A DNA stretch of 64,000 nucleotides from an uncultured Acidobacteriota bacterium (GTDB lineage: Bacteria > Actinomycetota > Acidimicrobiia > Spongiisociales > ZC4RG35), in assembly GCA_963734115.1 (NCBI GenBank), contig CAVTFV010000008.1:367537-431536 (forward strand). Reading direction: 5' to 3'. The first letter of the stretch is position 1. Each line of letters begins with the position of its first letter. The notes below the pieces were generated by a model, which was given only the letters and a program-made list of their open reading frames with translations, did not search any database and was not told the origin of the DNA. The position numbers were made by a program, and so were the translations under genes. Of this stretch, positions 1 through 64,000 are shown piece by piece.

Positions 1-108
1 CGGACCGCCGTCCGAGAACCAATCGATGGTCCCGCAATCGGCACAGGCGGTCACTGCAACGCGCCCGACCCACACCGGCTTGTGCTCACACCATGGAGAA
101 ACATTCAT
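1..108 (-). CDS. Partial CDS running off the 5' window edge; small Cys-rich (zinc-ribbon-like) hypothetical protein
   Basis: Minus-strand ATG at 108, reading MNVSPWCEHKPVWVGRVAVTACADCGTIDWFSDGGP... with no stop before position 1. No clear RBS. Confidence 0.25.
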   Translation of the reverse strand, partial: MNVSPWCEHKPVWVGRVAVTACADCGTIDWFSDGGP

Positions 109-194
109 GGTGGACAAGGTACGAAGAGGGTGTGACAGATTCGCGCGTGCACACAGCCACCGCACGGGTGGGTAGATGCACACGGCTTTCAGAT

Positions 195-704
195 CTAGAT
201 CTCCAAAGCAGGCATCTCCGACGTGTCGTCGAAGCGCGTGCCGGGGACCAAGAGCACCGGCAGATGCGACTTGTCCATCACGCGGGCGGACACGCTTCGC
301 CAGGCCTCTTCGGTGAAGAGACGGCGGGTCGCCCCCATCATCACCAGGTCGGCCCCCGCTTCGTCAGCCGTATTGATGATGGCCTCGGCCGGGTCGTCGC
401 CTTCGACGAATCGGACGTCGGTGTCGAGCCCGACGGCGTGCAGCCCGGCCACGATCGGCTCCACCGCCTTCTGGCCCCGCTCCTCCAGGTATCGCGCCGC
501 CTTGGCCTCCGCATCGGATGAGCCAATCGGTGCGTCGTCGAGGAACGACCGGCGGACGTCGTCGTCCAGCGACTCGAGAAAGGAGCGGGGGACCCTCACC
601 ACGGTCATGACCGTGACACTTCCTTCGTCGGCAATGAGACGCCGGCACAGGTCGGCTACCGGGGCTGCTGGAAGTACCCCGGTCGTGGCGATCAGGATGC
701 GCAC
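195..704 (-). CDS. Universal stress protein (UspA family)
   Basis: 169 aa with USP fold features (ATTGV..., GADLVMMG, SVSARV, PVLLV). Confidence 0.8.
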   Translation of the reverse strand: MRILIATTGVLPAAPVADLCRRLIADEGSVTVMTVVRVPRSFLESLDDDVRRSFLDDAPIGSSDAEAKAARYLEERGQKAVEPIVAGLHAVGLDTDVRFVEGDDPAEAIINTADEAGADLVMMGATRRLFTEEAWRSVSARVMDKSHLPVLLVPGTRFDDTSEMPALEI

Positions 705-751
705 CCGGCTGAGATTAGGGTGTCGGCACCGCTTTTGCCCATGCGAGCCAA

Positions 752-1249
752 TTGGACCCGGAACTCATCAACAAGGTCACCTGGAAGATCCCCAACGCCC
801 TGGCTTTGATCGGCTCGGCGTCCGGGGATGAGTGGAACGGCATGACCGCGTCGTGGGTCACGCAGGTCTCGATGGAACCCGTGCTCATCGGAGTTGGCGT
901 CGACAACAAGGCGGTGACACATCGTCTGATCACCGACGGAGGATCATTCACGGTGAATCTGTGGCCGTCAGACGACACGCGTGTATTCGTCAAGTTCTCC
1001 AAGCCTGCGACGAGGGAGGACGGCATGCTCAATGGCCGGCCGGTCCGCCCGGGTGCGACCGGTGCGCCGATATTCGAAGAATCGCTGGCCTGGATGGACT
1101 GCGAAGTCCGACATTCCATCGATCTCGGGACCCATACCTTCTTTGTCGGCGAGATCGTCGACGCCGGTGTCAACGACGACGAGCGGCAGGCGGCTTCGAT
1201 GTCCGACACGAGGATGAAATACGGCGGAGTGCGGAGGGGCGGTCACTGA
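752..1249 (+). CDS. Flavin reductase-like (FMN-binding split-barrel) protein
   Basis: 165 aa; motifs LIGSASGDEWNGMTASW and THTFFVGEIVD are typical of flavin reductase family proteins. Confidence 0.75.
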   Translation: MDPELINKVTWKIPNALALIGSASGDEWNGMTASWVTQVSMEPVLIGVGVDNKAVTHRLITDGGSFTVNLWPSDDTRVFVKFSKPATREDGMLNGRPVRPGATGAPIFEESLAWMDCEVRHSIDLGTHTFFVGEIVDAGVNDDERQAASMSDTRMKYGGVRRGGH

Positions 1250-1251
1250 GC

Positions 1252-2028
1252 ATGGACGTATCAGTCGAGGGAAAGGTCGTGCTCGTAACCGGTGCCAGCC
1301 GCGGCATCGGGCAGGCGACCGCGGCCGAGTTTGCCAGGAGTGGGGCCGCCGGCATCACGATCACTTCCCGCAAACCGGAGAACATCCAGACAGCGGCGTC
1401 CGAGTTGATCGATTCCGGGGTGGACGAGGGGATAGTGCTCGCGCTCCCGGCCCGGGCAGATTCTGAGGAATCCGCCGATGAGGCGGTGGCAGCCACTGTG
1501 GAGCGCTTCGGGTCGTGCGACATCCTCATCAACAACGCCGGCACCAACCCATCGGCCGGACCTCTGATGGACGTGGACCTGGGCGCTCTGGACAAGACCT
1601 GGGCGGTCAACCTGAGGGCCCCTTTGCTTTGGGTCAGAGCGGCATACCGGGCATCGATGGAGAAAAGCGGGGGTTCCATAGTCAACGTCTCCTCGGTAGG
1701 TGGTCTGCGACCAAGCCCGATCACCGGCGCCTATAACGTCTCCAAGGCAGGTCTGGTCCACATGACCCGACAGCTCGCCTTGGAATTGGCGCCGTCGATC
1801 CGGGTCAATGCCGTTGCCCCTGGCGTGGTCAAGACGAGGCTCTCGGAGATGCTGTGGCAGGACGAGGCGACGGCGGCGGGGATGCATCCTCTGGGGCGTT
1901 TGGGAACACCGGAAGACGTCGCCCGCGTCATCGTGTTCCTGGCGTCAGACGCCGCCGACTGGATAACCGGTATCACGCTTCCGGTCGACGGAGGGATGAG
2001 TGAGGCGTCTTCGTCGGGCATAGCCTGA
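1252..2028 (+). CDS. SDR family short-chain dehydrogenase/reductase
   Basis: ATG at 1252, two nt after the upstream stop. TGASRGIG Rossmann motif, NNAG, and a YxxxK catalytic motif (YNVSK). The longer ORF from 832 overlaps the flavin reductase and is rejected. Confidence 0.85.
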   Translation: MDVSVEGKVVLVTGASRGIGQATAAEFARSGAAGITITSRKPENIQTAASELIDSGVDEGIVLALPARADSEESADEAVAATVERFGSCDILINNAGTNPSAGPLMDVDLGALDKTWAVNLRAPLLWVRAAYRASMEKSGGSIVNVSSVGGLRPSPITGAYNVSKAGLVHMTRQLALELAPSIRVNAVAPGVVKTRLSEMLWQDEATAAGMHPLGRLGTPEDVARVIVFLASDAADWITGITLPVDGGMSEASSSGIA

Positions 2029-2032
2029 GCTG

Positions 2033-3190
2033 ATGAGTCAAAGAGCCATGACCCACCACCCGGCACCCGACCCCGACCTGGCCCTTCGCTATCTAGAAGG
2101 GGGCGTCGACGACGGCGCGCTCTTCGCCCACGCCCGGGCGCTGCGTGACGAGGGACGTGGGCCGGTAGTGACCTACAGCCGGAAGGTGTTCATCCCCCTC
2201 ACCACGTTGTGCCGCGACCGCTGCACGTATTGCACCTTTGCCAAGCCACCGGGGGCCGGAGGGATGTATCTCGAGTCCGACGAGGTCCTTGCGATCGCTC
2301 GGGCGGGGGACGAGGCAGGCTGCACCGAGGCGCTGTTCACCCTGGGCGACCGGCCCGAGGAGCGCTGGCCCCAGGCCGCCTCGTTCCTTTCTGCCCGTGG
2401 TCTGCACTCGACGATCGAATACGTGGCCGAGATGTCGGCGATGGTGCGCTCGGAAACATCTCTCTTCCCCCACGCCAACCCTGGCCTGCTCGACGATGAC
2501 GACATGACACTTCTGCGCCCGACCAATCCGTCGATGGGGATGATGCTGGAGAACATCTCACCCCGGCTCATGGAGCCCGGAATGCCCCATCACGGGACTC
2601 TTTCCAAGGACCCTGCTCGCCGGGTGGCGACCATCGAGGCAGCGGGTCGGGCGAAGGTCCCATTCACCACCGGGATCCTGGTCGGGATCGGGGAGACCAG
2701 AAGCGAGATCATCGATTCACTGTTCGCCCTGCAAGAGCTTGGCCAGGCCACCGGGGCGATCCAGGAGGTCATCATCCAGAACTTCAGGGCCAAGGCCGAC
2801 ACTCCCATGCGGCACTCGGCCGAGCCGGTGCCCCGCTGGTTTGCCCGTGTCGTCGCACTGGCTCGATGGATCATGGGCCCTGAAGCCAATGTCCAGGTGC
2901 CGCCAAACCTGACCGAGCAATTCGAGATATACCTGGAGGCCGGGATCAACGACTGGGGAGGCGTCTCCCCGCTCACGATCGACTGGGTGAATCCCGAAGC
3001 GCCCTGGCCCCATCTCGACGAGCTACGGGGCCGGACAGAGGAAGCCGGTTTCACGTTGCGACCACGTCTACCCGTCTATCCGGATTACATCGACGAGGAT
3101 TGGATCGACGCAGGGTTGTACACAGATGTGGTGGCGGCCGCCGACAAAGACGGTCTGGCACTCATCCCGGAGACATCAGGAGCAAGATGA
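2033..3190 (+). CDS. cofG: 7,8-didemethyl-8-hydroxy-5-deazariboflavin (FO) synthase subunit CofG (FbiC N-domain-like)
   Basis: Radical-SAM CxxxCxxC (CRDRCTYCTF) and CofG-like overall sequence. Stop overlaps the next start (ATGA). Confidence 0.8.
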   Translation: MSQRAMTHHPAPDPDLALRYLEGGVDDGALFAHARALRDEGRGPVVTYSRKVFIPLTTLCRDRCTYCTFAKPPGAGGMYLESDEVLAIARAGDEAGCTEALFTLGDRPEERWPQAASFLSARGLHSTIEYVAEMSAMVRSETSLFPHANPGLLDDDDMTLLRPTNPSMGMMLENISPRLMEPGMPHHGTLSKDPARRVATIEAAGRAKVPFTTGILVGIGETRSEIIDSLFALQELGQATGAIQEVIIQNFRAKADTPMRHSAEPVPRWFARVVALARWIMGPEANVQVPPNLTEQFEIYLEAGINDWGGVSPLTIDWVNPEAPWPHLDELRGRTEEAGFTLRPRLPVYPDYIDEDWIDAGLYTDVVAAADKDGLALIPETSGAR

Positions 3191-5052
3191 CGATCACGTT
3201 TCTCAGAGTGCGTCCGGCCGAGAAGCTGGCCGAACCAACGGCGACCAGCAGACGTCGGGAGGGAACGACCTCAATCGAGATGCTGTCGCCCACTTCCGCA
3301 GAGCTGACTGCGGCCCACAAGTCCGGTGTTCTGGTGGTGTCGGAGAGCGTGACCGACGTGGACCCTGATGCTTGGGTCGTCGAACCCAAAGAGGCGCTGA
3401 GCCTCGCCGAGCGAGGAGTTCCAGGATGGCGTCTGACCGTCGTTGCCGAGGGTTCCCGGGAATCGATTCTGGACGCACTGGCCAGGTCGAGGGCGTGCTT
3501 CGCACGCACCACACGATCGGAGATCTCCGAGATCGCTGCGCTGTCCTCCTTGCCCGGAGTCGACTTCTCGACGTCCGTTTTCGTCGATGATGTCTCCCAG
3601 GCTCTGAGGGCGGTAGACCATGGGGCGACCGATCTGCTGCTGCGCGATTGGGACGTGGAAGGGATTGGCGAGCTACGCGCGGCCCTCGGTGATCGACGTC
3701 TCGTGGAGAGGACCGCTTTCCCTCCGGGCATCGAGATCGACGAGGCCCGCGGTGTGCTGCCCGCCGACACGTTCGCTGCCTGGCTGAGCCAGGTCGACGG
3801 TTCAGGCGTGGCCCGGCCACGATATGAGTGGGCGCCCGGGAAGGACCTCCCGCCACCGGTGCCCCGCGATCGTCTTTCGGCGGAGTGGCTGGACAGAACC
3901 TGGATCGACGGGTCGGCCACCTCGTTTCCCGGGTCGGCGGCGGAGCTGGCGCCCATACTCGAGCGCTCGCTGGAGGGCATCGCGCCGACGACAGACGAGG
4001 TCGAAGCACTATTCCACGCCAGAGGGGATCAGGTCGATGCCGTCGCCCACGTCGCCGACATCCTCAGGGAGCGGGCGACCGGGGACACGGTCACCTATGT
4101 GGTGAACCGGAACATCAACTACACCAATCTCTGCTACTTCAAGTGTGGCTTTTGCGCCTTCTCCAAAGGGCCGCGCAGCCTCAATCTCAGGGGTGAGCCC
4201 TATTTGATGGGATTGGACGAGATCGTGGAGCGGGCCGTCGAGGCCTGGGGGCGGGGTGCCACCGAGGTGACGCTCCAGGGCGGCATTCATCCCGATTTCA
4301 CCGGCAACTTCTACGTCGATGTCGTCAATGCGATCAAGTCGGAGCTGCCCGACATGCATATCCATGGCTTCACCCCGCTCGAGGTTTGGCAGGGGGCCGA
4401 GACCCTCGGGATACCGGTACGTCGCTTTCTCGAGGAGTTGAAGGCGGCGGGTCTGGGCACGCTTCCGGGGACCGCCGCCGAGATCCTGGACGACGACGTA
4501 CGGGCCCATCTCTGCCCTGACAAGATCCGGACTTCCCAGTGGGCCGAGGTGATGATCACCGCCCACGAACTGGGACTGCGGGCCACTTCGACGATCATGT
4601 TCGGCCATATCGACCACCCGCGGTCATGGGCCAATCATCTCGAGGTGATCCGCGTCATCCAGCGCCGGACCGGCGGGTTTACCGAGATGGTGCCGCTGCC
4701 CTTCGTCCACATGGGATCGCCGATCTTCCTCAGGGGCAGAGCCCGTCCCGGGCCCACCTGGGACGAGGTGGTGCTCATACATGCCGTGTCCCGGATCGCT
4801 CTCGACGGGCTGGTGCCAAACATCCAGGCTTCCTGGGTCAAGCTCGGCCTCGATGGGGGGAGGCGTCTGCTCGACGCTGGATGCAACGATCTCGGTGGGA
4901 CCCTGATGGGCGAGATAATCACCCGCTCGGCCGGGGCCGCACACGGGCAGGAGGTCACGCCACTGGAGTTCCGGGAAGTGATCGAGGCAGCAAGGCGCCG
5001 GCCGGCGCTGCGCTCGACGACCTACGAGATCCTCGAGCCTCAGCCGCGATAG
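3187..5052 (+). CDS. cofH: FO synthase subunit CofH (FbiC C-domain-like) with an unusually long N-terminal extension
   Basis: NRNINYTNLCYFKCGFCAF radical-SAM motif and CofH-like C-terminal 370 aa. The ATG at 3187 overlaps the cofG stop (ATGA). About 250 extra N-terminal residues have no recognisable motif. Confidence 0.75.
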   Translation: MTITFLRVRPAEKLAEPTATSRRREGTTSIEMLSPTSAELTAAHKSGVLVVSESVTDVDPDAWVVEPKEALSLAERGVPGWRLTVVAEGSRESILDALARSRACFARTTRSEISEIAALSSLPGVDFSTSVFVDDVSQALRAVDHGATDLLLRDWDVEGIGELRAALGDRRLVERTAFPPGIEIDEARGVLPADTFAAWLSQVDGSGVARPRYEWAPGKDLPPPVPRDRLSAEWLDRTWIDGSATSFPGSAAELAPILERSLEGIAPTTDEVEALFHARGDQVDAVAHVADILRERATGDTVTYVVNRNINYTNLCYFKCGFCAFSKGPRSLNLRGEPYLMGLDEIVERAVEAWGRGATEVTLQGGIHPDFTGNFYVDVVNAIKSELPDMHIHGFTPLEVWQGAETLGIPVRRFLEELKAAGLGTLPGTAAEILDDDVRAHLCPDKIRTSQWAEVMITAHELGLRATSTIMFGHIDHPRSWANHLEVIRVIQRRTGGFTEMVPLPFVHMGSPIFLRGRARPGPTWDEVVLIHAVSRIALDGLVPNIQASWVKLGLDGGRRLLDAGCNDLGGTLMGEIITRSAGAAHGQEVTPLEFREVIEAARRRPALRSTTYEILEPQPR

Positions 5053-8000
5053 GTGAGGCCCCTCGGGGCGGTGGCGAATCCCCACTCCGCCAGGGCGGGA
5101 GCGATAGGTGAGGCGGGAGCGGGCCGTCCGTTGACGGTGTTCACAGTCGTGCGACGGTGCCGGGCGGCGATCTCAGAGAGCCCTCGGCCGAGGTTGCCAT
5201 AGATCGACATGTCTTCGGCCAGGACGGTCAAGTGCCTCCGGCCACGGTCCAGGTAGCCGAGCAACTGGCCCTCCCACAAGAACACGTAGGCACCGGCATC
5301 GCGAGCCAGTCGCGCCTCTTCGACCTCTGGCCAGGGGAGTGCGGCACCGTAAGGGTTGGCCGGGTCGGTAGCGGCGAGGACCGTCAGCTGACGAGCCGGA
5401 TCTGTGCGCAGTCGATCGACCGCTCCTGGGAGTGCGAACTGTGAGCCCCCGAGACCCTCGACGAAGTATCCCCTACGCACCCTGCCCGTCTCTTCCAGGT
5501 GGGAGAACACCGGATAGAGGGCGCTGAACCCGCCGGGATAGCCCTCGGCGAGGATGGCGCTCCGGGTCACGACCCCATGCCTATCGAGGAGCAGGTGAGC
5601 CCAGGCGGCGTGTCGCTCAGTGTCGCTCACCTCTCCACCCACGAGCTGGCCCGTCAGCGACCAGCGCCCGCCCGCATGGGCCGGGAATTGAGAAGAGAGC
5701 CCCGGACGACCGGTTCGTCTCGTGCTGCGCTGTTGGATGAAAGCACGGAGCGGTGCCAGGGTGTCGTTGGTGACATGTCCTGACCAGACCATGTCCCAGA
5801 GATGGTCGAGCAGGGCCACCGGGTCGCCACCTCCGGTGCCGGTGTAGATGTCCCGGAAGAAGCTGGCCCCCCTGGTGTCCAGGAAGTCATGGATCGATTC
5901 GGCCTCAGGCCCCTGCGGCATCTCACCGGGGCCTCTCCACAGCAACCCGAGACCGGATCGCGGGTACAGGGCGAGCTTGCCGTCGCCCGGCCCTAACGAA
6001 TCATGACCCACCCATACGAGGTCGCCATCGAGGAGGAGCCGATCGAGGTGGGAAGCCGGCTCGGTGACCCGTGAGGCGAGGACGTCGCGCTCGAGCACGG
6101 AGGCCGGAATCACCGCGCCCGTGAGCCGCGCGATCGCATCGGTGAGGGCCGTCGAGCTCGACGGAGGATCGTCTCGCACCCCTTGCCAGGCAATGTTGAA
6201 CGCAGCAAGGGAGGCTGGAGGCACCGGCTCTATCTCCCGCCGCAATACGGCCAGGGATCGACGTTTGAGCCGTCTCAGCACCTCGCGGTCGATCCACTCC
6301 CGTCCCTGCCCGCCCGGTCGGAATGCGCCAACATCGACCCGCCCCGAGGCCTCCAGCTGTTGGAGGATCGTCTCGACGATGGCAGTGGGGACGGCGAGGG
6401 CGCCGGCGGCGTCGCCCGCAGTGAACGGCCCGTGGGTTCGAGCAAACCGCCCGACAACGTCACCGAGGGGATCATCCACCGGCTCGAGGAAGACATGCGG
6501 AATCCCGGCGGGTGGTTGGACACCGAGGGCATCGCGCAGCCTCGACACGTCCTCGATTGCGGCCCACCGCGTCACGCCGGCATGGGTGATCTCGACGACC
6601 CTCCGCTGGTCGGTGAGCTCGCTCAGCACTGACGGGATGTCGAGCCCATCGGTGCGCACCTCGAGATCCTGGACGGTCAGTGGGCCGAGGTCTCTCAGCA
6701 TGTCATGGACCCCATCCGCTCGCTTCACACGTCGCGGCTCGGTCAGATACTGCAATTCGAGCTCTACCGCAGCGACCACCTCGGGGTCGATCAGCTCGCG
6801 AAGCTCCCCCTCGCCGAGCAGCTCACGAAGCAGGTCGCGATCGAGCGTCATGGCCGCCGCCCGGCGTTCGGCCAGAGGAGCGTCGGCCTCATAGAGGAAT
6901 GCGGCGATGAATGAGAAGAGCAACGAGGAGGCGAATGGGCTCGGTGAGTCGAGGTCGACGGACGCGATCCTGATGCGACGCCCCCGTATGTCGGTCAGGA
7001 CTTCGATCAAAGAGGGCAGGTCGAAGTCGTCCTGGAGGATCTCCCGGTACACCTCGAGCATGATCGGGAAGGAACCGAATTGCTTGGCCACCCCGAGCAG
7101 GTCGGCGGATCGGCGGCGCTGCAGCCAGAGCGGCGTCCGCTCGCCGGGTCGGCGCCGTGGGAGGAGCAGGGAGCGCCCGGCCGCCTCCCGGAAGCGGGCA
7201 GCGAACAGTGCCGTGTCACCAAGGTGCTCGAGCAGCAAGGCCTCGACATCTTCAGGATCGAGCAGGAGGTCCTCGGCGCCGGGCGGGTTGTCGGCATCGG
7301 GGAAACGGAACGCGATCCCGTCATCTGACCAAATGGCGTCGACATCCACCCCGTACCGGTCCCGGAACCGATGACGCAGCGCCATTGCCCACGGAGCGTG
7401 GACCCGGGCCCCGAGAGGAGAGAGCAGGACGAGTCTCCAATCCCCAATCTCGTCACGAAAACGCTCGACGACGAGCGTCTGGTCAGTGGGCAGCACCCCA
7501 GTCGCCTCCCGCTCCTCTGTGAGATAACCGACGAGATTTCTCGCGGCCAGCTCGTCCAGGTGGAAGCGAGTCACGAGGTCCTCGTGGGCCTCTTCCGGGT
7601 CGAGACGTCCCGTCTGGCGGACAAAGGCTCCGACCGCCCTGCCGGTTTCTATCGACCGCCCCATAGAGTCGCCATGCCAGAAGGGCATCCGGGCAGCCCC
7701 TTCGGCCGGCGCGGGCACGACCTCGACTCGATCGTGGCCGATCTGTGAGATCCGCCAGGCCGTGCTGCCGAGCAGGAAGACGTCTCCCTCGCGCGACTCG
7801 TAGACCATCTCCTCGTCGAGCTCACCTACCCGGCTGCCATCAGGGAGGGTGACGCGGTACAGACCGCGATCCGGGATGGTGCCTGCGTTGGTGACAGCCA
7901 GTTGGAGCGACCCGGGCCGGGCCGTCACCTCGCCTGTCACCCGATCCCAGTTGATGCGGGGTCTCAACTCTGCGAAAAGGTCAGAGGGGTAGCGGCCCGC

Positions 8001-9413
8001 CAACATGTCGAGCGTCTCGTCGAAGACGGCCCGGCTCAGCCCCGAGTACGGCGCCGCCCTCGTCGCCATCTCGTACAGGGCGTCGGCACTGGTCGGGCCT
8101 GCAACGACCCTGGCCACCAATTGCTGGGAGAGGACATCGAGTGGGTTGGCCGGGATCTTGGTGCTCTCGACCTGTCGCTCCAGCATCTGATTGGCGACGA
8201 CGGCCGAAACCAGGAGGTCGCCCCGGTATTTCGGGTAGATGCGCGCCTTGGAGACGCCGCCAACCTGGTGGCCCGAGCGGCCGACCCTCTGCAGCCCGGA
8301 GGCAACCGATGTCGGGGCCTCGACCTGGAGCACCAGATCTACCGCTCCCATGTCGATGCCGAGCTCGAGAGATGAAGTGGCGACTACCGCTCGGAGATCG
8401 CCGCGCTTCAACGCTTCCTCTGTGAGGAGCCTCTGCTCACGGGCCACCGAGCCATGATGGGCCTTGGCCACTTCCTCGCCCGCCAGGTTGTTGATCTCGG
8501 AGCAAAGACGCTCCGCAAGCCGACGCGAATTGGCGAACACGATCGTGCTGCGATGGGCCTGGATTTGCTCCAGCAACCGGGGATAGACCGCGGGCCAGAT
8601 GGATCGAGTCGACTGCTGATCGGGGTCGAGAGGGTCGGGGTCGCCCGGCTCGTTCATGTCTTCGACCGGCACCACAATCTGGATGTCCAGGTCACGTTCA
8701 TGCGGCACGTCTATGAGGGTGACCGGGCGTGGGACCCAAGTCCCGCCGTCGTCGACGGTCCCGCCGCCGAGGAACCGTCCGATGTCCTCCAGCGGGCGCT
8801 GCGTGGCCGAGAGGCCGATCCGCTGCGGCGAGACATCGGTGATCTCCTCCAGACGCTCGAGTGAGATCGAGAGATGCGCGCCCCGCTTGCTGCCTGCCAC
8901 CGCGTGCACTTCGTCGACGATCACCCAGCGAACGCTCCGCAGTATCTCGCGGGCCGCAGAGGTGAGTATGAGATAGAGCGATTCTGGAGTCGTGATCAGG
9001 ATGTCGGGCGGGTTGCGTCGCATGCGCTGCCGGGCATCGGGTGGGGTGTCACCGGTGCGGATGAACGTTTCGACGCTGGGCAGGGTCGGGCCACCGATGC
9101 GGCTCGAAGCATGGCGGATACCGGCCAGCGGCGCCCTCAGATTGCGCTCGACATCGTGGGCCAGCGCCTTGAGCGGCGATATGTAGAGGACGCGGCAACG
9201 ACTCGCCTTCTCGGGCTGAGGCTCTGTCAGGAGTCGATCGAGGGTCCACAGGAAGGCGGCCAGGGTCTTTCCCGATCCGGTGGGGGCATGGATCAGCGTG
9301 TGATCCCCATCGGCGATGGCCGGCCATCCCATGGCCTGTGCCATCGTTGGCTCGTTGAACGAGGCCTCGAACCACGTGCGAGTTGCCGGGGTGAATGCGC
9401 CGAGCGAGTCCAC
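5040..9413 (-). CDS. lhr: ATP-dependent helicase Lhr (large helicase-related protein, full-length with C-terminal domain)
   Basis: 1457 aa. N-terminal AQAMGWPAIADGDHTLIHAPTGSGKT (Walker A) and DEVH box; the length and architecture match Lhr-Core plus CTD. GTG start. Confidence 0.9.
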   Translation of the reverse strand: MDSLGAFTPATRTWFEASFNEPTMAQAMGWPAIADGDHTLIHAPTGSGKTLAAFLWTLDRLLTEPQPEKASRCRVLYISPLKALAHDVERNLRAPLAGIRHASSRIGGPTLPSVETFIRTGDTPPDARQRMRRNPPDILITTPESLYLILTSAAREILRSVRWVIVDEVHAVAGSKRGAHLSISLERLEEITDVSPQRIGLSATQRPLEDIGRFLGGGTVDDGGTWVPRPVTLIDVPHERDLDIQIVVPVEDMNEPGDPDPLDPDQQSTRSIWPAVYPRLLEQIQAHRSTIVFANSRRLAERLCSEINNLAGEEVAKAHHGSVAREQRLLTEEALKRGDLRAVVATSSLELGIDMGAVDLVLQVEAPTSVASGLQRVGRSGHQVGGVSKARIYPKYRGDLLVSAVVANQMLERQVESTKIPANPLDVLSQQLVARVVAGPTSADALYEMATRAAPYSGLSRAVFDETLDMLAGRYPSDLFAELRPRINWDRVTGEVTARPGSLQLAVTNAGTIPDRGLYRVTLPDGSRVGELDEEMVYESREGDVFLLGSTAWRISQIGHDRVEVVPAPAEGAARMPFWHGDSMGRSIETGRAVGAFVRQTGRLDPEEAHEDLVTRFHLDELAARNLVGYLTEEREATGVLPTDQTLVVERFRDEIGDWRLVLLSPLGARVHAPWAMALRHRFRDRYGVDVDAIWSDDGIAFRFPDADNPPGAEDLLLDPEDVEALLLEHLGDTALFAARFREAAGRSLLLPRRRPGERTPLWLQRRRSADLLGVAKQFGSFPIMLEVYREILQDDFDLPSLIEVLTDIRGRRIRIASVDLDSPSPFASSLLFSFIAAFLYEADAPLAERRAAAMTLDRDLLRELLGEGELRELIDPEVVAAVELELQYLTEPRRVKRADGVHDMLRDLGPLTVQDLEVRTDGLDIPSVLSELTDQRRVVEITHAGVTRWAAIEDVSRLRDALGVQPPAGIPHVFLEPVDDPLGDVVGRFARTHGPFTAGDAAGALAVPTAIVETILQQLEASGRVDVGAFRPGGQGREWIDREVLRRLKRRSLAVLRREIEPVPPASLAAFNIAWQGVRDDPPSSSTALTDAIARLTGAVIPASVLERDVLASRVTEPASHLDRLLLDGDLVWVGHDSLGPGDGKLALYPRSGLGLLWRGPGEMPQGPEAESIHDFLDTRGASFFRDIYTGTGGGDPVALLDHLWDMVWSGHVTNDTLAPLRAFIQQRSTRRTGRPGLSSQFPAHAGGRWSLTGQLVGGEVSDTERHAAWAHLLLDRHGVVTRSAILAEGYPGGFSALYPVFSHLEETGRVRRGYFVEGLGGSQFALPGAVDRLRTDPARQLTVLAATDPANPYGAALPWPEVEEARLARDAGAYVFLWEGQLLGYLDRGRRHLTVLAEDMSIYGNLGRGLSEIAARHRRTTVNTVNGRPAPASPIAPALAEWGFATAPRGLTYRG

Positions 9414-9415
9414 AT

Positions 9416-9441
9416 CCGGAAGGTATCAGAGGTCAGTGACA
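9416..9441 (-). promoter_or_regulatory. PafBC/RecA-NDp-like promoter motif (TGTCACTG-N8-TACCTT) immediately upstream of lhr, probably a leaderless transcript
   Basis: The minus-strand sequence TGTCACTG ACCTCTGA TACCTT ends about 6 nt before the lhr GTG start. It matches the mycobacterial TGTCGGTG-N8-TANNNT consensus. Confidence 0.45.
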
Positions 9442-9520
9442 AGCTCGGTCCGCATTTCTTCCGCCAGGAGCGAAGCGACGTTTGGGGGGAGTGGCCCGAA
9501 GGGCCGAGGGGGGGTCTTGG

Positions 9521-10096
9521 CTATGCGGACAACTCGAGCGGCAGCCGGTTGATGGCGGCCAACTCGAGGAAGAGATCGACCACGTGCGGGTCGAACTGGG
9601 TCCCGGCGTGTTTGCGAATCTCAGTCACCGCGAACTCGACAGGCAGGGCCTGCTGATAGGAGCGGGTCGAGGTCATCGCGTCGAATGCGTCGGCAACGAG
9701 GATGATCCGGCTGAGGATCGGGATTTCCTCGCCAGAGAGGCCGAAGGGATAGCCACGGCCGTCGTATCGCTCGTGGTGATAGAGGATCGCCTCTGCCACC
9801 TTCGGGTCGAGACGGTTGCGGGTCATGGCGAAACCGAGCTCCGGATGGCGGTTCATCAGCTCCCGCTCGGTGGGGTCGAGCGGGCCCGGCTTGCCGAGGA
9901 TGCCCGGATCGAGATGGATCTTGCCCACGTCGTGCAGCACCCCGGCCAGGGCCAGGCGATCGAGCTCGATCTCACCGAGCCCGATGCCGATGCCGAGGTT
10001 CACGGCTAGATCGGAGACCCGGTGCACGTGACCGTGCAAGTCCTCGATCACGTCCTCCATGACCTCGATCAAAATGTCTCTTGGAAGTTCCCGCAT
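9521..10096 (-). CDS. HD-GYP domain phosphohydrolase (putative c-di-GMP phosphodiesterase)
   Basis: HDVGK, HHERYDGRGYP (GYP motif) and metal-binding H/D residues. Stand-alone HD domain of 191 aa. Confidence 0.75.
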   Translation of the reverse strand: MRELPRDILIEVMEDVIEDLHGHVHRVSDLAVNLGIGIGLGEIELDRLALAGVLHDVGKIHLDPGILGKPGPLDPTERELMNRHPELGFAMTRNRLDPKVAEAILYHHERYDGRGYPFGLSGEEIPILSRIILVADAFDAMTSTRSYQQALPVEFAVTEIRKHAGTQFDPHVVDLFLELAAINRLPLELSA

Positions 10097-10258
10097 TACG
10101 AAATCACCCGGTGGGGAAGTCTGGTTGGAGGTCGCAGACTGGGGTATGGGCCGAATGGACTATATGCCATCGACAATGTGGACTAGCGCTACCGGCCCCC
10201 AGCCCGAAAGTTGGAGCCAGACGGCGTATTTCGCTAACTTTCCGCCAAGCGAAAGACG

Positions 10259-10342
10259 CGCTCATCAAGAGCGGTGGAGGGACAGGCCCTGCGAAACCGC
10301 GGCAACCGACTCGAACGGTGCCAATGCCTGAACGATGAGTGG
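10259..10342 (+). promoter_or_regulatory. SAM-I (S-box) riboswitch in the metY leader
   Basis: CGCUCAUCAAGAGCGGUGGAGGGACAGGCCCUGCGAAACCGCGGCAACC...GGUGCCAAUGCCUGAAC-GAUGAG matches the SAM-I consensus (P1 CUCAUC/GAUGAG, GGUGGAGGGA, GCAACC and GGUGCCAAUUCC-like boxes). It lies 60 nt upstream of the metY start. Confidence 0.85.
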
Positions 10343-10401
10343 CCGAGGACGGCTATCCGTCACGGTGCTCGGAAGAGCGCGTAGAGACAGGAGAAACCGT
10401 C

Positions 10402-11688
10402 ATGAGAGATCGAGAATTCGGGTTCGACACCCGTCAGATACACGCCGGGCAGCGACCGGACCCCGAGACCGGTGCCAGGGCGATGCCGATCTACGCCACC
10501 ACCTCGTTTGTCTTCGAGGATGCCCAGCAGGCTGCCGACCTGTTCGCACTGCAGAACTTCGGCAACATCTACACCCGGATCGGCAACCCCACCACTGCAG
10601 CATTCGAGGAGCGGATGGCATCGCTGGAAGGGGGATTGGGTGCACTGGCGACCTCGTCGGGCCAGGCAGCGCAGCTGATCTCGATTTTCACGCTGTGCAA
10701 CGCAGGTGATGAGATCGTCGCCTCCCGATCGCTATACGGCGGCACCTTCACCCAGTTCGACGTCACGCTGCGCCGCATGGGGATCAACGTCACCTTCGTC
10801 GACATCTCAGACCACGGCGCCGTCAAGGACGCGATCACACCCAAGACGAAGGCCCTCTATGGGGAGACCATCGGGAACCCGGCAGCCGACATCCTCGACA
10901 TCAGCGCCATCGCCGATATCGCTCACGACAATGGGATACCGCTGATCGTGGACAACACCTTCGCCACTCCGTATCTGTGCCGGCCGATCGAGCACGGGGC
11001 GGATATCGTGGTCCATTCTGCGACCAAGTTCATCGGCGGCCACGGAGTCGCCATCGCCGGGGTGATCGTCGAATCGGGTCTCTTCCCCTACGACAACGGC
11101 AACTTCCCCGGGATCACAGAGCCATCACCTGCCTATCACGACCTCATGTTCTGGGAGAACTTCCGGGAGTACGCCTTTCTGATGAAGGCGCGGGTGGAGA
11201 GCCTCCGCGATATCGGTGCCGCTCTCTCGCCGTTCAACTCGTTCGTGCTCCTGCTTGGTCTGGAGACACTCTCTCTGCGCATGGCCCGACACACCGAGAA
11301 CGCACGGAAGGTTGCCGAGTACCTCTCAGGGCACCCCGACGTGGCGTGGGTTCGCTACCCGATCTTCCCTAACAACCCATGGACCGACCTTGCGAACAAG
11401 TACGTCCCGGAAGGCCCTGGCGCGGTGTTCACGTTCGGGGTAAAAGGCGGCTTCGACCAGGCCGCCGAGTTCATCGCCCGAGTCGAGCTCGCCTCCCATC
11501 TCGCCAATGTCGGGGATGCCAAGACACTCGTGATCCATCCTGCCAGCACCACCCACCAGCAGGTGCCGGTGGAGGAGCGGCGAGCAGCGGGAGTCGGTGA
11601 CGAGATGATCCGGATCTCTGTCGGGTTGGAGGACATCGACGACATCCTCTGGGACCTTGGCCAAGCTCTGGAAGGGGAAGGGGAATGA
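10402..11688 (+). CDS. metY: O-acetylhomoserine aminocarboxypropyltransferase / sulfhydrylase (PLP-dependent)
   Basis: [12 protein letters not shown], a PLP-lysine region ([10 protein letters not shown]), and a Cys/Met-metabolism PLP-enzyme fold. GGAGA RBS 7 nt upstream of the ATG at 10402. The ORF-track start at 10339 lies inside the riboswitch. Confidence 0.88.
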
Positions 11689-12167
11689 CCACCGTCCTTC
11701 ACGAGGCAAGCGCGTTGGAGCGTCTCCAGATCATCCAATCGGCGCGGACCGTGGCCCTGGTTGGCGTGTCGGCGAACATCCTGCGCTCGTCCAACTTCGT
11801 CGCCACCTATTTGGTCCGAACCGATCTCGAGATGTACCCGGTGAACCCGATGTACGACGAGATCCTCGGGCTCAAGAGCTATCCGTCGCTGGCCGACCTC
11901 CCGGTTGTCCCCGACATCGTCGATGTCTTCCGTCGTCACGACGAGCTGCCCAATGTCGTCGATGAGGCGATCGCGATCGGGGCCAAGGTGGTCTGGTTCC
12001 AGTTGGGGCTCCGTCACGACGAGGCTGCCGCCAAGGCGACAGCTGCGGGGTTGCAGGTCGTTCAGGATCGGTGTCTGAAGATCGAGCACGCCCGATTCTC
12101 GGGGAAGCTGCATCTGGCCGGCTTCAACACCGGTGTGATCTCGTCTCGACGGCGGAGGCCTATTTAG
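11685..12167 (+). CDS. CoA-binding domain protein (YccU-like)
   Basis: ARTVALVGVSAN...YPVNP, a CoA-binding Rossmann-like motif. ATGA overlap with metY. Confidence 0.7.
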   Translation: MTTVLHEASALERLQIIQSARTVALVGVSANILRSSNFVATYLVRTDLEMYPVNPMYDEILGLKSYPSLADLPVVPDIVDVFRRHDELPNVVDEAIAIGAKVVWFQLGLRHDEAAAKATAAGLQVVQDRCLKIEHARFSGKLHLAGFNTGVISSRRRRPI

Positions 12168-12933
12168 TCAGGCCAGACCGTGGTGGCGTGCCGTCTCGAT
12201 GAAGGCGGAAACCCGTCCGGGGTCGAGAGATTCATTGGCAACGCCGTCCAGTTTCAGGTACGAACCGACGATGACTGTGTCGGCGACCTCGGCCAAAGCG
12301 CCCAGGTTGTCGACACTGGCACCAGAGCCGATCACCAACCGCGTCCCTTTGGGCATGACCGATCGCGCCAGCCCGGCCTCCTGCAGATCTGGCTCCAGCC
12401 CGGTGCCGACGCCCGACACGATCACGGCGTCGGCGAGGCCACGACTCATCGTGTCCTCCACTGCTTGCCTGATCTCGAGACCGGGTGGGGGAGTGGCGTG
12501 CTTGACCAGCACATCAGCCCAGATCTCCACGCCCGGGGCTAGTGCCGCCCGGCGACGGGCCAATTCGTCGGCGCGCCCGACGATCGGCCCCTGGTCGGTG
12601 TACATGACCCCGGTGAGCACATTGACCCGGATGAAGGCGGCCGCGGTCACGGCGGCGATGCCCAGAGCGGAGAGGGCGTCATTGCGGAGCACGTTGACGC
12701 CGAACGGGAGCCCGGTGGCATCGCGTACGACTCGCGCCGCCAACGCCATGGCGGCGACCGTCTCCGGGTCGGATGAGTCGGCGTGAAAGGGTACGTCACC
12801 GAAGTTCTCCACGAGCAGCGCGGGGAATCCGGCTTCGGCCAGAGCCACCGCATCGCCAGCCGCGGCAGTCGAGGACGTCGTCGATCGAGCCCTTGAACCC
12901 GGGTGAGCCGGGAAGCGGGAGAAGATGGATCAT
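12168..12933 (-). pseudogene. btpA: BtpA/SgcQ family TIM-barrel protein, split by a +1 frameshift near 12867
   Basis: N-terminal MIHLLPLPGSPGFKGSIDDVLD is in one frame and AAAGDAVALAEAGFPALLVENFGDVPF continues in another. Removing one base near 12867 restores a continuous BtpA-like protein. Confidence 0.65.
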
Positions 12934-12956
12934 CCCCACGAGGCGGGGGATGGGGC

Positions 12957-13688
12957 TCAAAGGTAAGCCCTGGCTACCTGCATCGCTTTCTCGGCGTATT
13001 CGCCGGAGACTTTGAGGTTGGTCTTCTTCGGCTTGATCCTCCGCACCGCGATTCGGGCCCAATCCGACGCCGAGCCCTTGATCAGCTCGTCGGTGTCTTC
13101 GGGGCCGTAGACCCACTTGGCGTATCCGGGGCCGATGACCTCGACGCGGATTGGCTCGTAGTCCTCTCCGGCGTGCTTGAAGGCGTGGGGGAGGGTCTTC
13201 CATCCCAGCCAGCAAACGTGTCGGATCCGGGCGGTGTCTTCGACCTCGATGCCAAGCGTGGCGTAGATGTCGAGACCGTGCATCCAGGTCTCCATGAGAC
13301 GGAACGTGGCGAAGGTGCGGGCACTCATGTCACCGTCGATCCAGTCGATCCTGGAGTCCGGCTCCATGTGCGAGAGCGGCTCCACGACCTTGGCCCTGCC
13401 GCCGCGCCACCATTCGATCACGTCTTGAGGGCGCATGCTGCGGCCCTTCTTGATCGCCTCGGCGCGGAGCGGGCCGAGCTTCGGAGCGTTCTGCCAACGC
13501 TTGAGCATTTTCCCGCCGGCGATGGTGTCGGCGGCCAACTCCTCGTAATCGGCGAGATGGGCGATCGTGTCGCGCACCGTCCATGGCTTGGACGGCGTGA
13601 CCATGTCCCAGATCTTGATGGGGATCCTCTGGAGGGACTGATCGAGGAACTGTTGCTCGGCTACCAGGTCCGAAAGGATGTCGCGCAC
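12957..13688 (-). CDS. TIGR03084/DinB-MDMPI-like actinobacterial protein (mycothiol maleylpyruvate isomerase N-domain-like)
   Basis: 243 aa; WTVRDTIAHLADYEE is a DinB/MDMPI_N-type motif. Conserved actinobacterial hypothetical. Confidence 0.55.
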   Translation of the reverse strand: MRDILSDLVAEQQFLDQSLQRIPIKIWDMVTPSKPWTVRDTIAHLADYEELAADTIAGGKMLKRWQNAPKLGPLRAEAIKKGRSMRPQDVIEWWRGGRAKVVEPLSHMEPDSRIDWIDGDMSARTFATFRLMETWMHGLDIYATLGIEVEDTARIRHVCWLGWKTLPHAFKHAGEDYEPIRVEVIGPGYAKWVYGPEDTDELIKGSASDWARIAVRRIKPKKTNLKVSGEYAEKAMQVARAYL

Positions 13689-13738
13689 GTCCCAATGGTA
13701 GCCGGAGGCCGGGTTTTAATCCCAGGCCAAACCTCGCA

Positions 13739-14821
13739 CTACCAGGGTCTTTCTGCGTGCTCTTCGGTCATCGGCTCGGGCAGGTGGGAAGGTTTGGGGG
13801 CGACCACCAGGTCGTTGAGGGCGTCGATCATCATCCGCAGACGGCCGAAATGGCGGCGGTCGAACACGAAGGCGATGCGGTGCAGGTGGAGCGCATCGGT
13901 GTCCTCCAACTCGGCCACGCTGGGCTCGACCTTCTCGATCTTGCCTTCGACGACGATGTCTGCGAAGTCGGCGTTGAGCTTCTCGATCGTGTCGTCGGAA
14001 GGCTCCTCGTTGAGTCTCAGGACCAGCCTTCCGCCCGAGTAGCGGGAGGAGTGGTAGTTGCCGTAGAAATGCCACATGTGCTCGGCGGCGGCCTGGGCGT
14101 CCGTGGTCTGGAAGAAAAGGGACATGTCCGACTCGCTGATGAGCCCGCGATCAAGCTGCTGCTCCACGATGAACCCGATCATCGGCTCCCAATAGCCAGT
14201 CCCCTCTGCTTCGAGCAAGACCACGGGGTGGAGATCGCTCTTGCCTGTCTGGACCAGAGTGAGCAGCTCGAACGTCTCGTCGAGCGTGCCCCAGCCACCC
14301 GGGAGCAGGACGAAGGCGTGTGCCTCCTTCACAAAACCGAGCTTGCGGGTGAAGAAGTACTTGAAATTGACCGTTCGCTCGGGGGCGATGTGTTTGGGGA
14401 CCTCGTCCTCGAAGGGGAGACGGATGTTCACGCCATAGGCATGGTCTATGCCTGCGCCGCGGCTGCCCGCCTCCATGATCCCCGGGCCTGCGCCGGTGAT
14501 GATGCCCCATCCACTCTTGGCCATGATCGAGGCGAACTCCTCGGTCAACGCGTAGTTGGGATCGCCCTCCTTGATCCGGGCCGAGCCATAGATGGTCACT
14601 TTCGGCTCTTTGTGCCGGGCGAAGACGAGGTTCGAGTAGCGCATCTCCTTCAGCGCAGTGTTGATCAGCTTCAGGTCCGCCCGCGAAGCACCGTCTCTGC
14701 CCAGCTTGATGGCGGTCACGATCAGCTCGTTGATGAGCTCGGGGTGCTGCGTGGTCGTGGCCGCCGACACGAGCTCGACGAGCTTGGCATCTAGCTCGGG
14801 GTTGCCCAAGTCGTAAGGCAT
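13739..14821 (-). CDS. LOG-family (TIGR00730) nucleotide 5'-monophosphate nucleosidase, extended PpnN-like form
   Basis: Core LOG motifs GAGPGIMEAGSRGA and LLPGGWGTLDE, plus about 100 aa N-terminal and 110 aa C-terminal extensions. 360 aa. Confidence 0.75.
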   Translation of the reverse strand: MPYDLGNPELDAKLVELVSAATTTQHPELINELIVTAIKLGRDGASRADLKLINTALKEMRYSNLVFARHKEPKVTIYGSARIKEGDPNYALTEEFASIMAKSGWGIITGAGPGIMEAGSRGAGIDHAYGVNIRLPFEDEVPKHIAPERTVNFKYFFTRKLGFVKEAHAFVLLPGGWGTLDETFELLTLVQTGKSDLHPVVLLEAEGTGYWEPMIGFIVEQQLDRGLISESDMSLFFQTTDAQAAAEHMWHFYGNYHSSRYSGGRLVLRLNEEPSDDTIEKLNADFADIVVEGKIEKVEPSVAELEDTDALHLHRIAFVFDRRHFGRLRMMIDALNDLVVAPKPSHLPEPMTEEHAERPW

Positions 14822-14854
14822 CCCCCGACGGTACTCAGGTACCGGACAACGACG

Positions 14855-15844
14855 TTAGAACGGCTTGGCGGACGGGCCTTTGCGCACCACCGCGTTCCAC
14901 ACCGTCTCGTAATGGTCCCGGTCGAAGAGGTCGACGTGGGGGAGCACGTACTCCTCCCAGGCTTGCCGGAGGGGATCAGGGCGGTCCGAGTGAACCACCA
15001 GGCCGGTGGGAAGGCGATCGAGCACAGAGCGCAGCGACAGGGGTGTCTCTACCCTGACTCCTGAGTCCTGAGCCTCGAAGGAAGCGTTCACCTCGACGGC
15101 GAGACGGGCGATGGCCGTCACGTACTCCTCCTTCAACCGCGGATACCTGCGAGTGAGCATGGCCTCGACCTGGTCTCCGCCGGGGAAGTTCTTCTCCCAG
15201 ATCACCCAGCGATCGGCGAACGCCTTGTTCAGTGTCTGCGTGCCCGCATAGTCGCGGAGGTCGGTCGGGTTCATCGTCCCGAAGATCCGCACGTCAGGCC
15301 TCAGCCGCACCGTCTCACCGGTGGGCAAGTCGAGCGATGAGTAGCGGTCGAGCAAGCCGTGGAGCGCGAACAGGGTCTCGGCCCCGGCCGCGTTCAACTC
15401 AGAGAGGTTCAGCAAGGAGGGACCACGCAGGGCACGGGTGATGTCTCCGTCCTCCCAGCGACTTTCCGTGCCCCCTTTTCCGTCGCCGTGGAGACGGGTG
15501 GACCCGATCAGGGTGACGTCGCGAACCTCTCCGGTGAGGGGAATCCGGAAGTAGGGGAGACCCATTGCGGCGGCGAACTGCTCGATGTCGTGGTCCTTGC
15601 CGGTCCCCATGTGCCCTCGCACCGCGACATGGAGCGGCACCAGGCCTTCGGCCCCCGACGCCCGGGCGTGCTCCAGCTGGGCGAACCGGTAGAGCATTCC
15701 CAGATCGACGTAGTGCGGGTCGGGCTCGGGGACCTTGCGATGCCTCAGCTCGGTGTCCGGCACGTCGTCGGGGATCTCGAATCGCTCGAGGGTGATAGCC
15801 GGCCCTTCACCGGCCGGGTCTTCGAAAATGACTTTCTTAGGCAA
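14855..15844 (-). CDS. CobS-like MoxR/CbbQ-type AAA+ ATPase with an atypical Walker A (GHMGTGKD)
   Basis: VRGHMGTGKDHDIEQFAAAMGLPYFRIPL, VRIFGTMNPTD (sensor-1-like) and DRWVIW resemble aerobic cobaltochelatase CobS and NorQ-family ATPases. Overlaps the upstream VWA gene by 8 nt. Confidence 0.7.
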   Translation of the reverse strand: MPKKVIFEDPAGEGPAITLERFEIPDDVPDTELRHRKVPEPDPHYVDLGMLYRFAQLEHARASGAEGLVPLHVAVRGHMGTGKDHDIEQFAAAMGLPYFRIPLTGEVRDVTLIGSTRLHGDGKGGTESRWEDGDITRALRGPSLLNLSELNAAGAETLFALHGLLDRYSSLDLPTGETVRLRPDVRIFGTMNPTDLRDYAGTQTLNKAFADRWVIWEKNFPGGDQVEAMLTRRYPRLKEEYVTAIARLAVEVNASFEAQDSGVRVETPLSLRSVLDRLPTGLVVHSDRPDPLRQAWEEYVLPHVDLFDRDHYETVWNAVVRKGPSAKPF

Positions 15845-17918
15845 CAGATGTCTCCTGGTATGTCTTGATCTCTGACGCCCTCAGCCACCAAGTGTCCATG
15901 CCCCAAAGGGCGAGACTTCGACGCAGGGCGTTTCGGGTTCCATTGATCATTGCCTGGGTCAGGTCCTCGGGTTGGGACACGACCTCGTGACGACGGTAGG
16001 CCTCGTCGACGGTGTGATCCCCGATCCCGATCCCGATCACGGTGGTACCACTGGCCTCGACCGCGGCCACCGACTTGGCCAGCGCCTCGAGCGAACCACG
16101 GGTCATCCCGTCGGCGAGCACCATGAGCACCCGCACCTGGGCACCGAGCCGGGCCATGCGCTCGGCGGCGTGGATGATGTTGAACTCGTCCACGTTGGCC
16201 GCCTTTTCGAACAGGGACACCGGTGGAGCCTTCTTGGGGTCCCGGCGGGCCAGCGTGGCCGCCGATCTCGGCTCCGCCGCCGTGTAGAAGAGGCCTGCGA
16301 GCGTCGGCTCGGCGTCTCGCCAGCGCCGCTCGAACGGCTTGACGACGTAGTGGTTCACTGTGGTGGTGAGACGATCGGCAGCCGTGCCCTGGGTTCGCCT
16401 CAGCCCAGCTGTGGCCGCCGACCTCTTCCGGCGGTAGCTGTCCTCGGTGTCATCTGGCCGTGCAGCAAAGCCGCGATTGAACAGGGCCACCTCGAAGTCG
16501 ATCTGCAGCTCGTCGCAGAGCCGGGCCATCGTCCAGGCCCCGAGCATGGCCGCCGGCATCGCCCACGAACTGCCCGCTTTGCCGGGGCTGAGCATCGAGG
16601 CCGAGGCGTCGACGAGCAGCGAGACGGCATAAGTCCGCCTGGTTCGCGCCGCTCTCCGTTCGTAGAGACGCTGATAGAGCCCTGCCCCGATGAAGAGAGC
16701 CGCGTGGGGGGACACATCACCCTGGTCGAAGCCGGAGCGGAGCCCTCTGCGCTGGTTGGCGGCGAAGAGTGGGAACAACTCCCCGGACACCCGACGCTGG
16801 GCAATGCCCCAACGTTGCGCTGTCCGTGCCAGCGCCACGGCTCCCTCATTGGAGAAGCGGGCAAAAGAGGACGGGATCGGCCCCACGACCAGCTTTCCAC
16901 CCTGACCGGTGGGAAGGAAGACGTCGGGCGCCTGACTGACCCGCAGCAGCTGGTCGGTCGACTCTTCGTCGGCGATATCGGAGGCACCTTTTCGGTCGGA
17001 CATGCCGGAGCGGGCCTCGCTCGACCGTCTGGTGTCCTGGTAGGAATCGGCATCGGTGAGGATCGGCGAGGTCATGCGCACCGCATCCACCCCGTCTTTG
17101 GCCTTCTCGGCGTCCGCCTGAGCTGCATGTTGTTGCTTGGCATGCGTGTCGTTGGCCTGCACTTCGGTGATCAGGCCATGGGCACGGGCGATGGCTTCCA
17201 GCTCCAGGGCGAGTTGCGCCACCTCCCATGGATCATCGGAATCTGCTGCCATTTCGCAGTGATGCATTGCGTCATCTATCGCCGCAGTGGCTCGTGACTC
17301 GAAGCGCTTCTCCAGGACCTCGCGCTCGATGTACCCGCCGGTGAGGAGAAAGCAGCCGAGAACGAACTGGCTGAGGGCCCCCGAACGCGAGATGGCCTGG
17401 CTGAGGGATGACATGTACAGGTCGGCAAGCACCGATCTGGCCCCGGGATAGGCAGCGAGACCTTGTGCCTCCTGTCTTGCGTCTTCGAGGGAGAAGAACA
17501 GAACCTCGGCCACAGGCTTGTTGGTGCGCTCGAGAGCGGTGAGCAGGTCGACCTTTACGTCCGGGGCAAATTCGCCCTCGATGGGCCATCCGTCGGGGAC
17601 CTCCCTCGTCTCGTCGAGGTTGGTGGATACAAGATGCATGACCTCATGCAAGGCGGAGGCAATGGCCACCTCGTCGGGGGTGACCGGGGCGTGGCGGTGG
17701 TACGCCGCCTGGAAGATCCGGGGATCGCAAACCACCTCGTCGGCCGAGGCCGCCGCCTCCGAGCCGAGCCGAACCCGCAGATTCGGGTTGTTGGACAGGG
17801 TCCTGGCGAATCGAGTGACCGCCGGGGCGACACGCTGATAGCGGCTCACCACGGCCTCGATTGCCTGGTCTTCGGGCCCGATCAGGTCGGTGAGAAACGT
17901 CTGGTCGCGTCCGCGCAT
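15837..17918 (-). CDS. CobT/NorD-like protein with C-terminal von Willebrand factor A (VWA) domain
   Basis: 693 aa. The C-terminal VWA has a MIDAS motif (SLLVDASASM). A large helical N-terminal region gives a CobT/NorD/CbbO-like architecture. Tandem with the AAA+ gene. Confidence 0.7.
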   Translation of the reverse strand: MRGRDQTFLTDLIGPEDQAIEAVVSRYQRVAPAVTRFARTLSNNPNLRVRLGSEAAASADEVVCDPRIFQAAYHRHAPVTPDEVAIASALHEVMHLVSTNLDETREVPDGWPIEGEFAPDVKVDLLTALERTNKPVAEVLFFSLEDARQEAQGLAAYPGARSVLADLYMSSLSQAISRSGALSQFVLGCFLLTGGYIEREVLEKRFESRATAAIDDAMHHCEMAADSDDPWEVAQLALELEAIARAHGLITEVQANDTHAKQQHAAQADAEKAKDGVDAVRMTSPILTDADSYQDTRRSSEARSGMSDRKGASDIADEESTDQLLRVSQAPDVFLPTGQGGKLVVGPIPSSFARFSNEGAVALARTAQRWGIAQRRVSGELFPLFAANQRRGLRSGFDQGDVSPHAALFIGAGLYQRLYERRAARTRRTYAVSLLVDASASMLSPGKAGSSWAMPAAMLGAWTMARLCDELQIDFEVALFNRGFAARPDDTEDSYRRKRSAATAGLRRTQGTAADRLTTTVNHYVVKPFERRWRDAEPTLAGLFYTAAEPRSAATLARRDPKKAPPVSLFEKAANVDEFNIIHAAERMARLGAQVRVLMVLADGMTRGSLEALAKSVAAVEASGTTVIGIGIGDHTVDEAYRRHEVVSQPEDLTQAMINGTRNALRRSLALWGMDTWWLRASEIKTYQETSVA

Positions 17919-17938
17919 AGCCAGTCATTGTCTCATGG

Positions 17939-19252
17939 GTGTCAAACTGGGTGGCAGGCCCGCGAACGGTATCGGTGGCGGACCCATACACTCCCGACGT
18001 GCATTACGACCTCACCACCCTCCCCAACGGGCTTCGTGTCATCACCGAGCCCATGCCCTCCCTTCGCTCGGTTGCCCTCGGCTGCTGGGTCGATACCGGT
18101 ACCCGAGACGAGTTGCCCAATGAGCAGGGCGCCTCCCACTTTCTCGAGCATCTTCTCTTCAAGGGCTCGGAGAAGCTGTCGGCCCGACAGGTCTCGGAGA
18201 TCTTCGACGCCATAGGTGCGGAATCAAACGCCTTCACCTCGAAGGAGAGCACCTGTTATTGGGTCAGGCTCCTCGATCAGGACCTGGGCACCGGATTCGA
18301 TGTCCTTTCCGAGATGTTGCAACGGCCCGCCTTTCGGCAGAACGAGATCGACGCCGAGCGTCAGGTGGTCATAGAAGAGATCAACATGAACGACGACGAT
18401 CCGGACGACGTCGCCTTCGAGAACTTCACGATGGCCGTTTTCGTCGACCACCCCCTCGAGGCGCCCGTCCTGGGGACGCGCGAGTCGATCCGAGCGATGT
18501 CGCGGGACGACATCCTCGGTTACTGGAAGCGCCGATACGGGGCCGGGTCGATGGTGGTGGCCGCGGCGGGATCGATCGACCATGACTCGGTGGTGGACAT
18601 GGTGGCCGAGCGGTTCGGCGATTGGTCGGGAGAGACCGTCGAACATGAGCAGGCCGAAGCTGCCCCCTGGCCGACAGTCAAGATCACCCATCGGGACACT
18701 GAGCAAGCCCACCTCGTCATCGGGGGCAAGGGGCTGACCCGTAGTGACGAGAGGCGTTGGGCCTTCGAGGTGCTCAACCACGTGATGGGATCGGGCATGT
18801 CCTCCCGGCTTTTCCGGGAGATCCGTGAGGAGCGAGGCCTGGCCTATGCGGTCTACGGGTTCAAGATGGCCTACGCCGATGCCGGCGCCTGGGGTGTCTA
18901 CGTCGGGACCACGCCAAACCAGACCGAGACCGCGATGGGCGTGATTCGGGATGAGCTGGACAAGGTCGTCGAGGAGGGGATCACTGTCGAGGAGCTGGAG
19001 CGAGCCAAGGGATCGATGCGTGGAGGTCTGGCACTTGCCATGGAAGATCCCAATAGCCGAATGGTGAGGCTGGGTCGGGACGAGCTGGCGGGCATGCCCC
19101 ATCTGTCCGTCGATGAGCGACTGGCCAAGCTGGAGTCAGTCACTCTCGAGGAGGTTCAGGGCATCGCCAGGGACATGTACCGGGGCCAGCGCATGATCGG
19201 TGCGGTTGGGCCTTACGAAGAAGGTGAGTTGGATCAGTACCTGGCGGTCTGA
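17939..19252 (+). CDS. M16 family zinc peptidase (insulinase/PqqL-like)
   Basis: Inverted zinc-binding motif HFLEH, TTLPNGLRVITE N-terminus, 437 aa. Confidence 0.85.
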   Translation: MSNWVAGPRTVSVADPYTPDVHYDLTTLPNGLRVITEPMPSLRSVALGCWVDTGTRDELPNEQGASHFLEHLLFKGSEKLSARQVSEIFDAIGAESNAFTSKESTCYWVRLLDQDLGTGFDVLSEMLQRPAFRQNEIDAERQVVIEEINMNDDDPDDVAFENFTMAVFVDHPLEAPVLGTRESIRAMSRDDILGYWKRRYGAGSMVVAAAGSIDHDSVVDMVAERFGDWSGETVEHEQAEAAPWPTVKITHRDTEQAHLVIGGKGLTRSDERRWAFEVLNHVMGSGMSSRLFREIREERGLAYAVYGFKMAYADAGAWGVYVGTTPNQTETAMGVIRDELDKVVEEGITVEELERAKGSMRGGLALAMEDPNSRMVRLGRDELAGMPHLSVDERLAKLESVTLEEVQGIARDMYRGQRMIGAVGPYEEGELDQYLAV

Positions 19253-19633
19253 CTAGCCCTCGATATCGAAGACGATCGATTTTGGCTTCTCCCCGAAATC
19301 GATGACACCGGCCGAGCCGTCGTCCGGGCGCTCGATCACCAATGCTCCACCGAGGTCGTTTCCGTTCACATTCACCGGCCAGCCCTCGACCCGATACAGG
19401 CCGACCGAGCCGGAGAGAGCCGTCCAAAGAACGGTCCGGTTGCCTTGGAGGATCTGCACTACCTCTTCTGCACCGTCGATCGGGCGAAGCTCCGCACCGG
19501 GACGATCGGCCGAGAAGAGTGCAGCGGTGCCAAGCGACGCCGCCGTCAGCAGGAAGACGGCCGCAACCACGGCGAGATTTCGAACCCGGAGCACCTCGAT
19601 CATTGAAGCCGGGGCCCGCCAGTCAGCGGGCAT
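19253..19633 (-). CDS. Small secreted or membrane-anchored hypothetical protein
   Basis: Hydrophobic N-terminal segment LAVVAAVFLLTAASLGTAALFS. The start is chosen at an internal ATG (19633 or 19603); the longer 209-aa ORF has an implausible basic N-terminus. Confidence 0.4.
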   Translation of the reverse strand: MPADWRAPASMIEVLRVRNLAVVAAVFLLTAASLGTAALFSADRPGAELRPIDGAEEVVQILQGNRTVLWTALSGSVGLYRVEGWPVNVNGNDLGGALVIERPDDGSAGVIDFGEKPKSIVFDIEG

Positions 19634-19635
19634 TT

Positions 19636-20010
19636 CTAGACGGTCAATTCGACTAACTGCGAAAGGACTAGTCCATAGATCAGAAAGATGGCGAGCAGGG
19701 CCACCAGCGGCCCCCAGGGCTGTGTTCGGCGGTTCGAAGCAAAGCGCGCCACTCCGAAACCGAGCACGACCCACAGGATCACGTCTAGAGGCCAGGCCAC
19801 GACCACGGAATCGCTGAAGATCCCGATCACCGCCGATACCGGGCCGCCGGCATAGAGAAGGGTGAGCCCGAGGGTCTCGCAAAGCCCGACACAGACGTCG
19901 CCATTGATCATGGTTAGCCCGGCGGCGAAGAAGACGATCCCGAAAGCAAGCAGGAAAATGGTGGACAACGCCGCGTCCCGACAGCTGATGCCTTCAGACT
20001 TGGTTGCCAC
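19636..20010 (-). CDS. Hypothetical integral membrane protein (3-4 TM helices)
   Basis: 124 aa, dominated by hydrophobic helices. Confidence 0.45.
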   Translation of the reverse strand: MATKSEGISCRDAALSTIFLLAFGIVFFAAGLTMINGDVCVGLCETLGLTLLYAGGPVSAVIGIFSDSVVVAWPLDVILWVVLGFGVARFASNRRTQPWGPLVALLAIFLIYGLVLSQLVELTV

Positions 20011-20132
20011 TGTTGCCTTCCAACCTGGTTGCTACTGCATCCTCAGATTTGCTTGCCACGCGGCCGGCGATGGTAAGCCCACGTAGAAACTGTCAATCCG
20101 GGTACCTTTTCCCGTGACCGATCGGAGGCGCG

Positions 20133-20588
20133 ATGGAACTGAGAGACATCCTTCTGGTTCTGCACATAGCCGCGGCGGGAACATGGCTAGGAGCCAACAT
20201 CGTCCAGGCCGTGGCGCCCTCGATGGCGGCAAAGCAAGGCCCGGCTGCCTCTGCCGGGTGGTTTCGGATCGCCGCGGGGCTTTCCACCCGTCTCTACATG
20301 CCTGCGGCCATTCTCCTCTTGGCCACCGGGATCTGGATGGTTCTGATCACCGAGGCCTACGGATTCGGCACCACGTTCGTGACAATCGGATTTGCCATGA
20401 TCATCATCGGCACCCTGCTCGGGATCCTCGTTTTCGAGCGTGGCTCGATCAGGGCGGCGGAAGCGCTGGATGCCGGTGATCAAACGGCGGCGACGGCCGC
20501 CAGGGGACGGTTGGCCGGGTTCGGGATCCTTGACACCGTGCTTCTGCTCTTCACAATCACGGCGATGGTGCTCCGTCTCGGAGCCTGA
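20133..20588 (+). CDS. DUF2269-like membrane protein
   Basis: 151 aa with four hydrophobic helices (LVLHIAAAGTWLGANIV...). Confidence 0.55.
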   Translation: MELRDILLVLHIAAAGTWLGANIVQAVAPSMAAKQGPAASAGWFRIAAGLSTRLYMPAAILLLATGIWMVLITEAYGFGTTFVTIGFAMIIIGTLLGILVFERGSIRAAEALDAGDQTAATAARGRLAGFGILDTVLLLFTITAMVLRLGA

Positions 20589-20599
20589 TCGGTCGGACA

Positions 20600-21860
20600 T
20601 TGAGCCGACGCGCCATCCTCATCACAGTCCTCCTCTTGATTGGCGGCTGCACGTCGGGGGGAGACGCCGGGGATGTCCTTGCAGCCGAGGGGGATGATCT
20701 CGCCGCGACGACGACCGTCCCCGGTATCCAGCTCCTGGGGAAGGTGACCGATCCAGCCGGCGTCCCGGTGCCACGGGCAACGGTGACGGTCGGAGCAGAC
20801 TCGGCCGTGACCGCGCCGGACGGCTGGTTCGACATGCTCGCCACCCCAGGCCCGGTCCAGGTCGAGAAGCCGGCGTGGGTCGGAGCGGAGTCGACCTGGG
20901 ACGGCTCCAATGCTTTCACCCAGATGGCGATCGAGCCCCGTCGGCTTCGCGCTTTGAGGGTTGGCGCCGAGGCGGCAGGGAACGACGAGAGATTCGCTGC
21001 CGCGCTGGCCCTGGCCGATGAGACCGCGATCAATGCTTTCGTCTTCGACACCAAGCAGGAAGGGGGGAAGGTCTTCTACGAGACCGGGGTCACGGAAGCC
21101 CATGAAGCGGGCGCCGTGGTGAATGTCTACGACCCGGCAGAGCGACTCGCCCAGGCGAAAGAGCACGGGCTCTACACCATCACCCGGATCGTCACCTTCG
21201 AGGACTCGTACCGGGCGGCGTTCCGGCCCGAAGAGGCATACGACGGGAAGTGGATCAACCCGACCAACACCGCGGCATGGGAATACCCGATTGCATTGGG
21301 CGTAGAGGCTTGCCAGCTCGGGTTCGACGAGGTCCAGTTCGACTACGTCAGATTCCCGTCTGAGGAGGCGGCACAGATCAGTGGCCAGCTCGAGATGACC
21401 GAAGAGGAGCGGACCACGTGTCATCGAGGGCTTCCTCCGAGCAGCCAGTGACAGGATCCATGCCGAGGGTTGCGCGGTGAGCGCCGACGTCTTCGCCATC
21501 GTCGTCTCAGCCAGTAACGATCAGGGGATCGGGCAACGACCCGAAGAGCTCACCCGCCACCTCGATGCCTTCAGCCCGATGGTCTACCCGAGCCACTACT
21601 CGCCGGGCTGGCTGGGGTTCGACGATCCCAACGAGCACCCCTACGACGTCACCTCGGACGCCATCCAGGACGCCCAGGAGCGCATCGAGCAGGGTGTCGT
21701 CCTGCGGCCCTGGCTGCAGGCGTTCTGGTGGACCAACGAGCAGATCCGGACGTCGATCCAGGCGGCCGAGGACCTCGGTGTGGGGTGGATCCTGTGGAAC
21801 GCGGTCAGCAATTTCGATCGCGCCGCCATCCCCACCGACGCCGAGCTAGCCGCTTCCTAG
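20600..21860 (+). pseudogene. Lipoprotein with glycoside-hydrolase-like TIM-barrel domain (GHL/DUF4015 family), split by a +1 frameshift between 21399 and 21448
   Basis: Lipobox LLIGGC. FVFDTKQEGGKVFYETG...DYVRFP is in frame 2, and VIEGFLRAASDRIHAEGCAVSADVF...WWTNEQ continues in frame 0. Both halves belong to the same family. Confidence 0.6.
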
Positions 21861-21966
21861 GACCCGCTCCGGCCCTTCGGGCTTCCCCCCAGAATCCCCC
21901 TCCGTCGCCTAGGGCGACACCTCACCGCTACGGGGGAAATATCGCTTCGGTCCTGGGGGAGGAAAT

Positions 21967-23682
21967 TCACTCGCTGCGGCCCGTCCTCACGTCGGGGGCA
22001 CCCATCCTGGCGGCGTCGGCCGTGTTGTCGTCGGGCTGGCCCTGCGATTCTCGTTCGGCTGCCACCCGCGCCCGATAGTGATCGATCTCCCGGGTGGAGG
22101 CTGCGTCGTCCCATCCAAGGATGGGCCCGATGATGCGGCTCGCCTCCTCGGCGGCCCGGAGGCCCCGATCACGGGTCTCGATCGAGATCCTGGTGCGACG
22201 GGTGAGGACATCGTCGAGATGAAGGGCACCCTCCTCCAGGGCGGCAAGCGCGATCTCGGCGCGCAAGTAGGGAACCTCGTCGACGAGAGGCGAACCCAAC
22301 GACGGGTCGGATTCGACCAGCGCGGCCAGGCTTCCTACCTCGGATCCGTACCGCCCGAGAAGTCGCACGGGGTCGGGAAGGCCAATCCGAGCTGGATCCT
22401 CCATCAACTCGGCCCATCCGCGGGCGCCGACCAGGGCGATCTCGTGGGTGCGGGATTCGGGCACCGACATTCCGAGATCCGCGGCGGCGGCATCGACGGC
22501 GTCGCGGGCCATGATTCGGTAGGTGGTGTACTTGCCACCGGCGATGCTGATGAGCCCGGTGGTCGAAACTGTCACCGCGTGCTCGCGGCTCAGCATGCTG
22601 GTCTCATCCGACTCGCCGGTCAGGAGAGGGCGTAGCCCGGCGTACACCCCGACGATGTCCTCCGTAGCGAGAGGGTCGGCGAGAACCGTATTCACTTTCG
22701 TCAGCAGATAATCGATGTCGTTGCTGCAGGCGGCGGGATGAGCCCGCCGCAGGTCCCAGGGCGTGTCCGTCGTGCCGAGGATCCAATGCCGGTCCCAGGG
22801 GATGACGAAGAGGACACTCTTCTCGGTGCGCAGGATCAGCCCGGTCTCGGAGCGGATGCGGTCTCGTGGGACGACGATGTGAACGCCTTTGGACGCCTTC
22901 ACATCCAGCCCGCGATCGCCTGCCATGGCCTGGATGTCGTCGCTCCAGACACCGGTGGCGTTGACCACGCTCTGACCCCTGATCCGTATGTCGCTGCCGT
23001 CTTCGAGGTCCGTCGCCTCGATCCCGGTGACGCGCCCCTCGTCGAGGGTCAGCGAGCGAGCCCTGACACTGCTGGCGAGGAGAGCACCGTGGGCGGCGGC
23101 AGTCCTCGCCAGCATCAAGGTGTGGCGGGCATCGTCGACCACCGCATCCCAGTACCTGACCGCCCCGACCATGTTGCTTCCGGCGAGTGCCGGTGCCATC
23201 TGGAGAGCGGACTTTCGACTCAGATGCGTGTGTCGGGGTAGAGGGCTATCGGCGGCCGAGGCGAACATGTCGTAGAGCAGGACTCCTGCCCCGACGTACA
23301 GACGCTCCCAGACCCGATGTTGCAGCGGATAGAGGAACGAGACTGGCTCCGCGAGATGAGGGCAGATGTGATTGAGCATCAGGTTCCTCTCAGCCAGCGC
23401 CTCACGCACGAGTGAGAAATTCCGGTGCTCTAGATATCGCAGCCCCCCATGAAAGAGCTTGCTCGATCGGCTCGATGTCCCCGATGAGTAGTCACGCTGT
23501 TCGACGAGCGCCACCGAAAGACCACGTGAGGCGGCGTCGAGGGCGATCCCGCACCCGGTGACCCCGCCTCCGATGACAACGACGTCGAAGGTCTCGTCGC
23601 CCATTAGGCGGAGATGGGCCCGGCGCTGGGCCGGATTGAGGTAGGAAAGGGCTGGTTCCGGGTTACGTACCATCGCATCCAT
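21967..23682 (-). CDS. glpD: FAD-dependent glycerol-3-phosphate dehydrogenase
   Basis: DVVVIGGGVTGCGIALDAASRGL FAD-binding motif and GGKYTTYR GlpD signature; 571 aa. The start may be one of the internal Met residues. Confidence 0.85.
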   Translation of the reverse strand: MDAMVRNPEPALSYLNPAQRRAHLRLMGDETFDVVVIGGGVTGCGIALDAASRGLSVALVEQRDYSSGTSSRSSKLFHGGLRYLEHRNFSLVREALAERNLMLNHICPHLAEPVSFLYPLQHRVWERLYVGAGVLLYDMFASAADSPLPRHTHLSRKSALQMAPALAGSNMVGAVRYWDAVVDDARHTLMLARTAAAHGALLASSVRARSLTLDEGRVTGIEATDLEDGSDIRIRGQSVVNATGVWSDDIQAMAGDRGLDVKASKGVHIVVPRDRIRSETGLILRTEKSVLFVIPWDRHWILGTTDTPWDLRRAHPAACSNDIDYLLTKVNTVLADPLATEDIVGVYAGLRPLLTGESDETSMLSREHAVTVSTTGLISIAGGKYTTYRIMARDAVDAAAADLGMSVPESRTHEIALVGARGWAELMEDPARIGLPDPVRLLGRYGSEVGSLAALVESDPSLGSPLVDEVPYLRAEIALAALEEGALHLDDVLTRRTRISIETRDRGLRAAEEASRIIGPILGWDDAASTREIDHYRARVAAERESQGQPDDNTADAARMGAPDVRTGRSE

Positions 23683-23692
23683 GAGCGGTCAG

Positions 23693-24587
23693 ATGAAGGT
23701 TGGCATACAGCTTCCCGAAGTCGAGCGCGAGGTGTCGTGGCCAGAGATGCGGGATATTGCGATCACCGCAGAGGAGGCAGGATTCGACTCGATCTGGGTC
23801 GGTGACCACCTCCTGTTCCGGGATCCTGGATCCGGTGTGCGTGGCCCCCTCGAGGCGTGGTCCGTGCTGGCCGCCCTGGGTGAGGCCACGGAGCGGGCCT
23901 TGATCGGACCTCTGGTGGCAGCCACCTCGTTCCACAATCCGGCGATGATCGCCAAGAAGGCGGCAACGGTCGACGACATCAGCGGGGGCCGGCTCGTCCT
24001 GGGCCTCGGCGCCGGCTGGAACCGAACCCGAATATGCCGCCTTTGGCTTCCCTTTCGACCAGCGGGTGGCGCGATTCGAGGAGGCATTCACGATCATTCG
24101 AACGCTGATTCGGGATGGCGCGATCGACCACGACGGCCGCTTCTACACACATCGGGACATGGAGTTGCTGCCCAGGGCGAGAGCCGATATGCCCCTCCTC
24201 ATCGGATCGAACGGCCCCCGGATGCTGAGGATCGCCGCCCCACATGTCGATCTCTGGAACAGTTGGTACACCGGTTTCGGCAACGATCCCGGGGGTCTCA
24301 CACCGCTTCTGGAGACGGTCGACGCCGCCTGCCTTGACGTCGGCCGTGACCCGGTCCAGATCGAGCGCACGGCCGCGGTGCTGGTCCAGCTCGATCGTGG
24401 TACTGGTCGGATCGCGGGCAGCGGCGAACGTCCCGACGTGACACCGATCACCGGTTCGAGGTCGGACTTGGCCGAGTCTTTGGCCCGTTTTGGTGAAGCC
24501 GGCATCACCCACGTCCAGGTCGTCCTCGACCCGATCGATGCCCGGGCGGTCACCGAGATGGGCGAGGTCCTGGCACTGCTCGGTTGA
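23693..24587 (+). pseudogene. LLM-class F420-dependent (luciferase-like) oxidoreductase, split by a +1 frameshift near 24022
   Basis: N-terminal MKVGIQLP...WVGDHLLF...LGLGAGWN is in one frame and (EPEY)AAFGFPFDQRVARFEEAF...HVQVV is in the next. One extra base lies in aaccgaaccc. Confidence 0.65.
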
Positions 24588-24617
24588 GTAGCGTCGGCCG
24601 GCGACGAAGGAGACACC

Positions 24618-25328
24618 ATGGCCAATCTGCGCATCACCCGGCTCGGGCACGGGGGAGTCCTCTATCGGTCGCCGGGCGATGTCTGGATCTGGGTCGATCG
24701 CTGGTCCGGCGCCCCCAACTTCGCCGAGGACTATCGAAATCCCGAGAAGGTCGACGTGGTCGCGCCCACTCACTGTCATTTCGACCATGTCGGGGACGAT
24801 TGCGCCGATCTGGTCGAACTGGCCGAGATCGTCGGATCCACAGTGATCGGCTCCCATGAGATGTCCGTGTGGCTCGGATCCCGGGGGATCGAGTCGATCG
24901 GGATGAACAACGGTGGGACGGTGGAGGCGTCAGGAGTCAAGTTCACGATGGTCCACGCCGACCACACCGGCGGCGCGACCCTCGGCATCGGGAGCGATCA
25001 GGTGACCCGCGACCTCGGGTGTTGGGGTTGGGTCCTGGAGTTCGAGGACGGCACAGTTGTCTACCAGTCGGGCGATACCGACCTGTTCGGTGACATGGCC
25101 CTCATCGGCGAGCGCTACAGCCCGAGCATCGGCGTGTTCCCGATTGGCGGTCATTACACGATGGGCCCACGCGACGCGGGGCGAGCGGCCGACATGTCGG
25201 GAGTGTCGACGGTCATCCCGATTCACTACGCGACGTTTCCCATCCTGGTCGGCACCCCTGACGAGCTTCGCGAGAACACCAGAGCGGAAGTGGTGGCGCT
25301 GGAGCCAGGCGAGACCTGGAGCGGATGA
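24618..25328 (+). CDS. Metal-dependent hydrolase, MBL-fold (UPF0173 family)
   Basis: HCHFDHVGD and HADHTGG metal-binding motifs; 236 aa. Confidence 0.75.
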   Translation: MANLRITRLGHGGVLYRSPGDVWIWVDRWSGAPNFAEDYRNPEKVDVVAPTHCHFDHVGDDCADLVELAEIVGSTVIGSHEMSVWLGSRGIESIGMNNGGTVEASGVKFTMVHADHTGGATLGIGSDQVTRDLGCWGWVLEFEDGTVVYQSGDTDLFGDMALIGERYSPSIGVFPIGGHYTMGPRDAGRAADMSGVSTVIPIHYATFPILVGTPDELRENTRAEVVALEPGETWSG

Positions 25329-25331
25329 CCG

Positions 25332-26174
25332 CTAGGTCCCTGCGTTGGAAGGGGCGGGAACCGGACGTCGCACCGATCTGAGGGTGAGGACGACGAAGAA
25401 GAGCACGATCGGGATCACCGCCATCGTCGCGGAGCCCGATGTGTTTGCGTGATAGCTGACAAGCAGACCCACCACCACGGACAGGACGCCGATCGCTGCT
25501 GCCGTTGCCATCATCGTCGGGACCCGCTTGACGAGCAGGGCCGCCGTCGCGGGCGGGCCGACGAGTAGCCCGAAGACCAGGAGCGTCCCCACGGTCTGGA
25601 ACGACCCGACGATGGAAATCGTGATGAGGGAGAGCAGTGCAACGTGGGCCATGCCCGGTCGCAGCCCGAAGAGCTGCGCCTTCTGCTCGTTGAACGAGAG
25701 CACCAGGAAATGGCGATAGAAGGCGATCGTCATCACCAGGACGATCACGGCAACGACGGCCAAGGCGACCAGGTCTCCGCTCGTGACGCCGAGGGCATCG
25801 CCGAACAGAATCGTTGTCAGGTTGCCGGCGAAGGAGTCGGTCCTCGATATCAGGATCACTCCGAGACCGAGCATCCCCACGAACAGGAGGCCGATCGCGG
25901 TGTCCTCCGAGAAGCCTGTCTGGCGGTGCACGAAGTTGATTCCCCCGATCATCACGATCGCGGCGAGCACCGCGCCGATCAGGACGTTGAAGTCGAAGAT
26001 GATGGCGATGGCGATGCCGGGGACGACGCCGTGGACCAGGGCATCGCCGAGGAAGGTCATCCCCCGAATTACGACCCAGGTGCCGACCACCGACAGGGCC
26101 AGCGCGGCGAGGACGCCGGCAACGAGCGCCCTCTGCTGGAAGGCGAGTTCGAAGGGCTCGGTCAGCCAGTCCAT
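25332..26174 (-). CDS. znuB: Metal (Zn/Mn) ABC transporter permease
   Basis: 280 aa polytopic membrane protein of the ZnuB/MntB/TroC type (GDALVHGVVPGIA...). Lies in a locus with an SBP, an ATPase and zur. Confidence 0.8.
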   Translation of the reverse strand: MDWLTEPFELAFQQRALVAGVLAALALSVVGTWVVIRGMTFLGDALVHGVVPGIAIAIIFDFNVLIGAVLAAIVMIGGINFVHRQTGFSEDTAIGLLFVGMLGLGVILISRTDSFAGNLTTILFGDALGVTSGDLVALAVVAVIVLVMTIAFYRHFLVLSFNEQKAQLFGLRPGMAHVALLSLITISIVGSFQTVGTLLVFGLLVGPPATAALLVKRVPTMMATAAAIGVLSVVVGLLVSYHANTSGSATMAVIPIVLFFVVLTLRSVRRPVPAPSNAGT

Positions 26175-26192
26175 ATCGTCGAAGCTACCGGG

Positions 26193-27077
26193 TCATCCCA
26201 GGGCCTCCGAGATTCGACCGGCGTTGGTCACGAGCATCTCGCGAAGTGTCTCCGCCCCCGACCCCAGGCCGCCCAGGGATTCGGTGAACAGCTCGACGAC
26301 CTCGACCTCGCCGCCAAGCTCGGCTGCCACCGCCTCGGCGAGAGAAGTCGGCTGGGTGGTCTCGGCGAAGATCGCGCTGGTACCCGAGTGCTCGATGACC
26401 TCGACCAGATCGGCGAGCTCCGCCGAGGATGGCTCGGCGAGTGTCGAGCCTCCCGGTATCACCACGCCGATTACTTCGAACCCATAGCGGTCGGCGAAGT
26501 ACCCGAACGCTTCGTGGTTGGTCACCATCTCCCGGCGATCCTCAGGCACGGGAGACAACAATTCTTCGATCTCACGATCGGTCGCCGCCATACCGGCGGC
26601 ATAGGAATCCGCCCGCTCCTGCCAACCGCCTGGATGATGCTCATCGAGGGCGGAGGCCACGGCGAGAGCAGCGTCACCGACACGCGCCGGGTCCATCCAG
26701 AAATGGGGGTCAGGGCCGCCATCCCGGAATTCGATCGGTTCGACGAGCGGAGCCACTTCGAGCACCCGCACCCCGTCGTTGGCCACCGACGCCAGCACGT
26801 CTTCCAGCCCGGCCTCGAGGCCCAGCCCGTTGGCGACCACGAGGTCGGCGCGGGCGAGGATGCTCGCCTGCTGGGACGAGGGGGAGAAGTCGTGGGCGTC
26901 GACACCGATGGGAATCAGGACCTCGACATCCCCTTCGTCACCAACCACTCCGGCGGCGACGTCGCCCAGGATCGAAGTGGTCGCCACCACGAGCAGATCG
27001 TCATCCGCTCCCGCAGTCGGGTCGCCGCACCCGGCCAGGGCAACCATGAGACACAGGACCGCTGCGAATACCCTCAT
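26193..27077 (-). CDS. znuA: Metal (Zn) ABC transporter substrate-binding lipoprotein
   Basis: Lipobox LAGCG. The TroA/ZnuA fold carries a His/Asp/Glu-rich loop. Start at MRVFAAV (27077), directly downstream of the Zur box. The long upstream extension is rejected. Confidence 0.8.
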   Translation of the reverse strand: MRVFAAVLCLMVALAGCGDPTAGADDDLLVVATTSILGDVAAGVVGDEGDVEVLIPIGVDAHDFSPSSQQASILARADLVVANGLGLEAGLEDVLASVANDGVRVLEVAPLVEPIEFRDGGPDPHFWMDPARVGDAALAVASALDEHHPGGWQERADSYAAGMAATDREIEELLSPVPEDRREMVTNHEAFGYFADRYGFEVIGVVIPGGSTLAEPSSAELADLVEVIEHSGTSAIFAETTQPTSLAEAVAAELGGEVEVVELFTESLGGLGSGAETLREMLVTNAGRISEALG

Positions 27078-27101
27078 GTTGCGGTTCTCATCCGGCGACC
27101 T

Positions 27102-27122
27102 ATAATGAGAATCATTATCATT
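27102..27122. promoter_or_regulatory. Zur box (7-1-7 palindrome TGAGAAT-C-ATTATCA) in the divergent znuA / zur-znuC intergenic region
   Basis: ATAATGAGAATCATTATCATT matches the actinobacterial Zur operator consensus (TGAnAAT-N-ATTnTCA). It is positioned between divergent promoters. Confidence 0.6.
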
Positions 27123-27146
27123 CAGCGTAGAAATGTTCGTGCCTCG

Positions 27147-27581
27147 ATGCCAATCCAGGAGCGACAGATCGAGGAAAAGCTCGCCGAGACCGGCGTTCGC
27201 TATACGAGCGGACGCCGGCACGTGGTGGCTGCGTTGGAGCGGGTGGACGGCCCCCGGTCCGCCGCTGAGCTTCATCGGGAGATGGGCGGCGAGGTACCGG
27301 TGTCATCGGTGTACAGGACACTGGCGGTCCTCGAGGAGGCAGGGGTGGTCGAGCCTCATCACGGCGCCAGGGGAATCACCAGATACGAGATGGCCGAGTG
27401 GCTGGCCGGTCATCACCATCACCTCGTTTGCATCGAGTGCGGGGCCGTCGAAGACATAGAGCTTCCAGAGCGGCTGGAGGTGGAGCTGGAACGGCTCGTC
27501 GGGCAAGTCTCGGGGCTGGCAGCCTTTTCCGCCGACGGGCACTCTCTCGAGGTCGATGGTCGTTGCGCGAGGTGCCGGTGA
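27147..27581 (+). CDS. zur: Fur-family zinc uptake regulator
   Basis: 144 aa. Fur fold with HHHHLVCIECG...C-x-x-C (CARC) metal sites. It forms only the C-terminal part of a long spurious ORF (25644..27581). Confidence 0.8.
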   Translation: MPIQERQIEEKLAETGVRYTSGRRHVVAALERVDGPRSAAELHREMGGEVPVSSVYRTLAVLEEAGVVEPHHGARGITRYEMAEWLAGHHHHLVCIECGAVEDIELPERLEVELERLVGQVSGLAAFSADGHSLEVDGRCARCR

Positions 27582-28364
27582 GACACGCGGCCGTGAGGGC
27601 GGAAGACCTCGTTCTTGCCTACGGCTCGAACGTGGCGCTGGCCGCATCGTCATTCGAGATCCCCATGGGTGGCATCACGGTGCTTGATCGGCCCCAATGG
27701 ATCAGGGAAGTCGACTCTCCTCAGTGCCATGGCCGGGTTGATCGATCCCGCCGCTGGGTCGATCGAGGTGCCCGGGTCGGGGGGTCGTGCGCAGAGGATC
27801 TCCTACGTTTTGCAAAGCACCAAGGTCAACGACACCTTGCCGGTGACAGTCAGGGAAGTGGTGACGATGGGCCGGTATGCCGGCGCCCGTCGTCTCGACG
27901 CCCAAGACCACAGCACGGTCGACGAGGCGATGGGCAGGATGGGGATCACCCACCTTGCCGATCGCCATCTTCGCGAGCTGTCGGGCGGGCAGCGTCAGAG
28001 GGTGCTGGTCGCACAGGGCCTCGCCCAGGAGCACGAGATCTTGCTCCTCGACGAGCCGCTGACGGGTCTGGATCTGACCTCGGCCCAGGCCATCGACAAC
28101 GTCATCCATGACGAGACGCAGACTGGGTGCACGATCGTCATGACCACGCACGACCTGGCCGAGGCCCAGGTCGCCGATCACGTGGTGCTTCTCTCTGGCC
28201 GTGTGGTGGCCTCGGGCACAGCCGAAGAAGTCTTGACCCTCGAGAATCTGACGGCCGCCTACGGGCCGAATCTCCTCCATGTGGAGGGAGAGAGGCTGTT
28301 CATCGACGACCCGGCCCACCGCCCCGTCGCGGGGCGGCACGATCACAGAGATCGGGCGGTTTGA
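27578..28364 (+). pseudogene. znuC: Metal ABC transporter ATP-binding protein ZnuC, split by a +1 frameshift near 27686
   Basis: GTG at 27578 overlaps the zur stop. LVLAYGSNVALAASSFEIPMGGITVL is in one frame and IGPNGSGKSTLL (Walker A)...LSGGQRQR...LLLDEP is in the next. There is an extra g in cttGatcggc. Confidence 0.65.
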
Positions 28365-28380
28365 CCGGCTAAGAGCTCAG

Positions 28381-28432
28381 CGACGGTGACGATTAGGCGT
28401 CGCTACCGACGGTGTCGATTAGGCGTCGCTAG
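28381..28432. repeat. Tandem 26-bp direct repeat (2 copies, each a small GACG...CGTC hairpin) between convergent znuC and the RRM gene; probable bidirectional terminator
   Basis: The copies are cgacggtgacgattaggcgtcgctac and cgacggtgtcgattaggcgtcgctag. Confidence 0.45.
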
Positions 28433-28689
28433 CGCCGCGGACCGCGCTCCTCGCGTGGCCTGGCCTCGTTGACCTTGAGGTTGCGGCCGTTGTAGTCGGC
28501 GCCGTCGAGCTCCTCGATGGCCTTGGCGCCGGCATCGTTCGCCATCTCGACGAACCCGAAGCCGCGGGAGCGGCCAGTCTCGCGATCGTTGATGATCGCG
28601 GCATTGTCCACTGCCCCATACTCACCGAACAGGGTCTCGAGATCGGCGGCCGTTGTCGTGAAGGGAAGGTTCCCCACGTAGATGTTCAT
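28429..28689 (-). CDS. RRM-domain RNA-binding protein (glycine/arginine-rich C-terminal tail)
   Basis: MNIYVGNLPF (RNP2) and RGFGFVEM (RNP1). The start is at 28689 with a GGGAG RBS 5 nt upstream. The longer 144-aa ORF is rejected. Confidence 0.8.
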   Translation of the reverse strand: MNIYVGNLPFTTTAADLETLFGEYGAVDNAAIINDRETGRSRGFGFVEMANDAGAKAIEELDGADYNGRNLKVNEARPREERGPRR

Positions 28690-28888
28690 GACTCCCGTCA
28701 TCCTTTCTAATTGAAGGGCCTCTTGGCAGCCCTTCGCCCATGTGTCCGGTACGACCCTGCCCTCGATCCGGTCGCAATGCTGGACGGGAAGCCAACGAGT
28801 CGCCGCCGAAGCAGCGGGCGGAACGCTAGTGGAATCCGATCGAATGTGTGACGAAATCGTCAACCCTGGCTCGGAGCGGTTTTCCGGG

Positions 28889-29398
28889 CTAGCTCTCGGA
28901 GATCGTCACCTTGTTGATGACCACTTCGGATTCGGGTCTGTCCCCGCGATCGGTCGATGTGGTGGCTATCGAGTCCACGGCATCCAGCCCCGACGTCACC
29001 TTCCCGAAGATCGTGTAGGAGTGAGGCAGACCGACGTCGCTGTGGCAAATGAAGAACTGGGAGCCGTTGGTGTTGGGCCCGGCATTGGCCATGGCCACCG
29101 TCCCCCGCGAATAGCTGCCCTGACCCTCGATCTCGTCTCTGAACTTGTAGCCCGGGCCACCGGTGCCGGTGCCGGTCGGATCACCGCCCTGGATCATGAA
29201 GTTCTCGATGACCCGATGAAAGATGACGCCGTCGTAGTACCCGTCGCGGGCCAGGAAGACAAAGTTGTTGACGGTCTGCGGTGAGCGAGAAGGGTCGAGC
29301 TCGATGACGATCTCGCCATGATTGGTGTCGAGCGTCGCGGTATAGCCCTTGTCCAGATCGATGGTGAGCTCGGGGGGTGAAGGGTATTGGTTGGCCAC
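28889..29398 (-). CDS. ppiB: Peptidyl-prolyl cis-trans isomerase, cyclophilin type
   Basis: FHRVIENFMIQGGD, GSQFFI and other cyclophilin signature motifs; 169 aa. Confidence 0.9.
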   Translation of the reverse strand: MANQYPSPPELTIDLDKGYTATLDTNHGEIVIELDPSRSPQTVNNFVFLARDGYYDGVIFHRVIENFMIQGGDPTGTGTGGPGYKFRDEIEGQGSYSRGTVAMANAGPNTNGSQFFICHSDVGLPHSYTIFGKVTSGLDAVDSIATTSTDRGDRPESEVVINKVTISES

Positions 29399-29446
29399 GT
29401 GGCCTCTCTTTCGTAGAACGTATGACGTCGAACGGAGAACGCCGCT

Positions 29447-30031
29447 TCAAGCGGCTCCGAAGTACGCGGGGGTGTTGCCCGGCCTCCATTTGATCGAACA
29501 GCCCATGGAGGGCCGTTGGTCGGGGCTCGCCGGCTGTCCGGACAGGACTGCGTTGACCGCGGCACGGAGATCCGCCCCGGTCACTGCGATCCCGCTGTTT
29601 GGCCTCGACTCGTCGAATCGGCCCCGATAGGCCAGCTCTCTGTTTGAGTCGAACAGGAAGAAGTCGGGGGTGCACATTGCGGTATAGGCGGCGGCCACAC
29701 TCTGGTCGGCGTCGAACAGATAGGGAAAGGTGTAGCCATTGCGCAGGGCTTCCTTCCTCATCGCATCGGGTCCGTCGTCCGGATACTGGTCGGCGTCATT
29801 GGCGGATATCGCCACGATCCCGATATCGGAGTCTTGGTAATCCATCCCGAAGCGGGCCAACTCGTCACGGATGTGCTGGACATAGGGGCAGTGATTGCAG
29901 ATGAACATGACGAGCATGCCCTTCGAGCCGTCGAAGTCGCCCAGCGAGACGTCACGTTCCGAGACGACATCGCGGAGGGTGAAGTCGGGCGCCTTTGTTC
30001 CGAGCGGGAGCATCGTTGAAGTTGCAGCCAT
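29447..30031 (-). CDS. Thioredoxin-fold thiol-disulfide oxidoreductase (AhpC/TSA or redoxin-like)
   Basis: C-x-x-C active site (CNHCPYV) in a thioredoxin-like fold; 194 aa. Confidence 0.65.
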   Translation of the reverse strand: MAATSTMLPLGTKAPDFTLRDVVSERDVSLGDFDGSKGMLVMFICNHCPYVQHIRDELARFGMDYQDSDIGIVAISANDADQYPDDGPDAMRKEALRNGYTFPYLFDADQSVAAAYTAMCTPDFFLFDSNRELAYRGRFDESRPNSGIAVTGADLRAAVNAVLSGQPASPDQRPSMGCSIKWRPGNTPAYFGAA

Positions 30032-30040
30032 GGCGCCAGT

Positions 30041-31528
30041 CTAAGGGTGGTGCATGGCTGCGATTACCTCGCCGAAAGCCTCGATGCTCCCTTCGAGATG
30101 CACGTCGGGCATGACCACTATGGAGTGGCTCGCACCGGCCGCCTGATAACCATTCATGTGATCGAGTTGGTCTGCGACGGTGCCGGCGTTGTGCCGGGCC
30201 ATGAACGCCTCGGCTGACATGTTCCGCCCCCGCAACTGCTCCACTCGCTCACGCAATGCGTCCCGATCCGTCGCCGCCATGACATTGACCAGATGGCTGA
30301 CCTCGATCTCATCGGGGTTCCGCTCGATCTTGGCGCAGTGGCCGTGGAGCACATCGACTTTGCGACGGATGACCTCTGGGGCGCCGAAGAGATTGCAGGC
30401 GTCGGCATACTGGGCGACGAGGCGGAGAGTCCGCTTCTCCCCGGACCCCCCGATCAGGATCGGGATGTGGTCCTGGATGGGACGTGGGTAGCAGATCAAC
30501 TCGGGGGCGGAGAACGTCAAGCCCGAGAACGAAGGGGATCCCTTCCCCCAGAGGAGGGGCAGCATGCGAAGGGTGTCCTCTAGTTGGTCGTAGCGTGCCG
30601 AGGTGGATGGAAACGGGATCCCATAGCCCTCGTGCTCAGCCCGGTCCCATCCGATGCCGAGACCGAGGGTCACTCTGCCGCCGGAGAGGACGTCGAGGGT
30701 GGCCACCGTCTTCCCCAGGACCACAGGATGGCGGTGCCCGATCCCGGTCACGAGGGTCCCCAGCCGGATCTCGCTGGTGATCCCGGCCATGAAGGCGAGC
30801 GTGGTGTACGCCTCGGGGATGTCCTCCCATCGGCGGCCGACCTGGGGAATCTGACGGAAGTGGTCCATCACCCAGAGATCGTCGAATCCGGCGGCCTCGG
30901 CTCGCGAGGCGATGGAAGCCAAATGCGAGGCCATTCCGGTGCGATCCCCGGGCCAGTCGAATCTATTGACCACCAGTCCGAACCGGTGCATTCGTTGGGC
31001 GGCGCGGTCGTCGCCTGATTGGCTGCTTTGGGAGATGATCGAGGGTGCGACAAGAGCAATGGGTTGCTCGATGACCACCCGATCGAAGCCATCGTCGTCG
31101 ATCTCCGCCTGCACGGCCCGGAACCTGCTGAGCTGTTTGTCGAGCACGGTCTTCGGGATGGGCCGCGGCCGCTCGGTGTTGCGGGCGCGCGCTTGGTCGG
31201 GCGGTATGTCGAAGACGACGGCGACCGCCGGAATTCCGGCGTCGTGGGCGTGGCCGACCCATCTCCGTCGATTGTCCCTGTCGTAGCCCAGACTGTCGAT
31301 GACAGTCGTCAAGCGGCGCCGCATCCGCTCTTCCACTATCTGTTCCAGTATCGAGAAAGCAGCGGTGCCAGCCTGCTGGTCGTCCTCTCCGGCGCCCACC
31401 ATTCCGCGGAGCCGATCCGAGGACACGATCTCCGTTTCACGAAACGTCCCGGCCGCCCACGTGCTCTTGCCCGAGCTCGACGCGCCGACCAGCACCACCA
31501 GGCACGGGGCGGGCAGACGCAGCTCCAT
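30041..31528 (-). CDS. Fusion protein: N-terminal P-loop kinase domain (PNK/zeta-toxin-like) plus C-terminal LLM-class F420-dependent oxidoreductase
   Basis: Residues 1-165 carry VVLVGASSSGKST (Walker A) with kinase-like downstream D/R motifs. Residues 180-495 begin MHRFGLVVNRFDWPG...AGFDDLWVMDHF...LGLGIGW, typical of luciferase-like monooxygenases. There is no stop between the two parts. Confidence 0.6.
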   Translation of the reverse strand: MELRLPAPCLVVLVGASSSGKSTWAAGTFRETEIVSSDRLRGMVGAGEDDQQAGTAAFSILEQIVEERMRRRLTTVIDSLGYDRDNRRRWVGHAHDAGIPAVAVVFDIPPDQARARNTERPRPIPKTVLDKQLSRFRAVQAEIDDDGFDRVVIEQPIALVAPSIISQSSQSGDDRAAQRMHRFGLVVNRFDWPGDRTGMASHLASIASRAEAAGFDDLWVMDHFRQIPQVGRRWEDIPEAYTTLAFMAGITSEIRLGTLVTGIGHRHPVVLGKTVATLDVLSGGRVTLGLGIGWDRAEHEGYGIPFPSTSARYDQLEDTLRMLPLLWGKGSPSFSGLTFSAPELICYPRPIQDHIPILIGGSGEKRTLRLVAQYADACNLFGAPEVIRRKVDVLHGHCAKIERNPDEIEVSHLVNVMAATDRDALRERVEQLRGRNMSAEAFMARHNAGTVADQLDHMNGYQAAGASHSIVVMPDVHLEGSIEAFGEVIAAMHHP

Positions 31529-31566
31529 GTGGGTGTTCTAGTGGATCGATCGGTAACCTGGGTCCA

Positions 31567-32460
31567 GTGAGCTCTTTCCCGTCGGCGCCATTCGGCCATG
31601 TGGCCACCGCCATGATCACCCCGTTCACGGTCTCCGGCGATGTCGACCACGAGAAGGCATGGCGTCTCGCCCGCTTCCTCTCTGACAATGGAAGTGATGC
31701 CTTGGTCGTGACCGGGACCACCGGTGAGTCCCCGACCCTCAGCAGCGTCGAGAAGCTGGCCTTCTACAAGACGGTCGTGGACGCAGTGGCCGGCAAGGAC
31801 ACCCTTGTGATCGCCGGCACTGGCACCTACAACACCGCGGAATCAGTGGAGCTGACCGGCAGGGCCGGCGAGCTCGGCTGCGCCGGTGTCCTGGCGGTGA
31901 CCCCCTATTACAACAAGCCCGATCAGGCAGGTCTGGCGGCCCACTTCAGCGCTATTGCCGATGTCGGTCTGCCGGTGATGTTGTACAACATCCCGGGGCG
32001 CACGGGTACCAGGATCGAGATCGACACGTTGGCCCGGCTCGCGGAGCACGAGAGCATCGTCGCCGTCAAGGATGCCGTCCTAGACATCGAGTTCACCGGT
32101 CACACCATCAACAGGGTGCCCGGGCTCACCGTCTACTCGGGCCAGGACTCGTTCACGTGGCCGATGATGGCCGTCGGTGCAGTAGGAGTGGTGTCGGTCG
32201 TCTCCCATCTCGCCGGGAGGGCCGTGGCCGCCATGGTCCGGGCCGCGCTGGCCGGGGATGTCGCCGAGGCACGTCGACTCCACCATTTGCTCTTGCCACT
32301 TTGCGAGGCATGTTTCCTCGAGACCAACCCCAGCCCGGTAAAGGGGGCCATGGACCGACTCTGGGAGCCGGTCGGCGACGTGAGGCTCCCGTTGGTTCGT
32401 GCGTCGGAGGAGACCCTGGTCGCCGTCGAGAAGGCGGTCGGCGCCCTTCAGGGCCTGTGA
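31567..32460 (+). CDS. dapA: 4-hydroxy-tetrahydrodipicolinate synthase
   Basis: AMITPFT, GTTGES and catalytic Lys region VAVKDA; 297 aa. GTGA overlap with rnj. Confidence 0.88.
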   Translation: MSSFPSAPFGHVATAMITPFTVSGDVDHEKAWRLARFLSDNGSDALVVTGTTGESPTLSSVEKLAFYKTVVDAVAGKDTLVIAGTGTYNTAESVELTGRAGELGCAGVLAVTPYYNKPDQAGLAAHFSAIADVGLPVMLYNIPGRTGTRIEIDTLARLAEHESIVAVKDAVLDIEFTGHTINRVPGLTVYSGQDSFTWPMMAVGAVGVVSVVSHLAGRAVAAMVRAALAGDVAEARRLHHLLLPLCEACFLETNPSPVKGAMDRLWEPVGDVRLPLVRASEETLVAVEKAVGALQGL

Positions 32461-34091
32461 GCGTCTCGGTCACATTCCTCGGCGGTCTCGGGGAGATCGG
32501 CCGGAACTGTGCGGCTATAGAAGTCGACGGAAAGATCGCGCTGATCGACTGCGGCCTCATGTTCCCCGAAGAGGACATGCTCGGAGTCGACCTGGTCTTC
32601 CCCGACTGGTCCTGGCTCGTCGAGAGATCGAGTGATGTTGAATGTGTCGTCCTCACCCACGGTCATGAGGACCACACCGGCGCCCTCGCTTACTTCCTCC
32701 GTGAGGTCAATGTCCCGGTCTATGGCACCAAGTTCACGATCGAGCTCGCTCGGGGCCGCATCGATGAGCTGGGCGTGGAAGCCGATCTCCGGCAGGTCCA
32801 GGTCAAGCAGTGGGTCGATCACGAGCCATTTCGCTTCCAGCTCATCCCGGTCAGCCACTCGGTCCCGGACGCCACCGCGGTGGCTCTGGAGACGCCTGAG
32901 GGAGTGGTCCTTCACTCGGGTGACTTCAAATTGGACCCAACTCCCATCAATGGCGTGCCCACCGATCTGCCGGCGTTCGCCACGTTGGGACGACGGGGGG
33001 TGCGGCTACTGCTCGCCGACTCCACCAATGCCGAGAGACCGGGATTCGAGCCATCGGAGAGCTCCGTGGGCCAGCCCATCGCCGACGTCATCCGGGACTC
33101 CGGGGGCCGGGTCATCGCTGCGTGCTTCGCCTCTCACATCCACCGTGTCCAACAGATCGCCGACGCCGGCATTCGCAATGGCCGCAAGCTGGCTTTCTTC
33201 GGCCGCTCTATGCATCGCAACACGGCCCTGGCCACCGAATTGAAGGAACTCGACGTTCCCGAGAAGTCGGTGATGGATATCAAAGACCTCGCTGAGCTTC
33301 CGCCGAACCAGCAGCTCCTCATCACAACCGGAAGCCAGGGTGAGCCCTTCGCAGCACTGTCTCTGATGTCGCAGGGCCAGCACAAGTTCGTGGAGCTCGG
33401 TGAGGGCGACACCGTTCTCATCTCGGCCAAGCCGATCCCGGGCAACGAGACAGCCGTCTCGAAGGTGATCTCCAACCTGATCCGACGGGGCGCACGAGTG
33501 GTCCACGGCACGAATGCCCCTGTTCACGTCTCCGGCCACGCCAATCGAGAGGAGCTGCTGACGTTCCTCAATCTGGTCCGACCCCAGGCCTTCGTCCCGG
33601 TACATGGGGAATATCGCCATCTTCATGCCCATGCGGAACTGGCACGACAGATGGGTGTGCGCCACGTCGACGTTCTCGAGGACGGCGATCGCGTGATTCT
33701 CAACGGCAAGAAAACTCAGGTCCAGCGGAGAGCTGTCCCAGCCGGATACGTCTACCTGGACGGCTCAGCCGTTGGAGACGTCCAGTCGGCCGTCCTGCGA
33801 GATCGCTCCCATCTGGCCGACGAAGGAGTAGTCGTGGTCACGGTCGGCATCGACCACGACACCGGTGCGGTCCTCTACGGGCCGGATCTCGACAGCCACG
33901 GCCTCATGGATGATCCGGGCACCGTGCTGACCAAGGCGGCAGACGCGGTCACCGCGGCCATCAGCGAGCACGCCTCGGGGCGATCCGATATCGGCGAGCT
34001 GCAGAAGACGATCCGTCAGGCGGTCGGCAGGGTCATACGAGCCGAAACCGCACGCCGTCCTGTGATCGTGCCGGTGGTGATGGAGCTCTAG
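32457..34091 (+). CDS. rnj: Ribonuclease J
   Basis: MBL motif HGHEDHTG followed by beta-CASP and C-terminal domains. GTG start overlaps the dapA stop. The ORF-track N-terminal extension (from 32157) overlaps dapA and is rejected. Confidence 0.88.
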   Translation: MSVSVTFLGGLGEIGRNCAAIEVDGKIALIDCGLMFPEEDMLGVDLVFPDWSWLVERSSDVECVVLTHGHEDHTGALAYFLREVNVPVYGTKFTIELARGRIDELGVEADLRQVQVKQWVDHEPFRFQLIPVSHSVPDATAVALETPEGVVLHSGDFKLDPTPINGVPTDLPAFATLGRRGVRLLLADSTNAERPGFEPSESSVGQPIADVIRDSGGRVIAACFASHIHRVQQIADAGIRNGRKLAFFGRSMHRNTALATELKELDVPEKSVMDIKDLAELPPNQQLLITTGSQGEPFAALSLMSQGQHKFVELGEGDTVLISAKPIPGNETAVSKVISNLIRRGARVVHGTNAPVHVSGHANREELLTFLNLVRPQAFVPVHGEYRHLHAHAELARQMGVRHVDVLEDGDRVILNGKKTQVQRRAVPAGYVYLDGSAVGDVQSAVLRDRSHLADEGVVVVTVGIDHDTGAVLYGPDLDSHGLMDDPGTVLTKAADAVTAAISEHASGRSDIGELQKTIRQAVGRVIRAETARRPVIVPVVMEL

Positions 34092-34102
34092 GCGCCTCGC
34101 CC

Positions 34103-34522
34103 TCACTGCCCAAGGCTGAGGGCCAGCCACCAGCCGCCGACCAGCAGGACGCTTCCTACGAGGGTCAGAACGACCATCGATCGATCGACTCGCAGTGGGC
34201 GCTCCTGTGACCCTAGAAGGATGAGGACGAACCCGGATCCGGCCATTATCGGGCCGAGCAGATTGCCCCCTGGGGTCGTGACGATCCCGGCGATCACCAT
34301 CGCGCCGCCAAATGCTGGGGTATTCGGAGGTGAGATGAGCGAGGCGACTGGAGCAGCCGCGAAGACCAGACCCACCCCAAGACCCTGCCACAGATCTGAG
34401 CGAGTTGGCTCGTCGGGAGCGACGGACACCCAGACGAACACCCCAAAGGCAACGAGCAGGCAAGCCGTGATAGCCAGGCTCCTTCGCAGTGGTGACGTCT
34501 TCACACTTGGCGTCACGGCCAT
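34103..34522 (-). CDS. Hypothetical membrane protein
   Basis: Internal start MAVTPSV... gives a 139-aa protein with 4 hydrophobic segments. The upstream part of the ORF is Pro/Gly-rich and implausible. Confidence 0.4.
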   Translation of the reverse strand: MAVTPSVKTSPLRRSLAITACLLVAFGVFVWVSVAPDEPTRSDLWQGLGVGLVFAAAPVASLISPPNTPAFGGAMVIAGIVTTPGGNLLGPIMAGSGFVLILLGSQERPLRVDRSMVVLTLVGSVLLVGGWWLALSLGQ

Positions 34523-34592
34523 CGGCACAAGGTAGATAGGCCCTCCCGGGTCGTGGTCTTCACATTCCACGGCCAAATCCAACTCCCATGTA

Positions 34593-36893
34593 ATGTTTCT
34601 GAGCACATGGGAACCAGGACACCCACCCGGAAGGGGTCCTCCGGGCGGAGACGGGTGTCCACAGCGAAGAAAAAGAAGACGGCGCCCCTCGAGCGCGATT
34701 CGCCAGAAGCTGGTGGCGGTTCGCGGATCGGTGCGCAACACCCTCGGGCGTCAGACCGACGACATCTGGGGCATGATCCTCGTGGTCCTCGCGATCCTGG
34801 TCTTGCTCGCCTTCGTCGATCTGGCCGGCCCGGTAGGAGAGGGCATGGCCGGCGGCAGTCGCTTCCTGTTCGGCGTATGGCGATTCGCCCTCCCGGTGGC
34901 GCTGGCCGGCATCGGTGTTGCCATGATCGTGGGGAAGCCCCGGGACGGCGCCAAGCGCCTCATTGCCGGTGGGATCGTCACCTTCATCGGATCGTTGGCT
35001 CTGTTCCACCTGATGACCGGAGCCGTGGCCCTGGCGCCGAGCCTGGAACTGGTCGAGGACCGGGGTGGTGCGGTGGGCTCGCTGATCGCGTTCCCGATGC
35101 GGAGGATCCTCGGGATGTGGGGGGCGTTCGTTGTGCTCGCCTCGGCGATGGGGATGGGCGTACTCATCATGACGCAGACCAGTGTCCGCGAGCTGGCAGC
35201 GGGAATCGCCGACCTGTACCGGTCGACCCGCGAGATGGCATCCACCGCCGTGATCGGCGCTCGAGCCGAGCGTGCTGCTGAGGTGTCCGATCGGATCGCC
35301 AAGCCAGCACCCGACGTGCGGGGGCGGCACGCGCGGCCAAAGCCGTCTCATCCCAAGGCAGAGAAGCCGAAGGAGGCCGAGGCTCCGAAGCCGAAGCCGG
35401 TCCCGTTGCCGACTTCGGGCGATCCGGCCAACAGCGGCTACAAGCTGCCGCCGCTCAGCATCCTGGACGGGGGGACCGGTGGCGAGATCAACAAGCGTGC
35501 CCTCGAGGAAACCGCCCGCCAGCTCGAGGAAACCCTGATCCAGCACGGGGTCGATGCCCAGCTCACCAAGATCGTCCCCGGGCCAACTGTCACCAGGTAC
35601 GAGATCGAGCTCGCTCCGGGGGTCAAGGTCAACCGCGTCTCCAGTCTCTCTCATGACATCGCATACGCCCTGGCTACTCCGGACGTGCGGATCCTGGTCC
35701 CCATACCGGGCAAATCGGCCATTGGCGTCGAGGTCCCCAACACGAAACGACGTCTGGTGTCCCTGGGTGACATCCTCTCCAGCGCCGAGGCGGCAGTCGA
35801 GACACATCCGTTGACCGTGGGGCTCGGCATGGACATCTCAGGTCTTCCCAAGCTCCTCAACCTGTCCGAGCTGCCCCACGTCCTCATCGCGGGGGCAACC
35901 GGGGCCGGGAAATCATCTTGCATCAACTCGATCGTCACCTCGTTGTTGATGAGGACCCACCCTGATGACGTGCGGGTGATCATGGTCGACCCCAAGCGCG
36001 TCGAGTTGGGCCAGTACAACGGAGTGCCTCACCTGCTGACCAGGGTCATCACCAACCCGAAGAAGGCCAACGATGCGCTCAAGTGGGCAGTGGCGGAGAT
36101 GGACCGTCGTTACGACCTGCTCGCCGACGCCAAGGTCCGAGACATCGAGGGTTACCGGCTGAAGTGGGACGCCGGTGGTCTCGACCCGGACGGATTCGAT
36201 CGTTTTCCGTACATCGTGATCCTCATCGACGAGTTGAACGACCTGATGATGGTGGCTGGAAGGGAGGTCGAGGAGTCGATCGTCCGCATCGCCCAGATGG
36301 CGCGTGCCGTCGGGATCCACCTCGTCGTCGCCACTCAGCGCCCATCGGTCGATGTGATCACCGGTGTCATCAAGGCGAACATCCCGAGCCGTCTCGCCTT
36401 CAGCGTCGCCTCCCAGACCGACAGCCGGGTCATCATCGACGGGTCCGGGGCCGAGAAGTTGATCGGGATGGGCGACATGCTGGTGGTCACGGCCAAGGAG
36501 CCACGCCCGCAGCGGATCCAGGGCGCTTGGGTTCGAGAGAGCGAAGTTCACTCGGTCGTCGAATGGGTGCGCAAGCAGCAAGAGGCCAAGTACGAGGACC
36601 AGGAGGTCCTGGTGGCCGCCACAGCCGCAGCCGCTGCCCAGGCTGCGGAAGTCGACGACGAGGAAGAGGCTCTGGTCCGCCAGGCGATGGATCTAGTAGT
36701 CCGGAGCGAGCTCGGTTCCACCTCGATGCTGCAGCGCAAGCTGCGGATCGGCTTCGCCCGGGCGGGGCGGGTAATGGACATCCTCGAGAGCCGTGGAGTC
36801 GTCGGCCCGTCGCACGGCAGCAAGGCCCGAGAGGTCCTCATGACCATCGAGGAGATGGAAGAGTTGCTGGCTTCGGATTCCGCCTCGGTTTAG
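34593..36893 (+). CDS. ftsK: DNA translocase FtsK/SpoIIIE; the N-terminus is uncertain and possibly frameshifted
   Basis: Membrane N-domain, linker, motor domain with Walker A (LIAGATGAGKSS) and gamma domain. A Ser/Arg/Lys-rich plausible N-terminus (MGTRTPTRKGSSGRRRVSTAKKKKTAP) lies in another frame starting at 34607. Confidence 0.8.
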   Translation: MFLSTWEPGHPPGRGPPGGDGCPQRRKRRRRPSSAIRQKLVAVRGSVRNTLGRQTDDIWGMILVVLAILVLLAFVDLAGPVGEGMAGGSRFLFGVWRFALPVALAGIGVAMIVGKPRDGAKRLIAGGIVTFIGSLALFHLMTGAVALAPSLELVEDRGGAVGSLIAFPMRRILGMWGAFVVLASAMGMGVLIMTQTSVRELAAGIADLYRSTREMASTAVIGARAERAAEVSDRIAKPAPDVRGRHARPKPSHPKAEKPKEAEAPKPKPVPLPTSGDPANSGYKLPPLSILDGGTGGEINKRALEETARQLEETLIQHGVDAQLTKIVPGPTVTRYEIELAPGVKVNRVSSLSHDIAYALATPDVRILVPIPGKSAIGVEVPNTKRRLVSLGDILSSAEAAVETHPLTVGLGMDISGLPKLLNLSELPHVLIAGATGAGKSSCINSIVTSLLMRTHPDDVRVIMVDPKRVELGQYNGVPHLLTRVITNPKKANDALKWAVAEMDRRYDLLADAKVRDIEGYRLKWDAGGLDPDGFDRFPYIVILIDELNDLMMVAGREVEESIVRIAQMARAVGIHLVVATQRPSVDVITGVIKANIPSRLAFSVASQTDSRVIIDGSGAEKLIGMGDMLVVTAKEPRPQRIQGAWVRESEVHSVVEWVRKQQEAKYEDQEVLVAATAAAAAQAAEVDDEEEALVRQAMDLVVRSELGSTSMLQRKLRIGFARAGRVMDILESRGVVGPSHGSKAREVLMTIEEMEELLASDSASV

Positions 36894-36951
36894 ATCATTT
36901 TTGGCCGCCAAAACGGTGTGAAACCCGGCTCCGGATAAGCTCTCCGCCGGC

Positions 36952-37971
36952 ATGCTCACCCTGATCAGCCCGGACGGGACCGTTGGCGATCGTCTCCCCA
37001 TCACCCTCGAGGAGATGCGCCGGCTGTATGCCGACATGGTCGAGGCCCGCACCTATGACCACAAGTGCATGGCGATGCAGCGACAGGGGCGCCTGGCCAC
37101 TTACGCCCCCTTCGAGGGGCAGGAGGCGGCGCAGATCGGGGCGGCGGCGGCTCTCAGATCAGACGACTGGGTGGCGGCCACCTATCGAGACGCCGCGCTC
37201 ATGTGGCGGGCCGGATACCCGTGGAGTCTGCTCGTCGCAGGGCGAACCGGTGACGAGCGAGGTGGGCAGGCTCCGGATGGGGTCAACGTGCTTCCGCCAT
37301 CGATCACCGTGGGCGGGCACATGATCCACGCCGTGGGACTGGCCTGGGCCGAGGCGCTCAAAGGCTCGGACCGGGTGGCCCTGACCTCGTTTGGCGACGG
37401 CGCCACGTCCGAAGGCGACTTCCACGAGGCGATGAACTTTGCCGCTGTCTTCAACACGCCGACCGTCTTTCTGTGTCAGAACAACGGCTTTGCCATCTCC
37501 TACCCCCGTGCTGAGCAAACCCGCTCGGAGTCGATTGCGATGAAGGCCGAGGCCTACGGCATGCCCGGGGTCCTCGTCGACGGGAACGACGTTGCCGCTG
37601 TCTTAGACGTGGTGAGCTCGGCGGTGGGTAGGGCACGAAACGGCGAAGGGCCGACTTTGATCGAAGCGGTCACCTACCGGCTCGGCCCGCACACCACTGC
37701 CGACGATCCGGGCCGATATCGAGATGAAGACGAGGCCCTGGAATGGCGTGTGAGAGATCCCCTCGAGCGCGTCCGTCTCCTTCTCGAAAAGGCTGGCGGC
37801 TGGTCTCCCGAATGGCAGTCAGAGCTGGAGACCCGAGCGTCGGATGCGATCGAAGAAGCGGTGGCCATGGCAGAGGCGTTACCGCAGCCGACTGCCGAAG
37901 AGATGCTGCGCCGCATGTACGAGCAGCCCACGACGCCCCTCCAGACTCAGCTGGGGGAGATCGGCCAGTGA
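36952..37971 (+). CDS. 2-oxo-acid dehydrogenase E1 component alpha subunit (PdhA/BkdA-like, TPP-dependent)
   Basis: TPP-binding GDGA(T)SEGDFHEAMNFAA motif; 339 aa. First gene of an E1alpha-E1beta-E2 operon. Confidence 0.85.
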   Translation: MLTLISPDGTVGDRLPITLEEMRRLYADMVEARTYDHKCMAMQRQGRLATYAPFEGQEAAQIGAAAALRSDDWVAATYRDAALMWRAGYPWSLLVAGRTGDERGGQAPDGVNVLPPSITVGGHMIHAVGLAWAEALKGSDRVALTSFGDGATSEGDFHEAMNFAAVFNTPTVFLCQNNGFAISYPRAEQTRSESIAMKAEAYGMPGVLVDGNDVAAVLDVVSSAVGRARNGEGPTLIEAVTYRLGPHTTADDPGRYRDEDEALEWRVRDPLERVRLLLEKAGGWSPEWQSELETRASDAIEEAVAMAEALPQPTAEEMLRRMYEQPTTPLQTQLGEIGQ

Positions 37972-38945
37972 GCGAGCTGACCCTGGCTCAGTCCCTCAAC
38001 GGGGCGCTGGCGACAGCGCTGGAGTCCGACGAGCGGGTGGTGCTTCTAGGGGAGGACATTGGACGGACCGGGGGAGTGTTCCGGATCACCGACGGGTTAC
38101 GGGACAAGTACGGGGAGGATCGGGTGTTCGACACCCCGGTCGCCGAGTCGGGCATCGTGGGAGCGGCGTTCGGGATGGCCATAGCGGGGATGCGTCCCGT
38201 GGCCGAGCTCCAGTTCCTCGGTTTCTCCTATCCGGCATACGACCAGATCATCAACCACGTCGCTCGCATCCGGAACCGCTCCAATCACCGCTTTACCGCG
38301 CCCCTGGTGATACGAGTCCCGTTCGGCGGGGGCATCGGCGCTGCCGAGCATCATTCCGAGTCGACAGAGGCGATTTACGCTCACATCCCGGGGCTGAAGG
38401 TGGTGGTCCCATCGACTCCATCCGACGCGCGGGGGTTGCTTCTGGCGGCAATCGAGGACCCGGACCCCGTTCTCTTCCTCGAACCGATCCGCCTCTATCG
38501 GGCGGTCAAAGAAGACGTTCCCGAGCTGTACTACACCACCGAGATCGGCCCTCTGCGTGTGGAGCGCGAAGGCGACGACATCACACTGGTGTCCTGGGGG
38601 GCGATGATGAAAGAGACCCGCGCAGCGGCGTCCCGTCTCGAGGAATCCGGGGCCTCTGTGGAGGTCCTCGACCTGCGCACTCTCTCCCCGATCGATGGCG
38701 AGGGCATCGTCCGATCCGCGACCAAGACCGGGCGCGTGGTAGTCGTCCATGAGGCACCCCGAACCGCCGGCATGGGCGCAGAGGTCGCCGCCATCGTCCA
38801 GGAACAGGCCCTTTATTCGCTGAAGGCGCCGGTGCGGCGGGTCAGCGGCTGGGACACCGTCTTCCCGCTGAAGCGGTCCGAGGCCCACTACCTTCCGACA
38901 GTGGATCGGATCGTAAGGGTGGCGGAACAGACTCTGGAGGCCTAG
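37968..38945 (+). CDS. 2-oxo-acid dehydrogenase E1 component beta subunit
   Basis: GTG start overlaps the E1alpha stop. Transketolase-like pyrimidine-binding and C-terminal domains (GEDIG..., FDTPVAESGIVG). The ORF-track N-terminal extension is rejected. Confidence 0.85.
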   Translation: MSELTLAQSLNGALATALESDERVVLLGEDIGRTGGVFRITDGLRDKYGEDRVFDTPVAESGIVGAAFGMAIAGMRPVAELQFLGFSYPAYDQIINHVARIRNRSNHRFTAPLVIRVPFGGGIGAAEHHSESTEAIYAHIPGLKVVVPSTPSDARGLLLAAIEDPDPVLFLEPIRLYRAVKEDVPELYYTTEIGPLRVEREGDDITLVSWGAMMKETRAAASRLEESGASVEVLDLRTLSPIDGEGIVRSATKTGRVVVVHEAPRTAGMGAEVAAIVQEQALYSLKAPVRRVSGWDTVFPLKRSEAHYLPTVDRIVRVAEQTLEA

Positions 38946-40204
38946 TGGCGAGGGAATTCGTTCTCCCGGATATCGGCGAAGGCCTCACCGAAGCAGAAAT
39001 CGTGCGTTGGCTCGTCCCCGAGGGAGGGCGGGTCGAGGCCGACCAACCTGTGGTCGAGGTCGAGACCGACAAGGCGGTGGTCGAGATCCCCTCCCCATAC
39101 GCCGGAACCGTCTTGCGTCATGGTGGGGCCGAGGGGGAGACGATTCGGGTGGGGTCGGTGCTCGTGGTGATCGGAGAGGATGGCGAGGTCGAAGCGGCCA
39201 CACCGGCCGCGCCCGAGCCGGAGCCCACACATGCCGCCCCACCGATCGTGGGCAGTCTCAGTGAGGAAGCAGAAGTGCTCTCTCCGGCCGGCCAAACAGC
39301 GGCCGGGGGACAGGCCACAACGATCAAGGCACTTCCCGTCGTGCGCAAGCTGGCCCGGGACATGGGAGTGGATCTCGGACAGATTCGAGGATCCGGCCCT
39401 GAGGGGAGGATCACCCGCGAGGACATCATGGCGGCCGCTCCGCCAAGCTCGGAGACAACGTCGCTCGCCGTCGAGCCGCCGCCACCGGCAGAGGCTGTGG
39501 AGTCCCCCGCCACTGTTTCCGGCGAGGGCGAACGTCGCCCATTGTCCCGTTTGCGCCGGACCATCGCGGCCAACATGGCCAAGAGTTGGGCCGAGATACC
39601 CCACGTCACCACCTTCGATGAGGTGGACGCCACGCGGCTCGTCGAGATCAGATCGGCTCTCGGCGCACGCCACGATGTGAGACTCCCGATGGAGGCGCTC
39701 GTGATCAAGGCGGTGATACCCGCCCTCGAGGCGTTCCCGGAGTTCAACGCGACCCTGGACGGCGACGACCTGATCGTCCATGGCGCCCACGACATCGGAA
39801 TCGCGGTCGATACACCCGATGGCCTCCTGGTGGCAGTGGTCCGCGACGCCGGGCCTAGAGGGATCCTCGACATCGCCTCTGAGGTTCGACGTCTCGGAGA
39901 GGGCGCACGAGAAAGGTCCCTGGCTCCCGACGAGCTGACCGGCCAGACGTTCACGGTCTCCAATATCGGGGCCGTGGGGGGTGGTCAGGGGACGCCGATC
40001 GTCCCCTACGGGACGACAGCCATCCTCTCGGTGGGCCGAGCACAGGAGAAGGTCGTTGTGAGCAACGGCGATCTGGCGATCGCCCCTGTCATGCCGCTCT
40101 CCCTGTCTTACGACCACCGGGTCATCGACGGCGCCCAGGGACGGCGCTTCATGGCGCTCGTGATCGAGAACCTGGAGGAGCCGGCGCTGTTCCTGGCTGG
40201 TTGA
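38945..40204 (+). CDS. Dihydrolipoamide acyltransferase E2 component (lipoyl domain + E3-binding + catalytic domain)
   Basis: Lipoyl-lysine motif VETDKAVVEIPSP, Ala/Pro linkers, and a catalytic DHRVIDGA motif; 419 aa. Confidence 0.88.
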   Translation: MAREFVLPDIGEGLTEAEIVRWLVPEGGRVEADQPVVEVETDKAVVEIPSPYAGTVLRHGGAEGETIRVGSVLVVIGEDGEVEAATPAAPEPEPTHAAPPIVGSLSEEAEVLSPAGQTAAGGQATTIKALPVVRKLARDMGVDLGQIRGSGPEGRITREDIMAAAPPSSETTSLAVEPPPPAEAVESPATVSGEGERRPLSRLRRTIAANMAKSWAEIPHVTTFDEVDATRLVEIRSALGARHDVRLPMEALVIKAVIPALEAFPEFNATLDGDDLIVHGAHDIGIAVDTPDGLLVAVVRDAGPRGILDIASEVRRLGEGARERSLAPDELTGQTFTVSNIGAVGGGQGTPIVPYGTTAILSVGRAQEKVVVSNGDLAIAPVMPLSLSYDHRVIDGAQGRRFMALVIENLEEPALFLAG

Positions 40205-40207
40205 TCG

Positions 40208-40774
40208 ATGCCCCACGTTCATGTGACACCTGCCGATGAAGCGGTCGGGACCGCCAAACTGGAATACGACGCCGCCACGAGACGAGCCGGGCGTATCTGG
40301 AACATCGTGTCGATCCAGAGCCAGCTTCCCGAAGTGATGCGGGACTCGATGCGCCTCTACTCCACGATCATGTTCGGCGATTCACCTCTGACCCGGGCCC
40401 AGCGGGAAATGATCGCCGTGGTCACCTCGCAGGTGAACGAGTGCCACTACTGAATAGCGGCGCACCTACACGACCTCCGGGATGAGGTCGACGATCAACA
40501 GATGGTGGACCGGTTCGCCGAGGACTGGAGGAGCGCCGGCCTCGACGAGCCCACGATGGCCCTGCTTCTCTTCGCCGAGCGACTGACCGACGACTGCGCC
40601 TCAGTTGGCGCAGAGGATGTCACCGAGCTGAGAAGGCACGGCTATGACGACCGGGCGATCTCCAGTTGTGTCCAGGTCGTTGCCTACTTCAACTACATCA
40701 ACCGGATCGCCGAGGGCCTCGGTGTGGCGCCCGAGGACTGGATCGATGAGGTCGGGAGAGAGACGACGTCCTAG
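40208..40774 (+). CDS. AhpD/carboxymuconolactone-decarboxylase (CMD) family protein with in-frame TGA at the conserved Cys; candidate selenoprotein (C-x-x-U-x3-H)
   Basis: Two ORF-track fragments (40208..40453 and 40502..40774) share one frame and are separated only by the TGA at 40451-40453. Read-through gives VNECHY-U-IAAHLHDL, matching the AhpD catalytic motif C-x-x-C-x-x-x-H with the second Cys replaced. A 7-bp hairpin lies 17 nt downstream (40471-40490). Confidence 0.55.
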
Positions 40775-40783
40775 ATTCGGGTC

Positions 40784-42265
40784 ATGGCAGAAGAGAAGGA
40801 CACCCAAGAAGCCGAAGAGACGCCACCTCCTCCCGAGATCGAAGAGAAGAGCGTCTCCAAGCAATACACCGGGAAGTTCGGCCGGCGCAAGGTCTCCTAC
40901 ACGGCCACTGCCGCCACCCAGATCGTCGAGCAGGAAGACGACAAGAAGGCGATCTTCTTCCACGTCGCATACACCGAAGACGACGCCGACCCGGCGTCAC
41001 GGCCGATTGTGTTCGCCTTCAACGGCGGACCGGGGTCCTCCACCGTTTGGCTCCATCTCGGGCTACTCGGGCCCCGCCGGGTGGAGTTCGACGAGAGCGG
41101 CTTCAAGGTCTCGGTGCCCGGCCGGCTGATCCACAACGAGTATTCGGTCCTCGACGTGGCGGATGTGGTCCTGGTCGATGCGATCGGGACCGGTTTCTCC
41201 ACAGCCACCCCCAAGGACAAGGAGAAAGAGTTCCACCACTTCTCCAAGGACATCGGCGCCTTCACCGACTTCATCGTTTCCTATCTGAACCGGAACGGGC
41301 GGTGGGCCTCCCCCAAGTACGTGGCGGGGGAGAGCTATGGGACCACCAGGGGAGCGGCGATTGCCCACAGCCTCTTCACCGAAAAGGGCACCGAGCTCAA
41401 CGGGCTGATCCTCATCTCAGCGGCCCTCAATTTCCAGACCATCGGCCAGGAGCCCGATGCCATGGTCTTCCGGCCGGGAAACGACCTCCCTTTCATGCTG
41501 TTCCTGCCTACCTACGCGGCGACCGCCTGGTACCACGGCCGGCTCTCGAACAAGCTCCAAGCGAGGAAGCTCCGTGACCTCCTCGATGAGGTGGAGGCGT
41601 TCGCCATCGGCCCCTACTGGTCGGCGCTGGCCCGGGGCGATGCGCTCGGGGACACCGAACGAAAGAGGGTGACAGCCAAGCTCGCGGCATACACCGGGCT
41701 CTCAGCCGACTACATCGATCGGTACAACCTCCGGATCCATATCCATCGGTTTTGCAAGGAGCTGATGAGGGACCAGCGACGCACGGTTGGCAGGCTCGAC
41801 TCGCGATTCACCGGGATCGACCGGATCGCCGCCGGCGACAATCTGGAGAACGACCCCGCCCACGACCAGATCGGCGGGCCCTTCACCGCCACCTTGAACG
41901 ATTATCTGCGAGTCGAGCTGGGCTTCGAGAACGACTCCTTCTACGAGACCCTGAACATGAAGGTGAACGAGTCATGGGACTACGAGGAGTTCAAGGGGCA
42001 CTACGTCGACACCTCGGAGCAGCTACGGGACGTCCTCTCCCGATCACAGCGCCTGCAGGTGCTGGTGGCGAGCGGGTATTACGACCTGGCCACGCCCCAT
42101 TTCGCCACCGACTACACCATCAGCCATCTCGGCCTGGACGAGTCACTGCGCAAGAACATCCGGACGGAGTTTTACGAGGCGGGCCACATGATGTACCTGC
42201 AGCGTCAATCGCTGAATGCCCTAGCCGGTCATCTGAGAGCCTTCATCGAGGACACCTCGAGCTGA
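40784..42265 (+). CDS. S10 family serine carboxypeptidase
   Basis: NGGPGSS and GESYGT motifs characteristic of peptidase S10; 493 aa; acidic N-terminus. Confidence 0.75.
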   Translation: MAEEKDTQEAEETPPPPEIEEKSVSKQYTGKFGRRKVSYTATAATQIVEQEDDKKAIFFHVAYTEDDADPASRPIVFAFNGGPGSSTVWLHLGLLGPRRVEFDESGFKVSVPGRLIHNEYSVLDVADVVLVDAIGTGFSTATPKDKEKEFHHFSKDIGAFTDFIVSYLNRNGRWASPKYVAGESYGTTRGAAIAHSLFTEKGTELNGLILISAALNFQTIGQEPDAMVFRPGNDLPFMLFLPTYAATAWYHGRLSNKLQARKLRDLLDEVEAFAIGPYWSALARGDALGDTERKRVTAKLAAYTGLSADYIDRYNLRIHIHRFCKELMRDQRRTVGRLDSRFTGIDRIAAGDNLENDPAHDQIGGPFTATLNDYLRVELGFENDSFYETLNMKVNESWDYEEFKGHYVDTSEQLRDVLSRSQRLQVLVASGYYDLATPHFATDYTISHLGLDESLRKNIRTEFYEAGHMMYLQRQSLNALAGHLRAFIEDTSS

Positions 42266-43714
42266 TCAACCCTCCGAATGGGTCTCGACCAGGTCGAGGA
42301 CTTCGGGCATGTCCAGCTCGGGATAAGGATCGGGGGCGAGCAGACCGAGGATCCGGCTCTGAGAGCGAGCCGAGACGATGACCTTGTCCGACCATTTCTC
42401 TTGCAGATCGGGTGCCGCAGTTCGACAACAGCTCGGGTCGGGGCATGTCGAAGTCTGCCGGTTCTCGGTCTCTCGCCCCCGAAACCAGCGCGCCTCGGCG
42501 AAGGGGACCCCGACCGTGACCGCATGAGCCGGTTCCCGTCCGGCCTCGATGTGCGTGGTGCAGAAGTAGGTCCCCTCCGGCGTGTCGGTGTATTGGTGGT
42601 GGGTTCCGTATCGCTCCGCCGAATCGAACGTGATCCGTGAGCCCCACCAGCGGCAGAGACGCTGCGTTTCCATCCCGCCATGGTCATCCCTCGGGATCGG
42701 CGCGTCGTCGTTGGCATAGGCCTTGACCACAGTCCCCATCGCGTCGCTGACGATGACATGGGTCCTGAGGCCGAGGTGGTGAGTCGCCAGATTCGCAGTC
42801 CGCCAGGCGGCCATCTCGTATGAGATGTAGAAGAGCTCCTTGACGTCTTCGACGTCTATGTCGTGGTTGTCCTTTGCTCCGCTCAACCTGGCGACGACCG
42901 CATCCTCCGGCGCGAGGACGGCGGCAGCGAAATAGGCAGTCTCCACCCGTTGGCGCAGGAAGGTGTCGAGATCGGGATCTGTCTCATGTCCGAGGAGGAA
43001 GCCGGCGAGGGTCTGCAAAACCGCCTTGCGAGCCTGACGGGTGCGAAGGGCGTCGCGTTGGGCGATGTAGACCCGGTGATGGTCGAGGTCGATGATCGAT
43101 CGGGCGAACGAGGGCATGTCCTCGACCGGGTGCAACTCGAAGCCGGCGCTGGCGCTCAGGTCGAGCAGGTTCCGCGAGGAGAACGGACCCTCACCGGAGT
43201 ATCCACTCGAGGCAAGAGCGATTCGGGCCTCGGCCTCCACTTCCTTGAGATAGCCGTCGTTGCCCGCGAGCCAGGAGGTCACCTCCCCGTTAGCACGTCG
43301 TACCTCTTCTGAGCCGGCGGACCGCAGGTTGGAACGGTCGCGCAGGGCGTCGTGAAGACCGACCAGGTGGGTCAGGGTCTCATTGTCCAGCTTGGCGCTC
43401 GGCTTGACGGTGGGAAGATGGAGGGAGTCGAAGAATGGGGTTTCCTGTGATCTGAGCAGGGCGATCTCCAGCGCGTCTCTTCGGTTGGGTGGGCTGGGGT
43501 CGAGGAGCTCGGAGAGATCGACCTCGAGAACGGTGGCGATTTCGACGACGAGATTCAATCGAGGCTGCTTCTTGCCGTTCTCGAGCAGTGATAGATAGGG
43601 CGCCGGCCGGTTCACGGCGGCGCCGAGCTCGTCGAGCGTCATACCCCGCTCGCGACGGTGATGACGCAGTCGGCGACCGAGGACGAGCGGGTCCAACTGC
43701 TGCGATTGGGTCAT
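42266..43714 (-). CDS. ramB: RamB-like XRE-family regulator (HTH_XRE + DUF2083 + ImmA/IrrE-type domain), putative repressor of the glyoxylate shunt
   Basis: N-terminal HTH (LGRRLRHHRRERGMTLDELG), 482 aa. It is divergent from aceB-aceA, as with ramB in mycobacteria and corynebacteria. Confidence 0.75.
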   Translation of the reverse strand: MTQSQQLDPLVLGRRLRHHRRERGMTLDELGAAVNRPAPYLSLLENGKKQPRLNLVVEIATVLEVDLSELLDPSPPNRRDALEIALLRSQETPFFDSLHLPTVKPSAKLDNETLTHLVGLHDALRDRSNLRSAGSEEVRRANGEVTSWLAGNDGYLKEVEAEARIALASSGYSGEGPFSSRNLLDLSASAGFELHPVEDMPSFARSIIDLDHHRVYIAQRDALRTRQARKAVLQTLAGFLLGHETDPDLDTFLRQRVETAYFAAAVLAPEDAVVARLSGAKDNHDIDVEDVKELFYISYEMAAWRTANLATHHLGLRTHVIVSDAMGTVVKAYANDDAPIPRDDHGGMETQRLCRWWGSRITFDSAERYGTHHQYTDTPEGTYFCTTHIEAGREPAHAVTVGVPFAEARWFRGRETENRQTSTCPDPSCCRTAAPDLQEKWSDKVIVSARSQSRILGLLAPDPYPELDMPEVLDLVETHSEG

Positions 43715-43798
43715 TTGTGCTCGCTTGCGAAAGATCGTCTATTCTTTAGTCTCACTAGATTTGAAATGGTAGCCGCTAGGTAAAGACACTGTCATCTT

Positions 43799-45358
<1,560 letters not shown>

Positions 45359-45369
45359 GGGAGAGAGAC

Positions 45370-46662
45370 ATGTCGCACGTCGCCAACGAAGCCAGCCGGC
45401 TGGCCGACGACTGGAAGGCCAACCCTCGCTGGGAAGGCGTCACTCGGGACTACAGCGCAGAAGACGTGGTGCGGCTCCGAGGAAGCATCAGGGAGCAATC
45501 CACGCTGGCCAATCGAATGGCCATCGCACTCTGGGATCGTCTGACCACAGAGGACTATGTCAGCGCGTTGGGAGCCCTCAGCGGCGGCCAGGCTGTGCAG
45601 ATGGTGAAGGCCGGTCTCAAGTCGATCTATCTCTCCGGATGGCAGGTCGCGGCGGACGGCAATCTCGCCGGGGACGTCTACCCCGATCAGTCGCTCTACC
45701 CATCCACTTCGGCTCCGGCCCTCGTGGAGAGGATCAACAACGCCCTGCGTCGGACGGACCAGATCCATTGGGCTGAGGGCAAGACGGACACCGATTGGTT
45801 CGTCCCAATCATCGCCGACGGGGAGGCGGGATTCGGCGGTTCGCTCAATGTCTTCGAGCTAACCAAGCGATTCATTAAGGCCGGGGCCGCCGGCGTGCAT
45901 TACGAAGACCAGCTGGCGGCAGAGAAGAAATGTGGCCACATGGGGGGCAAGGTCCTGGTGCCGACGGCACAACACATTCGGACCCTGCAGGCGGCGCGTC
46001 TGGCCGCCGACGTGATGGATGTCCCGACTTTGATCGTGGCCCGGACAGACGCCAATGGCGCCACTCTGCTCACCTCCGACGTGGACGAGCGGGATCGGCC
46101 CTTTGTGACGGGCGAGCGCACCGCGGAGGGATTTCACATGGTCAGGAATGGTCTCGAATCGGCGATCGCCCGTGGTAACTCCTACGCGCCGTACGCCGAC
46201 CTGATCTGGTGCGAGACGGCCCAGCCCGATCTCGATGAGGCGAGGGTCTTTGCCGAGGCGATTCATGCCGAGCACCCGGGCAAGATGCTTGCCTACAACT
46301 GCTCGCCGTCGTTCAACTGGTCGAAAAACCTGGATGAGGCGACGATCGGCCGGTTCCAAAAGGAGCTGGGCACGATGGGCTACCGATACCAGTTCATAAC
46401 TCTGGCCGGGTTCCACGCCCTCAACGCATCGATGTTCGAGTTGGCCAGGGGCTATGCCGAGGAGGGAATGCCGGCATATGTCGAGCTGCAGAACCGGGAA
46501 TTCGAGATGGAGGGCGACGGATATACCGCCACCCGGCACCAGCGCGAGGTCGGCGCCGGGTACTTCGACCTGGTGAGCCAGGTGGTCGCGGGCGGGAGCT
46601 CATCCACCCTGGCACTGGAGGGCTCGACCGAAGAGGCGCAGTTCTCGACCCCGATTCAGTGA
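45370..46662 (+). CDS. aceA: Isocitrate lyase
   Basis: KKCGHMGGK catalytic motif; 430 aa. Confidence 0.92.
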
Positions 46663-46675
46663 ATATCGTTGAGAC

Positions 46676-47317
46676 GTGCACCCACTTCTGGCCATCTTCC
46701 GTGACGCCGCGGTCGATCGATTCCCCGAGATGGACGGGGGGGTCACCTTCCTCCCCGAACTGGGCGACGGTCAGGAGGCGGTGGTGTGCTTCACGGGCCA
46801 CGCCTTCATCGCTAGCCGTCTCGGAGCCAATGATCTGTCCGACCTCGCTCCCGATGGGTTCGGCCGGGCGCTCCATCCCGAGGTCCTGCTCCGACTGGCC
46901 GGGCCAGGAGGGAGGATCGGATCGATCGACATCACGATGTACGCCGAAGGCCATGGTGGCGGAGCCCTGGTACCCCGGCCCGAGCTCGACCAGCATCCCC
47001 GGGTGGCTTTCGCCCGAGCCAGGCGGGAGGAGGTACAGGCCTACGGGGCGCCGGACGGTCTGTTCACACTGGGCATCGGCCTGGGAGGTCGACGGGAGAT
47101 GAGCGTGGAGAACTCTCAGGATGGCCCACGAGGGCGTCACCTGATCCATCAGGCGCTGACTATGACCCCCCATGGAGAACACCTATTCGCGGCCGTCGCG
47201 CCGGGGAACGCTCGCTCCGTGCGATCGTTCCTCGCCTGTGGGTTCGTACCCATTGCCAGCGAGGTGCTGATCCGCGTCGAGGGTTTGGGACACGAAAAAG
47301 AGGGGCAAGTATTGTGA
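46676..47317 (+). CDS. Hypothetical protein (possible GNAT-like fold)
   Basis: 213 aa with no strong motif. The C-terminal region weakly resembles a GNAT acetyl-CoA-binding segment. Confidence 0.4.
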   Translation: MHPLLAIFRDAAVDRFPEMDGGVTFLPELGDGQEAVVCFTGHAFIASRLGANDLSDLAPDGFGRALHPEVLLRLAGPGGRIGSIDITMYAEGHGGGALVPRPELDQHPRVAFARARREEVQAYGAPDGLFTLGIGLGGRREMSVENSQDGPRGRHLIHQALTMTPHGEHLFAAVAPGNARSVRSFLACGFVPIASEVLIRVEGLGHEKEGQVL

Positions 47318-47354
47318 GCCCCAGGAGCAGCGCTGTTCTCGGAGGGAACCCGTC

Positions 47355-48410
47355 ATGAACATCGTCCACGTGGTGGGCACCGGCACCATCGGTGAGCCCC
47401 TCATCGGCCTCCTCGCCGACAACAAGGAACATTTCGGCATCGAAGAGGTGACGTTTCACAAGCGCACTCCCTTGCTGACCGAGAAGGCCAAGGTCGCCGA
47501 TCTCGAGGGCAGAGGGGCTGTGCTGGCCGTGGACGAGGAGCGTTTCTCTTCGTTCCAGGAATTGGGCCACGCTCCCAAGTACGAGGCACGGGAGGCGATC
47601 GAGCGGGCCACCGTCGTCATCGACTGCACCCCGGTCGGCAACGGGATGAAAGAGGAGTTCTACAACCACGCCGATGGGCCAAGAGGTTTCATGGCCCAGG
47701 GCTCGGAGTTCGGATTCGGCAAGATGTACGCCCGGGGCATCAACGACAGCGCCCTCGTCGCCGGCGAGGACCGGTTCCTCCAGATCGTGTCTTGCAACAC
47801 CCACAACATCGCCGCCCTTGTGCGCTCTCTGGCCATCGATTCCGACGGCACCAATCATCTCGAGGACGGTCGCTTTCTCTGCATGAGGCGGGCCAACGAC
47901 ATCAGCCAGGACGACGGCTTCGTCGCCAGCCCAACCGTCGAACCCCACAAAGACGAACGTTTCGGGACGCATCACGCCAGGGACGCCCATGAGCTGTTCG
48001 AGACCATGGGTTACGACCTCAACGTCTACTCCTCGGCGGTGAAGCTCAACACCCAGTACATGCATTCGATCCAGTTCTCGCTGCAGCTGGACGAGGAGAT
48101 CACCGTGGACGACGCCATAGAGCGACTGATGGCGAACACCAGGGTCGCAGTGACTCATAAGAAGTCGGCCAACCAAGTGTTCTCGTTCGGTCGTGACCAC
48201 GGGTACTTCGGGAGGATCATGAGCCAGACGGTGGTGGCCTTGAGCACTCTGGCCGTTCGCAATGGCAACGAGGTCGTCGGTTTCTCCTTCACCCCACAGG
48301 ACGGGAACCCGCTCCTCTCCACGGTGGCCGCGATGCTCTGGTATCTCGACCGGGACAGTCTGGACGACCGTATCGACATCCTCCGTCGCTACCTGTTCCG
48401 CGAGATCTGA
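47355..48410 (+). CDS. Type II (archaeal-type) glyceraldehyde-3-phosphate dehydrogenase-like NAD(P)-dependent dehydrogenase
   Basis: N-terminal Rossmann motif VHVVGTGTIGEP and active-site-like VSCNTHN (compare the SCNTT motif of type II GAPDH); 351 aa. Confidence 0.5.
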   Translation: MNIVHVVGTGTIGEPLIGLLADNKEHFGIEEVTFHKRTPLLTEKAKVADLEGRGAVLAVDEERFSSFQELGHAPKYEAREAIERATVVIDCTPVGNGMKEEFYNHADGPRGFMAQGSEFGFGKMYARGINDSALVAGEDRFLQIVSCNTHNIAALVRSLAIDSDGTNHLEDGRFLCMRRANDISQDDGFVASPTVEPHKDERFGTHHARDAHELFETMGYDLNVYSSAVKLNTQYMHSIQFSLQLDEEITVDDAIERLMANTRVAVTHKKSANQVFSFGRDHGYFGRIMSQTVVALSTLAVRNGNEVVGFSFTPQDGNPLLSTVAAMLWYLDRDSLDDRIDILRRYLFREI

Positions 48411-48664
48411 TGCAGGCGAAGGCAGAGGCCTTCGTCGAGGAGGCGATCCGGGCCGTTGCCATCCACGATGTGGCCGAAGCCCGCATCGCGGTCGCTCAGG
48501 CCTATGAGGTCGATCACACTCTTGATCCGCTCGTCGACGCGGTCCATCTCGCCTGCGCCGAGATCGAGGAGGAGGGCGTGGTGAGCATCGCCACCTGGAA
48601 CACCCTCGCCGACGCGGTCGGCCCCGGCCACCTCCTCGTCGTGGTCGAGTCCTCGCGGGAATAG
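48410..48664 (+). CDS. Small hypothetical protein (84 aa), translationally coupled to the upstream gene
   Basis: Its ATG overlaps the upstream TGA. Acidic; no recognisable domain. Confidence 0.35.
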   Translation: MQAKAEAFVEEAIRAVAIHDVAEARIAVAQAYEVDHTLDPLVDAVHLACAEIEEEGVVSIATWNTLADAVGPGHLLVVVESSRE

Positions 48665-48695
48665 GCGATAGCTCCCGGTTCCTAAGCTGCCGGTC

Positions 48696-50012
48696 ATGCC
48701 CCGTCCCACGGTTTGGTTGAGCACGCTCGGGTGTGCGAAGAATCAGGTCGACTCGGAGAAAATCGTCGCCATGCTCTCCGAGGCCGGTTACGGCTGGGCG
48801 GACGGACCGGAGGATGCCGATGTGGTCATGGTCAACACGTGCGCATTCATCGAGGAGGCGAGGGCGGAATCCGTCGAGGCGATCCTCGAGATGGAGGACC
48901 GTAAGCGACCCGACGCCCGGTCTGTGGTCATCGGGTGCATGGCCCAGCGATTCGGGTCCGAGGTCGAGGCGGCCCTCCCCGAAGTCGACGCCGTTCTGGG
49001 GATCGACCGTTATGGCGAGCTCGTCGGTGTTCTCGACGGGCTGACCGGATGGGAGCCGGTGGATGTTCGCCGGCGCCCAGTCATGGACATACTGCACGCC
49101 ACTGGCCGTCCTATCTCCGATCTGCCCTATGCGTACTTGAAGGTGGCGGAGGGTTGTGACAAACCGTGCACCTTCTGCGCCATCCCCAGCATTCGGGGCA
49201 AGCAGCGCTCCCGACGCCCGGTGGAGATACGGGAGGAGCTCGAACTTCTGGCAGCGGCCGGGGTGAGCGAGATCGTGCTGGTGGCCCAGGACCTGGCGGC
49301 CTACGGACGGGATATCGATGCCCCGGGCGGGCTTCCCGAGCTCCTGGCATTTCTCTCCGACGTCGCCGGTTTGAAGCGTCTCCGATTGCTCTACCTCCAT
49401 CCGAGGGAGATCCGCGAGAGCCTCCTCGAGGAAATGACCACCAACGACGTCGTGGCGCCGTATTTCGATCTTTCCCTCCAGCACGTCTCCGGCCCACTGC
49501 TCCGTCGGATGAAGCGGCCGGGGAATCTGGAGAAGCACCTGGCCCTCGTCGGGCGGATCCGCGAGCTCGAGCCGGACGCCGCCTTGAGGTCGTCCTTCAT
49601 CGTTGGCTTCCCCGGCGAGACCGACCAACAGGTCGACGAGCTCTCCGATTTCCTCGGCGAGGCCGGGCTGGATTGGGCCGGATTCTTCCCCTATTCGGCC
49701 GAACCAGGCACCCCGGCCGCCGACATGGACGATCAGGTGCCGCGCGACATGACCATGGAGCGACTCCGTCACCTGACCTCGATCCAGGAGGACGTCACCG
49801 AATCCCGTCATGCCGAGTGGCTGGGCCGTGTCGACCGTGTCCTCGTCGACCAGGTGGAGGACGACGTCCCGATAGGTCGCTCCCACCGCCAAGCTCCCGA
49901 GATCGATGGGGTCGTGCGTCTCGACGCGGGCCGCGTCGGGGAATGGGTCACCGTCGAGTACACCGGCGTCTTCGGCCCCGATATGGAGGCCGCACTGGTG
50001 CCGGCTCGATGA
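48696..50012 (+). CDS. rimO: Ribosomal protein S12 methylthiotransferase RimO
   Basis: MTTase N-domain (TLGCAKNQVDSE), radical-SAM CxxxCxxC (CDKPCTFCAIP) and a TRAM domain; 438 aa. Confidence 0.88.
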   Translation: MPRPTVWLSTLGCAKNQVDSEKIVAMLSEAGYGWADGPEDADVVMVNTCAFIEEARAESVEAILEMEDRKRPDARSVVIGCMAQRFGSEVEAALPEVDAVLGIDRYGELVGVLDGLTGWEPVDVRRRPVMDILHATGRPISDLPYAYLKVAEGCDKPCTFCAIPSIRGKQRSRRPVEIREELELLAAAGVSEIVLVAQDLAAYGRDIDAPGGLPELLAFLSDVAGLKRLRLLYLHPREIRESLLEEMTTNDVVAPYFDLSLQHVSGPLLRRMKRPGNLEKHLALVGRIRELEPDAALRSSFIVGFPGETDQQVDELSDFLGEAGLDWAGFFPYSAEPGTPAADMDDQVPRDMTMERLRHLTSIQEDVTESRHAEWLGRVDRVLVDQVEDDVPIGRSHRQAPEIDGVVRLDAGRVGEWVTVEYTGVFGPDMEAALVPAR

Positions 50013-51245
50013 TCGTCGAGGTGATCGCGGTGGGGACCGAACTTCTTCTCGGGCAGATCATCAACTCGAACACCTCCACGATGGGGGCCGCCCTCGCCGA
50101 GCGAGGCATCGACGCCCACTACCAGCAGACGGTCGGCGACAACCTGTCCCGCATCGCCTCGGCGATCAGCGTCGCTCTCGACCGGTCCGATGCCGATCGT
50201 CATGACCGGTGGCATCGGTCCCACTCAGGACGACATCACCAGGGAGGCGGTATGTGAGGTGACCGGCCGGGAGCTGGTCTACAGCGAGGAATACGCCGAC
50301 CGACTGCGGGAGTGGTGGTCGAGACGGGGCCGGGAGATGCCCCAGAGCAACTTGCGTCAGGCGTATTACCCGGAAGGGGCTGAGATGCTTCCCAATCAGC
50401 GGGGGACAGCGCCCGGTCTGGTGCTCGAGCACGAGGGCAAGCTGATCTTCTGCGTGCCTGGGGTCCCTGCCGAGATGGAGCACCTCATGTTCGCCGAGGT
50501 GTTGCCGAGGCTCGTGGCCGCCTCCGGAGATCAGCAGGTGATCGCCAGCCGCCTCATCCGCACCTGGGGCCGTCCCGAGTCGGAAGTGGCCGAGATCCTC
50601 GACGACCTCTACACATCGTCAGTGAATCCCTCTTTGGCCTTTCTCGCCTCGAACTCGGAGATCAAGATCCGGGTCACGGCCAAGGCCTCGACCATGGCCG
50701 AGGCCTGGCTCCTCATCGAGCCGATGGAGATGGACGTGCGCTCCCGCCTCGGTGACAACGTGTTCGGTTCGGATGACGAGACCATCGAGCGGGTCCTCCT
50801 GCAGCTGTTGTCCGATCGTGGGTACACGGTCGGGACCGCAGAATCGATGACCGGGGGCATGGTCATCGCCCGCCTGACCGAGCTGCCCGGATCCTCTGCT
50901 GTGGTCAAGGGCGGATTGGTCGCCTACGACTCCGAGTTGAAGCAGCGGCTGCTCGGATTGGCAGATGTCGCCGAGGTGGTCACTGCGGAGGCCGCACTCG
51001 CCATGGCCCGGGGAGCGCGGGAATTGCTCGACGTCGATGTCGCAGTTGCGGTAACCGGGTCCGCCGGTCCCGAGCCGATGGAGAAACCGGTCGGCACCGT
51101 GATCATCGGCATCGCCACCCCTGATGACGCCCGGGCGCGGGAATTGAGATTCAGTGGCGACCGCGAGCGGTTGCGGACCTATGGAACGGCAGCGGCATTG
51201 CATCTGACCCGCCTGGCCCTCATCGGCAAATGGTGGAAGGAGTAG
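50009..51245 (+). pseudogene. cinA: Competence/damage-inducible protein CinA (MoCF-binding + CinA C-domain), split by a +1 frameshift near 50193
   Basis: MIVEVIAVGTELLLGQIINSNT...LDRSDA is in one frame and IVMTGGIGPTQDDIT...CinA C-terminal domain is in the next. There is an extra c in gatgcCgatcgtc. The ATG overlaps the rimO stop. Confidence 0.65.
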
Positions 51246-51784
51246 CGACTCGCCTCTTCGTGGCGGTGCCACTTCCCGACGAGATACGCATGGCCCTGGC
51301 AGATCGCCTCGGGTCTCTCGAGATGCCGGGGAAGACAGTGCCGTCTGAGAACTGGCACATCACTCTTCGCTTCCTCGGTTGGACCGACAATGTCTCCTTT
51401 GACCGGATTGTCGCCGCCCTCGACGAGGCCGATCTTGGCCCGCCATTCGATATGGCGCTTGGCGAGTTGGGCGCCTTTCCTCGGCCGAGGAACGCCACGG
51501 TTGTCTGGCTGGCCGTATCCAAGGGTTTGACCCGGCTCGAGCAGCTGGCGGCCGAGGCCGAGGAGGCGGCGCAGAGCGCGGGCTTCGTCCCGGAGGACCG
51601 ACCATTCCAGGCCCACCTCACCCTGAGCCGGGTGCGGCCGGCCGAGGACGTCAGCGACCTCATTGAGACCTTCCCCGATGCCGGCCTCGGTTGGCGATGC
51701 GAGTCGGTGGTGGTCTATCGATCCCATCTCGGACGGGGTGGAGCCAGATACGAGCCTCTTGAAACTTTCCCGCTCATCCGGTAA
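51230..51784 (+). CDS. thpR: RNA 2',3'-cyclic phosphodiesterase (2H phosphoesterase, LigT/ThpR)
   Basis: Two H-x-T-x motifs (HITLRF, HLTLSR); 184 aa. Confidence 0.8.
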   Translation: MVEGVATRLFVAVPLPDEIRMALADRLGSLEMPGKTVPSENWHITLRFLGWTDNVSFDRIVAALDEADLGPPFDMALGELGAFPRPRNATVVWLAVSKGLTRLEQLAAEAEEAAQSAGFVPEDRPFQAHLTLSRVRPAEDVSDLIETFPDAGLGWRCESVVVYRSHLGRGGARYEPLETFPLIR

Positions 51785-51792
51785 ATCCACTG

Positions 51793-51808
51793 ACGAACAC
51801 CTGTTCGG
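51793..51808. promoter_or_regulatory. LexA (SOS) box aCGAAC-ACCT-GTTCGg upstream of recA; a PafBC/RecA-NDp-like motif lies at 51838-51859
   Basis: The box matches the actinobacterial SOS box TCGAAC-N4-GTTCGA. About 30 nt downstream, TGTCCCAC-N8-TACGTT resembles TGTCGGTG-N8-TANNNT. Confidence 0.65.
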
Positions 51809-51919
51809 TCTAGTATCGGATGACTCAGGACAAGATCTGTCCCACCGGGCAGATACGTTGGCTGAAATAGCAGATCGTCGGAGGTACTCGTGCCAGAGGA
51901 ATCGAAGAAGGAGCCGAAG

Positions 51920-52987
51920 ATGGAACGAGACAAAGCACTGGACATGGCGGTCAGCCAGATCGAGCGTCAGTTCGGCAAAGGGGCGATCATGAAGATGGGG
52001 GAGGCGGCCAACCGCAAGGTGGACGTGATCTCCACCGGCGCCCTATCCCTCGACCTCGCCCTGGGCATCGGTGGTGTCCCCCGTGGGCGGATCGTCGAGC
52101 TCTACGGGCCGGAGAGCTCGGGCAAGACCAGTCTCGCCCTCCACATCGTGGCCGAGGCCCAGCGCAACGGTGGGATCGCCGCCTTCATCGACGCCGAGCA
52201 TGCCCTCGACCCGATCTATGCCAAGGCGATCGGCGTCGATGTCGACGAGTTGCTCATCTCCCAACCCGACACCGGGGAGCAGGCTTTGGAGATCGCCGAC
52301 ATGCTGATTCGCTCCGGGGCGCTCGACGTCCTCGTCATCGACTCGGTGGCTGCCCTGGTGCCCCGCGCCGAAATCGAAGGCGAGATGGGTGATTCCCATA
52401 TGGGGCTCCAGGCCAGGCTCATGTCCCAGGCCCTGCGCAAGCTGGCCGGCACCCTGAACAAGTCGAGGACCACCGCCATCTTCATCAACCAGCTTCGGGA
52501 GAAGATAGGTGTGATGTTCGGTTCACCTGAGACCACCCCAGGCGGACGGGCGCTCAAGTTCTACTCAACGGTTCGTCTCGACATCCGGCGCATCGAGACC
52601 ATCAAGGACGGAACCGAGAGCGTCGGCAACCGGGTGAAGGTCAAGGTGGCCAAGAACAAGATGGCCCCACCTTTCCGTCTCGCAGAGTTCGACATCATGT
52701 TCGGCCAGGGGATCTCCCGTGAGGGCAGTCTTCTCGATGTCGCCGTCGACCATGGCGTCGTCCACAAGAGTGGAGCCTGGTTCACCTTCGACGACGATCA
52801 GCTGGGCCAGGGACGGGAGAACGCCAAGCGGTTCCTGCGGGAAAACCCGGAGGTGGCGATGCAGCTCCAGGCCAAGGTGTTCGAGTTGGTCGGCCTCGGC
52901 GAGTCGGCATCAGGTGATGAAGCCGACTCGGTCGCCAGTGAGGAGGTCGTGGCCGGTGGGGAAGAGGCAAACGAGGCTACGGAGTAG
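51920..52987 (+). CDS. recA: Recombinase RecA
   Basis: [21 protein letters not shown], Walker [10 protein letters not shown] and L1/L2 loops. The start is probably the second Met (51920); the first Met is at 51890. Confidence 0.92.
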
Positions 52988-53220
52988 TGGTATTCCGTTT
53001 CGCGATCCGCGTGTAGCATCGGGACCTCACACGAACACACCTTTGAACTGCAACCGGGAAGAAGACGTGAACAGAAGGAGCCAACGAACCGACGGGTGAC
53101 CGACCCGCCTCGTTAGTCAGCTTCTCTTCGTGTGCCGGGCCATCGACCTGATATCGGGCCAGATATCGGGTAGGGAGGCTCGGCACGTTCATTTCTCCAG
53201 ACCGGGAAAGGGGACCGACC

Positions 53221-54762
53221 ATGGACACCATTGCCGTTGTCGGGTTGACGATCCTCGGGGTCATCCTCGGTCTGGGCTTCGGGTACTTGCTGGCCCGTCT
53301 CGCCATCGCCCGGAGAAGAGAGCGTGACGTGGTGTCTGCCGAGGACATGGTCACCAGTGCCCGGCTCGACGCCCAACGCATCCTCTCCAAGGCGGAGGAG
53401 GAGGGCCGGGCCAAGGCTGAGACCTATCGAGAACGCGAGGACGCCAATCTCGAGCATCGTCGTCTCGAGATGTCGAGTCTCGAATCCAGGCTGGGTCAGC
53501 GCGAGGAGACGCTCGATCAACGCGCCTCAAATCTCGCCCAGCGGGAGAAGATGATCATCGACCGGGAAGAGGAGATCAATGTCTCTCGTGGCGAGTTGGA
53601 GCGACTCAAGGAGGAGGCACGCTTCCGTCTCGAGCAGGTAGCCGGCATCGATGTGACCGCCGCCAAGACCGAGATGTTGGCCCAGGTCGAAGACGAGGCT
53701 CGACGTGAAGCGATGATCGTGGTCCGCGACCTAGAGATAAAGGCCCGCGAGGAGGCCGATCGCCGAGCCAGGCGCATCCTCGCCACCGCGATCCAGCGCC
53801 TCTCCTCAGAAGTCGTCACCGAGACCACCGTCTCAGTGGTCCAGCTCCCGTCCGACGACATGAAGGGTCGAATCATCGGGCGTGAGGGTCGCAACATCCG
53901 TCATCTCGAATCGGTCACAGGGACCAGTCTGATCGTGGACGACACGCCCGAGGCAGTCAGTGTGTCCTCGTTCGACCCCGTGCGGCGTGAGGTCGCCCGA
54001 ATCACCCTGGAGAAGCTGGTTGCCGACGGCCGGATACATCCTGCCTCGATCGAAGAGGCCTACGAGAAGGCGCAGGCCGAGGTAGAGCAGAGCGTCCGGG
54101 ACGCGGGCGAGTGGGCCCTCGTCGAGGCAGGCGTGTCTCGCATGCACTCCGAGATCGTGACGCTGATGGGCCGCCTCAAGTATCGCACCTCTTATGGTCA
54201 GAACGTCCTCAACCATCTGGTGGAGACGGCGCACATCGCCTCCATGCTGGCCTCGGAGCTCGGCATCGACCCGGCACCGGTCAAGCGGGCCGCACTGCTC
54301 CATGACCTCGGCAAGGCAGTCACCCACGAGGTCGAGGGCTCACATGCCCTGATCGGGGCCGAGATCGCTCGTCGGTTCGACGAGGACCCGGCTGTGGTGC
54401 ACGGCATCGAGGCACATCACAACGAGGTGGAGCCGCGAACCGTCCTGGCGGTCATCGTCCAGGCGGCCGACGCCGTCTCCGCGGCCCGACCCGGGGCCCG
54501 CAGGGAGACACTCGAGGGTTACGTGAAGCGTCTCGAGCGTCTGGAGACCCTGGCCATGGAGTTCCCCGGCGTCGATCATGTCTTCGCTCTCCAGGCGGGA
54601 CGAGAGGTCAGGGTCGTCGTCGACCCGGGCGACGTCTCGGATGTGGAGGCCAGGGAGCTTTCTCGCCGAATCGCCCGTAAACTCGAGGAAGACCTCCAGT
54701 ACCCGGGTCAGATCCAAGTGACCGTGATCCGGGAGTTTCGGGCGACCGACTACGCCCGCTGA
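53221..54762 (+). CDS. rny: Ribonuclease Y
   Basis: N-terminal TM helix, coiled coil, KH domain (GRIIGREGRNIR) and HD domain (HDLGK); 513 aa. Confidence 0.88.
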   Translation: MDTIAVVGLTILGVILGLGFGYLLARLAIARRRERDVVSAEDMVTSARLDAQRILSKAEEEGRAKAETYREREDANLEHRRLEMSSLESRLGQREETLDQRASNLAQREKMIIDREEEINVSRGELERLKEEARFRLEQVAGIDVTAAKTEMLAQVEDEARREAMIVVRDLEIKAREEADRRARRILATAIQRLSSEVVTETTVSVVQLPSDDMKGRIIGREGRNIRHLESVTGTSLIVDDTPEAVSVSSFDPVRREVARITLEKLVADGRIHPASIEEAYEKAQAEVEQSVRDAGEWALVEAGVSRMHSEIVTLMGRLKYRTSYGQNVLNHLVETAHIASMLASELGIDPAPVKRAALLHDLGKAVTHEVEGSHALIGAEIARRFDEDPAVVHGIEAHHNEVEPRTVLAVIVQAADAVSAARPGARRETLEGYVKRLERLETLAMEFPGVDHVFALQAGREVRVVVDPGDVSDVEARELSRRIARKLEEDLQYPGQIQVTVIREFRATDYAR

Positions 54763-54772
54763 GGCTGTCGAC

Positions 54773-56161
54773 ATGACCCAGCCCGTCCTTCTCCCGAACC
54801 CGACCCTGCGCGAGCCGGCCCGCCGTGTTCCGACCCGTGTCGGCCGGCGCTATTTCATCCGCACCTTCGGGTGTCAGATGAACGAGCACGACTCCGAGCG
54901 GATCGCCGGTCTCTTCGAGGTGGACGGGATGACTCCGGCTGGCGGTTTCGAATCGGCCGACGTGGTCTACATCAACACCTGCACCATCAGGGAGAACGCC
55001 GACAATCGGATGTACGGCAACCTGGGTCAGCTGAAGGCGGTCAAGGACCTGAACCCGGAGATGATGCTCGTGGTGGGCGGTTGCGCCGCCCAGAAGGACC
55101 GTGACCTAGTGCGGGAGCGCGCACCGTGGGTCGACGTGGTCATGGGGACCCACAACCTCGACCGGGTCCTGGACCTCATGGATCATGCCGAGCATTGGGG
55201 CCCGATCACCGAGGTGGTGGACGAGCTCCAGGCGATGCCCTCATCCCTTCCCGTGAAGCGTGAGCTGGAACACTCGGCCTGGGTGACGATTCAGGTCGGG
55301 TGCAACAACAGCTGCACGTTCTGCATCGTGCCGTCGGTGCGTGGTGTGGAGGTATCCCGCCGCCCCGGGGACATCGTGAGGGAAGTGGAGCGCCTCGCTT
55401 CCGACGGTGTGGTCGAAGTCACGTTGCTCGGGCAGAACGTCGACACTTATGGCCGGGATCTGGCTCTGAATGGGAAACGACGCCCCATCTTCGGTGAGCT
55501 ACTGCGACGAGTGGGTGAGGTCGACGGCATCCGAAGGGTCAGGTTCACCAGCCCGCACCCGAACGACTTCCGTGAGGACGTCGCTCATGCGATGGCCGAC
55601 ACCGAAGAGGTCTGCGAGCACCTCCACTTCCCGCTCCAGTCCGGCTCCGACCGCATCCTGCGCGCCATGCACCGAGGCTACAACCGTAAGAAGTACACAG
55701 AGCGGCTGGCGATGGCTCGAGACATCATTCCGGGCCTCGGAGTCACCACCGACGTCATCGTCGGCTTCCCTGGCGAGACAGATGAGGACTTCGCCGCAAC
55801 CCTCGAACTAGTGGAAGAAGCCAGGTTCGACAGCGCCTTCATGTTCATCTTCTCCCCACGGCCTGGAACCGCCGCCGCCGATCTCACGGAGCAATTCGTG
55901 CCTGAGGAACTGATCAAGGAGCGCTTCGCCCGTCTCAGCGAGTTGCAGAACCGCATCTCAGGCGAGAGAAACGCCGAGATGGTGGGCAACAGGGTCGAAG
56001 TGCTCAGTGAAGGCCCGTCCCGCAAGGACCCGCAGGTGGCCACCACCCGCACCCGGACCGGCAAAGTGGTGCATGTGACAGGATCGCATCGTGCCGGCAC
56101 CTTCCTCACGGTCGAGATCGGGACGGCCCACCAGCATCATCTCGTTGGGAGCGCCGTCTGA
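54773..56161 (+). CDS. miaB: tRNA-2-methylthio-N6-dimethylallyladenosine synthase MiaB
   Basis: IRTFGCQMNEHDSE, radical-SAM CNNSCTFC and a TRAM domain; 462 aa. Confidence 0.9.
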   Translation: MTQPVLLPNPTLREPARRVPTRVGRRYFIRTFGCQMNEHDSERIAGLFEVDGMTPAGGFESADVVYINTCTIRENADNRMYGNLGQLKAVKDLNPEMMLVVGGCAAQKDRDLVRERAPWVDVVMGTHNLDRVLDLMDHAEHWGPITEVVDELQAMPSSLPVKRELEHSAWVTIQVGCNNSCTFCIVPSVRGVEVSRRPGDIVREVERLASDGVVEVTLLGQNVDTYGRDLALNGKRRPIFGELLRRVGEVDGIRRVRFTSPHPNDFREDVAHAMADTEEVCEHLHFPLQSGSDRILRAMHRGYNRKKYTERLAMARDIIPGLGVTTDVIVGFPGETDEDFAATLELVEEARFDSAFMFIFSPRPGTAAADLTEQFVPEELIKERFARLSELQNRISGERNAEMVGNRVEVLSEGPSRKDPQVATTRTRTGKVVHVTGSHRAGTFLTVEIGTAHQHHLVGSAV

Positions 56162-56175
56162 CCCGGCTCCTGGCG

Positions 56176-57054
56176 TTGCTGGGACCAACCGCAGCGGGCA
56201 AGACCGAGATGGCCGTTCGCCTGGCTGAACATTTCGACGGAGAAGTCATCTCCGTGGACTCGATGCAGGTCTATCGGGGCATGGACATCGGAACGGCCAA
56301 GCCGACGATGCTGGAGCGCCGGGGGGTCCCACATCATCTGATCGATGTCGCCGACCCTGGTGAGGAGTTCACCGTCGCTCATTTTCGCCGTCTTGGCCGG
56401 AGTGTGCTGTCCGAGACGACGGCGCCGACTGTGATCATCACCGGCGGATCGGGCCTTCACTTCCGGGCTCTGGTCGACCCTCTGAGCTTCGCCCCCACCG
56501 ATCCCGGGCTCCGCTCTGAGTTGGAGTCGACCGAGGGCGATGCACTGGTAGAAGAGCTGCTGACCATCGACCCTTCTGCCAGGTCGGTCGTCGATCTCGC
56601 CAACCCGAGGCGAGTGATGAGGGCAGTGGAGATCTACCGGCTCACGGGCGAGACGCCGAGCAGCAGGGCAGGGACGGCGATCGCCGAAGACGTCCGACGG
56701 TACGTACCCGAGATCGATTTCTCGGCGGTCGGTGTCGACCCGGGAGGAGCGCTCGAGGACCGGGTCGAGACGCGGTTGGCCCGGATGCGGGCCGCAGGCC
56801 TGATCGACGAGGTGCGAGACCTGTCGCCGGTGATGGGGCGAACCGCCCGAAACGGGGTCGGATACAAGGAGATCCTCGAGGCCCTTTCCGGTGAGGTCAG
56901 CTTCGATGAGGCGTTCGAGAAGGCGGTGTCCAATACCAGGAGACTGGCTCGAAAACAGCGCACCTGGTTTCAGCGTGATCCCCGGATACGCTGGATACCC
57001 TGGATCGACGATCCTGACCAGAGGTTGCGACGGATACTGGAGACCTTCGATTGA
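56176..57054 (+). CDS. miaA: tRNA dimethylallyltransferase MiaA
   Basis: P-loop GPTAAGKT and a DSMQVYRGMDIGTAKP motif. The true start is probably CTG or TTG at 56158-56176, immediately after the miaB stop. Confidence 0.85.
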   Translation: MLGPTAAGKTEMAVRLAEHFDGEVISVDSMQVYRGMDIGTAKPTMLERRGVPHHLIDVADPGEEFTVAHFRRLGRSVLSETTAPTVIITGGSGLHFRALVDPLSFAPTDPGLRSELESTEGDALVEELLTIDPSARSVVDLANPRRVMRAVEIYRLTGETPSSRAGTAIAEDVRRYVPEIDFSAVGVDPGGALEDRVETRLARMRAAGLIDEVRDLSPVMGRTARNGVGYKEILEALSGEVSFDEAFEKAVSNTRRLARKQRTWFQRDPRIRWIPWIDDPDQRLRRILETFD

Positions 57055-57800
57055 GCCGGTTCGAGTTCACCAAGATGCAAGGTCTGGGAAACGATTTCAT
57101 CGTGCTCGAGGGATCCGCCAAGCCCAGTGCCGACGATGTGACGCGACTCTGCGATCGACGCTTCGGGATTGGTGCCGACGGGATCCTCGTCGTGTCCTCG
57201 GGTTCCCCGATCGTGATGGACTACTGGAACGCAGACGGCAGCGCTGCCGAGATGTGCGGCAACGGCTTGCGTTGTGTCGCCCGTTACGCCTACGACAAGG
57301 GTTGGGTGGACGGCCCCGAATTCGAGGTGGACACACCGATCGGGATCCGACATGTCCGGGTGGGTGATCCTCTGGTGGACGGTGAGATCGGGCCCGCCCT
57401 GATCGAGGGTCAGGAGACCATCGACGGTCACATCTACCGGTTGGTCGACACCGGGAATCCTCACGCGGTGCGGGTCGTCGAAGACCCCGATGACATCGAT
57501 CTGGCCCGAATCGGGCCCCTGGTGGCCCGAGAGGCAGGCTTTGACACGGGGTGCAACGTCGAGGTGATCTCAGTGGCTGGTGATCGGGTGAAGATGCGAG
57601 TCTGGGAGCGAGGGGTGGGTGAGACACTCGCCTGTGGCACCGGGATGGTGGCCGCCGCCGCTGTAGCTCTCGATGGGGCGGACGGTGCGATCACGGTCGA
57701 GGTCCGGGGCGGCGAGGGTCAGGTGGAGATCATCGACAAAAATGCCTGGTTGACCGGCCCGGCGGAGTACGTCTTCACCGGGGTGTTCGATCAGGGGTAG
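57051..57800 (+). CDS. dapF: Diaminopimelate epimerase
   Basis: FTKMQGLGNDF N-terminus with catalytic Cys motifs (MCGNG, ACGTG); 249 aa. Confidence 0.88.
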   Translation: MSRFEFTKMQGLGNDFIVLEGSAKPSADDVTRLCDRRFGIGADGILVVSSGSPIVMDYWNADGSAAEMCGNGLRCVARYAYDKGWVDGPEFEVDTPIGIRHVRVGDPLVDGEIGPALIEGQETIDGHIYRLVDTGNPHAVRVVEDPDDIDLARIGPLVAREAGFDTGCNVEVISVAGDRVKMRVWERGVGETLACGTGMVAAAAVALDGADGAITVEVRGGEGQVEIIDKNAWLTGPAEYVFTGVFDQG

Positions 57801-58412
57801 CGACGCAGGACGCTTACAACCTTCCCAACCACCTCGACACCCTCTGTGTACACCATTGGCTCGTAGGCACTGTTCTCGGCCTCGAGGATGATCTTGCCGT
57901 CGCGACGACGTAGCCTCTTGACCGTCGCCTCCTCGCCATCGATGAGCGCGGCCACTATCTCCCCATCGCGCGCATCCTTCTGACTCCGAATCGCCACTAG
58001 GTCTCCGTCGAGGATGCCGGCGTCGATCATCGAATCACCCTTGACCTCGAGAAGGAACACCGGATCGTTGCCGACGAGGTCGATAGGCAGGGGCAAGACC
58101 TCTTCGACGTGCTCGGCGGCCAGGATCGGGGTGCCGGCGGCGATCCGACCCAGGACCGGCACGTCGCGGACGCGATCGTCGCGGGCAGGTGCCATCACCG
58201 TCGCGTCCTCGACGATCATGATCGCCCGTCGGCTTGGTCGGGTCGCGCTTGATCGCCCCGGCAGTCACCAGCGCAGACAGATGCGAGTGCACCGTCGAAG
58301 GTGACGAGAGTCCGATGGCCTCCCCGATCTCACGCACCGATGGGGGATAGCCCCGGTCGGCCACTGTTTGTCTGATGTATTCGAGGACCTGTTGCTGACG
58401 TTCCGTGAGCAC
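57791..58412 (-). pseudogene. lexA: LexA repressor, split by a +1 frameshift near 58223-58227
   Basis: The N-terminal winged HTH ([15 protein letters not shown]...AIKRDPTKP) is in one frame. The S24 peptidase domain ([10 protein letters not shown]...GDSM...KRL) is in another. An extra base lies between ...KPTG and IMIVEDAT. Confidence 0.65.
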
Positions 58413-58460
58413 CGTGACTCCTTCCGGGAGCTCTCGACCGACTCCGATGTCACCAATCTA

Positions 58461-58496
58461 ATCGAACAGGAGTTCGCTTCCAAACATCTGTTCGAT
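58461..58496. promoter_or_regulatory. Two SOS (LexA) boxes in the divergent lexA / LysM-protein intergenic region
   Basis: aTCGAAC-AGGA-GTTCGc (58462-58476) and a degenerate second site cAAAC-ATCT-GTTCGA (58482-58495). Confidence 0.6.
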
Positions 58497-58674
58497 CAAG
58501 ACGCGCATCCAAGCGCCTCCGTGGGGCTTGGCCCTGTCGGGGGGTTCGAGGGGGGTCGTCCCTCCTCAATGTTACAGCTTGACATCGAACGTCTGTTCGA
58601 TAGAGTGTCGAACGCACGTTCGGTGACGGACTGCATCCAGCAACCCGCAAGGGCCCGATCAGGAGGAAGACCAA

Positions 58675-58956
58675 ATGCAGAAGGCAAACCTGCAGCTGTC
58701 CGTCCGGCTGTCATTGCTTCTCGCAGCCCTCTGCGTGGTCTTCCTCATGATCGGCGGATCTGCCCAGGCAGATGAGCCAGTGACGGCGCCGGTCGAGTAC
58801 ATCGTCGAATCCGGTGACACCTTGTGGGGCATCGCCACCGCCAACGCCGGCCCCGATCAGGATGTTCGTCGTCTGGTGGCCGACATCGCCCGGCTCAGCG
58901 AGGTCGAGGCCGGCTCGATCTTCCCGGGTCAGGTGTTGTTGATCCCCGCAGCCTGA
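58675..58956 (+). CDS. Secreted LysM-domain protein (SOS-regulated; Rv2719c-like position between lexA and nrdR)
   Basis: Signal or TM segment followed by a LysM motif (YIVESGDTLWGIA...PGQVLLIP); 93 aa. Divergent from lexA and sharing its SOS boxes. Confidence 0.7.
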   Translation: MQKANLQLSVRLSLLLAALCVVFLMIGGSAQADEPVTAPVEYIVESGDTLWGIATANAGPDQDVRRLVADIARLSEVEAGSIFPGQVLLIPAA

Positions 58957-58990
58957 GCGCTACGCATCCTCGGATGTTTACCCTGCGCAC

Positions 58991-59440
58991 ATGCTCTGCC
59001 CGGTTTGTGGCGCCCCCAGCACACGTGTGATCGACAGCCGTCCCGCCGAGGGTGGCTTGTCGATCCGCCGCCGGCGCGAGTGTGAGGGTTGTGCCCAGCG
59101 ATTCACGACCTACGAGCGTCTCGAACCGCAGCTGATGGTCCGGAAGAGAAACGGTAGGTTGGAGCCGTTCTCCGCAGCCAAGTTGGCGGCCGGGATCGCG
59201 GCCGCACTCGCCGACCGACCGGTGTCGGGATCGTCGATCGATCGGCTGGTCGAGGAGGTCGAGGCGTCTTGCCATGGCGCCGGGTCGCAGGTCAGCTCCG
59301 AAGACATCGGACGGGAGGTCCTGGAACGGCTTCGTGCCCTCGACGAAGTCGGCTATCTCCGCTTCGCTTCGGTCTACAAGGACTTCCAGGGAGCGGCGGA
59401 CTTCGAGAAGGAAGTCGCCGCCTTGGAGTCAGCCGAGTAG
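58991..59440 (+). CDS. nrdR: Transcriptional repressor NrdR
   Basis: Zn-ribbon C-x-x-C...C-x-x-C (MLCPVCG...CEGC) and an ATP-cone domain; 149 aa. Confidence 0.88.
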   Translation: MLCPVCGAPSTRVIDSRPAEGGLSIRRRRECEGCAQRFTTYERLEPQLMVRKRNGRLEPFSAAKLAAGIAAALADRPVSGSSIDRLVEEVEASCHGAGSQVSSEDIGREVLERLRALDEVGYLRFASVYKDFQGAADFEKEVAALESAE

Positions 59441-60325
59441 ACGGTTCAGATCTGTCCTCGCCTCTTCGATGAGGGATGAGACCGAGTCGGAGACGGCGCC
59501 GATATCGCTGAGCATCGCTTGTCGGACCGCCAGGAGGTCCGCCCGAAGTGTTCCCACTATCTCGACAGCCGCAGTCCTGTTACCCGTGCGAATGGCGTCG
59601 AGATATGCCGTCTGAGTCGTCTCGAGGCCGGCGCTGATGGTTTCCAATGCAGCACTGGATTGCTCGGCGATGCCCGATGGGAGTGCGGCGCGGATCGATT
59701 CGAATCCAGCCCGCCATTCGGTGAAGGCGTCGGTAGCGGTTGTGATGTCGGTCAGATCCGGGTCTGTCTCGAGCAAGGGCAACGTGAGCGCTGGTTCGAG
59801 CGCGGTGCGGTAAGCGGTCGCATCCATGAGTTGACGGGATGCGTCGATGGCCAGTCCGGCCGCATCGGCCGCCGTCGACCGGTCGCCGGAGGCATCCGCC
59901 GGCAGGTCCGCGGATGCAGCGAACATGGCACGGGCCGTTTCGCCCATTTGGAAGAAGACGGACGCATCCTGGTTCTCCTCGGGGAGGCGATCCAGTCCGA
60001 GTCCGTCGACGAGTGGAGCTACCTCATCGAGGGCAGTCGACAGTGCCTCCGCCTCGGTCTGAACCTGGCCCAGGGCGGCGGCTGCGGAACTGGCCGGCTC
60101 CTGATAGAGCCAGTAGGCGCCTGCGGCCGCGGCAAGGAGGAGAACGATGAGCGATACCACGACCGGCCAGCGGAAGCGTCGACGGCCGAGGTGCTTGGTC
60201 CCGAAGGTCTGCGGTGTCCAGTCGAGCAGCGATGGAGCATGGAGTTCTGTGGTCTCCCACATGTCCTTGACGAGCTCACCAGTCGGCTCACTGTATGGGC
60301 TATGACGGCCAACTGGCACTGTCAC
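59429..60325 (-). CDS. Hypothetical membrane-anchored protein (single TM, Ala-rich)
   Basis: 298 aa. One TM helix (WPVVVSLIVLLLAAAAGAYWLY) followed by a low-complexity, probably helical extracytoplasmic region. Convergent 12-nt overlap with nrdR. Confidence 0.5.
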   Translation of the reverse strand: MTVPVGRHSPYSEPTGELVKDMWETTELHAPSLLDWTPQTFGTKHLGRRRFRWPVVVSLIVLLLAAAAGAYWLYQEPASSAAAALGQVQTEAEALSTALDEVAPLVDGLGLDRLPEENQDASVFFQMGETARAMFAASADLPADASGDRSTAADAAGLAIDASRQLMDATAYRTALEPALTLPLLETDPDLTDITTATDAFTEWRAGFESIRAALPSGIAEQSSAALETISAGLETTQTAYLDAIRTGNRTAAVEIVGTLRADLLAVRQAMLSDIGAVSDSVSSLIEEARTDLNRLLG

Positions 60326-60533
60326 CAGAGCCGTGATCTGGGACCCGTTGGTGCCGTTGCTCCCATTGGTGGCTGGCGTCGATCCATTGGCCGGGAGGCG
60401 TGCTCCAAGCCCGGGAAGGGGCGTCGAGAAACCCGAGCGATTCCATCGACGGGCTCCGCACGAAGCCGCGCCGCGATTGTGAGGTGGCAGTCATCGGGAA
60501 CACTCATTTACAGTCTTCAGGTCATCCCGCCCG

Positions 60534-60980
60534 ATGCCCCGTGACTCCAGAGTGCAAGCTAGTTTCATAAGACTCGATCCGGAAGTGGAAATTCCCACGC
60601 GATCACATATCGGTGATGCGGCGGTAGATCTTCAGGCGAGATTTGAGGTGATCTTGGAACCGGGGGAGAGGGCCTCGGTCCCGACCGGGCTCGCAGTAGC
60701 TATCCCAGAGGGTTTCGCGGGCTTGGTCATACCCCGAAGCGGGCACGCTCAGCGTCTCGGTGTTGGTGTGGTCAACGGTCCCGGGCTGATCGACTCGGGG
60801 TACCGCGGCGAGGTTTCGGTGCTACTCATCAACCACGGATCCGAGAGGGTGAGCTTCGCCAAGGGAGAGCGCATCGCCCAGCTGGCGGTGGTTGCGGTCC
60901 CGGACGTCGAATGGATCGAGGTGGACAGACTGGATGAGACCTCGAGGGGTTCGGGCGGCTTCGGGTCGACCGGTTCGTGA
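60534..60980 (+). CDS. dut: dUTP diphosphatase
   Basis: AAVDL, IPRSG and GVVNGPGLIDSGYRGE dUTPase motifs; 148 aa. Confidence 0.85.
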   Translation: MPRDSRVQASFIRLDPEVEIPTRSHIGDAAVDLQARFEVILEPGERASVPTGLAVAIPEGFAGLVIPRSGHAQRLGVGVVNGPGLIDSGYRGEVSVLLINHGSERVSFAKGERIAQLAVVAVPDVEWIEVDRLDETSRGSGGFGSTGS

Positions 60981-61025
60981 TGACGTTTGGCTGGAATGAC
61001 CACCTAGTTAGAATGCGTTGCCCGT

Positions 61026-61099
61026 GCGGAAGTAGCTCAGTTGGCTAGAGCGCAACCTTGCCAAGGTTGAGGTCGCGGGTTCGAATCCCGTCTTCCGCT
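61026..61099 (+). tRNA. tRNA-Gly (anticodon GCC)
   Basis: GCGGAAG acceptor stem, cloverleaf with anticodon loop TTGCCAA, T-loop GTTCGAATC. Confidence 0.9.
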
Positions 61100-61125
61100 C
61101 CGACGATTCCCAGTCGTCCGGTCTC

Positions 61126-61199
61126 GGCGACGTGGCCGAGTGGTTAGGCGCGGGTCTGCAAAACCCGTCACACCGGTTCGATTCCGGTCGTCGCCTCCA
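61126..61199 (+). tRNA. tRNA-Cys (anticodon GCA), CCA encoded
   Basis: GGCGACG acceptor stem, anticodon loop CTGCAAA, T-loop GTTCGATTC. Confidence 0.9.
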
Positions 61200-61212
61200 A
61201 GGAGGAACAAGA

Positions 61213-61287
61213 GGGCCCTTAGCTCAGCCCGGCTAGAGCGCTTGCTCGACACGCAAGAGGTCACTGGTTCAAGTCCAGTAGGGCCCA
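61213..61287 (+). tRNA. tRNA-Val (anticodon GAC)
   Basis: GGGCCCT acceptor stem, anticodon loop TCGACAC, T-loop GTTCAAGTC. Confidence 0.9.
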
Positions 61288-61291
61288 CGAC

Positions 61292-61321
61292 AGAAAACCC
61301 CCGTTAAAGCGGGGGTTTTCT
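61292..61321 (+). terminator. Rho-independent terminator after the tRNA cluster
   Basis: GAAAACCCCCGTTAAAGCGGGGGTTTTCTC: a perfect GC-rich stem followed by a T-tract. Confidence 0.85.
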
Positions 61322-61397
61322 CATGAGAATACCTTCGGGATTTGTGGATCCGTTTCTTGGGTATTATCCCGCTCACACTCAATGCGAGGAGCAGACA

Positions 61398-61796
61398 ATG
61401 GCCATGTCCAAGGAGCACAAAGAGGCGCTGGCCCAGGGTCGCCTCGAAGCGCGTTCTGTCAAGGCTTATCTCGACGCCCTAGGCAGCAAAAAGCGGGGGC
61501 GCCCGGTGACGAAGGAGAGTCTGCAGAAGAAGCTCTCCACCATCGACTCGAAGATGAAGGACGAGCCCAATCCGCTGAAACGACTCGATCTGATGCAAAC
61601 GAGAGCAGACACCGAGAAAGCGTTGGGTGGCGTTGTGCACACCGTCGATCCAGAGGAATTGGCCGCCGGATTCATCTCCCACGCCAGGTCGTATTCCGAC
61701 CGAAAAGGGATCAGCTACAGCACATGGCGGCAGTTCGGTGTACCCGCAGAGGTTCTCAAGAAGGCCGGCATCCCCGCTACCAGGCGCCGCTCGTAG
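61398..61796 (+). CDS. Small basic hypothetical protein with AT-hook-like motif (KKRGRPV); putative DNA-binding protein
   Basis: ATG at 61398 with a GAGGAG RBS 6 nt upstream; 132 aa. The longer ORF-track start (61323) overlaps the terminator. Confidence 0.55.
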   Translation: MAMSKEHKEALAQGRLEARSVKAYLDALGSKKRGRPVTKESLQKKLSTIDSKMKDEPNPLKRLDLMQTRADTEKALGGVVHTVDPEELAAGFISHARSYSDRKGISYSTWRQFGVPAEVLKKAGIPATRRRS

Positions 61797-61797
61797 G

Positions 61798-62139
61798 TCA
61801 ATCCCAACCGAGCTCCTCGAGCCTTCTGTCGTCGATGCCGAGATGATGGGCCAGCTCGTGGAGCACGGTCCTTCGTATCTCCTCCTCCAGTTCAGCATCG
61901 CTGAGTCCCAGATCGAGATGCGGCTGACGGAAGACGATGATTCGGTCCGGTAGGGCGCCCCAGTAGTCCGCGGAGCGCTCCAAGAGCGAGACGCCCTCGT
62001 AGATGCCAAGGACGTCCCCCTGCTCGGCCGTGGGCCGTTCCTCGACCACAACGTGAAGGTTGTCCACCCGCTCCTTCACCCATGCCGGGAGGTCGTCGAG
62101 AGCACGATCGACTGCCGCGTCGAACTTGGCTTTGTTCAC
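61798..62139 (-). CDS. Zincin-like metallopeptidase family protein (HExxH; COG3824-like)
   Basis: HELAHHLG zinc-binding motif. Probable GTG start at 62139 (VNKAKFD...). The upstream part of the ORF (MSIVILW...) lies in lower-GC intergenic sequence. Confidence 0.6.
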   Translation of the reverse strand: MNKAKFDAAVDRALDDLPAWVKERVDNLHVVVEERPTAEQGDVLGIYEGVSLLERSADYWGALPDRIIVFRQPHLDLGLSDAELEEEIRRTVLHELAHHLGIDDRRLEELGWD

Positions 62140-62554
62140 GGTCGTACTCGAGGATGCACTCTTCAGCGCGGGCGCCAATGAACCCAGGCGGCAACTACCG
62201 AGATGAATGATGGGTACCACTCGTTGGCAATCAGACCACAATATGACGATAGACACCGAGCCTCATTACCAGGAATGCCTGCACACTGAGGAATGACGGA
62301 TACCACTCATTCGCAATCAGATCAATATCACTAGTCGCAATCGTCCTGGACCATCACCATGACATCACCGATGTCGAGGAGCCGGGGTTGGGGTGATGGG
62401 CTGTGGACCTCCGGGTCCGGAGAGCGTCGATGGCTCGTTGGTCATCATTCCCTCCTCGAGAAGCCCATTGCCGTCAACACTCTACGAAGGAGAGAAGTCG
62501 TTCGTCGGCTCGGGTTGTGTCGACCAGTCGGAGAGCTTGTATTCTTGGGCCCTC

Positions 62555-62631
62555 GGGCGATTAGCTCAGTTGGCTAGAGCGCGCGCCTCACACGCGCGAG
62601 GTCACTGGTTCAAGTCCAGTATCGCCCACCA
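62555..62631 (+). tRNA. tRNA-Val (anticodon CAC), CCA encoded
   Basis: GGGCGAT acceptor stem, anticodon loop CTCACAC. Its 3' half (GAGGTCACTGGTTCAAGTCCAGTA) is identical to that of tRNA-Val(GAC) at 61213. Confidence 0.9.
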
Positions 62632-62656
62632 GAATCTCCGAGAACACCCACCCGGC

Positions 62657-63940
62657 TCATGTGACCGTTACCTCTGGGACGTCGGAGTCGGTGGGTACGC
62701 CCCTCTCGACGATCGTCCTTATCCGTTGGACCGCAGTGTGGACATCGAGGTGGCTGTTGTAGAGCGGGGCGAGACCGAACCTGAGATTGTCAGGGGCACG
62801 GAAGTCGGGGATCACCTTGCCGTCTTCGATCAGGGCGCGGTCGATCGGCCAGGCGTCTCGGTGGGACAGGGAGACGTGCGAGCCTCGCCTCGTCGCGTCG
62901 CGTGGGGTACGGAGCTCGAAGCCCAGCCGCTCCAGATGCTCCTCCCACTGCTTGATGAAGTATGCAGTCAGTGAGACCGACTTCGCTCTGAGAGGAGCGA
63001 TGCCGGCCTCCTCCACATCGGTGAGCCCGGCGTCGATGGTGGCAAGGGAGATCACCGGCATGGTGCCGCTGTGAAACTTCCTGATCCCGCCCGTGGGCCG
63101 GAATTCGAGATCGAAGTCGAATGGGTTCGCATGCCCCCACCAGCCGGTGATCGGGTTCTCGAGGGATGCCTGCAGGGCTCTCCTTACGTACAGGAAGGCG
63201 GGCGACCCGGGGCCCCCGTTCAGGTACTTGTAGGTGCAGCCGACTGCCAGGTCGACGCCCGCGCCTTCCAGGTCGATCGGAACCACACCAACGGAATGAC
63301 TCAGATCCCACATCACCAGTGCTCCCATTTCGTGGGGCAGCTCGGTCACCCGGGCGACGTCATAGGTGTAGCCCGATTTGAAGGCTGTGTGAGACAGCGA
63401 GACGAGGGCGGTCCTCCCGTCCACCGCAGCTTCGAGAGCCGCCACCGGGTCGGGCACGCCTTCGGTGCCGATGACGTCCATCGTCGCCCCGTTTGCCTCT
63501 GCGACTCCACGTAGCACATAGACATCGGTGGGGAAATTGGTGTCGTCGGTGACGATCCGGTCCCGACCCGGCCGCGCTCCCAGTGCCGCCGTGGCCAGCT
63601 TGTAGAGGTTCACAGAGGTCGAATCCGAGATGATGACCTCTCCGGGATTTGCTCCGATCAGTGAGGCCAGCCGGTTCCCGATGTCCAGCTGCAAGTCCCA
63701 CCAACCTTCGTTCCAGGATCTGATCAGACGTTCTCCCCACTCATGACGAACGACCCGATCCACCATCGCCATTGCCGCCGAAGGCAGCCGGCCGAGGGAG
63801 TTCCCGTCGAGGTAGATGAGGTCCGGGTCGGAGAAGACATACCGCTCCTTGAACGAGGCAAGGGGGTCGGAGCGGTCGAGCTCAACTGCCTCGTCGAAGC
63901 CGGATATCGAAGGGAACGGGCCGAGATCGACAGTGTCCAT
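62657..63940 (-). CDS. kynU: Kynureninase (PLP-dependent)
   Basis: 427 aa, aminotransferase class V fold. The kynureninase-type N-terminus (FxxPxxxxIYLDGNSLG) and a PLP-lysine region (CTYKYLNGGPGSPA) are both present. Confidence 0.85.
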   Translation of the reverse strand: MDTVDLGPFPSISGFDEAVELDRSDPLASFKERYVFSDPDLIYLDGNSLGRLPSAAMAMVDRVVRHEWGERLIRSWNEGWWDLQLDIGNRLASLIGANPGEVIISDSTSVNLYKLATAALGARPGRDRIVTDDTNFPTDVYVLRGVAEANGATMDVIGTEGVPDPVAALEAAVDGRTALVSLSHTAFKSGYTYDVARVTELPHEMGALVMWDLSHSVGVVPIDLEGAGVDLAVGCTYKYLNGGPGSPAFLYVRRALQASLENPITGWWGHANPFDFDLEFRPTGGIRKFHSGTMPVISLATIDAGLTDVEEAGIAPLRAKSVSLTAYFIKQWEEHLERLGFELRTPRDATRRGSHVSLSHRDAWPIDRALIEDGKVIPDFRAPDNLRFGLAPLYNSHLDVHTAVQRIRTIVERGVPTDSDVPEVTVT

Positions 63941-64000
63941 CTCTCTCAGGCTACGGACCGGGTCGCACCATCCTCATACGCTCACGCTGTGTCCGAGATT

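Follow-up and report, generated by a model that had tools for sequence, protein, structure and literature searches.

The closest described relative of the locus analysed here is the CobS/CobT pair of aerobic cobaltochelatase (Brucella and Pseudomonas type; 9ujv series; TIGR01650, PF06213), for which a CobSTN cryo-EM and crystal preprint reports that the CobT "shaft" enters the pore of the CobS ring and that the crystal structure of the CobT N-domain resembles an M48C peptidase fold. Related two-gene clusters are found in phages (PHROG 249, 5298 and 17276; Rhizobium phage B1VFA, Vibrio phage ICP2 and Pseudomonas phage nickie). NorQ/NorD and CbbQ/CbbO (MoxR class), together with midasin, likewise associate an AAA_5-type ATPase bearing helix-2 and pre-sensor-1 inserts with a VWA partner, and in those systems the MIDAS binds the client. 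This research work indicated that a pair of this general type is present in the 64-kb window (the whole stretch of DNA analysed), next to a LOG-family gene. We consider, with a probability of about 0.55, that a CobT-type adaptor and a CobS-type AAA+ motor, encoded by two genes, form the functional unit, LOG being a separate enzyme.

Layout and conservation of the gene pair

Three co-directional genes were indeed found on the minus strand, which carries all features described below unless stated otherwise: the CobT-like VWA adaptor gene (15837-17918, 693 aa), the CobS-like AAA+ ATPase gene (14855-15844, 329 aa, TTG start) and the LOG-family gene (13739-14821, 360 aa). The initial annotation had placed them there, with an 8-nt overlap between the first two, a 33-nt gap before the third and a divergent M16 peptidase 20 bp away, and all of this was recovered: the overlap reads TTGCCTAA, the spacer spans 14822-14854, and the plus-strand ORF of the M16 peptidase begins at 17939, leaving 20 bp between it and the VWA start codon. 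A Shine-Dalgarno motif, AGGAGA, lies 6 nt 5' of the TTG start of the AAA+ gene. The window corresponds to a core chromosomal region (dapA-rnj-ftsK...recA-rny-miaB-miaA-dapF), devoid of mobile-element signs. It contains neither cob genes, cobN included, nor a B12 riboswitch, and no nor or cbb genes were present among the approximately 40 window ORFs scanned.

The AAA+ and VWA ORFs are real genes rather than chance ORFs, since each has more than 1,000 database homologues (identity among the 120 listed: 82-98% for the AAA+ protein and 77-99% for the VWA protein). The VWA homologues listed are all named "hypothetical", and the AAA+ family constitutes a single 50%-identity cluster among 1.84 billion representative proteins. 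The family was found in 477 GTDB species genomes, of which the best 80 are all metagenome-assembled and mostly labelled Acidimicrobiia or Actinomycetota. Some of the labels among these 80 are evidently wrong. Adjacency of the VWA and AAA+ genes was observed in every locus where upstream sequence was included (146 of 162): close-clade genes overlap (distance -8 nt), and the median distance in the sister clade is +1 nt. The AAA+ gene is the most conserved of its neighbourhood (67-99% identity, vs. 47-98% for LOG). The pair is vertically inherited and fixed in an uncultured Acidimicrobiia lineage as a single core gene pair under strong constraint.

Relationship to CobS/CobT and a modified ATP site

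The AAA+ protein had been likened to CobS and NorQ-type ATPases, and this resemblance was borne out by its matches to Pfam AAA_5 (50.4 bits) and, in the PDB, to CobS (9ujv, E 4e-13) and NorQ (E 1e-10), as well as by the RIFGTMNP and FADRW motifs, verified by translation. Sequence matches to NorQ/NorD, CbbQ/CbbO and midasin were weaker than those to CobS. As regards its partner, alignment of the family to genuine CobT (hhalign probability 96.6%, E 5.8e-10, residues 30-665 to 19-615) shows that the 693-aa protein is an end-to-end CobT homologue, and PHROG phage-CobT families match both of its ends. No Pfam or NCBIfam family reached threshold for this protein. From N to C terminus it comprises a putative zincin-like N-domain, a low-confidence, presumably flexible linker of about 90 aa, a shaft-like segment that is conserved, and the VWA/MIDAS domain. 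The shaft-like segment (16635-16799, residues 374-428, immediately ahead of the VWA core), nearly all positions of which are invariant (alignments A2 and A4), aligns to the CobT region that directly precedes the MIDAS, and it may be the counterpart of the CobT shaft, with a function to match. The VWA domain (15903-16631; D437-x-S439-x-S441, N522 and D603) carries the DASAS motif (16596-16610, verified by translation), and the MIDAS is complete and invariant in the family. Among PDB structures, Foldseek placed it closest to the VWA of NorD in its complex with NorQ (9qh8_G, E 5e-6) and to the MIDAS domain of human MDN1 (8ql1, E 1e-5), in agreement with the CobT/NorD-like VWA and intact MIDAS initially described.

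The likeness to CobS/CobT extends to protein sizes (329 vs. 328 aa and 693 vs. 637 aa), gene adjacency, the order of N-domain, linker of about 90 aa, shaft and VWA/MIDAS, the N-terminal P-x-x-DP-x-Y motif, DRW Arg finger and sensor residues of CobS, and the ExARxEAxG motif in the N-domain of CobT. By contrast, identity to Sinorhizobium CobS is only 30% over 274 aa (BLASTP), the T gene precedes the S gene here and follows it there, and no cob genes are nearby. Both proteins remain below the curated thresholds: TIGR01650 (CobS) requires 558 bits and gave 54.6, and Pfam CobT requires 26.1 and gave 13.7.

The ATP site also differs. Walker A reads GHMGTGKD (15593-15616), with Asp84 where Ser/Thr is expected, and Walker B reads LLNLSE (15398-15415), with Ser148 where Asp is expected and the catalytic Glu149 kept. 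These motifs align, respectively, to CobS GTGKS and midasin GKT, and to CobS VFDE and midasin VLDE, while the outgroup protein P0337 keeps a canonical Walker B, ILDE. The GKD reading given by the initial annotation was thus correct. Its suggestion of a base error or of decay was ruled out, GKD being invariant in 120 of 120 homologue protein clusters and 162 of 162 loci, and always paired with the D-to-S change in Walker B (hhhhSELNAA in all 162 loci). Since the catalytic Glu, sensor 1 and Arg finger are conserved in all members and the sensor-2 Arg motif in most, we read GKD/SE, a charge-conserving swap, as giving a predicted Mg-ATP site that is rewired but still working; it could also be a binding-only regulatory site.

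These data bear on the possibility that the two proteins are a true CobS/CobT motor and adaptor, serving an aerobic cobaltochelatase or some other class-I tetrapyrrole chelatase whose CobN/ChlH-type subunit would be encoded at a different genomic site. In favour of this, the overall architecture is that of CobS/CobT, CobS ranks first among single-domain PDB matches, and viral cobST pairs are proposed in the literature to work with host CobN. The absence of cobN, correctly noted at the outset, is uninformative in this respect, because the genuine Sinorhizobium cobS-cobT genes are also unlinked to cobN (the flanks, about 4 kb upstream and 2 kb downstream, hold no ORF of cobN size). We nevertheless regard a chelatase role as unlikely, in view of scores far below the equivalog cut-offs, of Walker motifs altered in a way seen in neither genuine nor phage CobS, of an HExxH motif that genuine CobT has lost (see below), and of a 64-kb window lacking cob genes and a B12 riboswitch. 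Moreover, according to the literature, cobST is missing from most prokaryotes that possess cobN, which rely on ChlI/ChlD-type subunits instead, as is expected there for the actinobacterial class of this host. The strong conservation of the AAA+ protein and its core syntenic position also seem, in our judgement, atypical for a cofactor-pathway accessory.

A putative zincin-like N-domain

The N-domain of the VWA protein contains an HExxH motif (H91-E92-V-M-H95, 17634-17648), invariant throughout the 120 protein clusters and across the two clades, where genuine CobT has GDSMA. A downstream EDARQE motif (E145-E150, 17469-17486), a candidate third metal ligand, is also invariant (alignment A3) and aligns with CobT VEQARVE and, in phage CobT-like proteins, with ED/E...E motifs. 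Both motifs are retained although the clades share only 50-60% identity in this domain. To our knowledge, a zincin-like N-domain has not been reported for NorD or CbbO, from which the window protein would differ in this putative feature. Three phage CobT-like proteins out of the four compared keep HExxH at the equivalent position, and the motif aligns column for column with that of B1VFA, ICP2 and T5S1. Like the window pair, the phage clusters comprise two genes without cobN, with T preceding S in nickie, B1VFA and ICP2, and the phage MIDAS reads DxSGS. They differ in their low identity (about 25%), in their ATPases, where the GK[ST] and DE motifs are canonical and additional N-terminal domains occur, and in their location in replication modules of mobile genomes, whereas the window pair is core and occurs in at least 477 species-level genomes. 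The pair appears to belong to the branch of the CobT superfamily that has kept HExxH, the other known members of which come from tailed phages.

Such a motif raises the question of an ATP-driven, MIDAS-targeted metalloprotease, in which the HExxH domain would cleave a client held by the VWA domain and positioned or unfolded by the AAA+ ring. The invariance of HExxH and of the acidic motif under strong purifying selection, the presence of HExxH in three of the four phage proteins and the M48C-like fold reported for the CobT N-domain are in line with this, as is the frequent annotation of cyanophage cobT genes as peptidases. However, no significant peptidase-family match of the VWA protein was found at the sequence or fold level. 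Foldseek of the N-domain gave no PDB match, the AF2 model being of low confidence over the HExxH helix, and the structure search yielded weak matches to phage CobT-like models only. Furthermore, HExxH could bind a metal for a structural or metallochaperone role, and genuine CobT works without it. Proteolysis by the pair is, in our opinion, rather improbable.

The LOG neighbour and the proposed two-gene unit

The third gene is predicted to encode a nucleotide phosphoribohydrolase that resembles type-II LOG enzymes and has a C-terminal domain specific to this lineage. Its core (approximately residues 68-247; PGGWGTLDE at 14276-14302, verified by translation) and part of its N-terminal extension align with the type-II LOG (cytokinin riboside 5'-monophosphate phosphoribohydrolase) of C. 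glutamicum (PDB 5wq3, the best match, E 8e-37), with which it shares the PGGxGTxxE and GxGxG motifs, and its TIGR00730 score exceeds the cut-off (100.3 vs. 96.35 bits). Unlike type-II LOG, it has a further domain of about 110 aa at its C terminus (13742-14074), which belongs to no known family; a search with this domain retrieved only 27 short protein fragments, the few named sources of which are Acidimicrobiia. Neither the N-terminal nor the C-terminal extension has a Pfam match. The PpnN-like character proposed in the initial annotation was rejected, with 40 bits against a cut-off of 450 (NF038390), DUF4478 and DUF3412 absent, and 5wq3 as the best match.

The proximity of LOG to the pair varies among relatives. 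It lies at most 200 nt from the AAA+ gene in 65 of 81 close-clade loci and 0.2-4.5 kb away in 29 of 35 sister-clade loci; in six further loci no LOG gene occurs within 2.5-8 kb (8 kb for L158). In the two close-clade genomes inspected, AAA+ and LOG are separated by one or two alpha/beta-hydrolase genes, and in L123, the one sister-clade locus read in detail, by DUF520, PRTase and HAD genes, the last two on the opposite strand. The three-gene operon initially put forward therefore holds for the invariant VWA-AAA+ adjacency and fails for LOG, which is a separable syntenic neighbour and not an obligate partner. Still, most loci in either clade have LOG no more than 5 kb from the pair, and a looser functional link is thus conceivable. 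In this genome, the 33-nt spacer holds a 6-bp hairpin (CGGTAC-CTGA-GTACCG) without a T-tract and a scan found no terminator-like site in it, which makes co-transcription of the pair with LOG plausible; the co-directional run continues into a DinB/MDMPI gene (12957-13688, 50 nt 3' of LOG) and then a BtpA gene (12168-12848, after a gap of 108 nt). A module in which the pair regulates or matures LOG, as an NTP-dependent regulatory or conflict output or as a MIDAS client, could draw on this arrangement, on the usual proximity of LOG in both clades and on its C-terminal extension as a possible docking domain, but is very doubtful given the unconserved adjacency, the loci lacking LOG nearby, the much faster evolution of LOG than of the pair, a logic that would equally add DinB and BtpA, and, against the conflict module, the lack of PADLOC defence-system matches or mobile-element signs, the core-genome position and the AAA+ gene being the most conserved of its neighbourhood.

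From a mechanistic point of view, the two-gene unit favoured here would be an operon with the CobT-type adaptor gene first and the CobS-type AAA+ gene second, the latter translationally coupled to the former. By homology to the solved CobST motor of the CobSTN preprint, the ATPase would form a hexameric ring, the adaptor N-domain would dock on the ATPase small subdomain and the shaft would enter the ring pore. ATP turnover would then move the adaptor, the MIDAS face of which may hold a client protein encoded elsewhere in the genome. LOG would probably share the transcript in this genome, not being a functional component of the pair. An uncultured group of Acidimicrobiia thus appears to keep a tightly coupled gene pair akin to the motor and adaptor subunits of B12 cobalt chelatase, with a predicted rewired ATP site and a protease-like zinc motif left intact.

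Gene layout and relationships of the CobS/CobT-like pair

The three minus-strand open reading frames (ORFs) that the initial annotation had joined into one operon were all recovered, namely a 693-aa CobT-like protein with a VWA domain (15837-17918), a 329-aa CobS-like AAA+ ATPase read from a TTG start (14855-15844) and a 360-aa LOG-family protein (13739-14821), and translation of the window DNA confirmed all of the protein motifs quoted for them. The last 8 nt of the VWA gene, stop codon included, are also the first 8 of the AAA+ gene (TTGCCTAA), as described, with an AGGAGA Shine-Dalgarno sequence 6 nt 5' of the TTG. The AAA+ and LOG genes are indeed separated by a 33-nt spacer, which holds a small hairpin lacking a T-tract and in which a terminator scan found no terminator-like site. 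On the opposite strand, an M16 peptidase ORF begins 20 bp from the VWA start, and the minus-strand run extends beyond LOG to a DinB/MDMPI-family gene after a gap of 50 nt and, after a further 108 nt, to a BtpA gene.

Conservation was evaluated in 82 loci of the window's own clade (AAA+ 79-99% identical) and 80 loci of a more diverged sister clade (AAA+ 67-81%, VWA 49-68%). In every locus whose sequence reached that far, the VWA gene lay directly upstream of the AAA+ gene, the distance from VWA stop to AAA+ start being -8 nt in the window's clade (-11 to -8) and +1 nt as a median in the sister clade (-17 to 189). Within the neighbourhood, conservation was highest for the AAA+ protein, and the pair was present in 477 GTDB species; its closest homologues, among the matches listed, belonged to Acidimicrobiia metagenome-assembled genomes. 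The best-supported interpretation is that these two genes are fixed as a core operon in an uncultured Acidimicrobiia lineage. Several near-identical loci (L004-L006, L008, L011, L012, L042 and L052) bear the titles "uncultured Acidobacteriota", "Boseongicola sp." or "Gammaproteobacteria"; their 82-99% identity and gene content point to Acidimicrobiia, and these records thus look mislabelled or misbinned.

The designation of the ATPase as CobS-like was borne out. It exceeded the gathering score of MoxR/AAA_5 (PF07728; 50.4 bits, cut-off 22) and found its best single-domain PDB match in CobS (9ujv, E 4e-13), followed by NorQ and CbbQ, midasin outscoring CobS overall solely through the summing of several AAA domains. 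The CobS equivalog model TIGR01650 was matched below its cut-off of 558.55 (54.6 bits, E 9.3e-15, residues 42-216 only). BLASTP against Sinorhizobium CobS gave 30% identity over 274 residues, a match that includes the CobS-specific N-terminal P-x-x-DP-x-Y segment, and the catalytic Glu, sensor 1 Asn, Arg finger and sensor 2 Arg of CobS align with E149, N192, R212 and R272. As with CobS, the gene adjoins, and here overlaps, a CobT-type gene. A search of 1.84 billion representatives at 50% identity placed the family in a single cluster (representative P0241, 70% identical), with some fragments besides, and the next full-length relative of prokaryotic size, a 381-aa protein, was 40% identical; the family is a tight, isolated orthologous group. 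A scan of viral contigs with the nearest outgroup ATPase, P0337, returned zero matches.

The 693-aa protein scored below threshold with all Pfam and NCBIfam models, and its homologues, among the matches listed, were all named "hypothetical". The CobT model PF06213 gave 13.7 bits over the N-domain only, below its Pfam gathering score of 26.1, and CobT_C (PF11775) gave no match, while PHROG phage-CobT models matched the N-terminus (17-77) and the C-terminus (571-661). Profile comparison of 31 family members with CobT of Sinorhizobium and Methylobacterium (hhalign) aligned residues 30-665 to 19-615, at 96.6% probability (E 5.8e-10, 531 columns), and four phage CobT-like proteins aligned with the family at 90-97% probability. 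The order of parts is that of the CobT superfamily, with an N-domain, a linker, a shaft and then a VWA domain whose MIDAS (DxSxS...N...D) was intact as previously read, with D437, S439, S441, N522 and D603 all present. CobT homology runs from end to end, and the model of the C-terminal VWA, earlier described as CobT/NorD-like, had as its best PDB neighbours the NorD VWA of the NorQ-NorD complex and the MIDAS domain of human midasin. This domain was confident in an AF2 model of the full protein (pLDDT 60). Neither the full VWA family nor the isolated N-domain had a significant match in profile searches of the PDB, and the sole related match for this protein was a sub-threshold one to the CobT C-domain. 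Residues 374-428, just N-terminal to the VWA core, were almost invariant across the family and align with the CobT shaft, which enters the pore of the CobS ring in the CobSTN structures (preprint).

The HExxH motif and the ATP site

The N-domain carries H91-E-V-M-H95 followed by EDARQE (145-150). Both motifs were invariant in 120 clusters, among the homologues listed, and also in the sister clade, in which this domain is only 50-60% identical. The zincin/M48 signature, HExxH plus a downstream Glu, was thus found with E145/E150 invariant, whereas genuine CobT reads GDSMA at the HExxH position. Three of the four phage CobT-like proteins checked (from Rhizobium phage B1VFA, Vibrio phage ICP2 and phage T5S1) keep the motif, and it aligns column for column with that of the window. 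The CobSTN preprint reports that the crystal structure of CobT_N resembles an M48C peptidase fold, and these new structures describe the CobT N-domain as peptidase-like without known activity; cyanophage cobT has also been remarked to be often annotated as a peptidase, which is consistent with HExxH in the phage proteins. In structural modelling, the isolated N-domain (pLDDT 70, pTM 0.69) was weak over the HExxH helix, neither it nor the full-length AF2 model (pLDDT 60) produced a confident zincin core, and Foldseek of the N-domain model gave no match in the PDB and weak matches to phage CobT-like models only. The HExxH site may be active.

The phage CobT-like/CobS-like pairs lie at 4714-8115, 1327-5057, 3326-7132 and 1588-4434 of the phage loci L163, L168, L170 and L169, respectively. 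Those of nickie, B1VFA and T5S1 adjoin replication genes (primase, ligase, DNA polymerase III alpha, DNA polymerase, primase/helicase), while the neighbours of the ICP2 pair are unannotated. This replication-gene setting, together with HExxH, sits oddly with a purely B12-related role.

The ATP site was modified in every family member compared. Walker A reads GHMGTGKD, as initially reported, in 120/120 homologue clusters listed and 162/162 retrieved loci, and Walker B reads hhhhSE rather than hhhhDE in the same 162 loci (LLNLSE in the window), its Ser occupying the alignment position that is the Walker B Asp in CobS and midasin. Direct binding of Mg2+ in a P-loop site is through the hydroxyl of Walker A, supported by the Asp of Walker B. 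The AAA+ protein thus departs from the canonical GxxGxGK[ST] and hhhhDE of CobS, taken here from the Sinorhizobium and Methylobacterium sequences and from the CobSTN preprint (Walker A G71-S78, Walker B D141-E142). GK[ST] and DE were canonical in P0337, in genuine CobS and in the CobS-like ATPases of three phages out of four checked; in the fourth, from ICP2, GKS was present and the Walker B position was not located. Catalytic Glu149, sensor 1 Asn192 and Arg finger Arg212 were invariant in the family, and the sensor 2 Arg272 motif was retained in most loci.

A base error, which had been suggested for GKD, is ruled out by the presence of this motif in every homologue. We infer a swap of carboxylate and hydroxyl between the two motifs with the net charge kept, which, with the intact catalytic apparatus, would make this a compensated, working ATP site rather than a dead one. 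The degenerate or inactive ATPase first proposed is therefore disfavoured, as SE is fixed together with GKD, and the site is probably in a working state. We found no papers on GKD variants of Walker A. This reciprocal swap bears on Mg-ATP coordination in P-loop sites, and a "degenerate" Walker A should not be taken as evidence for an error or a dead enzyme.

Genomic context and alternative explanations

The window (G+C 62-67%) is, by gene content, a typical actinobacterial core region, with genes for Lhr helicase, metY (after a SAM riboswitch), M16, glycerol-3-phosphate dehydrogenase, znuA/ABC-3, dapA, RNase J, ftsK, the glyoxylate shunt, rimO, cinA, recA, RNase Y, miaB, miaA, dapF and tRNAs. 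The roughly 40 long ORFs scanned included no cob/cbi and no phage or transposon genes, no B12 riboswitch was found in the window, and the reported lack of a nearby cobN extends to the whole 64 kb. The main rival explanation, a genuine chelatase motor serving an unlinked CobN, is not refuted by this lack, because genuine cobST is likewise unlinked to cobN. It is however opposed by this genomic context, by the divergence of the pair from CobS and CobT, by the altered ATP site and by the retained HExxH. No papers on Acidimicrobiia cobN were found.

A module coupled to LOG is unlikely. The protein is a LOG, with the PGGWGTLDE motif intact as annotated (14276-14302), a TIGR00730 score of 100.3 bits (cut-off 96.35), a PF03641 score of 95 bits and a core (residues 68-247) that best matches type-II LOG structures (5wq3, E 8e-37). 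Its supposed likeness to PpnN is ruled out by an NCBIfam score far below cut-off (NF038390, 40.1 bits, cut-off 450) and by the absence of the flanking domains DUF4478 and DUF3412; the N- and C-terminal extensions had no Pfam match even at E <= 10, and a search with the C-terminal one alone (about 110 aa) returned 27 short fragments, the few source-named ones being from Acidimicrobiia. The AAA+-LOG gap was at most 200 nt in 65/81 loci of the window's clade versus 6/35 of the sister clade, 201-1,000 nt in 14/81 versus 12/35, and above 1,000 nt in 2/81 versus 17/35, and LOG was absent within 2.5-8 kb downstream in six sister-clade loci and in none of the window's clade. Two long-gap loci of the close clade were read, and one or two alpha/beta-hydrolase genes intervene there. 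In the sister-clade locus L123, the order is AAA+, DUF520 (+), phosphoribosyltransferase (-), HAD hydrolase (-) and LOG (+), and in L158, all genes 3' of AAA+ are on the opposite strand and unrelated to LOG. LOG, among the least conserved genes of the neighbourhood, moves with DinB and BtpA as a block of its own, and M16 also drifts from the pair. Overall, chromosomal synteny is conserved here, with genes inserted and lost around a two-gene core that does not vary. Only the VWA-AAA+ adjacency is invariant across the family, so that neither the three-gene operon nor LOG as its output can be maintained: LOG is a neighbour, and its reading as a module component was excessive.

Other neighbours were also rejected as partners, namely M16 (median distance to VWA 84 nt in the close clade, 1,350 nt in the sister clade) and DUF520/YajQ, found in either orientation in 20 sister-clade loci and absent from the close-clade locus. 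DUF520/YajQ lies just 3' of AAA+ in L123 (9040-9525), L158 (4128-4790), L151 (2039-3457) and about 17 more loci, and is followed by an isochorismatase-family gene in 16 loci. ArfB-like and hydrolase genes occur 5' of the sister-clade pair, the ArfB-like RF-1 domain gene recurring in 18 loci.

A defence system, or the conflict module initially suggested, is unlikely and was discarded, given that none of the three proteins matched PADLOC-DB (E <= 0.01), that the locus belongs to the core genome and that its genes evolve slowly.

Elsewhere in the window, the SAM (S-box) riboswitch (RF00162, 75.9 bits, 10259-10341, +) lies directly 5' of an O-acetylhomoserine sulfhydrylase-like ORF (Cys_Met_Meta_PP, 10339-11688), whose listed GTG start (10339) falls within the aptamer; translation therefore probably begins at a codon further downstream. 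DUF4015, a putative glycosyl hydrolase, is split into ORFs 20600-21451 and 21477-21860 (+), which correspond to the first and second halves of the Pfam model, whereas its orthologue in the related locus L001 is one 432-aa gene (3911-5209); frameshifting, pseudogene formation or misassembly may account for the split. Radical-SAM genes of the CofG/CofH type, for F420 chromophore synthesis, occupy 2033-5052, and a 495-aa ORF (30041-31528, -) fuses an AAA_33 kinase-like region (10-137) to a luciferase-like monooxygenase (190-468). A 910-aa ORF (47160-49892, -), opposite to the overlapping rimO/MiaB-like gene (48696-50012), had no Pfam match and is probably a spurious reading frame due to high G+C. 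Three clustered tRNA genes, Gly(GCC)-Cys(GCA)-Val(GAC), are located at 61026-61288 (+), and a separate tRNA-Val(CAC) at 62555-62631 (+). Bacteria without dedicated cytokinin synthases are considered to draw isopentenyl-adenine nucleotides from tRNA isopentenyltransferase; its gene, miaA (56176-57054, +), is about 41 kb from LOG, no linkage being implied.

Proposed function and significance

On this sequence basis, the best-supported identity for the pair would be a CobST-type motor and adaptor of the HExxH-retaining, phage-like branch. From a mechanistic point of view, and by analogy with the CobSTN structures, the ATPase would form a ring, the adaptor N-domain would dock on the ATPase small subdomain, its shaft would enter the ring pore, and the pair may act through MIDAS on a client encoded elsewhere in the genome. 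We further propose, with about one chance in five of being right, that it is a cellular, vertically inherited descendant of phage-type cobST, working as an ATP-driven, MIDAS-targeted zinc metalloprotease or metallochaperone on a protein client and not as a chelatase motor.

Three related systems were known beforehand: CobS/CobT, the phage cobST clusters and the MoxR/VWA pairs. The novelty lies in three features seen together, namely a CobST-like pair that is cellular, belongs to the core genome and retains HExxH, a reciprocal substitution that is fixed across Walker A and B, and the absence of B12 context in the window; our literature search found no paper on any of the three. Tailed phages commonly carry CobS/CobT-like pairs in the absence of cobN, and the role of such pairs has only been guessed, as hijacking host CobN; the same kind of pair is now seen as strongly constrained core genes in hundreds of uncultured Acidimicrobiia species. 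It offers two clean and testable oddities, the Walker A/B swap and the intact HExxH. Taken together, these point to an active zincin as the ancestor of the chelatase adaptor and to a client other than a chelatase for this branch. Should the proposed function prove true, the CobT adaptor of class-I chelatases would be shown to derive from an active zincin, and the pair would provide the first working AAA+ site to have its Walker A hydroxyl and Walker B carboxylate interchanged.

Follow-up and report, generated by a model that had tools for sequence, protein, structure and literature searches.

Nucleotides 40208-40774 of the window, by which we mean the whole 64-kb stretch of DNA that was analysed, in all probability constitute a genuine gene for an AhpD-like (TIGR01926) selenoprotein, in which UGA-82 is predicted from the sequence to be read as selenocysteine (Sec) and is followed by a conserved bacterial SECIS element. 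This interpretation had been put forward in the original prediction; the observation behind it was confirmed, and the reading drawn from it was supported by a comparison with related loci.

The gene, its protein family and the active site

The two open reading frame fragments at the locus, 40208-40453 and 40502-40774, were found by an ORF and translation check to lie in one frame, as had been claimed, and the single in-frame stop across 40208-40774 (+) is the TGA at 40451-40453. Translation through this codon yields ...VNECHY[TGA]IAAHLHDL..., the same peptide as reported originally, and all of the coordinates given at that time are correct. The gene has the following features:

40208..40774, + strand: AhpD-like (TIGR01926) CDS of 188 codons, with Sec (UGA) as codon 82, an ATG start and a TAG stop
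40406..40465, + strand: active-site segment of the translation, with the AhpD proton-relay residues Glu67, Cys79, Tyr81, Sec82 and His86 (E-x11-C-x2-U-x3-H)
40451..40453, + strand: in-frame UGA, the predicted Sec codon U82, aligned with the second Cys of CxxC
40471..40490, + strand: bacterial SECIS-type hairpin, 7-bp stem 40471-40477/40484-40490, apical loop CGGGAU 40478-40483, -10.2 kcal/mol

For the family searches, Cys was put in place of the TGA. The protein matches Pfam CMD and, with 139.3 bits against a cut-off of 81.8, the NCBIfam model TIGR01926 ('peroxidase-related enzyme') over residues 4-177 of 188, a span that includes the TGA; the proposed membership of the AhpD/CMD family is borne out by both matches. 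The core-domain model TIGR00778 was passed as well (44.7 vs 27.8). Canonical AhpD (TIGR00777) was ruled out with 21 bits against a cut-off of 191.95, as was the CFYUT (seleno)protein NF041238, which scored 53.4 bits (cut-off 175), the match covering no more than positions 215-342 of its 357-position profile. Identity with gamma-carboxymuconolactone decarboxylase (CMD, PcaC) was ruled out by the presence of the CxxU redox motif in the AhpD-like protein, decarboxylase-type members of the CMD family being devoid of a CxxC redox motif (PMC3141380). Since the Pfam CMD match arises through the shared helical core only, the protein is not to be filed as a decarboxylase.

The nearest solved homologues, 2oyo, 2pfx, 3c1l and 6k40 (E 1e-22 to 4e-25), align contiguously over the TGA and place their CxxC on C79 and codon 82. 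The original prediction had located the UGA at the second Cys of a CxxCxxxH motif and had proposed an alignment with Sec- and Cys-containing homologues as a check; in this alignment the TGA stands opposite TGC or TGT in 12 distant loci, and opposite the Cys of the orthologues L078, L079 and L088 and of the four PDB homologues, in agreement with that placement. Glu67, Cys79, Sec82 and His86 are invariant among 65 Sec-type sequences, Sec substituting for the second Cys of E-x11-C-x2-C-x3-H. The AhpD proton relay is formed by Glu118/Cys130/Cys133/His137 in the M. tuberculosis enzyme and by Glu36/Cys48/Tyr50/Cys51/His55 in PA0269 (PMC3141380). In M. tuberculosis AhpD, Cys133 is the exposed residue that attacks AhpC (PMC6626918), and in an alignment of the relay residues TGA82 is its equivalent. 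By homology, Sec82, situated at the Cys133 position within the Glu67/Cys79/Tyr81/Sec82/His86 relay, would act as the nucleophile, and Cys79 would resolve it with formation of a selenenylsulfide. The 188-residue product would be a small antioxidant-type enzyme, a thiol/selenol oxidoreductase.

Conservation of the UGA codon and the downstream hairpin

A scan yielded 77 related loci, one genome per species, and the codon homologous to 40451-40453 was taken from each by tblastn-anchored codon extraction. Of the 77 loci, 64 have TGA at this codon; 12 distant homologues with 22-28% identity have TGC or TGT, and a single locus has CTC. The TGA forms occur in Acidimicrobiia (many), Anaerolineales, Chloroflexia, Phycisphaerales and Gemmatimonadales, at identities down to 41%, and also on marine contigs of 32% GC. 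As the loci were fetched with query-derived peptide words, close Cys forms are under-sampled, and the 64-to-0 ratio among close relatives makes the Sec form look more dominant than it is; the protein search brought out orthologues with TxxC, which form a clade, and a small number with CxxC. At conserved residues the codons vary to the same extent before and after the TGA (mean heterozygosity 0.44 and 0.45, respectively).

The 7-bp hairpin that was said to begin 17 nt past the UGA, cgacctc(40471-40477)-cgggat(40478-40483)-gaggtcg(40484-40490), does exist there, and its loop starts 24 nt past the UGA. The published bSECIS model describes a loop of 3-9 nt, a stem of 4-16 bp, a G in the first two loop positions (mostly GG or GU), a distance of 16-37 nt from the UGA, and a minimum free energy (MFE) of -7.5 kcal/mol or lower (PMC13188914). 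The window hairpin (6-nt loop, 7 bp, 24 nt, -10.2 kcal/mol) lies within all of these limits, and so do the hairpins of 60 out of 62 orthologues; the earlier view that the position and the G-containing loop are typical of bacterial SECIS elements is upheld. In the orthologues the loop always starts with C-G-[G/U], its third base being G or U only.

In a single sequence, the hairpin is weak to modest evidence, and it is the comparative evidence that is decisive. The single-sequence fold has a z-score of -1.62 (not significant), the 66-nt MFE structure does not contain the simple hairpin, and in neighbouring genes equally good hairpins by the bSECIS rules follow 3.2% of codon positions (8.8% at -7.5 kcal/mol). 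An Rfam scan of the window gave no match to a SECIS family, which is uninformative, as Rfam contains no general bacterial SECIS model; the same remark is made in the Actinomarina preprint.

Across the orthologues, the stem is 97-99% paired (97.3%, and 99.1% over 62 Sec-type sequences), compared with 18-51% when the 3' arm is slid, and RNAalifold returns the same stem as the sole consensus structure. Pair 36-49 is changed from C-G to U-A in 8-9 sequences and to U-G in 3. A diverse subset that includes the low-GC members shows double changes at three stem pairs, a number reached by only 3 of 500 shuffles. Depending on the sequence set, compensatory changes are seen at 1-3 stem pairs, the visible covariation being limited because the peptide HDLRDEV is itself conserved.

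Constraint on the RNA is distinguished from constraint on the protein by the synonymous sites. Within the stem, Leu90 is encoded by CTC (63/63), His88 by CAC (60/60), Glu93 by GAG (62/63), Val94 by GTC (53/54), and Arg91 by CGG or CGT only. Outside the stem, other invariant leucines use 5-6 codons, His86 is divided 27/36 between CAC and CAT, and synonymous variation is seen at Ala85, His86 and Leu87. Mean heterozygosity amounts to 0.075 for the stem codons versus 0.446 at 88 other conserved codons (p = 7e-4). On the marine contigs of 32% GC, a hairpin UCUCC-GGUC-GGAGA is found at the same place, made of CTC, CGG, TCG and GAG codons that are atypical of an AT-rich genome. Judging by this anatomy and by the established bacterial mechanism, the loop, which starts with C-G-G, would be bound by SelB.GTP.Sec-tRNA(Sec) while the ribosome is at the UGA 24 nt upstream, and Sec would be inserted at UGA-82 in place of termination.

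It had been pointed out originally that selA, selB, selD and tRNA-Sec are absent from the window. This proved right: the tRNA scan and tblastn with E. coli probes were negative over the 64 kb. No tRNA-Sec was found in a tRNA scan of 60 related loci either, and the E. coli SelA, SelB and SelD probes gave no tblastn match in any of the flanks. According to a 2026 preprint, selA/B/C/D and ~5 selenoproteins per genome are present in all complete Actinomarinales (class Acidimicrobiia), and the orthologues from the 32% GC marine contigs may come from Actinomarinales.

A second selenoprotein gene in the window was sought among in-frame TGAs with coding signal on both sides by a codon-usage log-odds screen, which was used instead of a GC3-only screen, the latter being unspecific in a 64% GC genome; it left three sites and revealed no such gene. 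Among in-frame TGA candidates that were rejected, 33765(-) is antisense to RNase J, and 26193(-) is an ordinary stop between two genes:

26193-27275, - strand: metal-binding lipoprotein gene
25332-26174, - strand: ABC-3 permease gene

These two genes lie in one frame, 18 nt apart, and imitate a gene with an in-frame TGA. A Fur/Zur-like C-terminus is visible at ~27300-27580, on the strand opposite to them. Elsewhere the window holds a SAM riboswitch (RF00162) at 10259-10341 (+), which scores 75.9 bits, far over the gathering score, a tRNA cluster Gly(GCC)-Cys(GCA)-Val(GAC) at 61026-61288 (+), and a separate tRNA-Val(CAC) at 62555-62631 (+).

Three other explanations of the in-frame TGA were weighed. 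That the UGA is translated, but not as Sec, is very improbable. Cys could be inserted through a SelB/tRNA-Sec-like route, Trp by near-cognate read-through, or the codon could be read under a reassigned code. In favour of such a reading, selC-like tRNAs charged with Cys have been proposed for some bacteria, a Sec machinery in this genome is only presumed, and many database entries carry W at the UGA codon. The W entries, however, are gene-caller artefacts on short contigs. Moreover, TGA is the stop codon of 7 of the 10 confidently named neighbouring genes and an internal stop in none of the ten, so the code is standard and not reassigned. The codon also aligns with the redox Cys in a catalogued CxxU selenoprotein family, and the hallmark of SelB-dependent decoding, a conserved SECIS-type hairpin, is present.

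We give still less credit to a split gene, in which UGA-82 would be a real stop and two polypeptides, of 81 aa and of 90 aa (from ATG 40502), would form one enzyme. The second reading frame does open with ATG 40502, and gene callers routinely give C-terminal fragments of ~104 aa for this family. Nevertheless, the 16 codons from the TGA to this first downstream ATG, including that of the catalytic His86, show the same constraint pattern as the flanking parts of the gene and are conserved as protein, with synonymous variation. Met99 is found in only 56% of orthologues, and the called starts of the fragments vary among entries. Such a split would furthermore sever the active-site helix CxxUxxxH, where the solved homologues are single-chain.

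The pseudogene alternative named in the original prediction, that is, a recent TGC-to-TGA nonsense mutation or a sequencing error in an ordinary CxxC AhpD-like gene, is hardly credible and can be regarded as refuted: TGA and TGC are one nucleotide apart, Cys-type positional orthologues occupy the same operon (L078, L079) and the window lacks Sec machinery, but the same TGA is found in 64 of the 77 genomes, in independent assemblies with many synonymous differences among the loci, on either side of it amino acids are conserved to an equal degree while synonymous codons vary freely, and the hairpin downstream has frozen synonymous sites and compensatory changes.

Operon context and orthologues lacking Sec

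The gene of the predicted selenoprotein is the fourth in a row that begins with the genes of a pyruvate dehydrogenase (PDH)-type complex. The surrounding features are:

36952-37971, + strand: PDH-type E1 alpha (TIGR03181, 427 vs cut-off 411)
37968-38945, + strand: E1 beta (family match)
38945-40204, + strand: lipoyl-bearing E2 acyltransferase (family match)
40784..42265, + strand: S10 serine-carboxypeptidase-like gene (Pfam PF00450 on an orthologue; no NCBIfam match)
42266-43714, - strand: RamB-like HTH regulator, divergent
43799-45358: malate synthase A
45370-46662: isocitrate lyase

The E1alpha, E1beta, E2 and AhpD-like genes overlap or abut, the ATG of the last lying 3 nt past the E2 stop codon. 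The S10 gene starts 9 nt past the AhpD-like stop, and this position is conserved in most Acidimicrobiia loci. No promoter- or terminator-like sites were found inside the E1alpha-E1beta-E2-AhpD-S10 block. In ~50 of 57 Acidimicrobiia loci the AhpD-like gene directly follows the end of an E2 gene, and the Cys-type orthologues are placed likewise; the E1alpha-E1beta-E2-AhpD arrangement is absent from the examined loci outside Acidimicrobiia. In L035, L037, L040, L045 and L053 (~2035-2990), a ~316-aa gene, by eye a PRPP synthetase (motif DLHAPQIQGFF), is inserted between E2 and the AhpD-like gene. Past the S10 gene are the RamB-like regulator, malate synthase and isocitrate lyase; their arrangement recurs in L078, a Cys-type genome, and this ties the glyoxylate-shunt genes to the PDH-type operon.

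In M. tuberculosis, electrons pass from NADH through Lpd, DlaT (E2 lipoamide) and AhpD to AhpC and ROOH (PMC12028322), and other AhpD, Ohr and OsmC systems are likewise lipoyl-dependent (PMC8945050). Neither an Lpd nor an AhpC gene was found in the 64-kb window. The conserved operon, viewed together with the M. tuberculosis path, suggests that the selenoprotein is reduced by dihydrolipoamide bound to the neighbouring E2, as M. tuberculosis AhpD is. Going by the conserved gene order, the protein would be co-expressed with the PDH-type E1alpha-E1beta-E2 complex and probably re-reduced on E2; the electrons would then be passed to peroxides directly, or to a peroxiredoxin or an OsmC/Ohr-type partner encoded elsewhere. 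This proposal is consistent with the TxxC orthologues, which retain only the residue at the Sec position.

More tentatively, and with the odds rather against it, the selenoprotein might be a dedicated fourth component of the Acidimicrobiia PDH-type 2-oxoacid dehydrogenase complex, that is, a lipoyl-dependent selenol peroxidase/reductase fed by the dihydrolipoamide of the adjacent E2. No redox residue other than the selenol or thiol at position 82 would then be essential, given that the first Cys has been lost from the TxxC orthologues of the same operon. If the selenoprotein is such a component, the lipoyl arms would be protected, or pyruvate oxidation would be coupled to peroxide removal. The searchable literature on the family contains no mention of a position as the fourth gene of a PDH-type E1alpha-E1beta-E2 operon, and this context may be the sole new aspect of the locus; the E1alpha-E1beta-E2-AhpD(U) operon leads to a testable hypothesis on the physiological reductant of an otherwise uncharacterised family.

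The orthologues that do not carry Sec are of several kinds. The TxxC clade (L078 5001-5570 (P0011) and P0005-P0014) has lost the first Cys and has Cys at the Sec position; its members are positional orthologues in the same E1a-E1b-E2-CMD-S10 operon, and the hairpin is degraded (L078). The CxxC orthologue L079 793-1374 (P0001) has no UGA to recode, yet its 7-bp hairpin is perfect and contains a compensatory double change (GACUUC/GAAGUC); this hairpin may be a relic SECIS element. In another Cys orthologue, L088, the hairpin has one mismatch. A genuine CGA (Arg) is present at the Sec codon of L087 601-1164 (P0012) and also of P0049, and the hairpin of L087 is fully intact (-10.5 kcal/mol). From the sequences, this looks like a recent TGA-to-CGA change, which should inactivate the redox centre. 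Retention of the hairpin in L079 (Cys) and L087 (Arg) shows that its presence does not strictly depend on a UGA. In a quick NJ tree, computed without support values, the CxxC, TxxC and CxxR forms are nested in a broadly Sec-type clade, true CxxC forms being confined to deep outgroups. On the simplest reading of this pattern, Sec may have been lost secondarily, with relic SECIS elements left behind.

In databases, 38 of the 57 full-length homologues (P0002-P0054) have Trp at the Sec column. The DNA of such entries has TGA wherever it was checked (L080, L083-L085, L086), Trp having appeared through translation of TGA under code 4/25 by metagenome gene callers. Some 60 other database entries are C-terminal stubs of ~104 aa. 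The present analysis is of value for annotation, as this orthologue group is almost always mis-called, either as two fragments, as a ~104-aa stub, or as a full-length protein with Trp at the active site. The loci L001-L005, L009, L012 and L056, titled 'uncultured Acidobacteriota', show 82-94% protein identity to loci titled Acidimicrobiia and are fully syntenic with them locally, and their 'Acidobacteriota' label is therefore probably wrong.

Relation to known selenoproteins and AhpD-like proteins

AhpD-like proteins had been called a recognised bacterial selenoprotein family, and the literature agrees. The 'AhpD-like protein' (COG2128) with a CxxU motif entered the literature in 2005 as a selenoprotein family newly found in the Sargasso Sea metagenome, with 27 sequences (PMC1088965). 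In 2008, AhpD-like 1, with 299 sequences in GOS, was among the most abundant selenoprotein families (PMC2398784), and a 2026 review has the entry 'AhpD-like protein, TIGR01926, CxxU' (PMC13188914). Since TIGR01926 is both the model matched here and the catalogued CxxU family, the gene is a member of an already known selenoprotein family and its novelty is low. Its contribution to selenoprotein biology is small, since the CxxU motif, the family itself and this SECIS type have been in the catalogues for about twenty years; the trait is, on the other hand, widely distributed among Acidimicrobiia from soil and groundwater, for which there is little record of Sec use. The likeness to the AhpD-like CxxU family (COG2128/TIGR01926) comprises the model score above cut-off, CxxU with Sec at the second Cys, a bSECIS-type hairpin that follows directly and has a G in its apical loop, and widespread Cys homologues. 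There is no difference in kind: the gene is an unannotated instance of this family in a 64% GC Acidimicrobiia-like genome.

M. tuberculosis AhpD (TIGR00777; Rv2429) belongs to the same CMD/AhpD helical fold family and has the same relay, Glu-x11-Cys-x2-Cys-x3-His. It receives its electrons from E2-bound lipoamide, and the gene studied here adjoins an E2 gene. Its topology, however, is different, with the motif in the C-terminal half, and the motif contains Cys, not Sec; it is, moreover, encoded beside ahpC rather than E2, whereas there is no ahpC near the gene described here. D. radiodurans DR1765 (6k40) and the structural-genomics 'peroxidase-related' proteins 2oyo, 2pfx and 3c1l align with the protein over its whole length, the TGA included, and their CxxC coincides with C79/U82. 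A DR1765 mutant is sensitive to H2O2 in a CxxC-dependent manner (PMC8945050). Unlike the selenoprotein, however, all four are Cys proteins, and none has been reported from a 2-oxoacid dehydrogenase operon. NF041238 ('hypothetical protein 1' of the Sargasso Sea) likewise has CxxU in an AhpD core domain, and the orthologues L036 and L042 even read CFYUT; it differs in its 357-residue architecture, of which the gene described here matches the C-terminal domain only.
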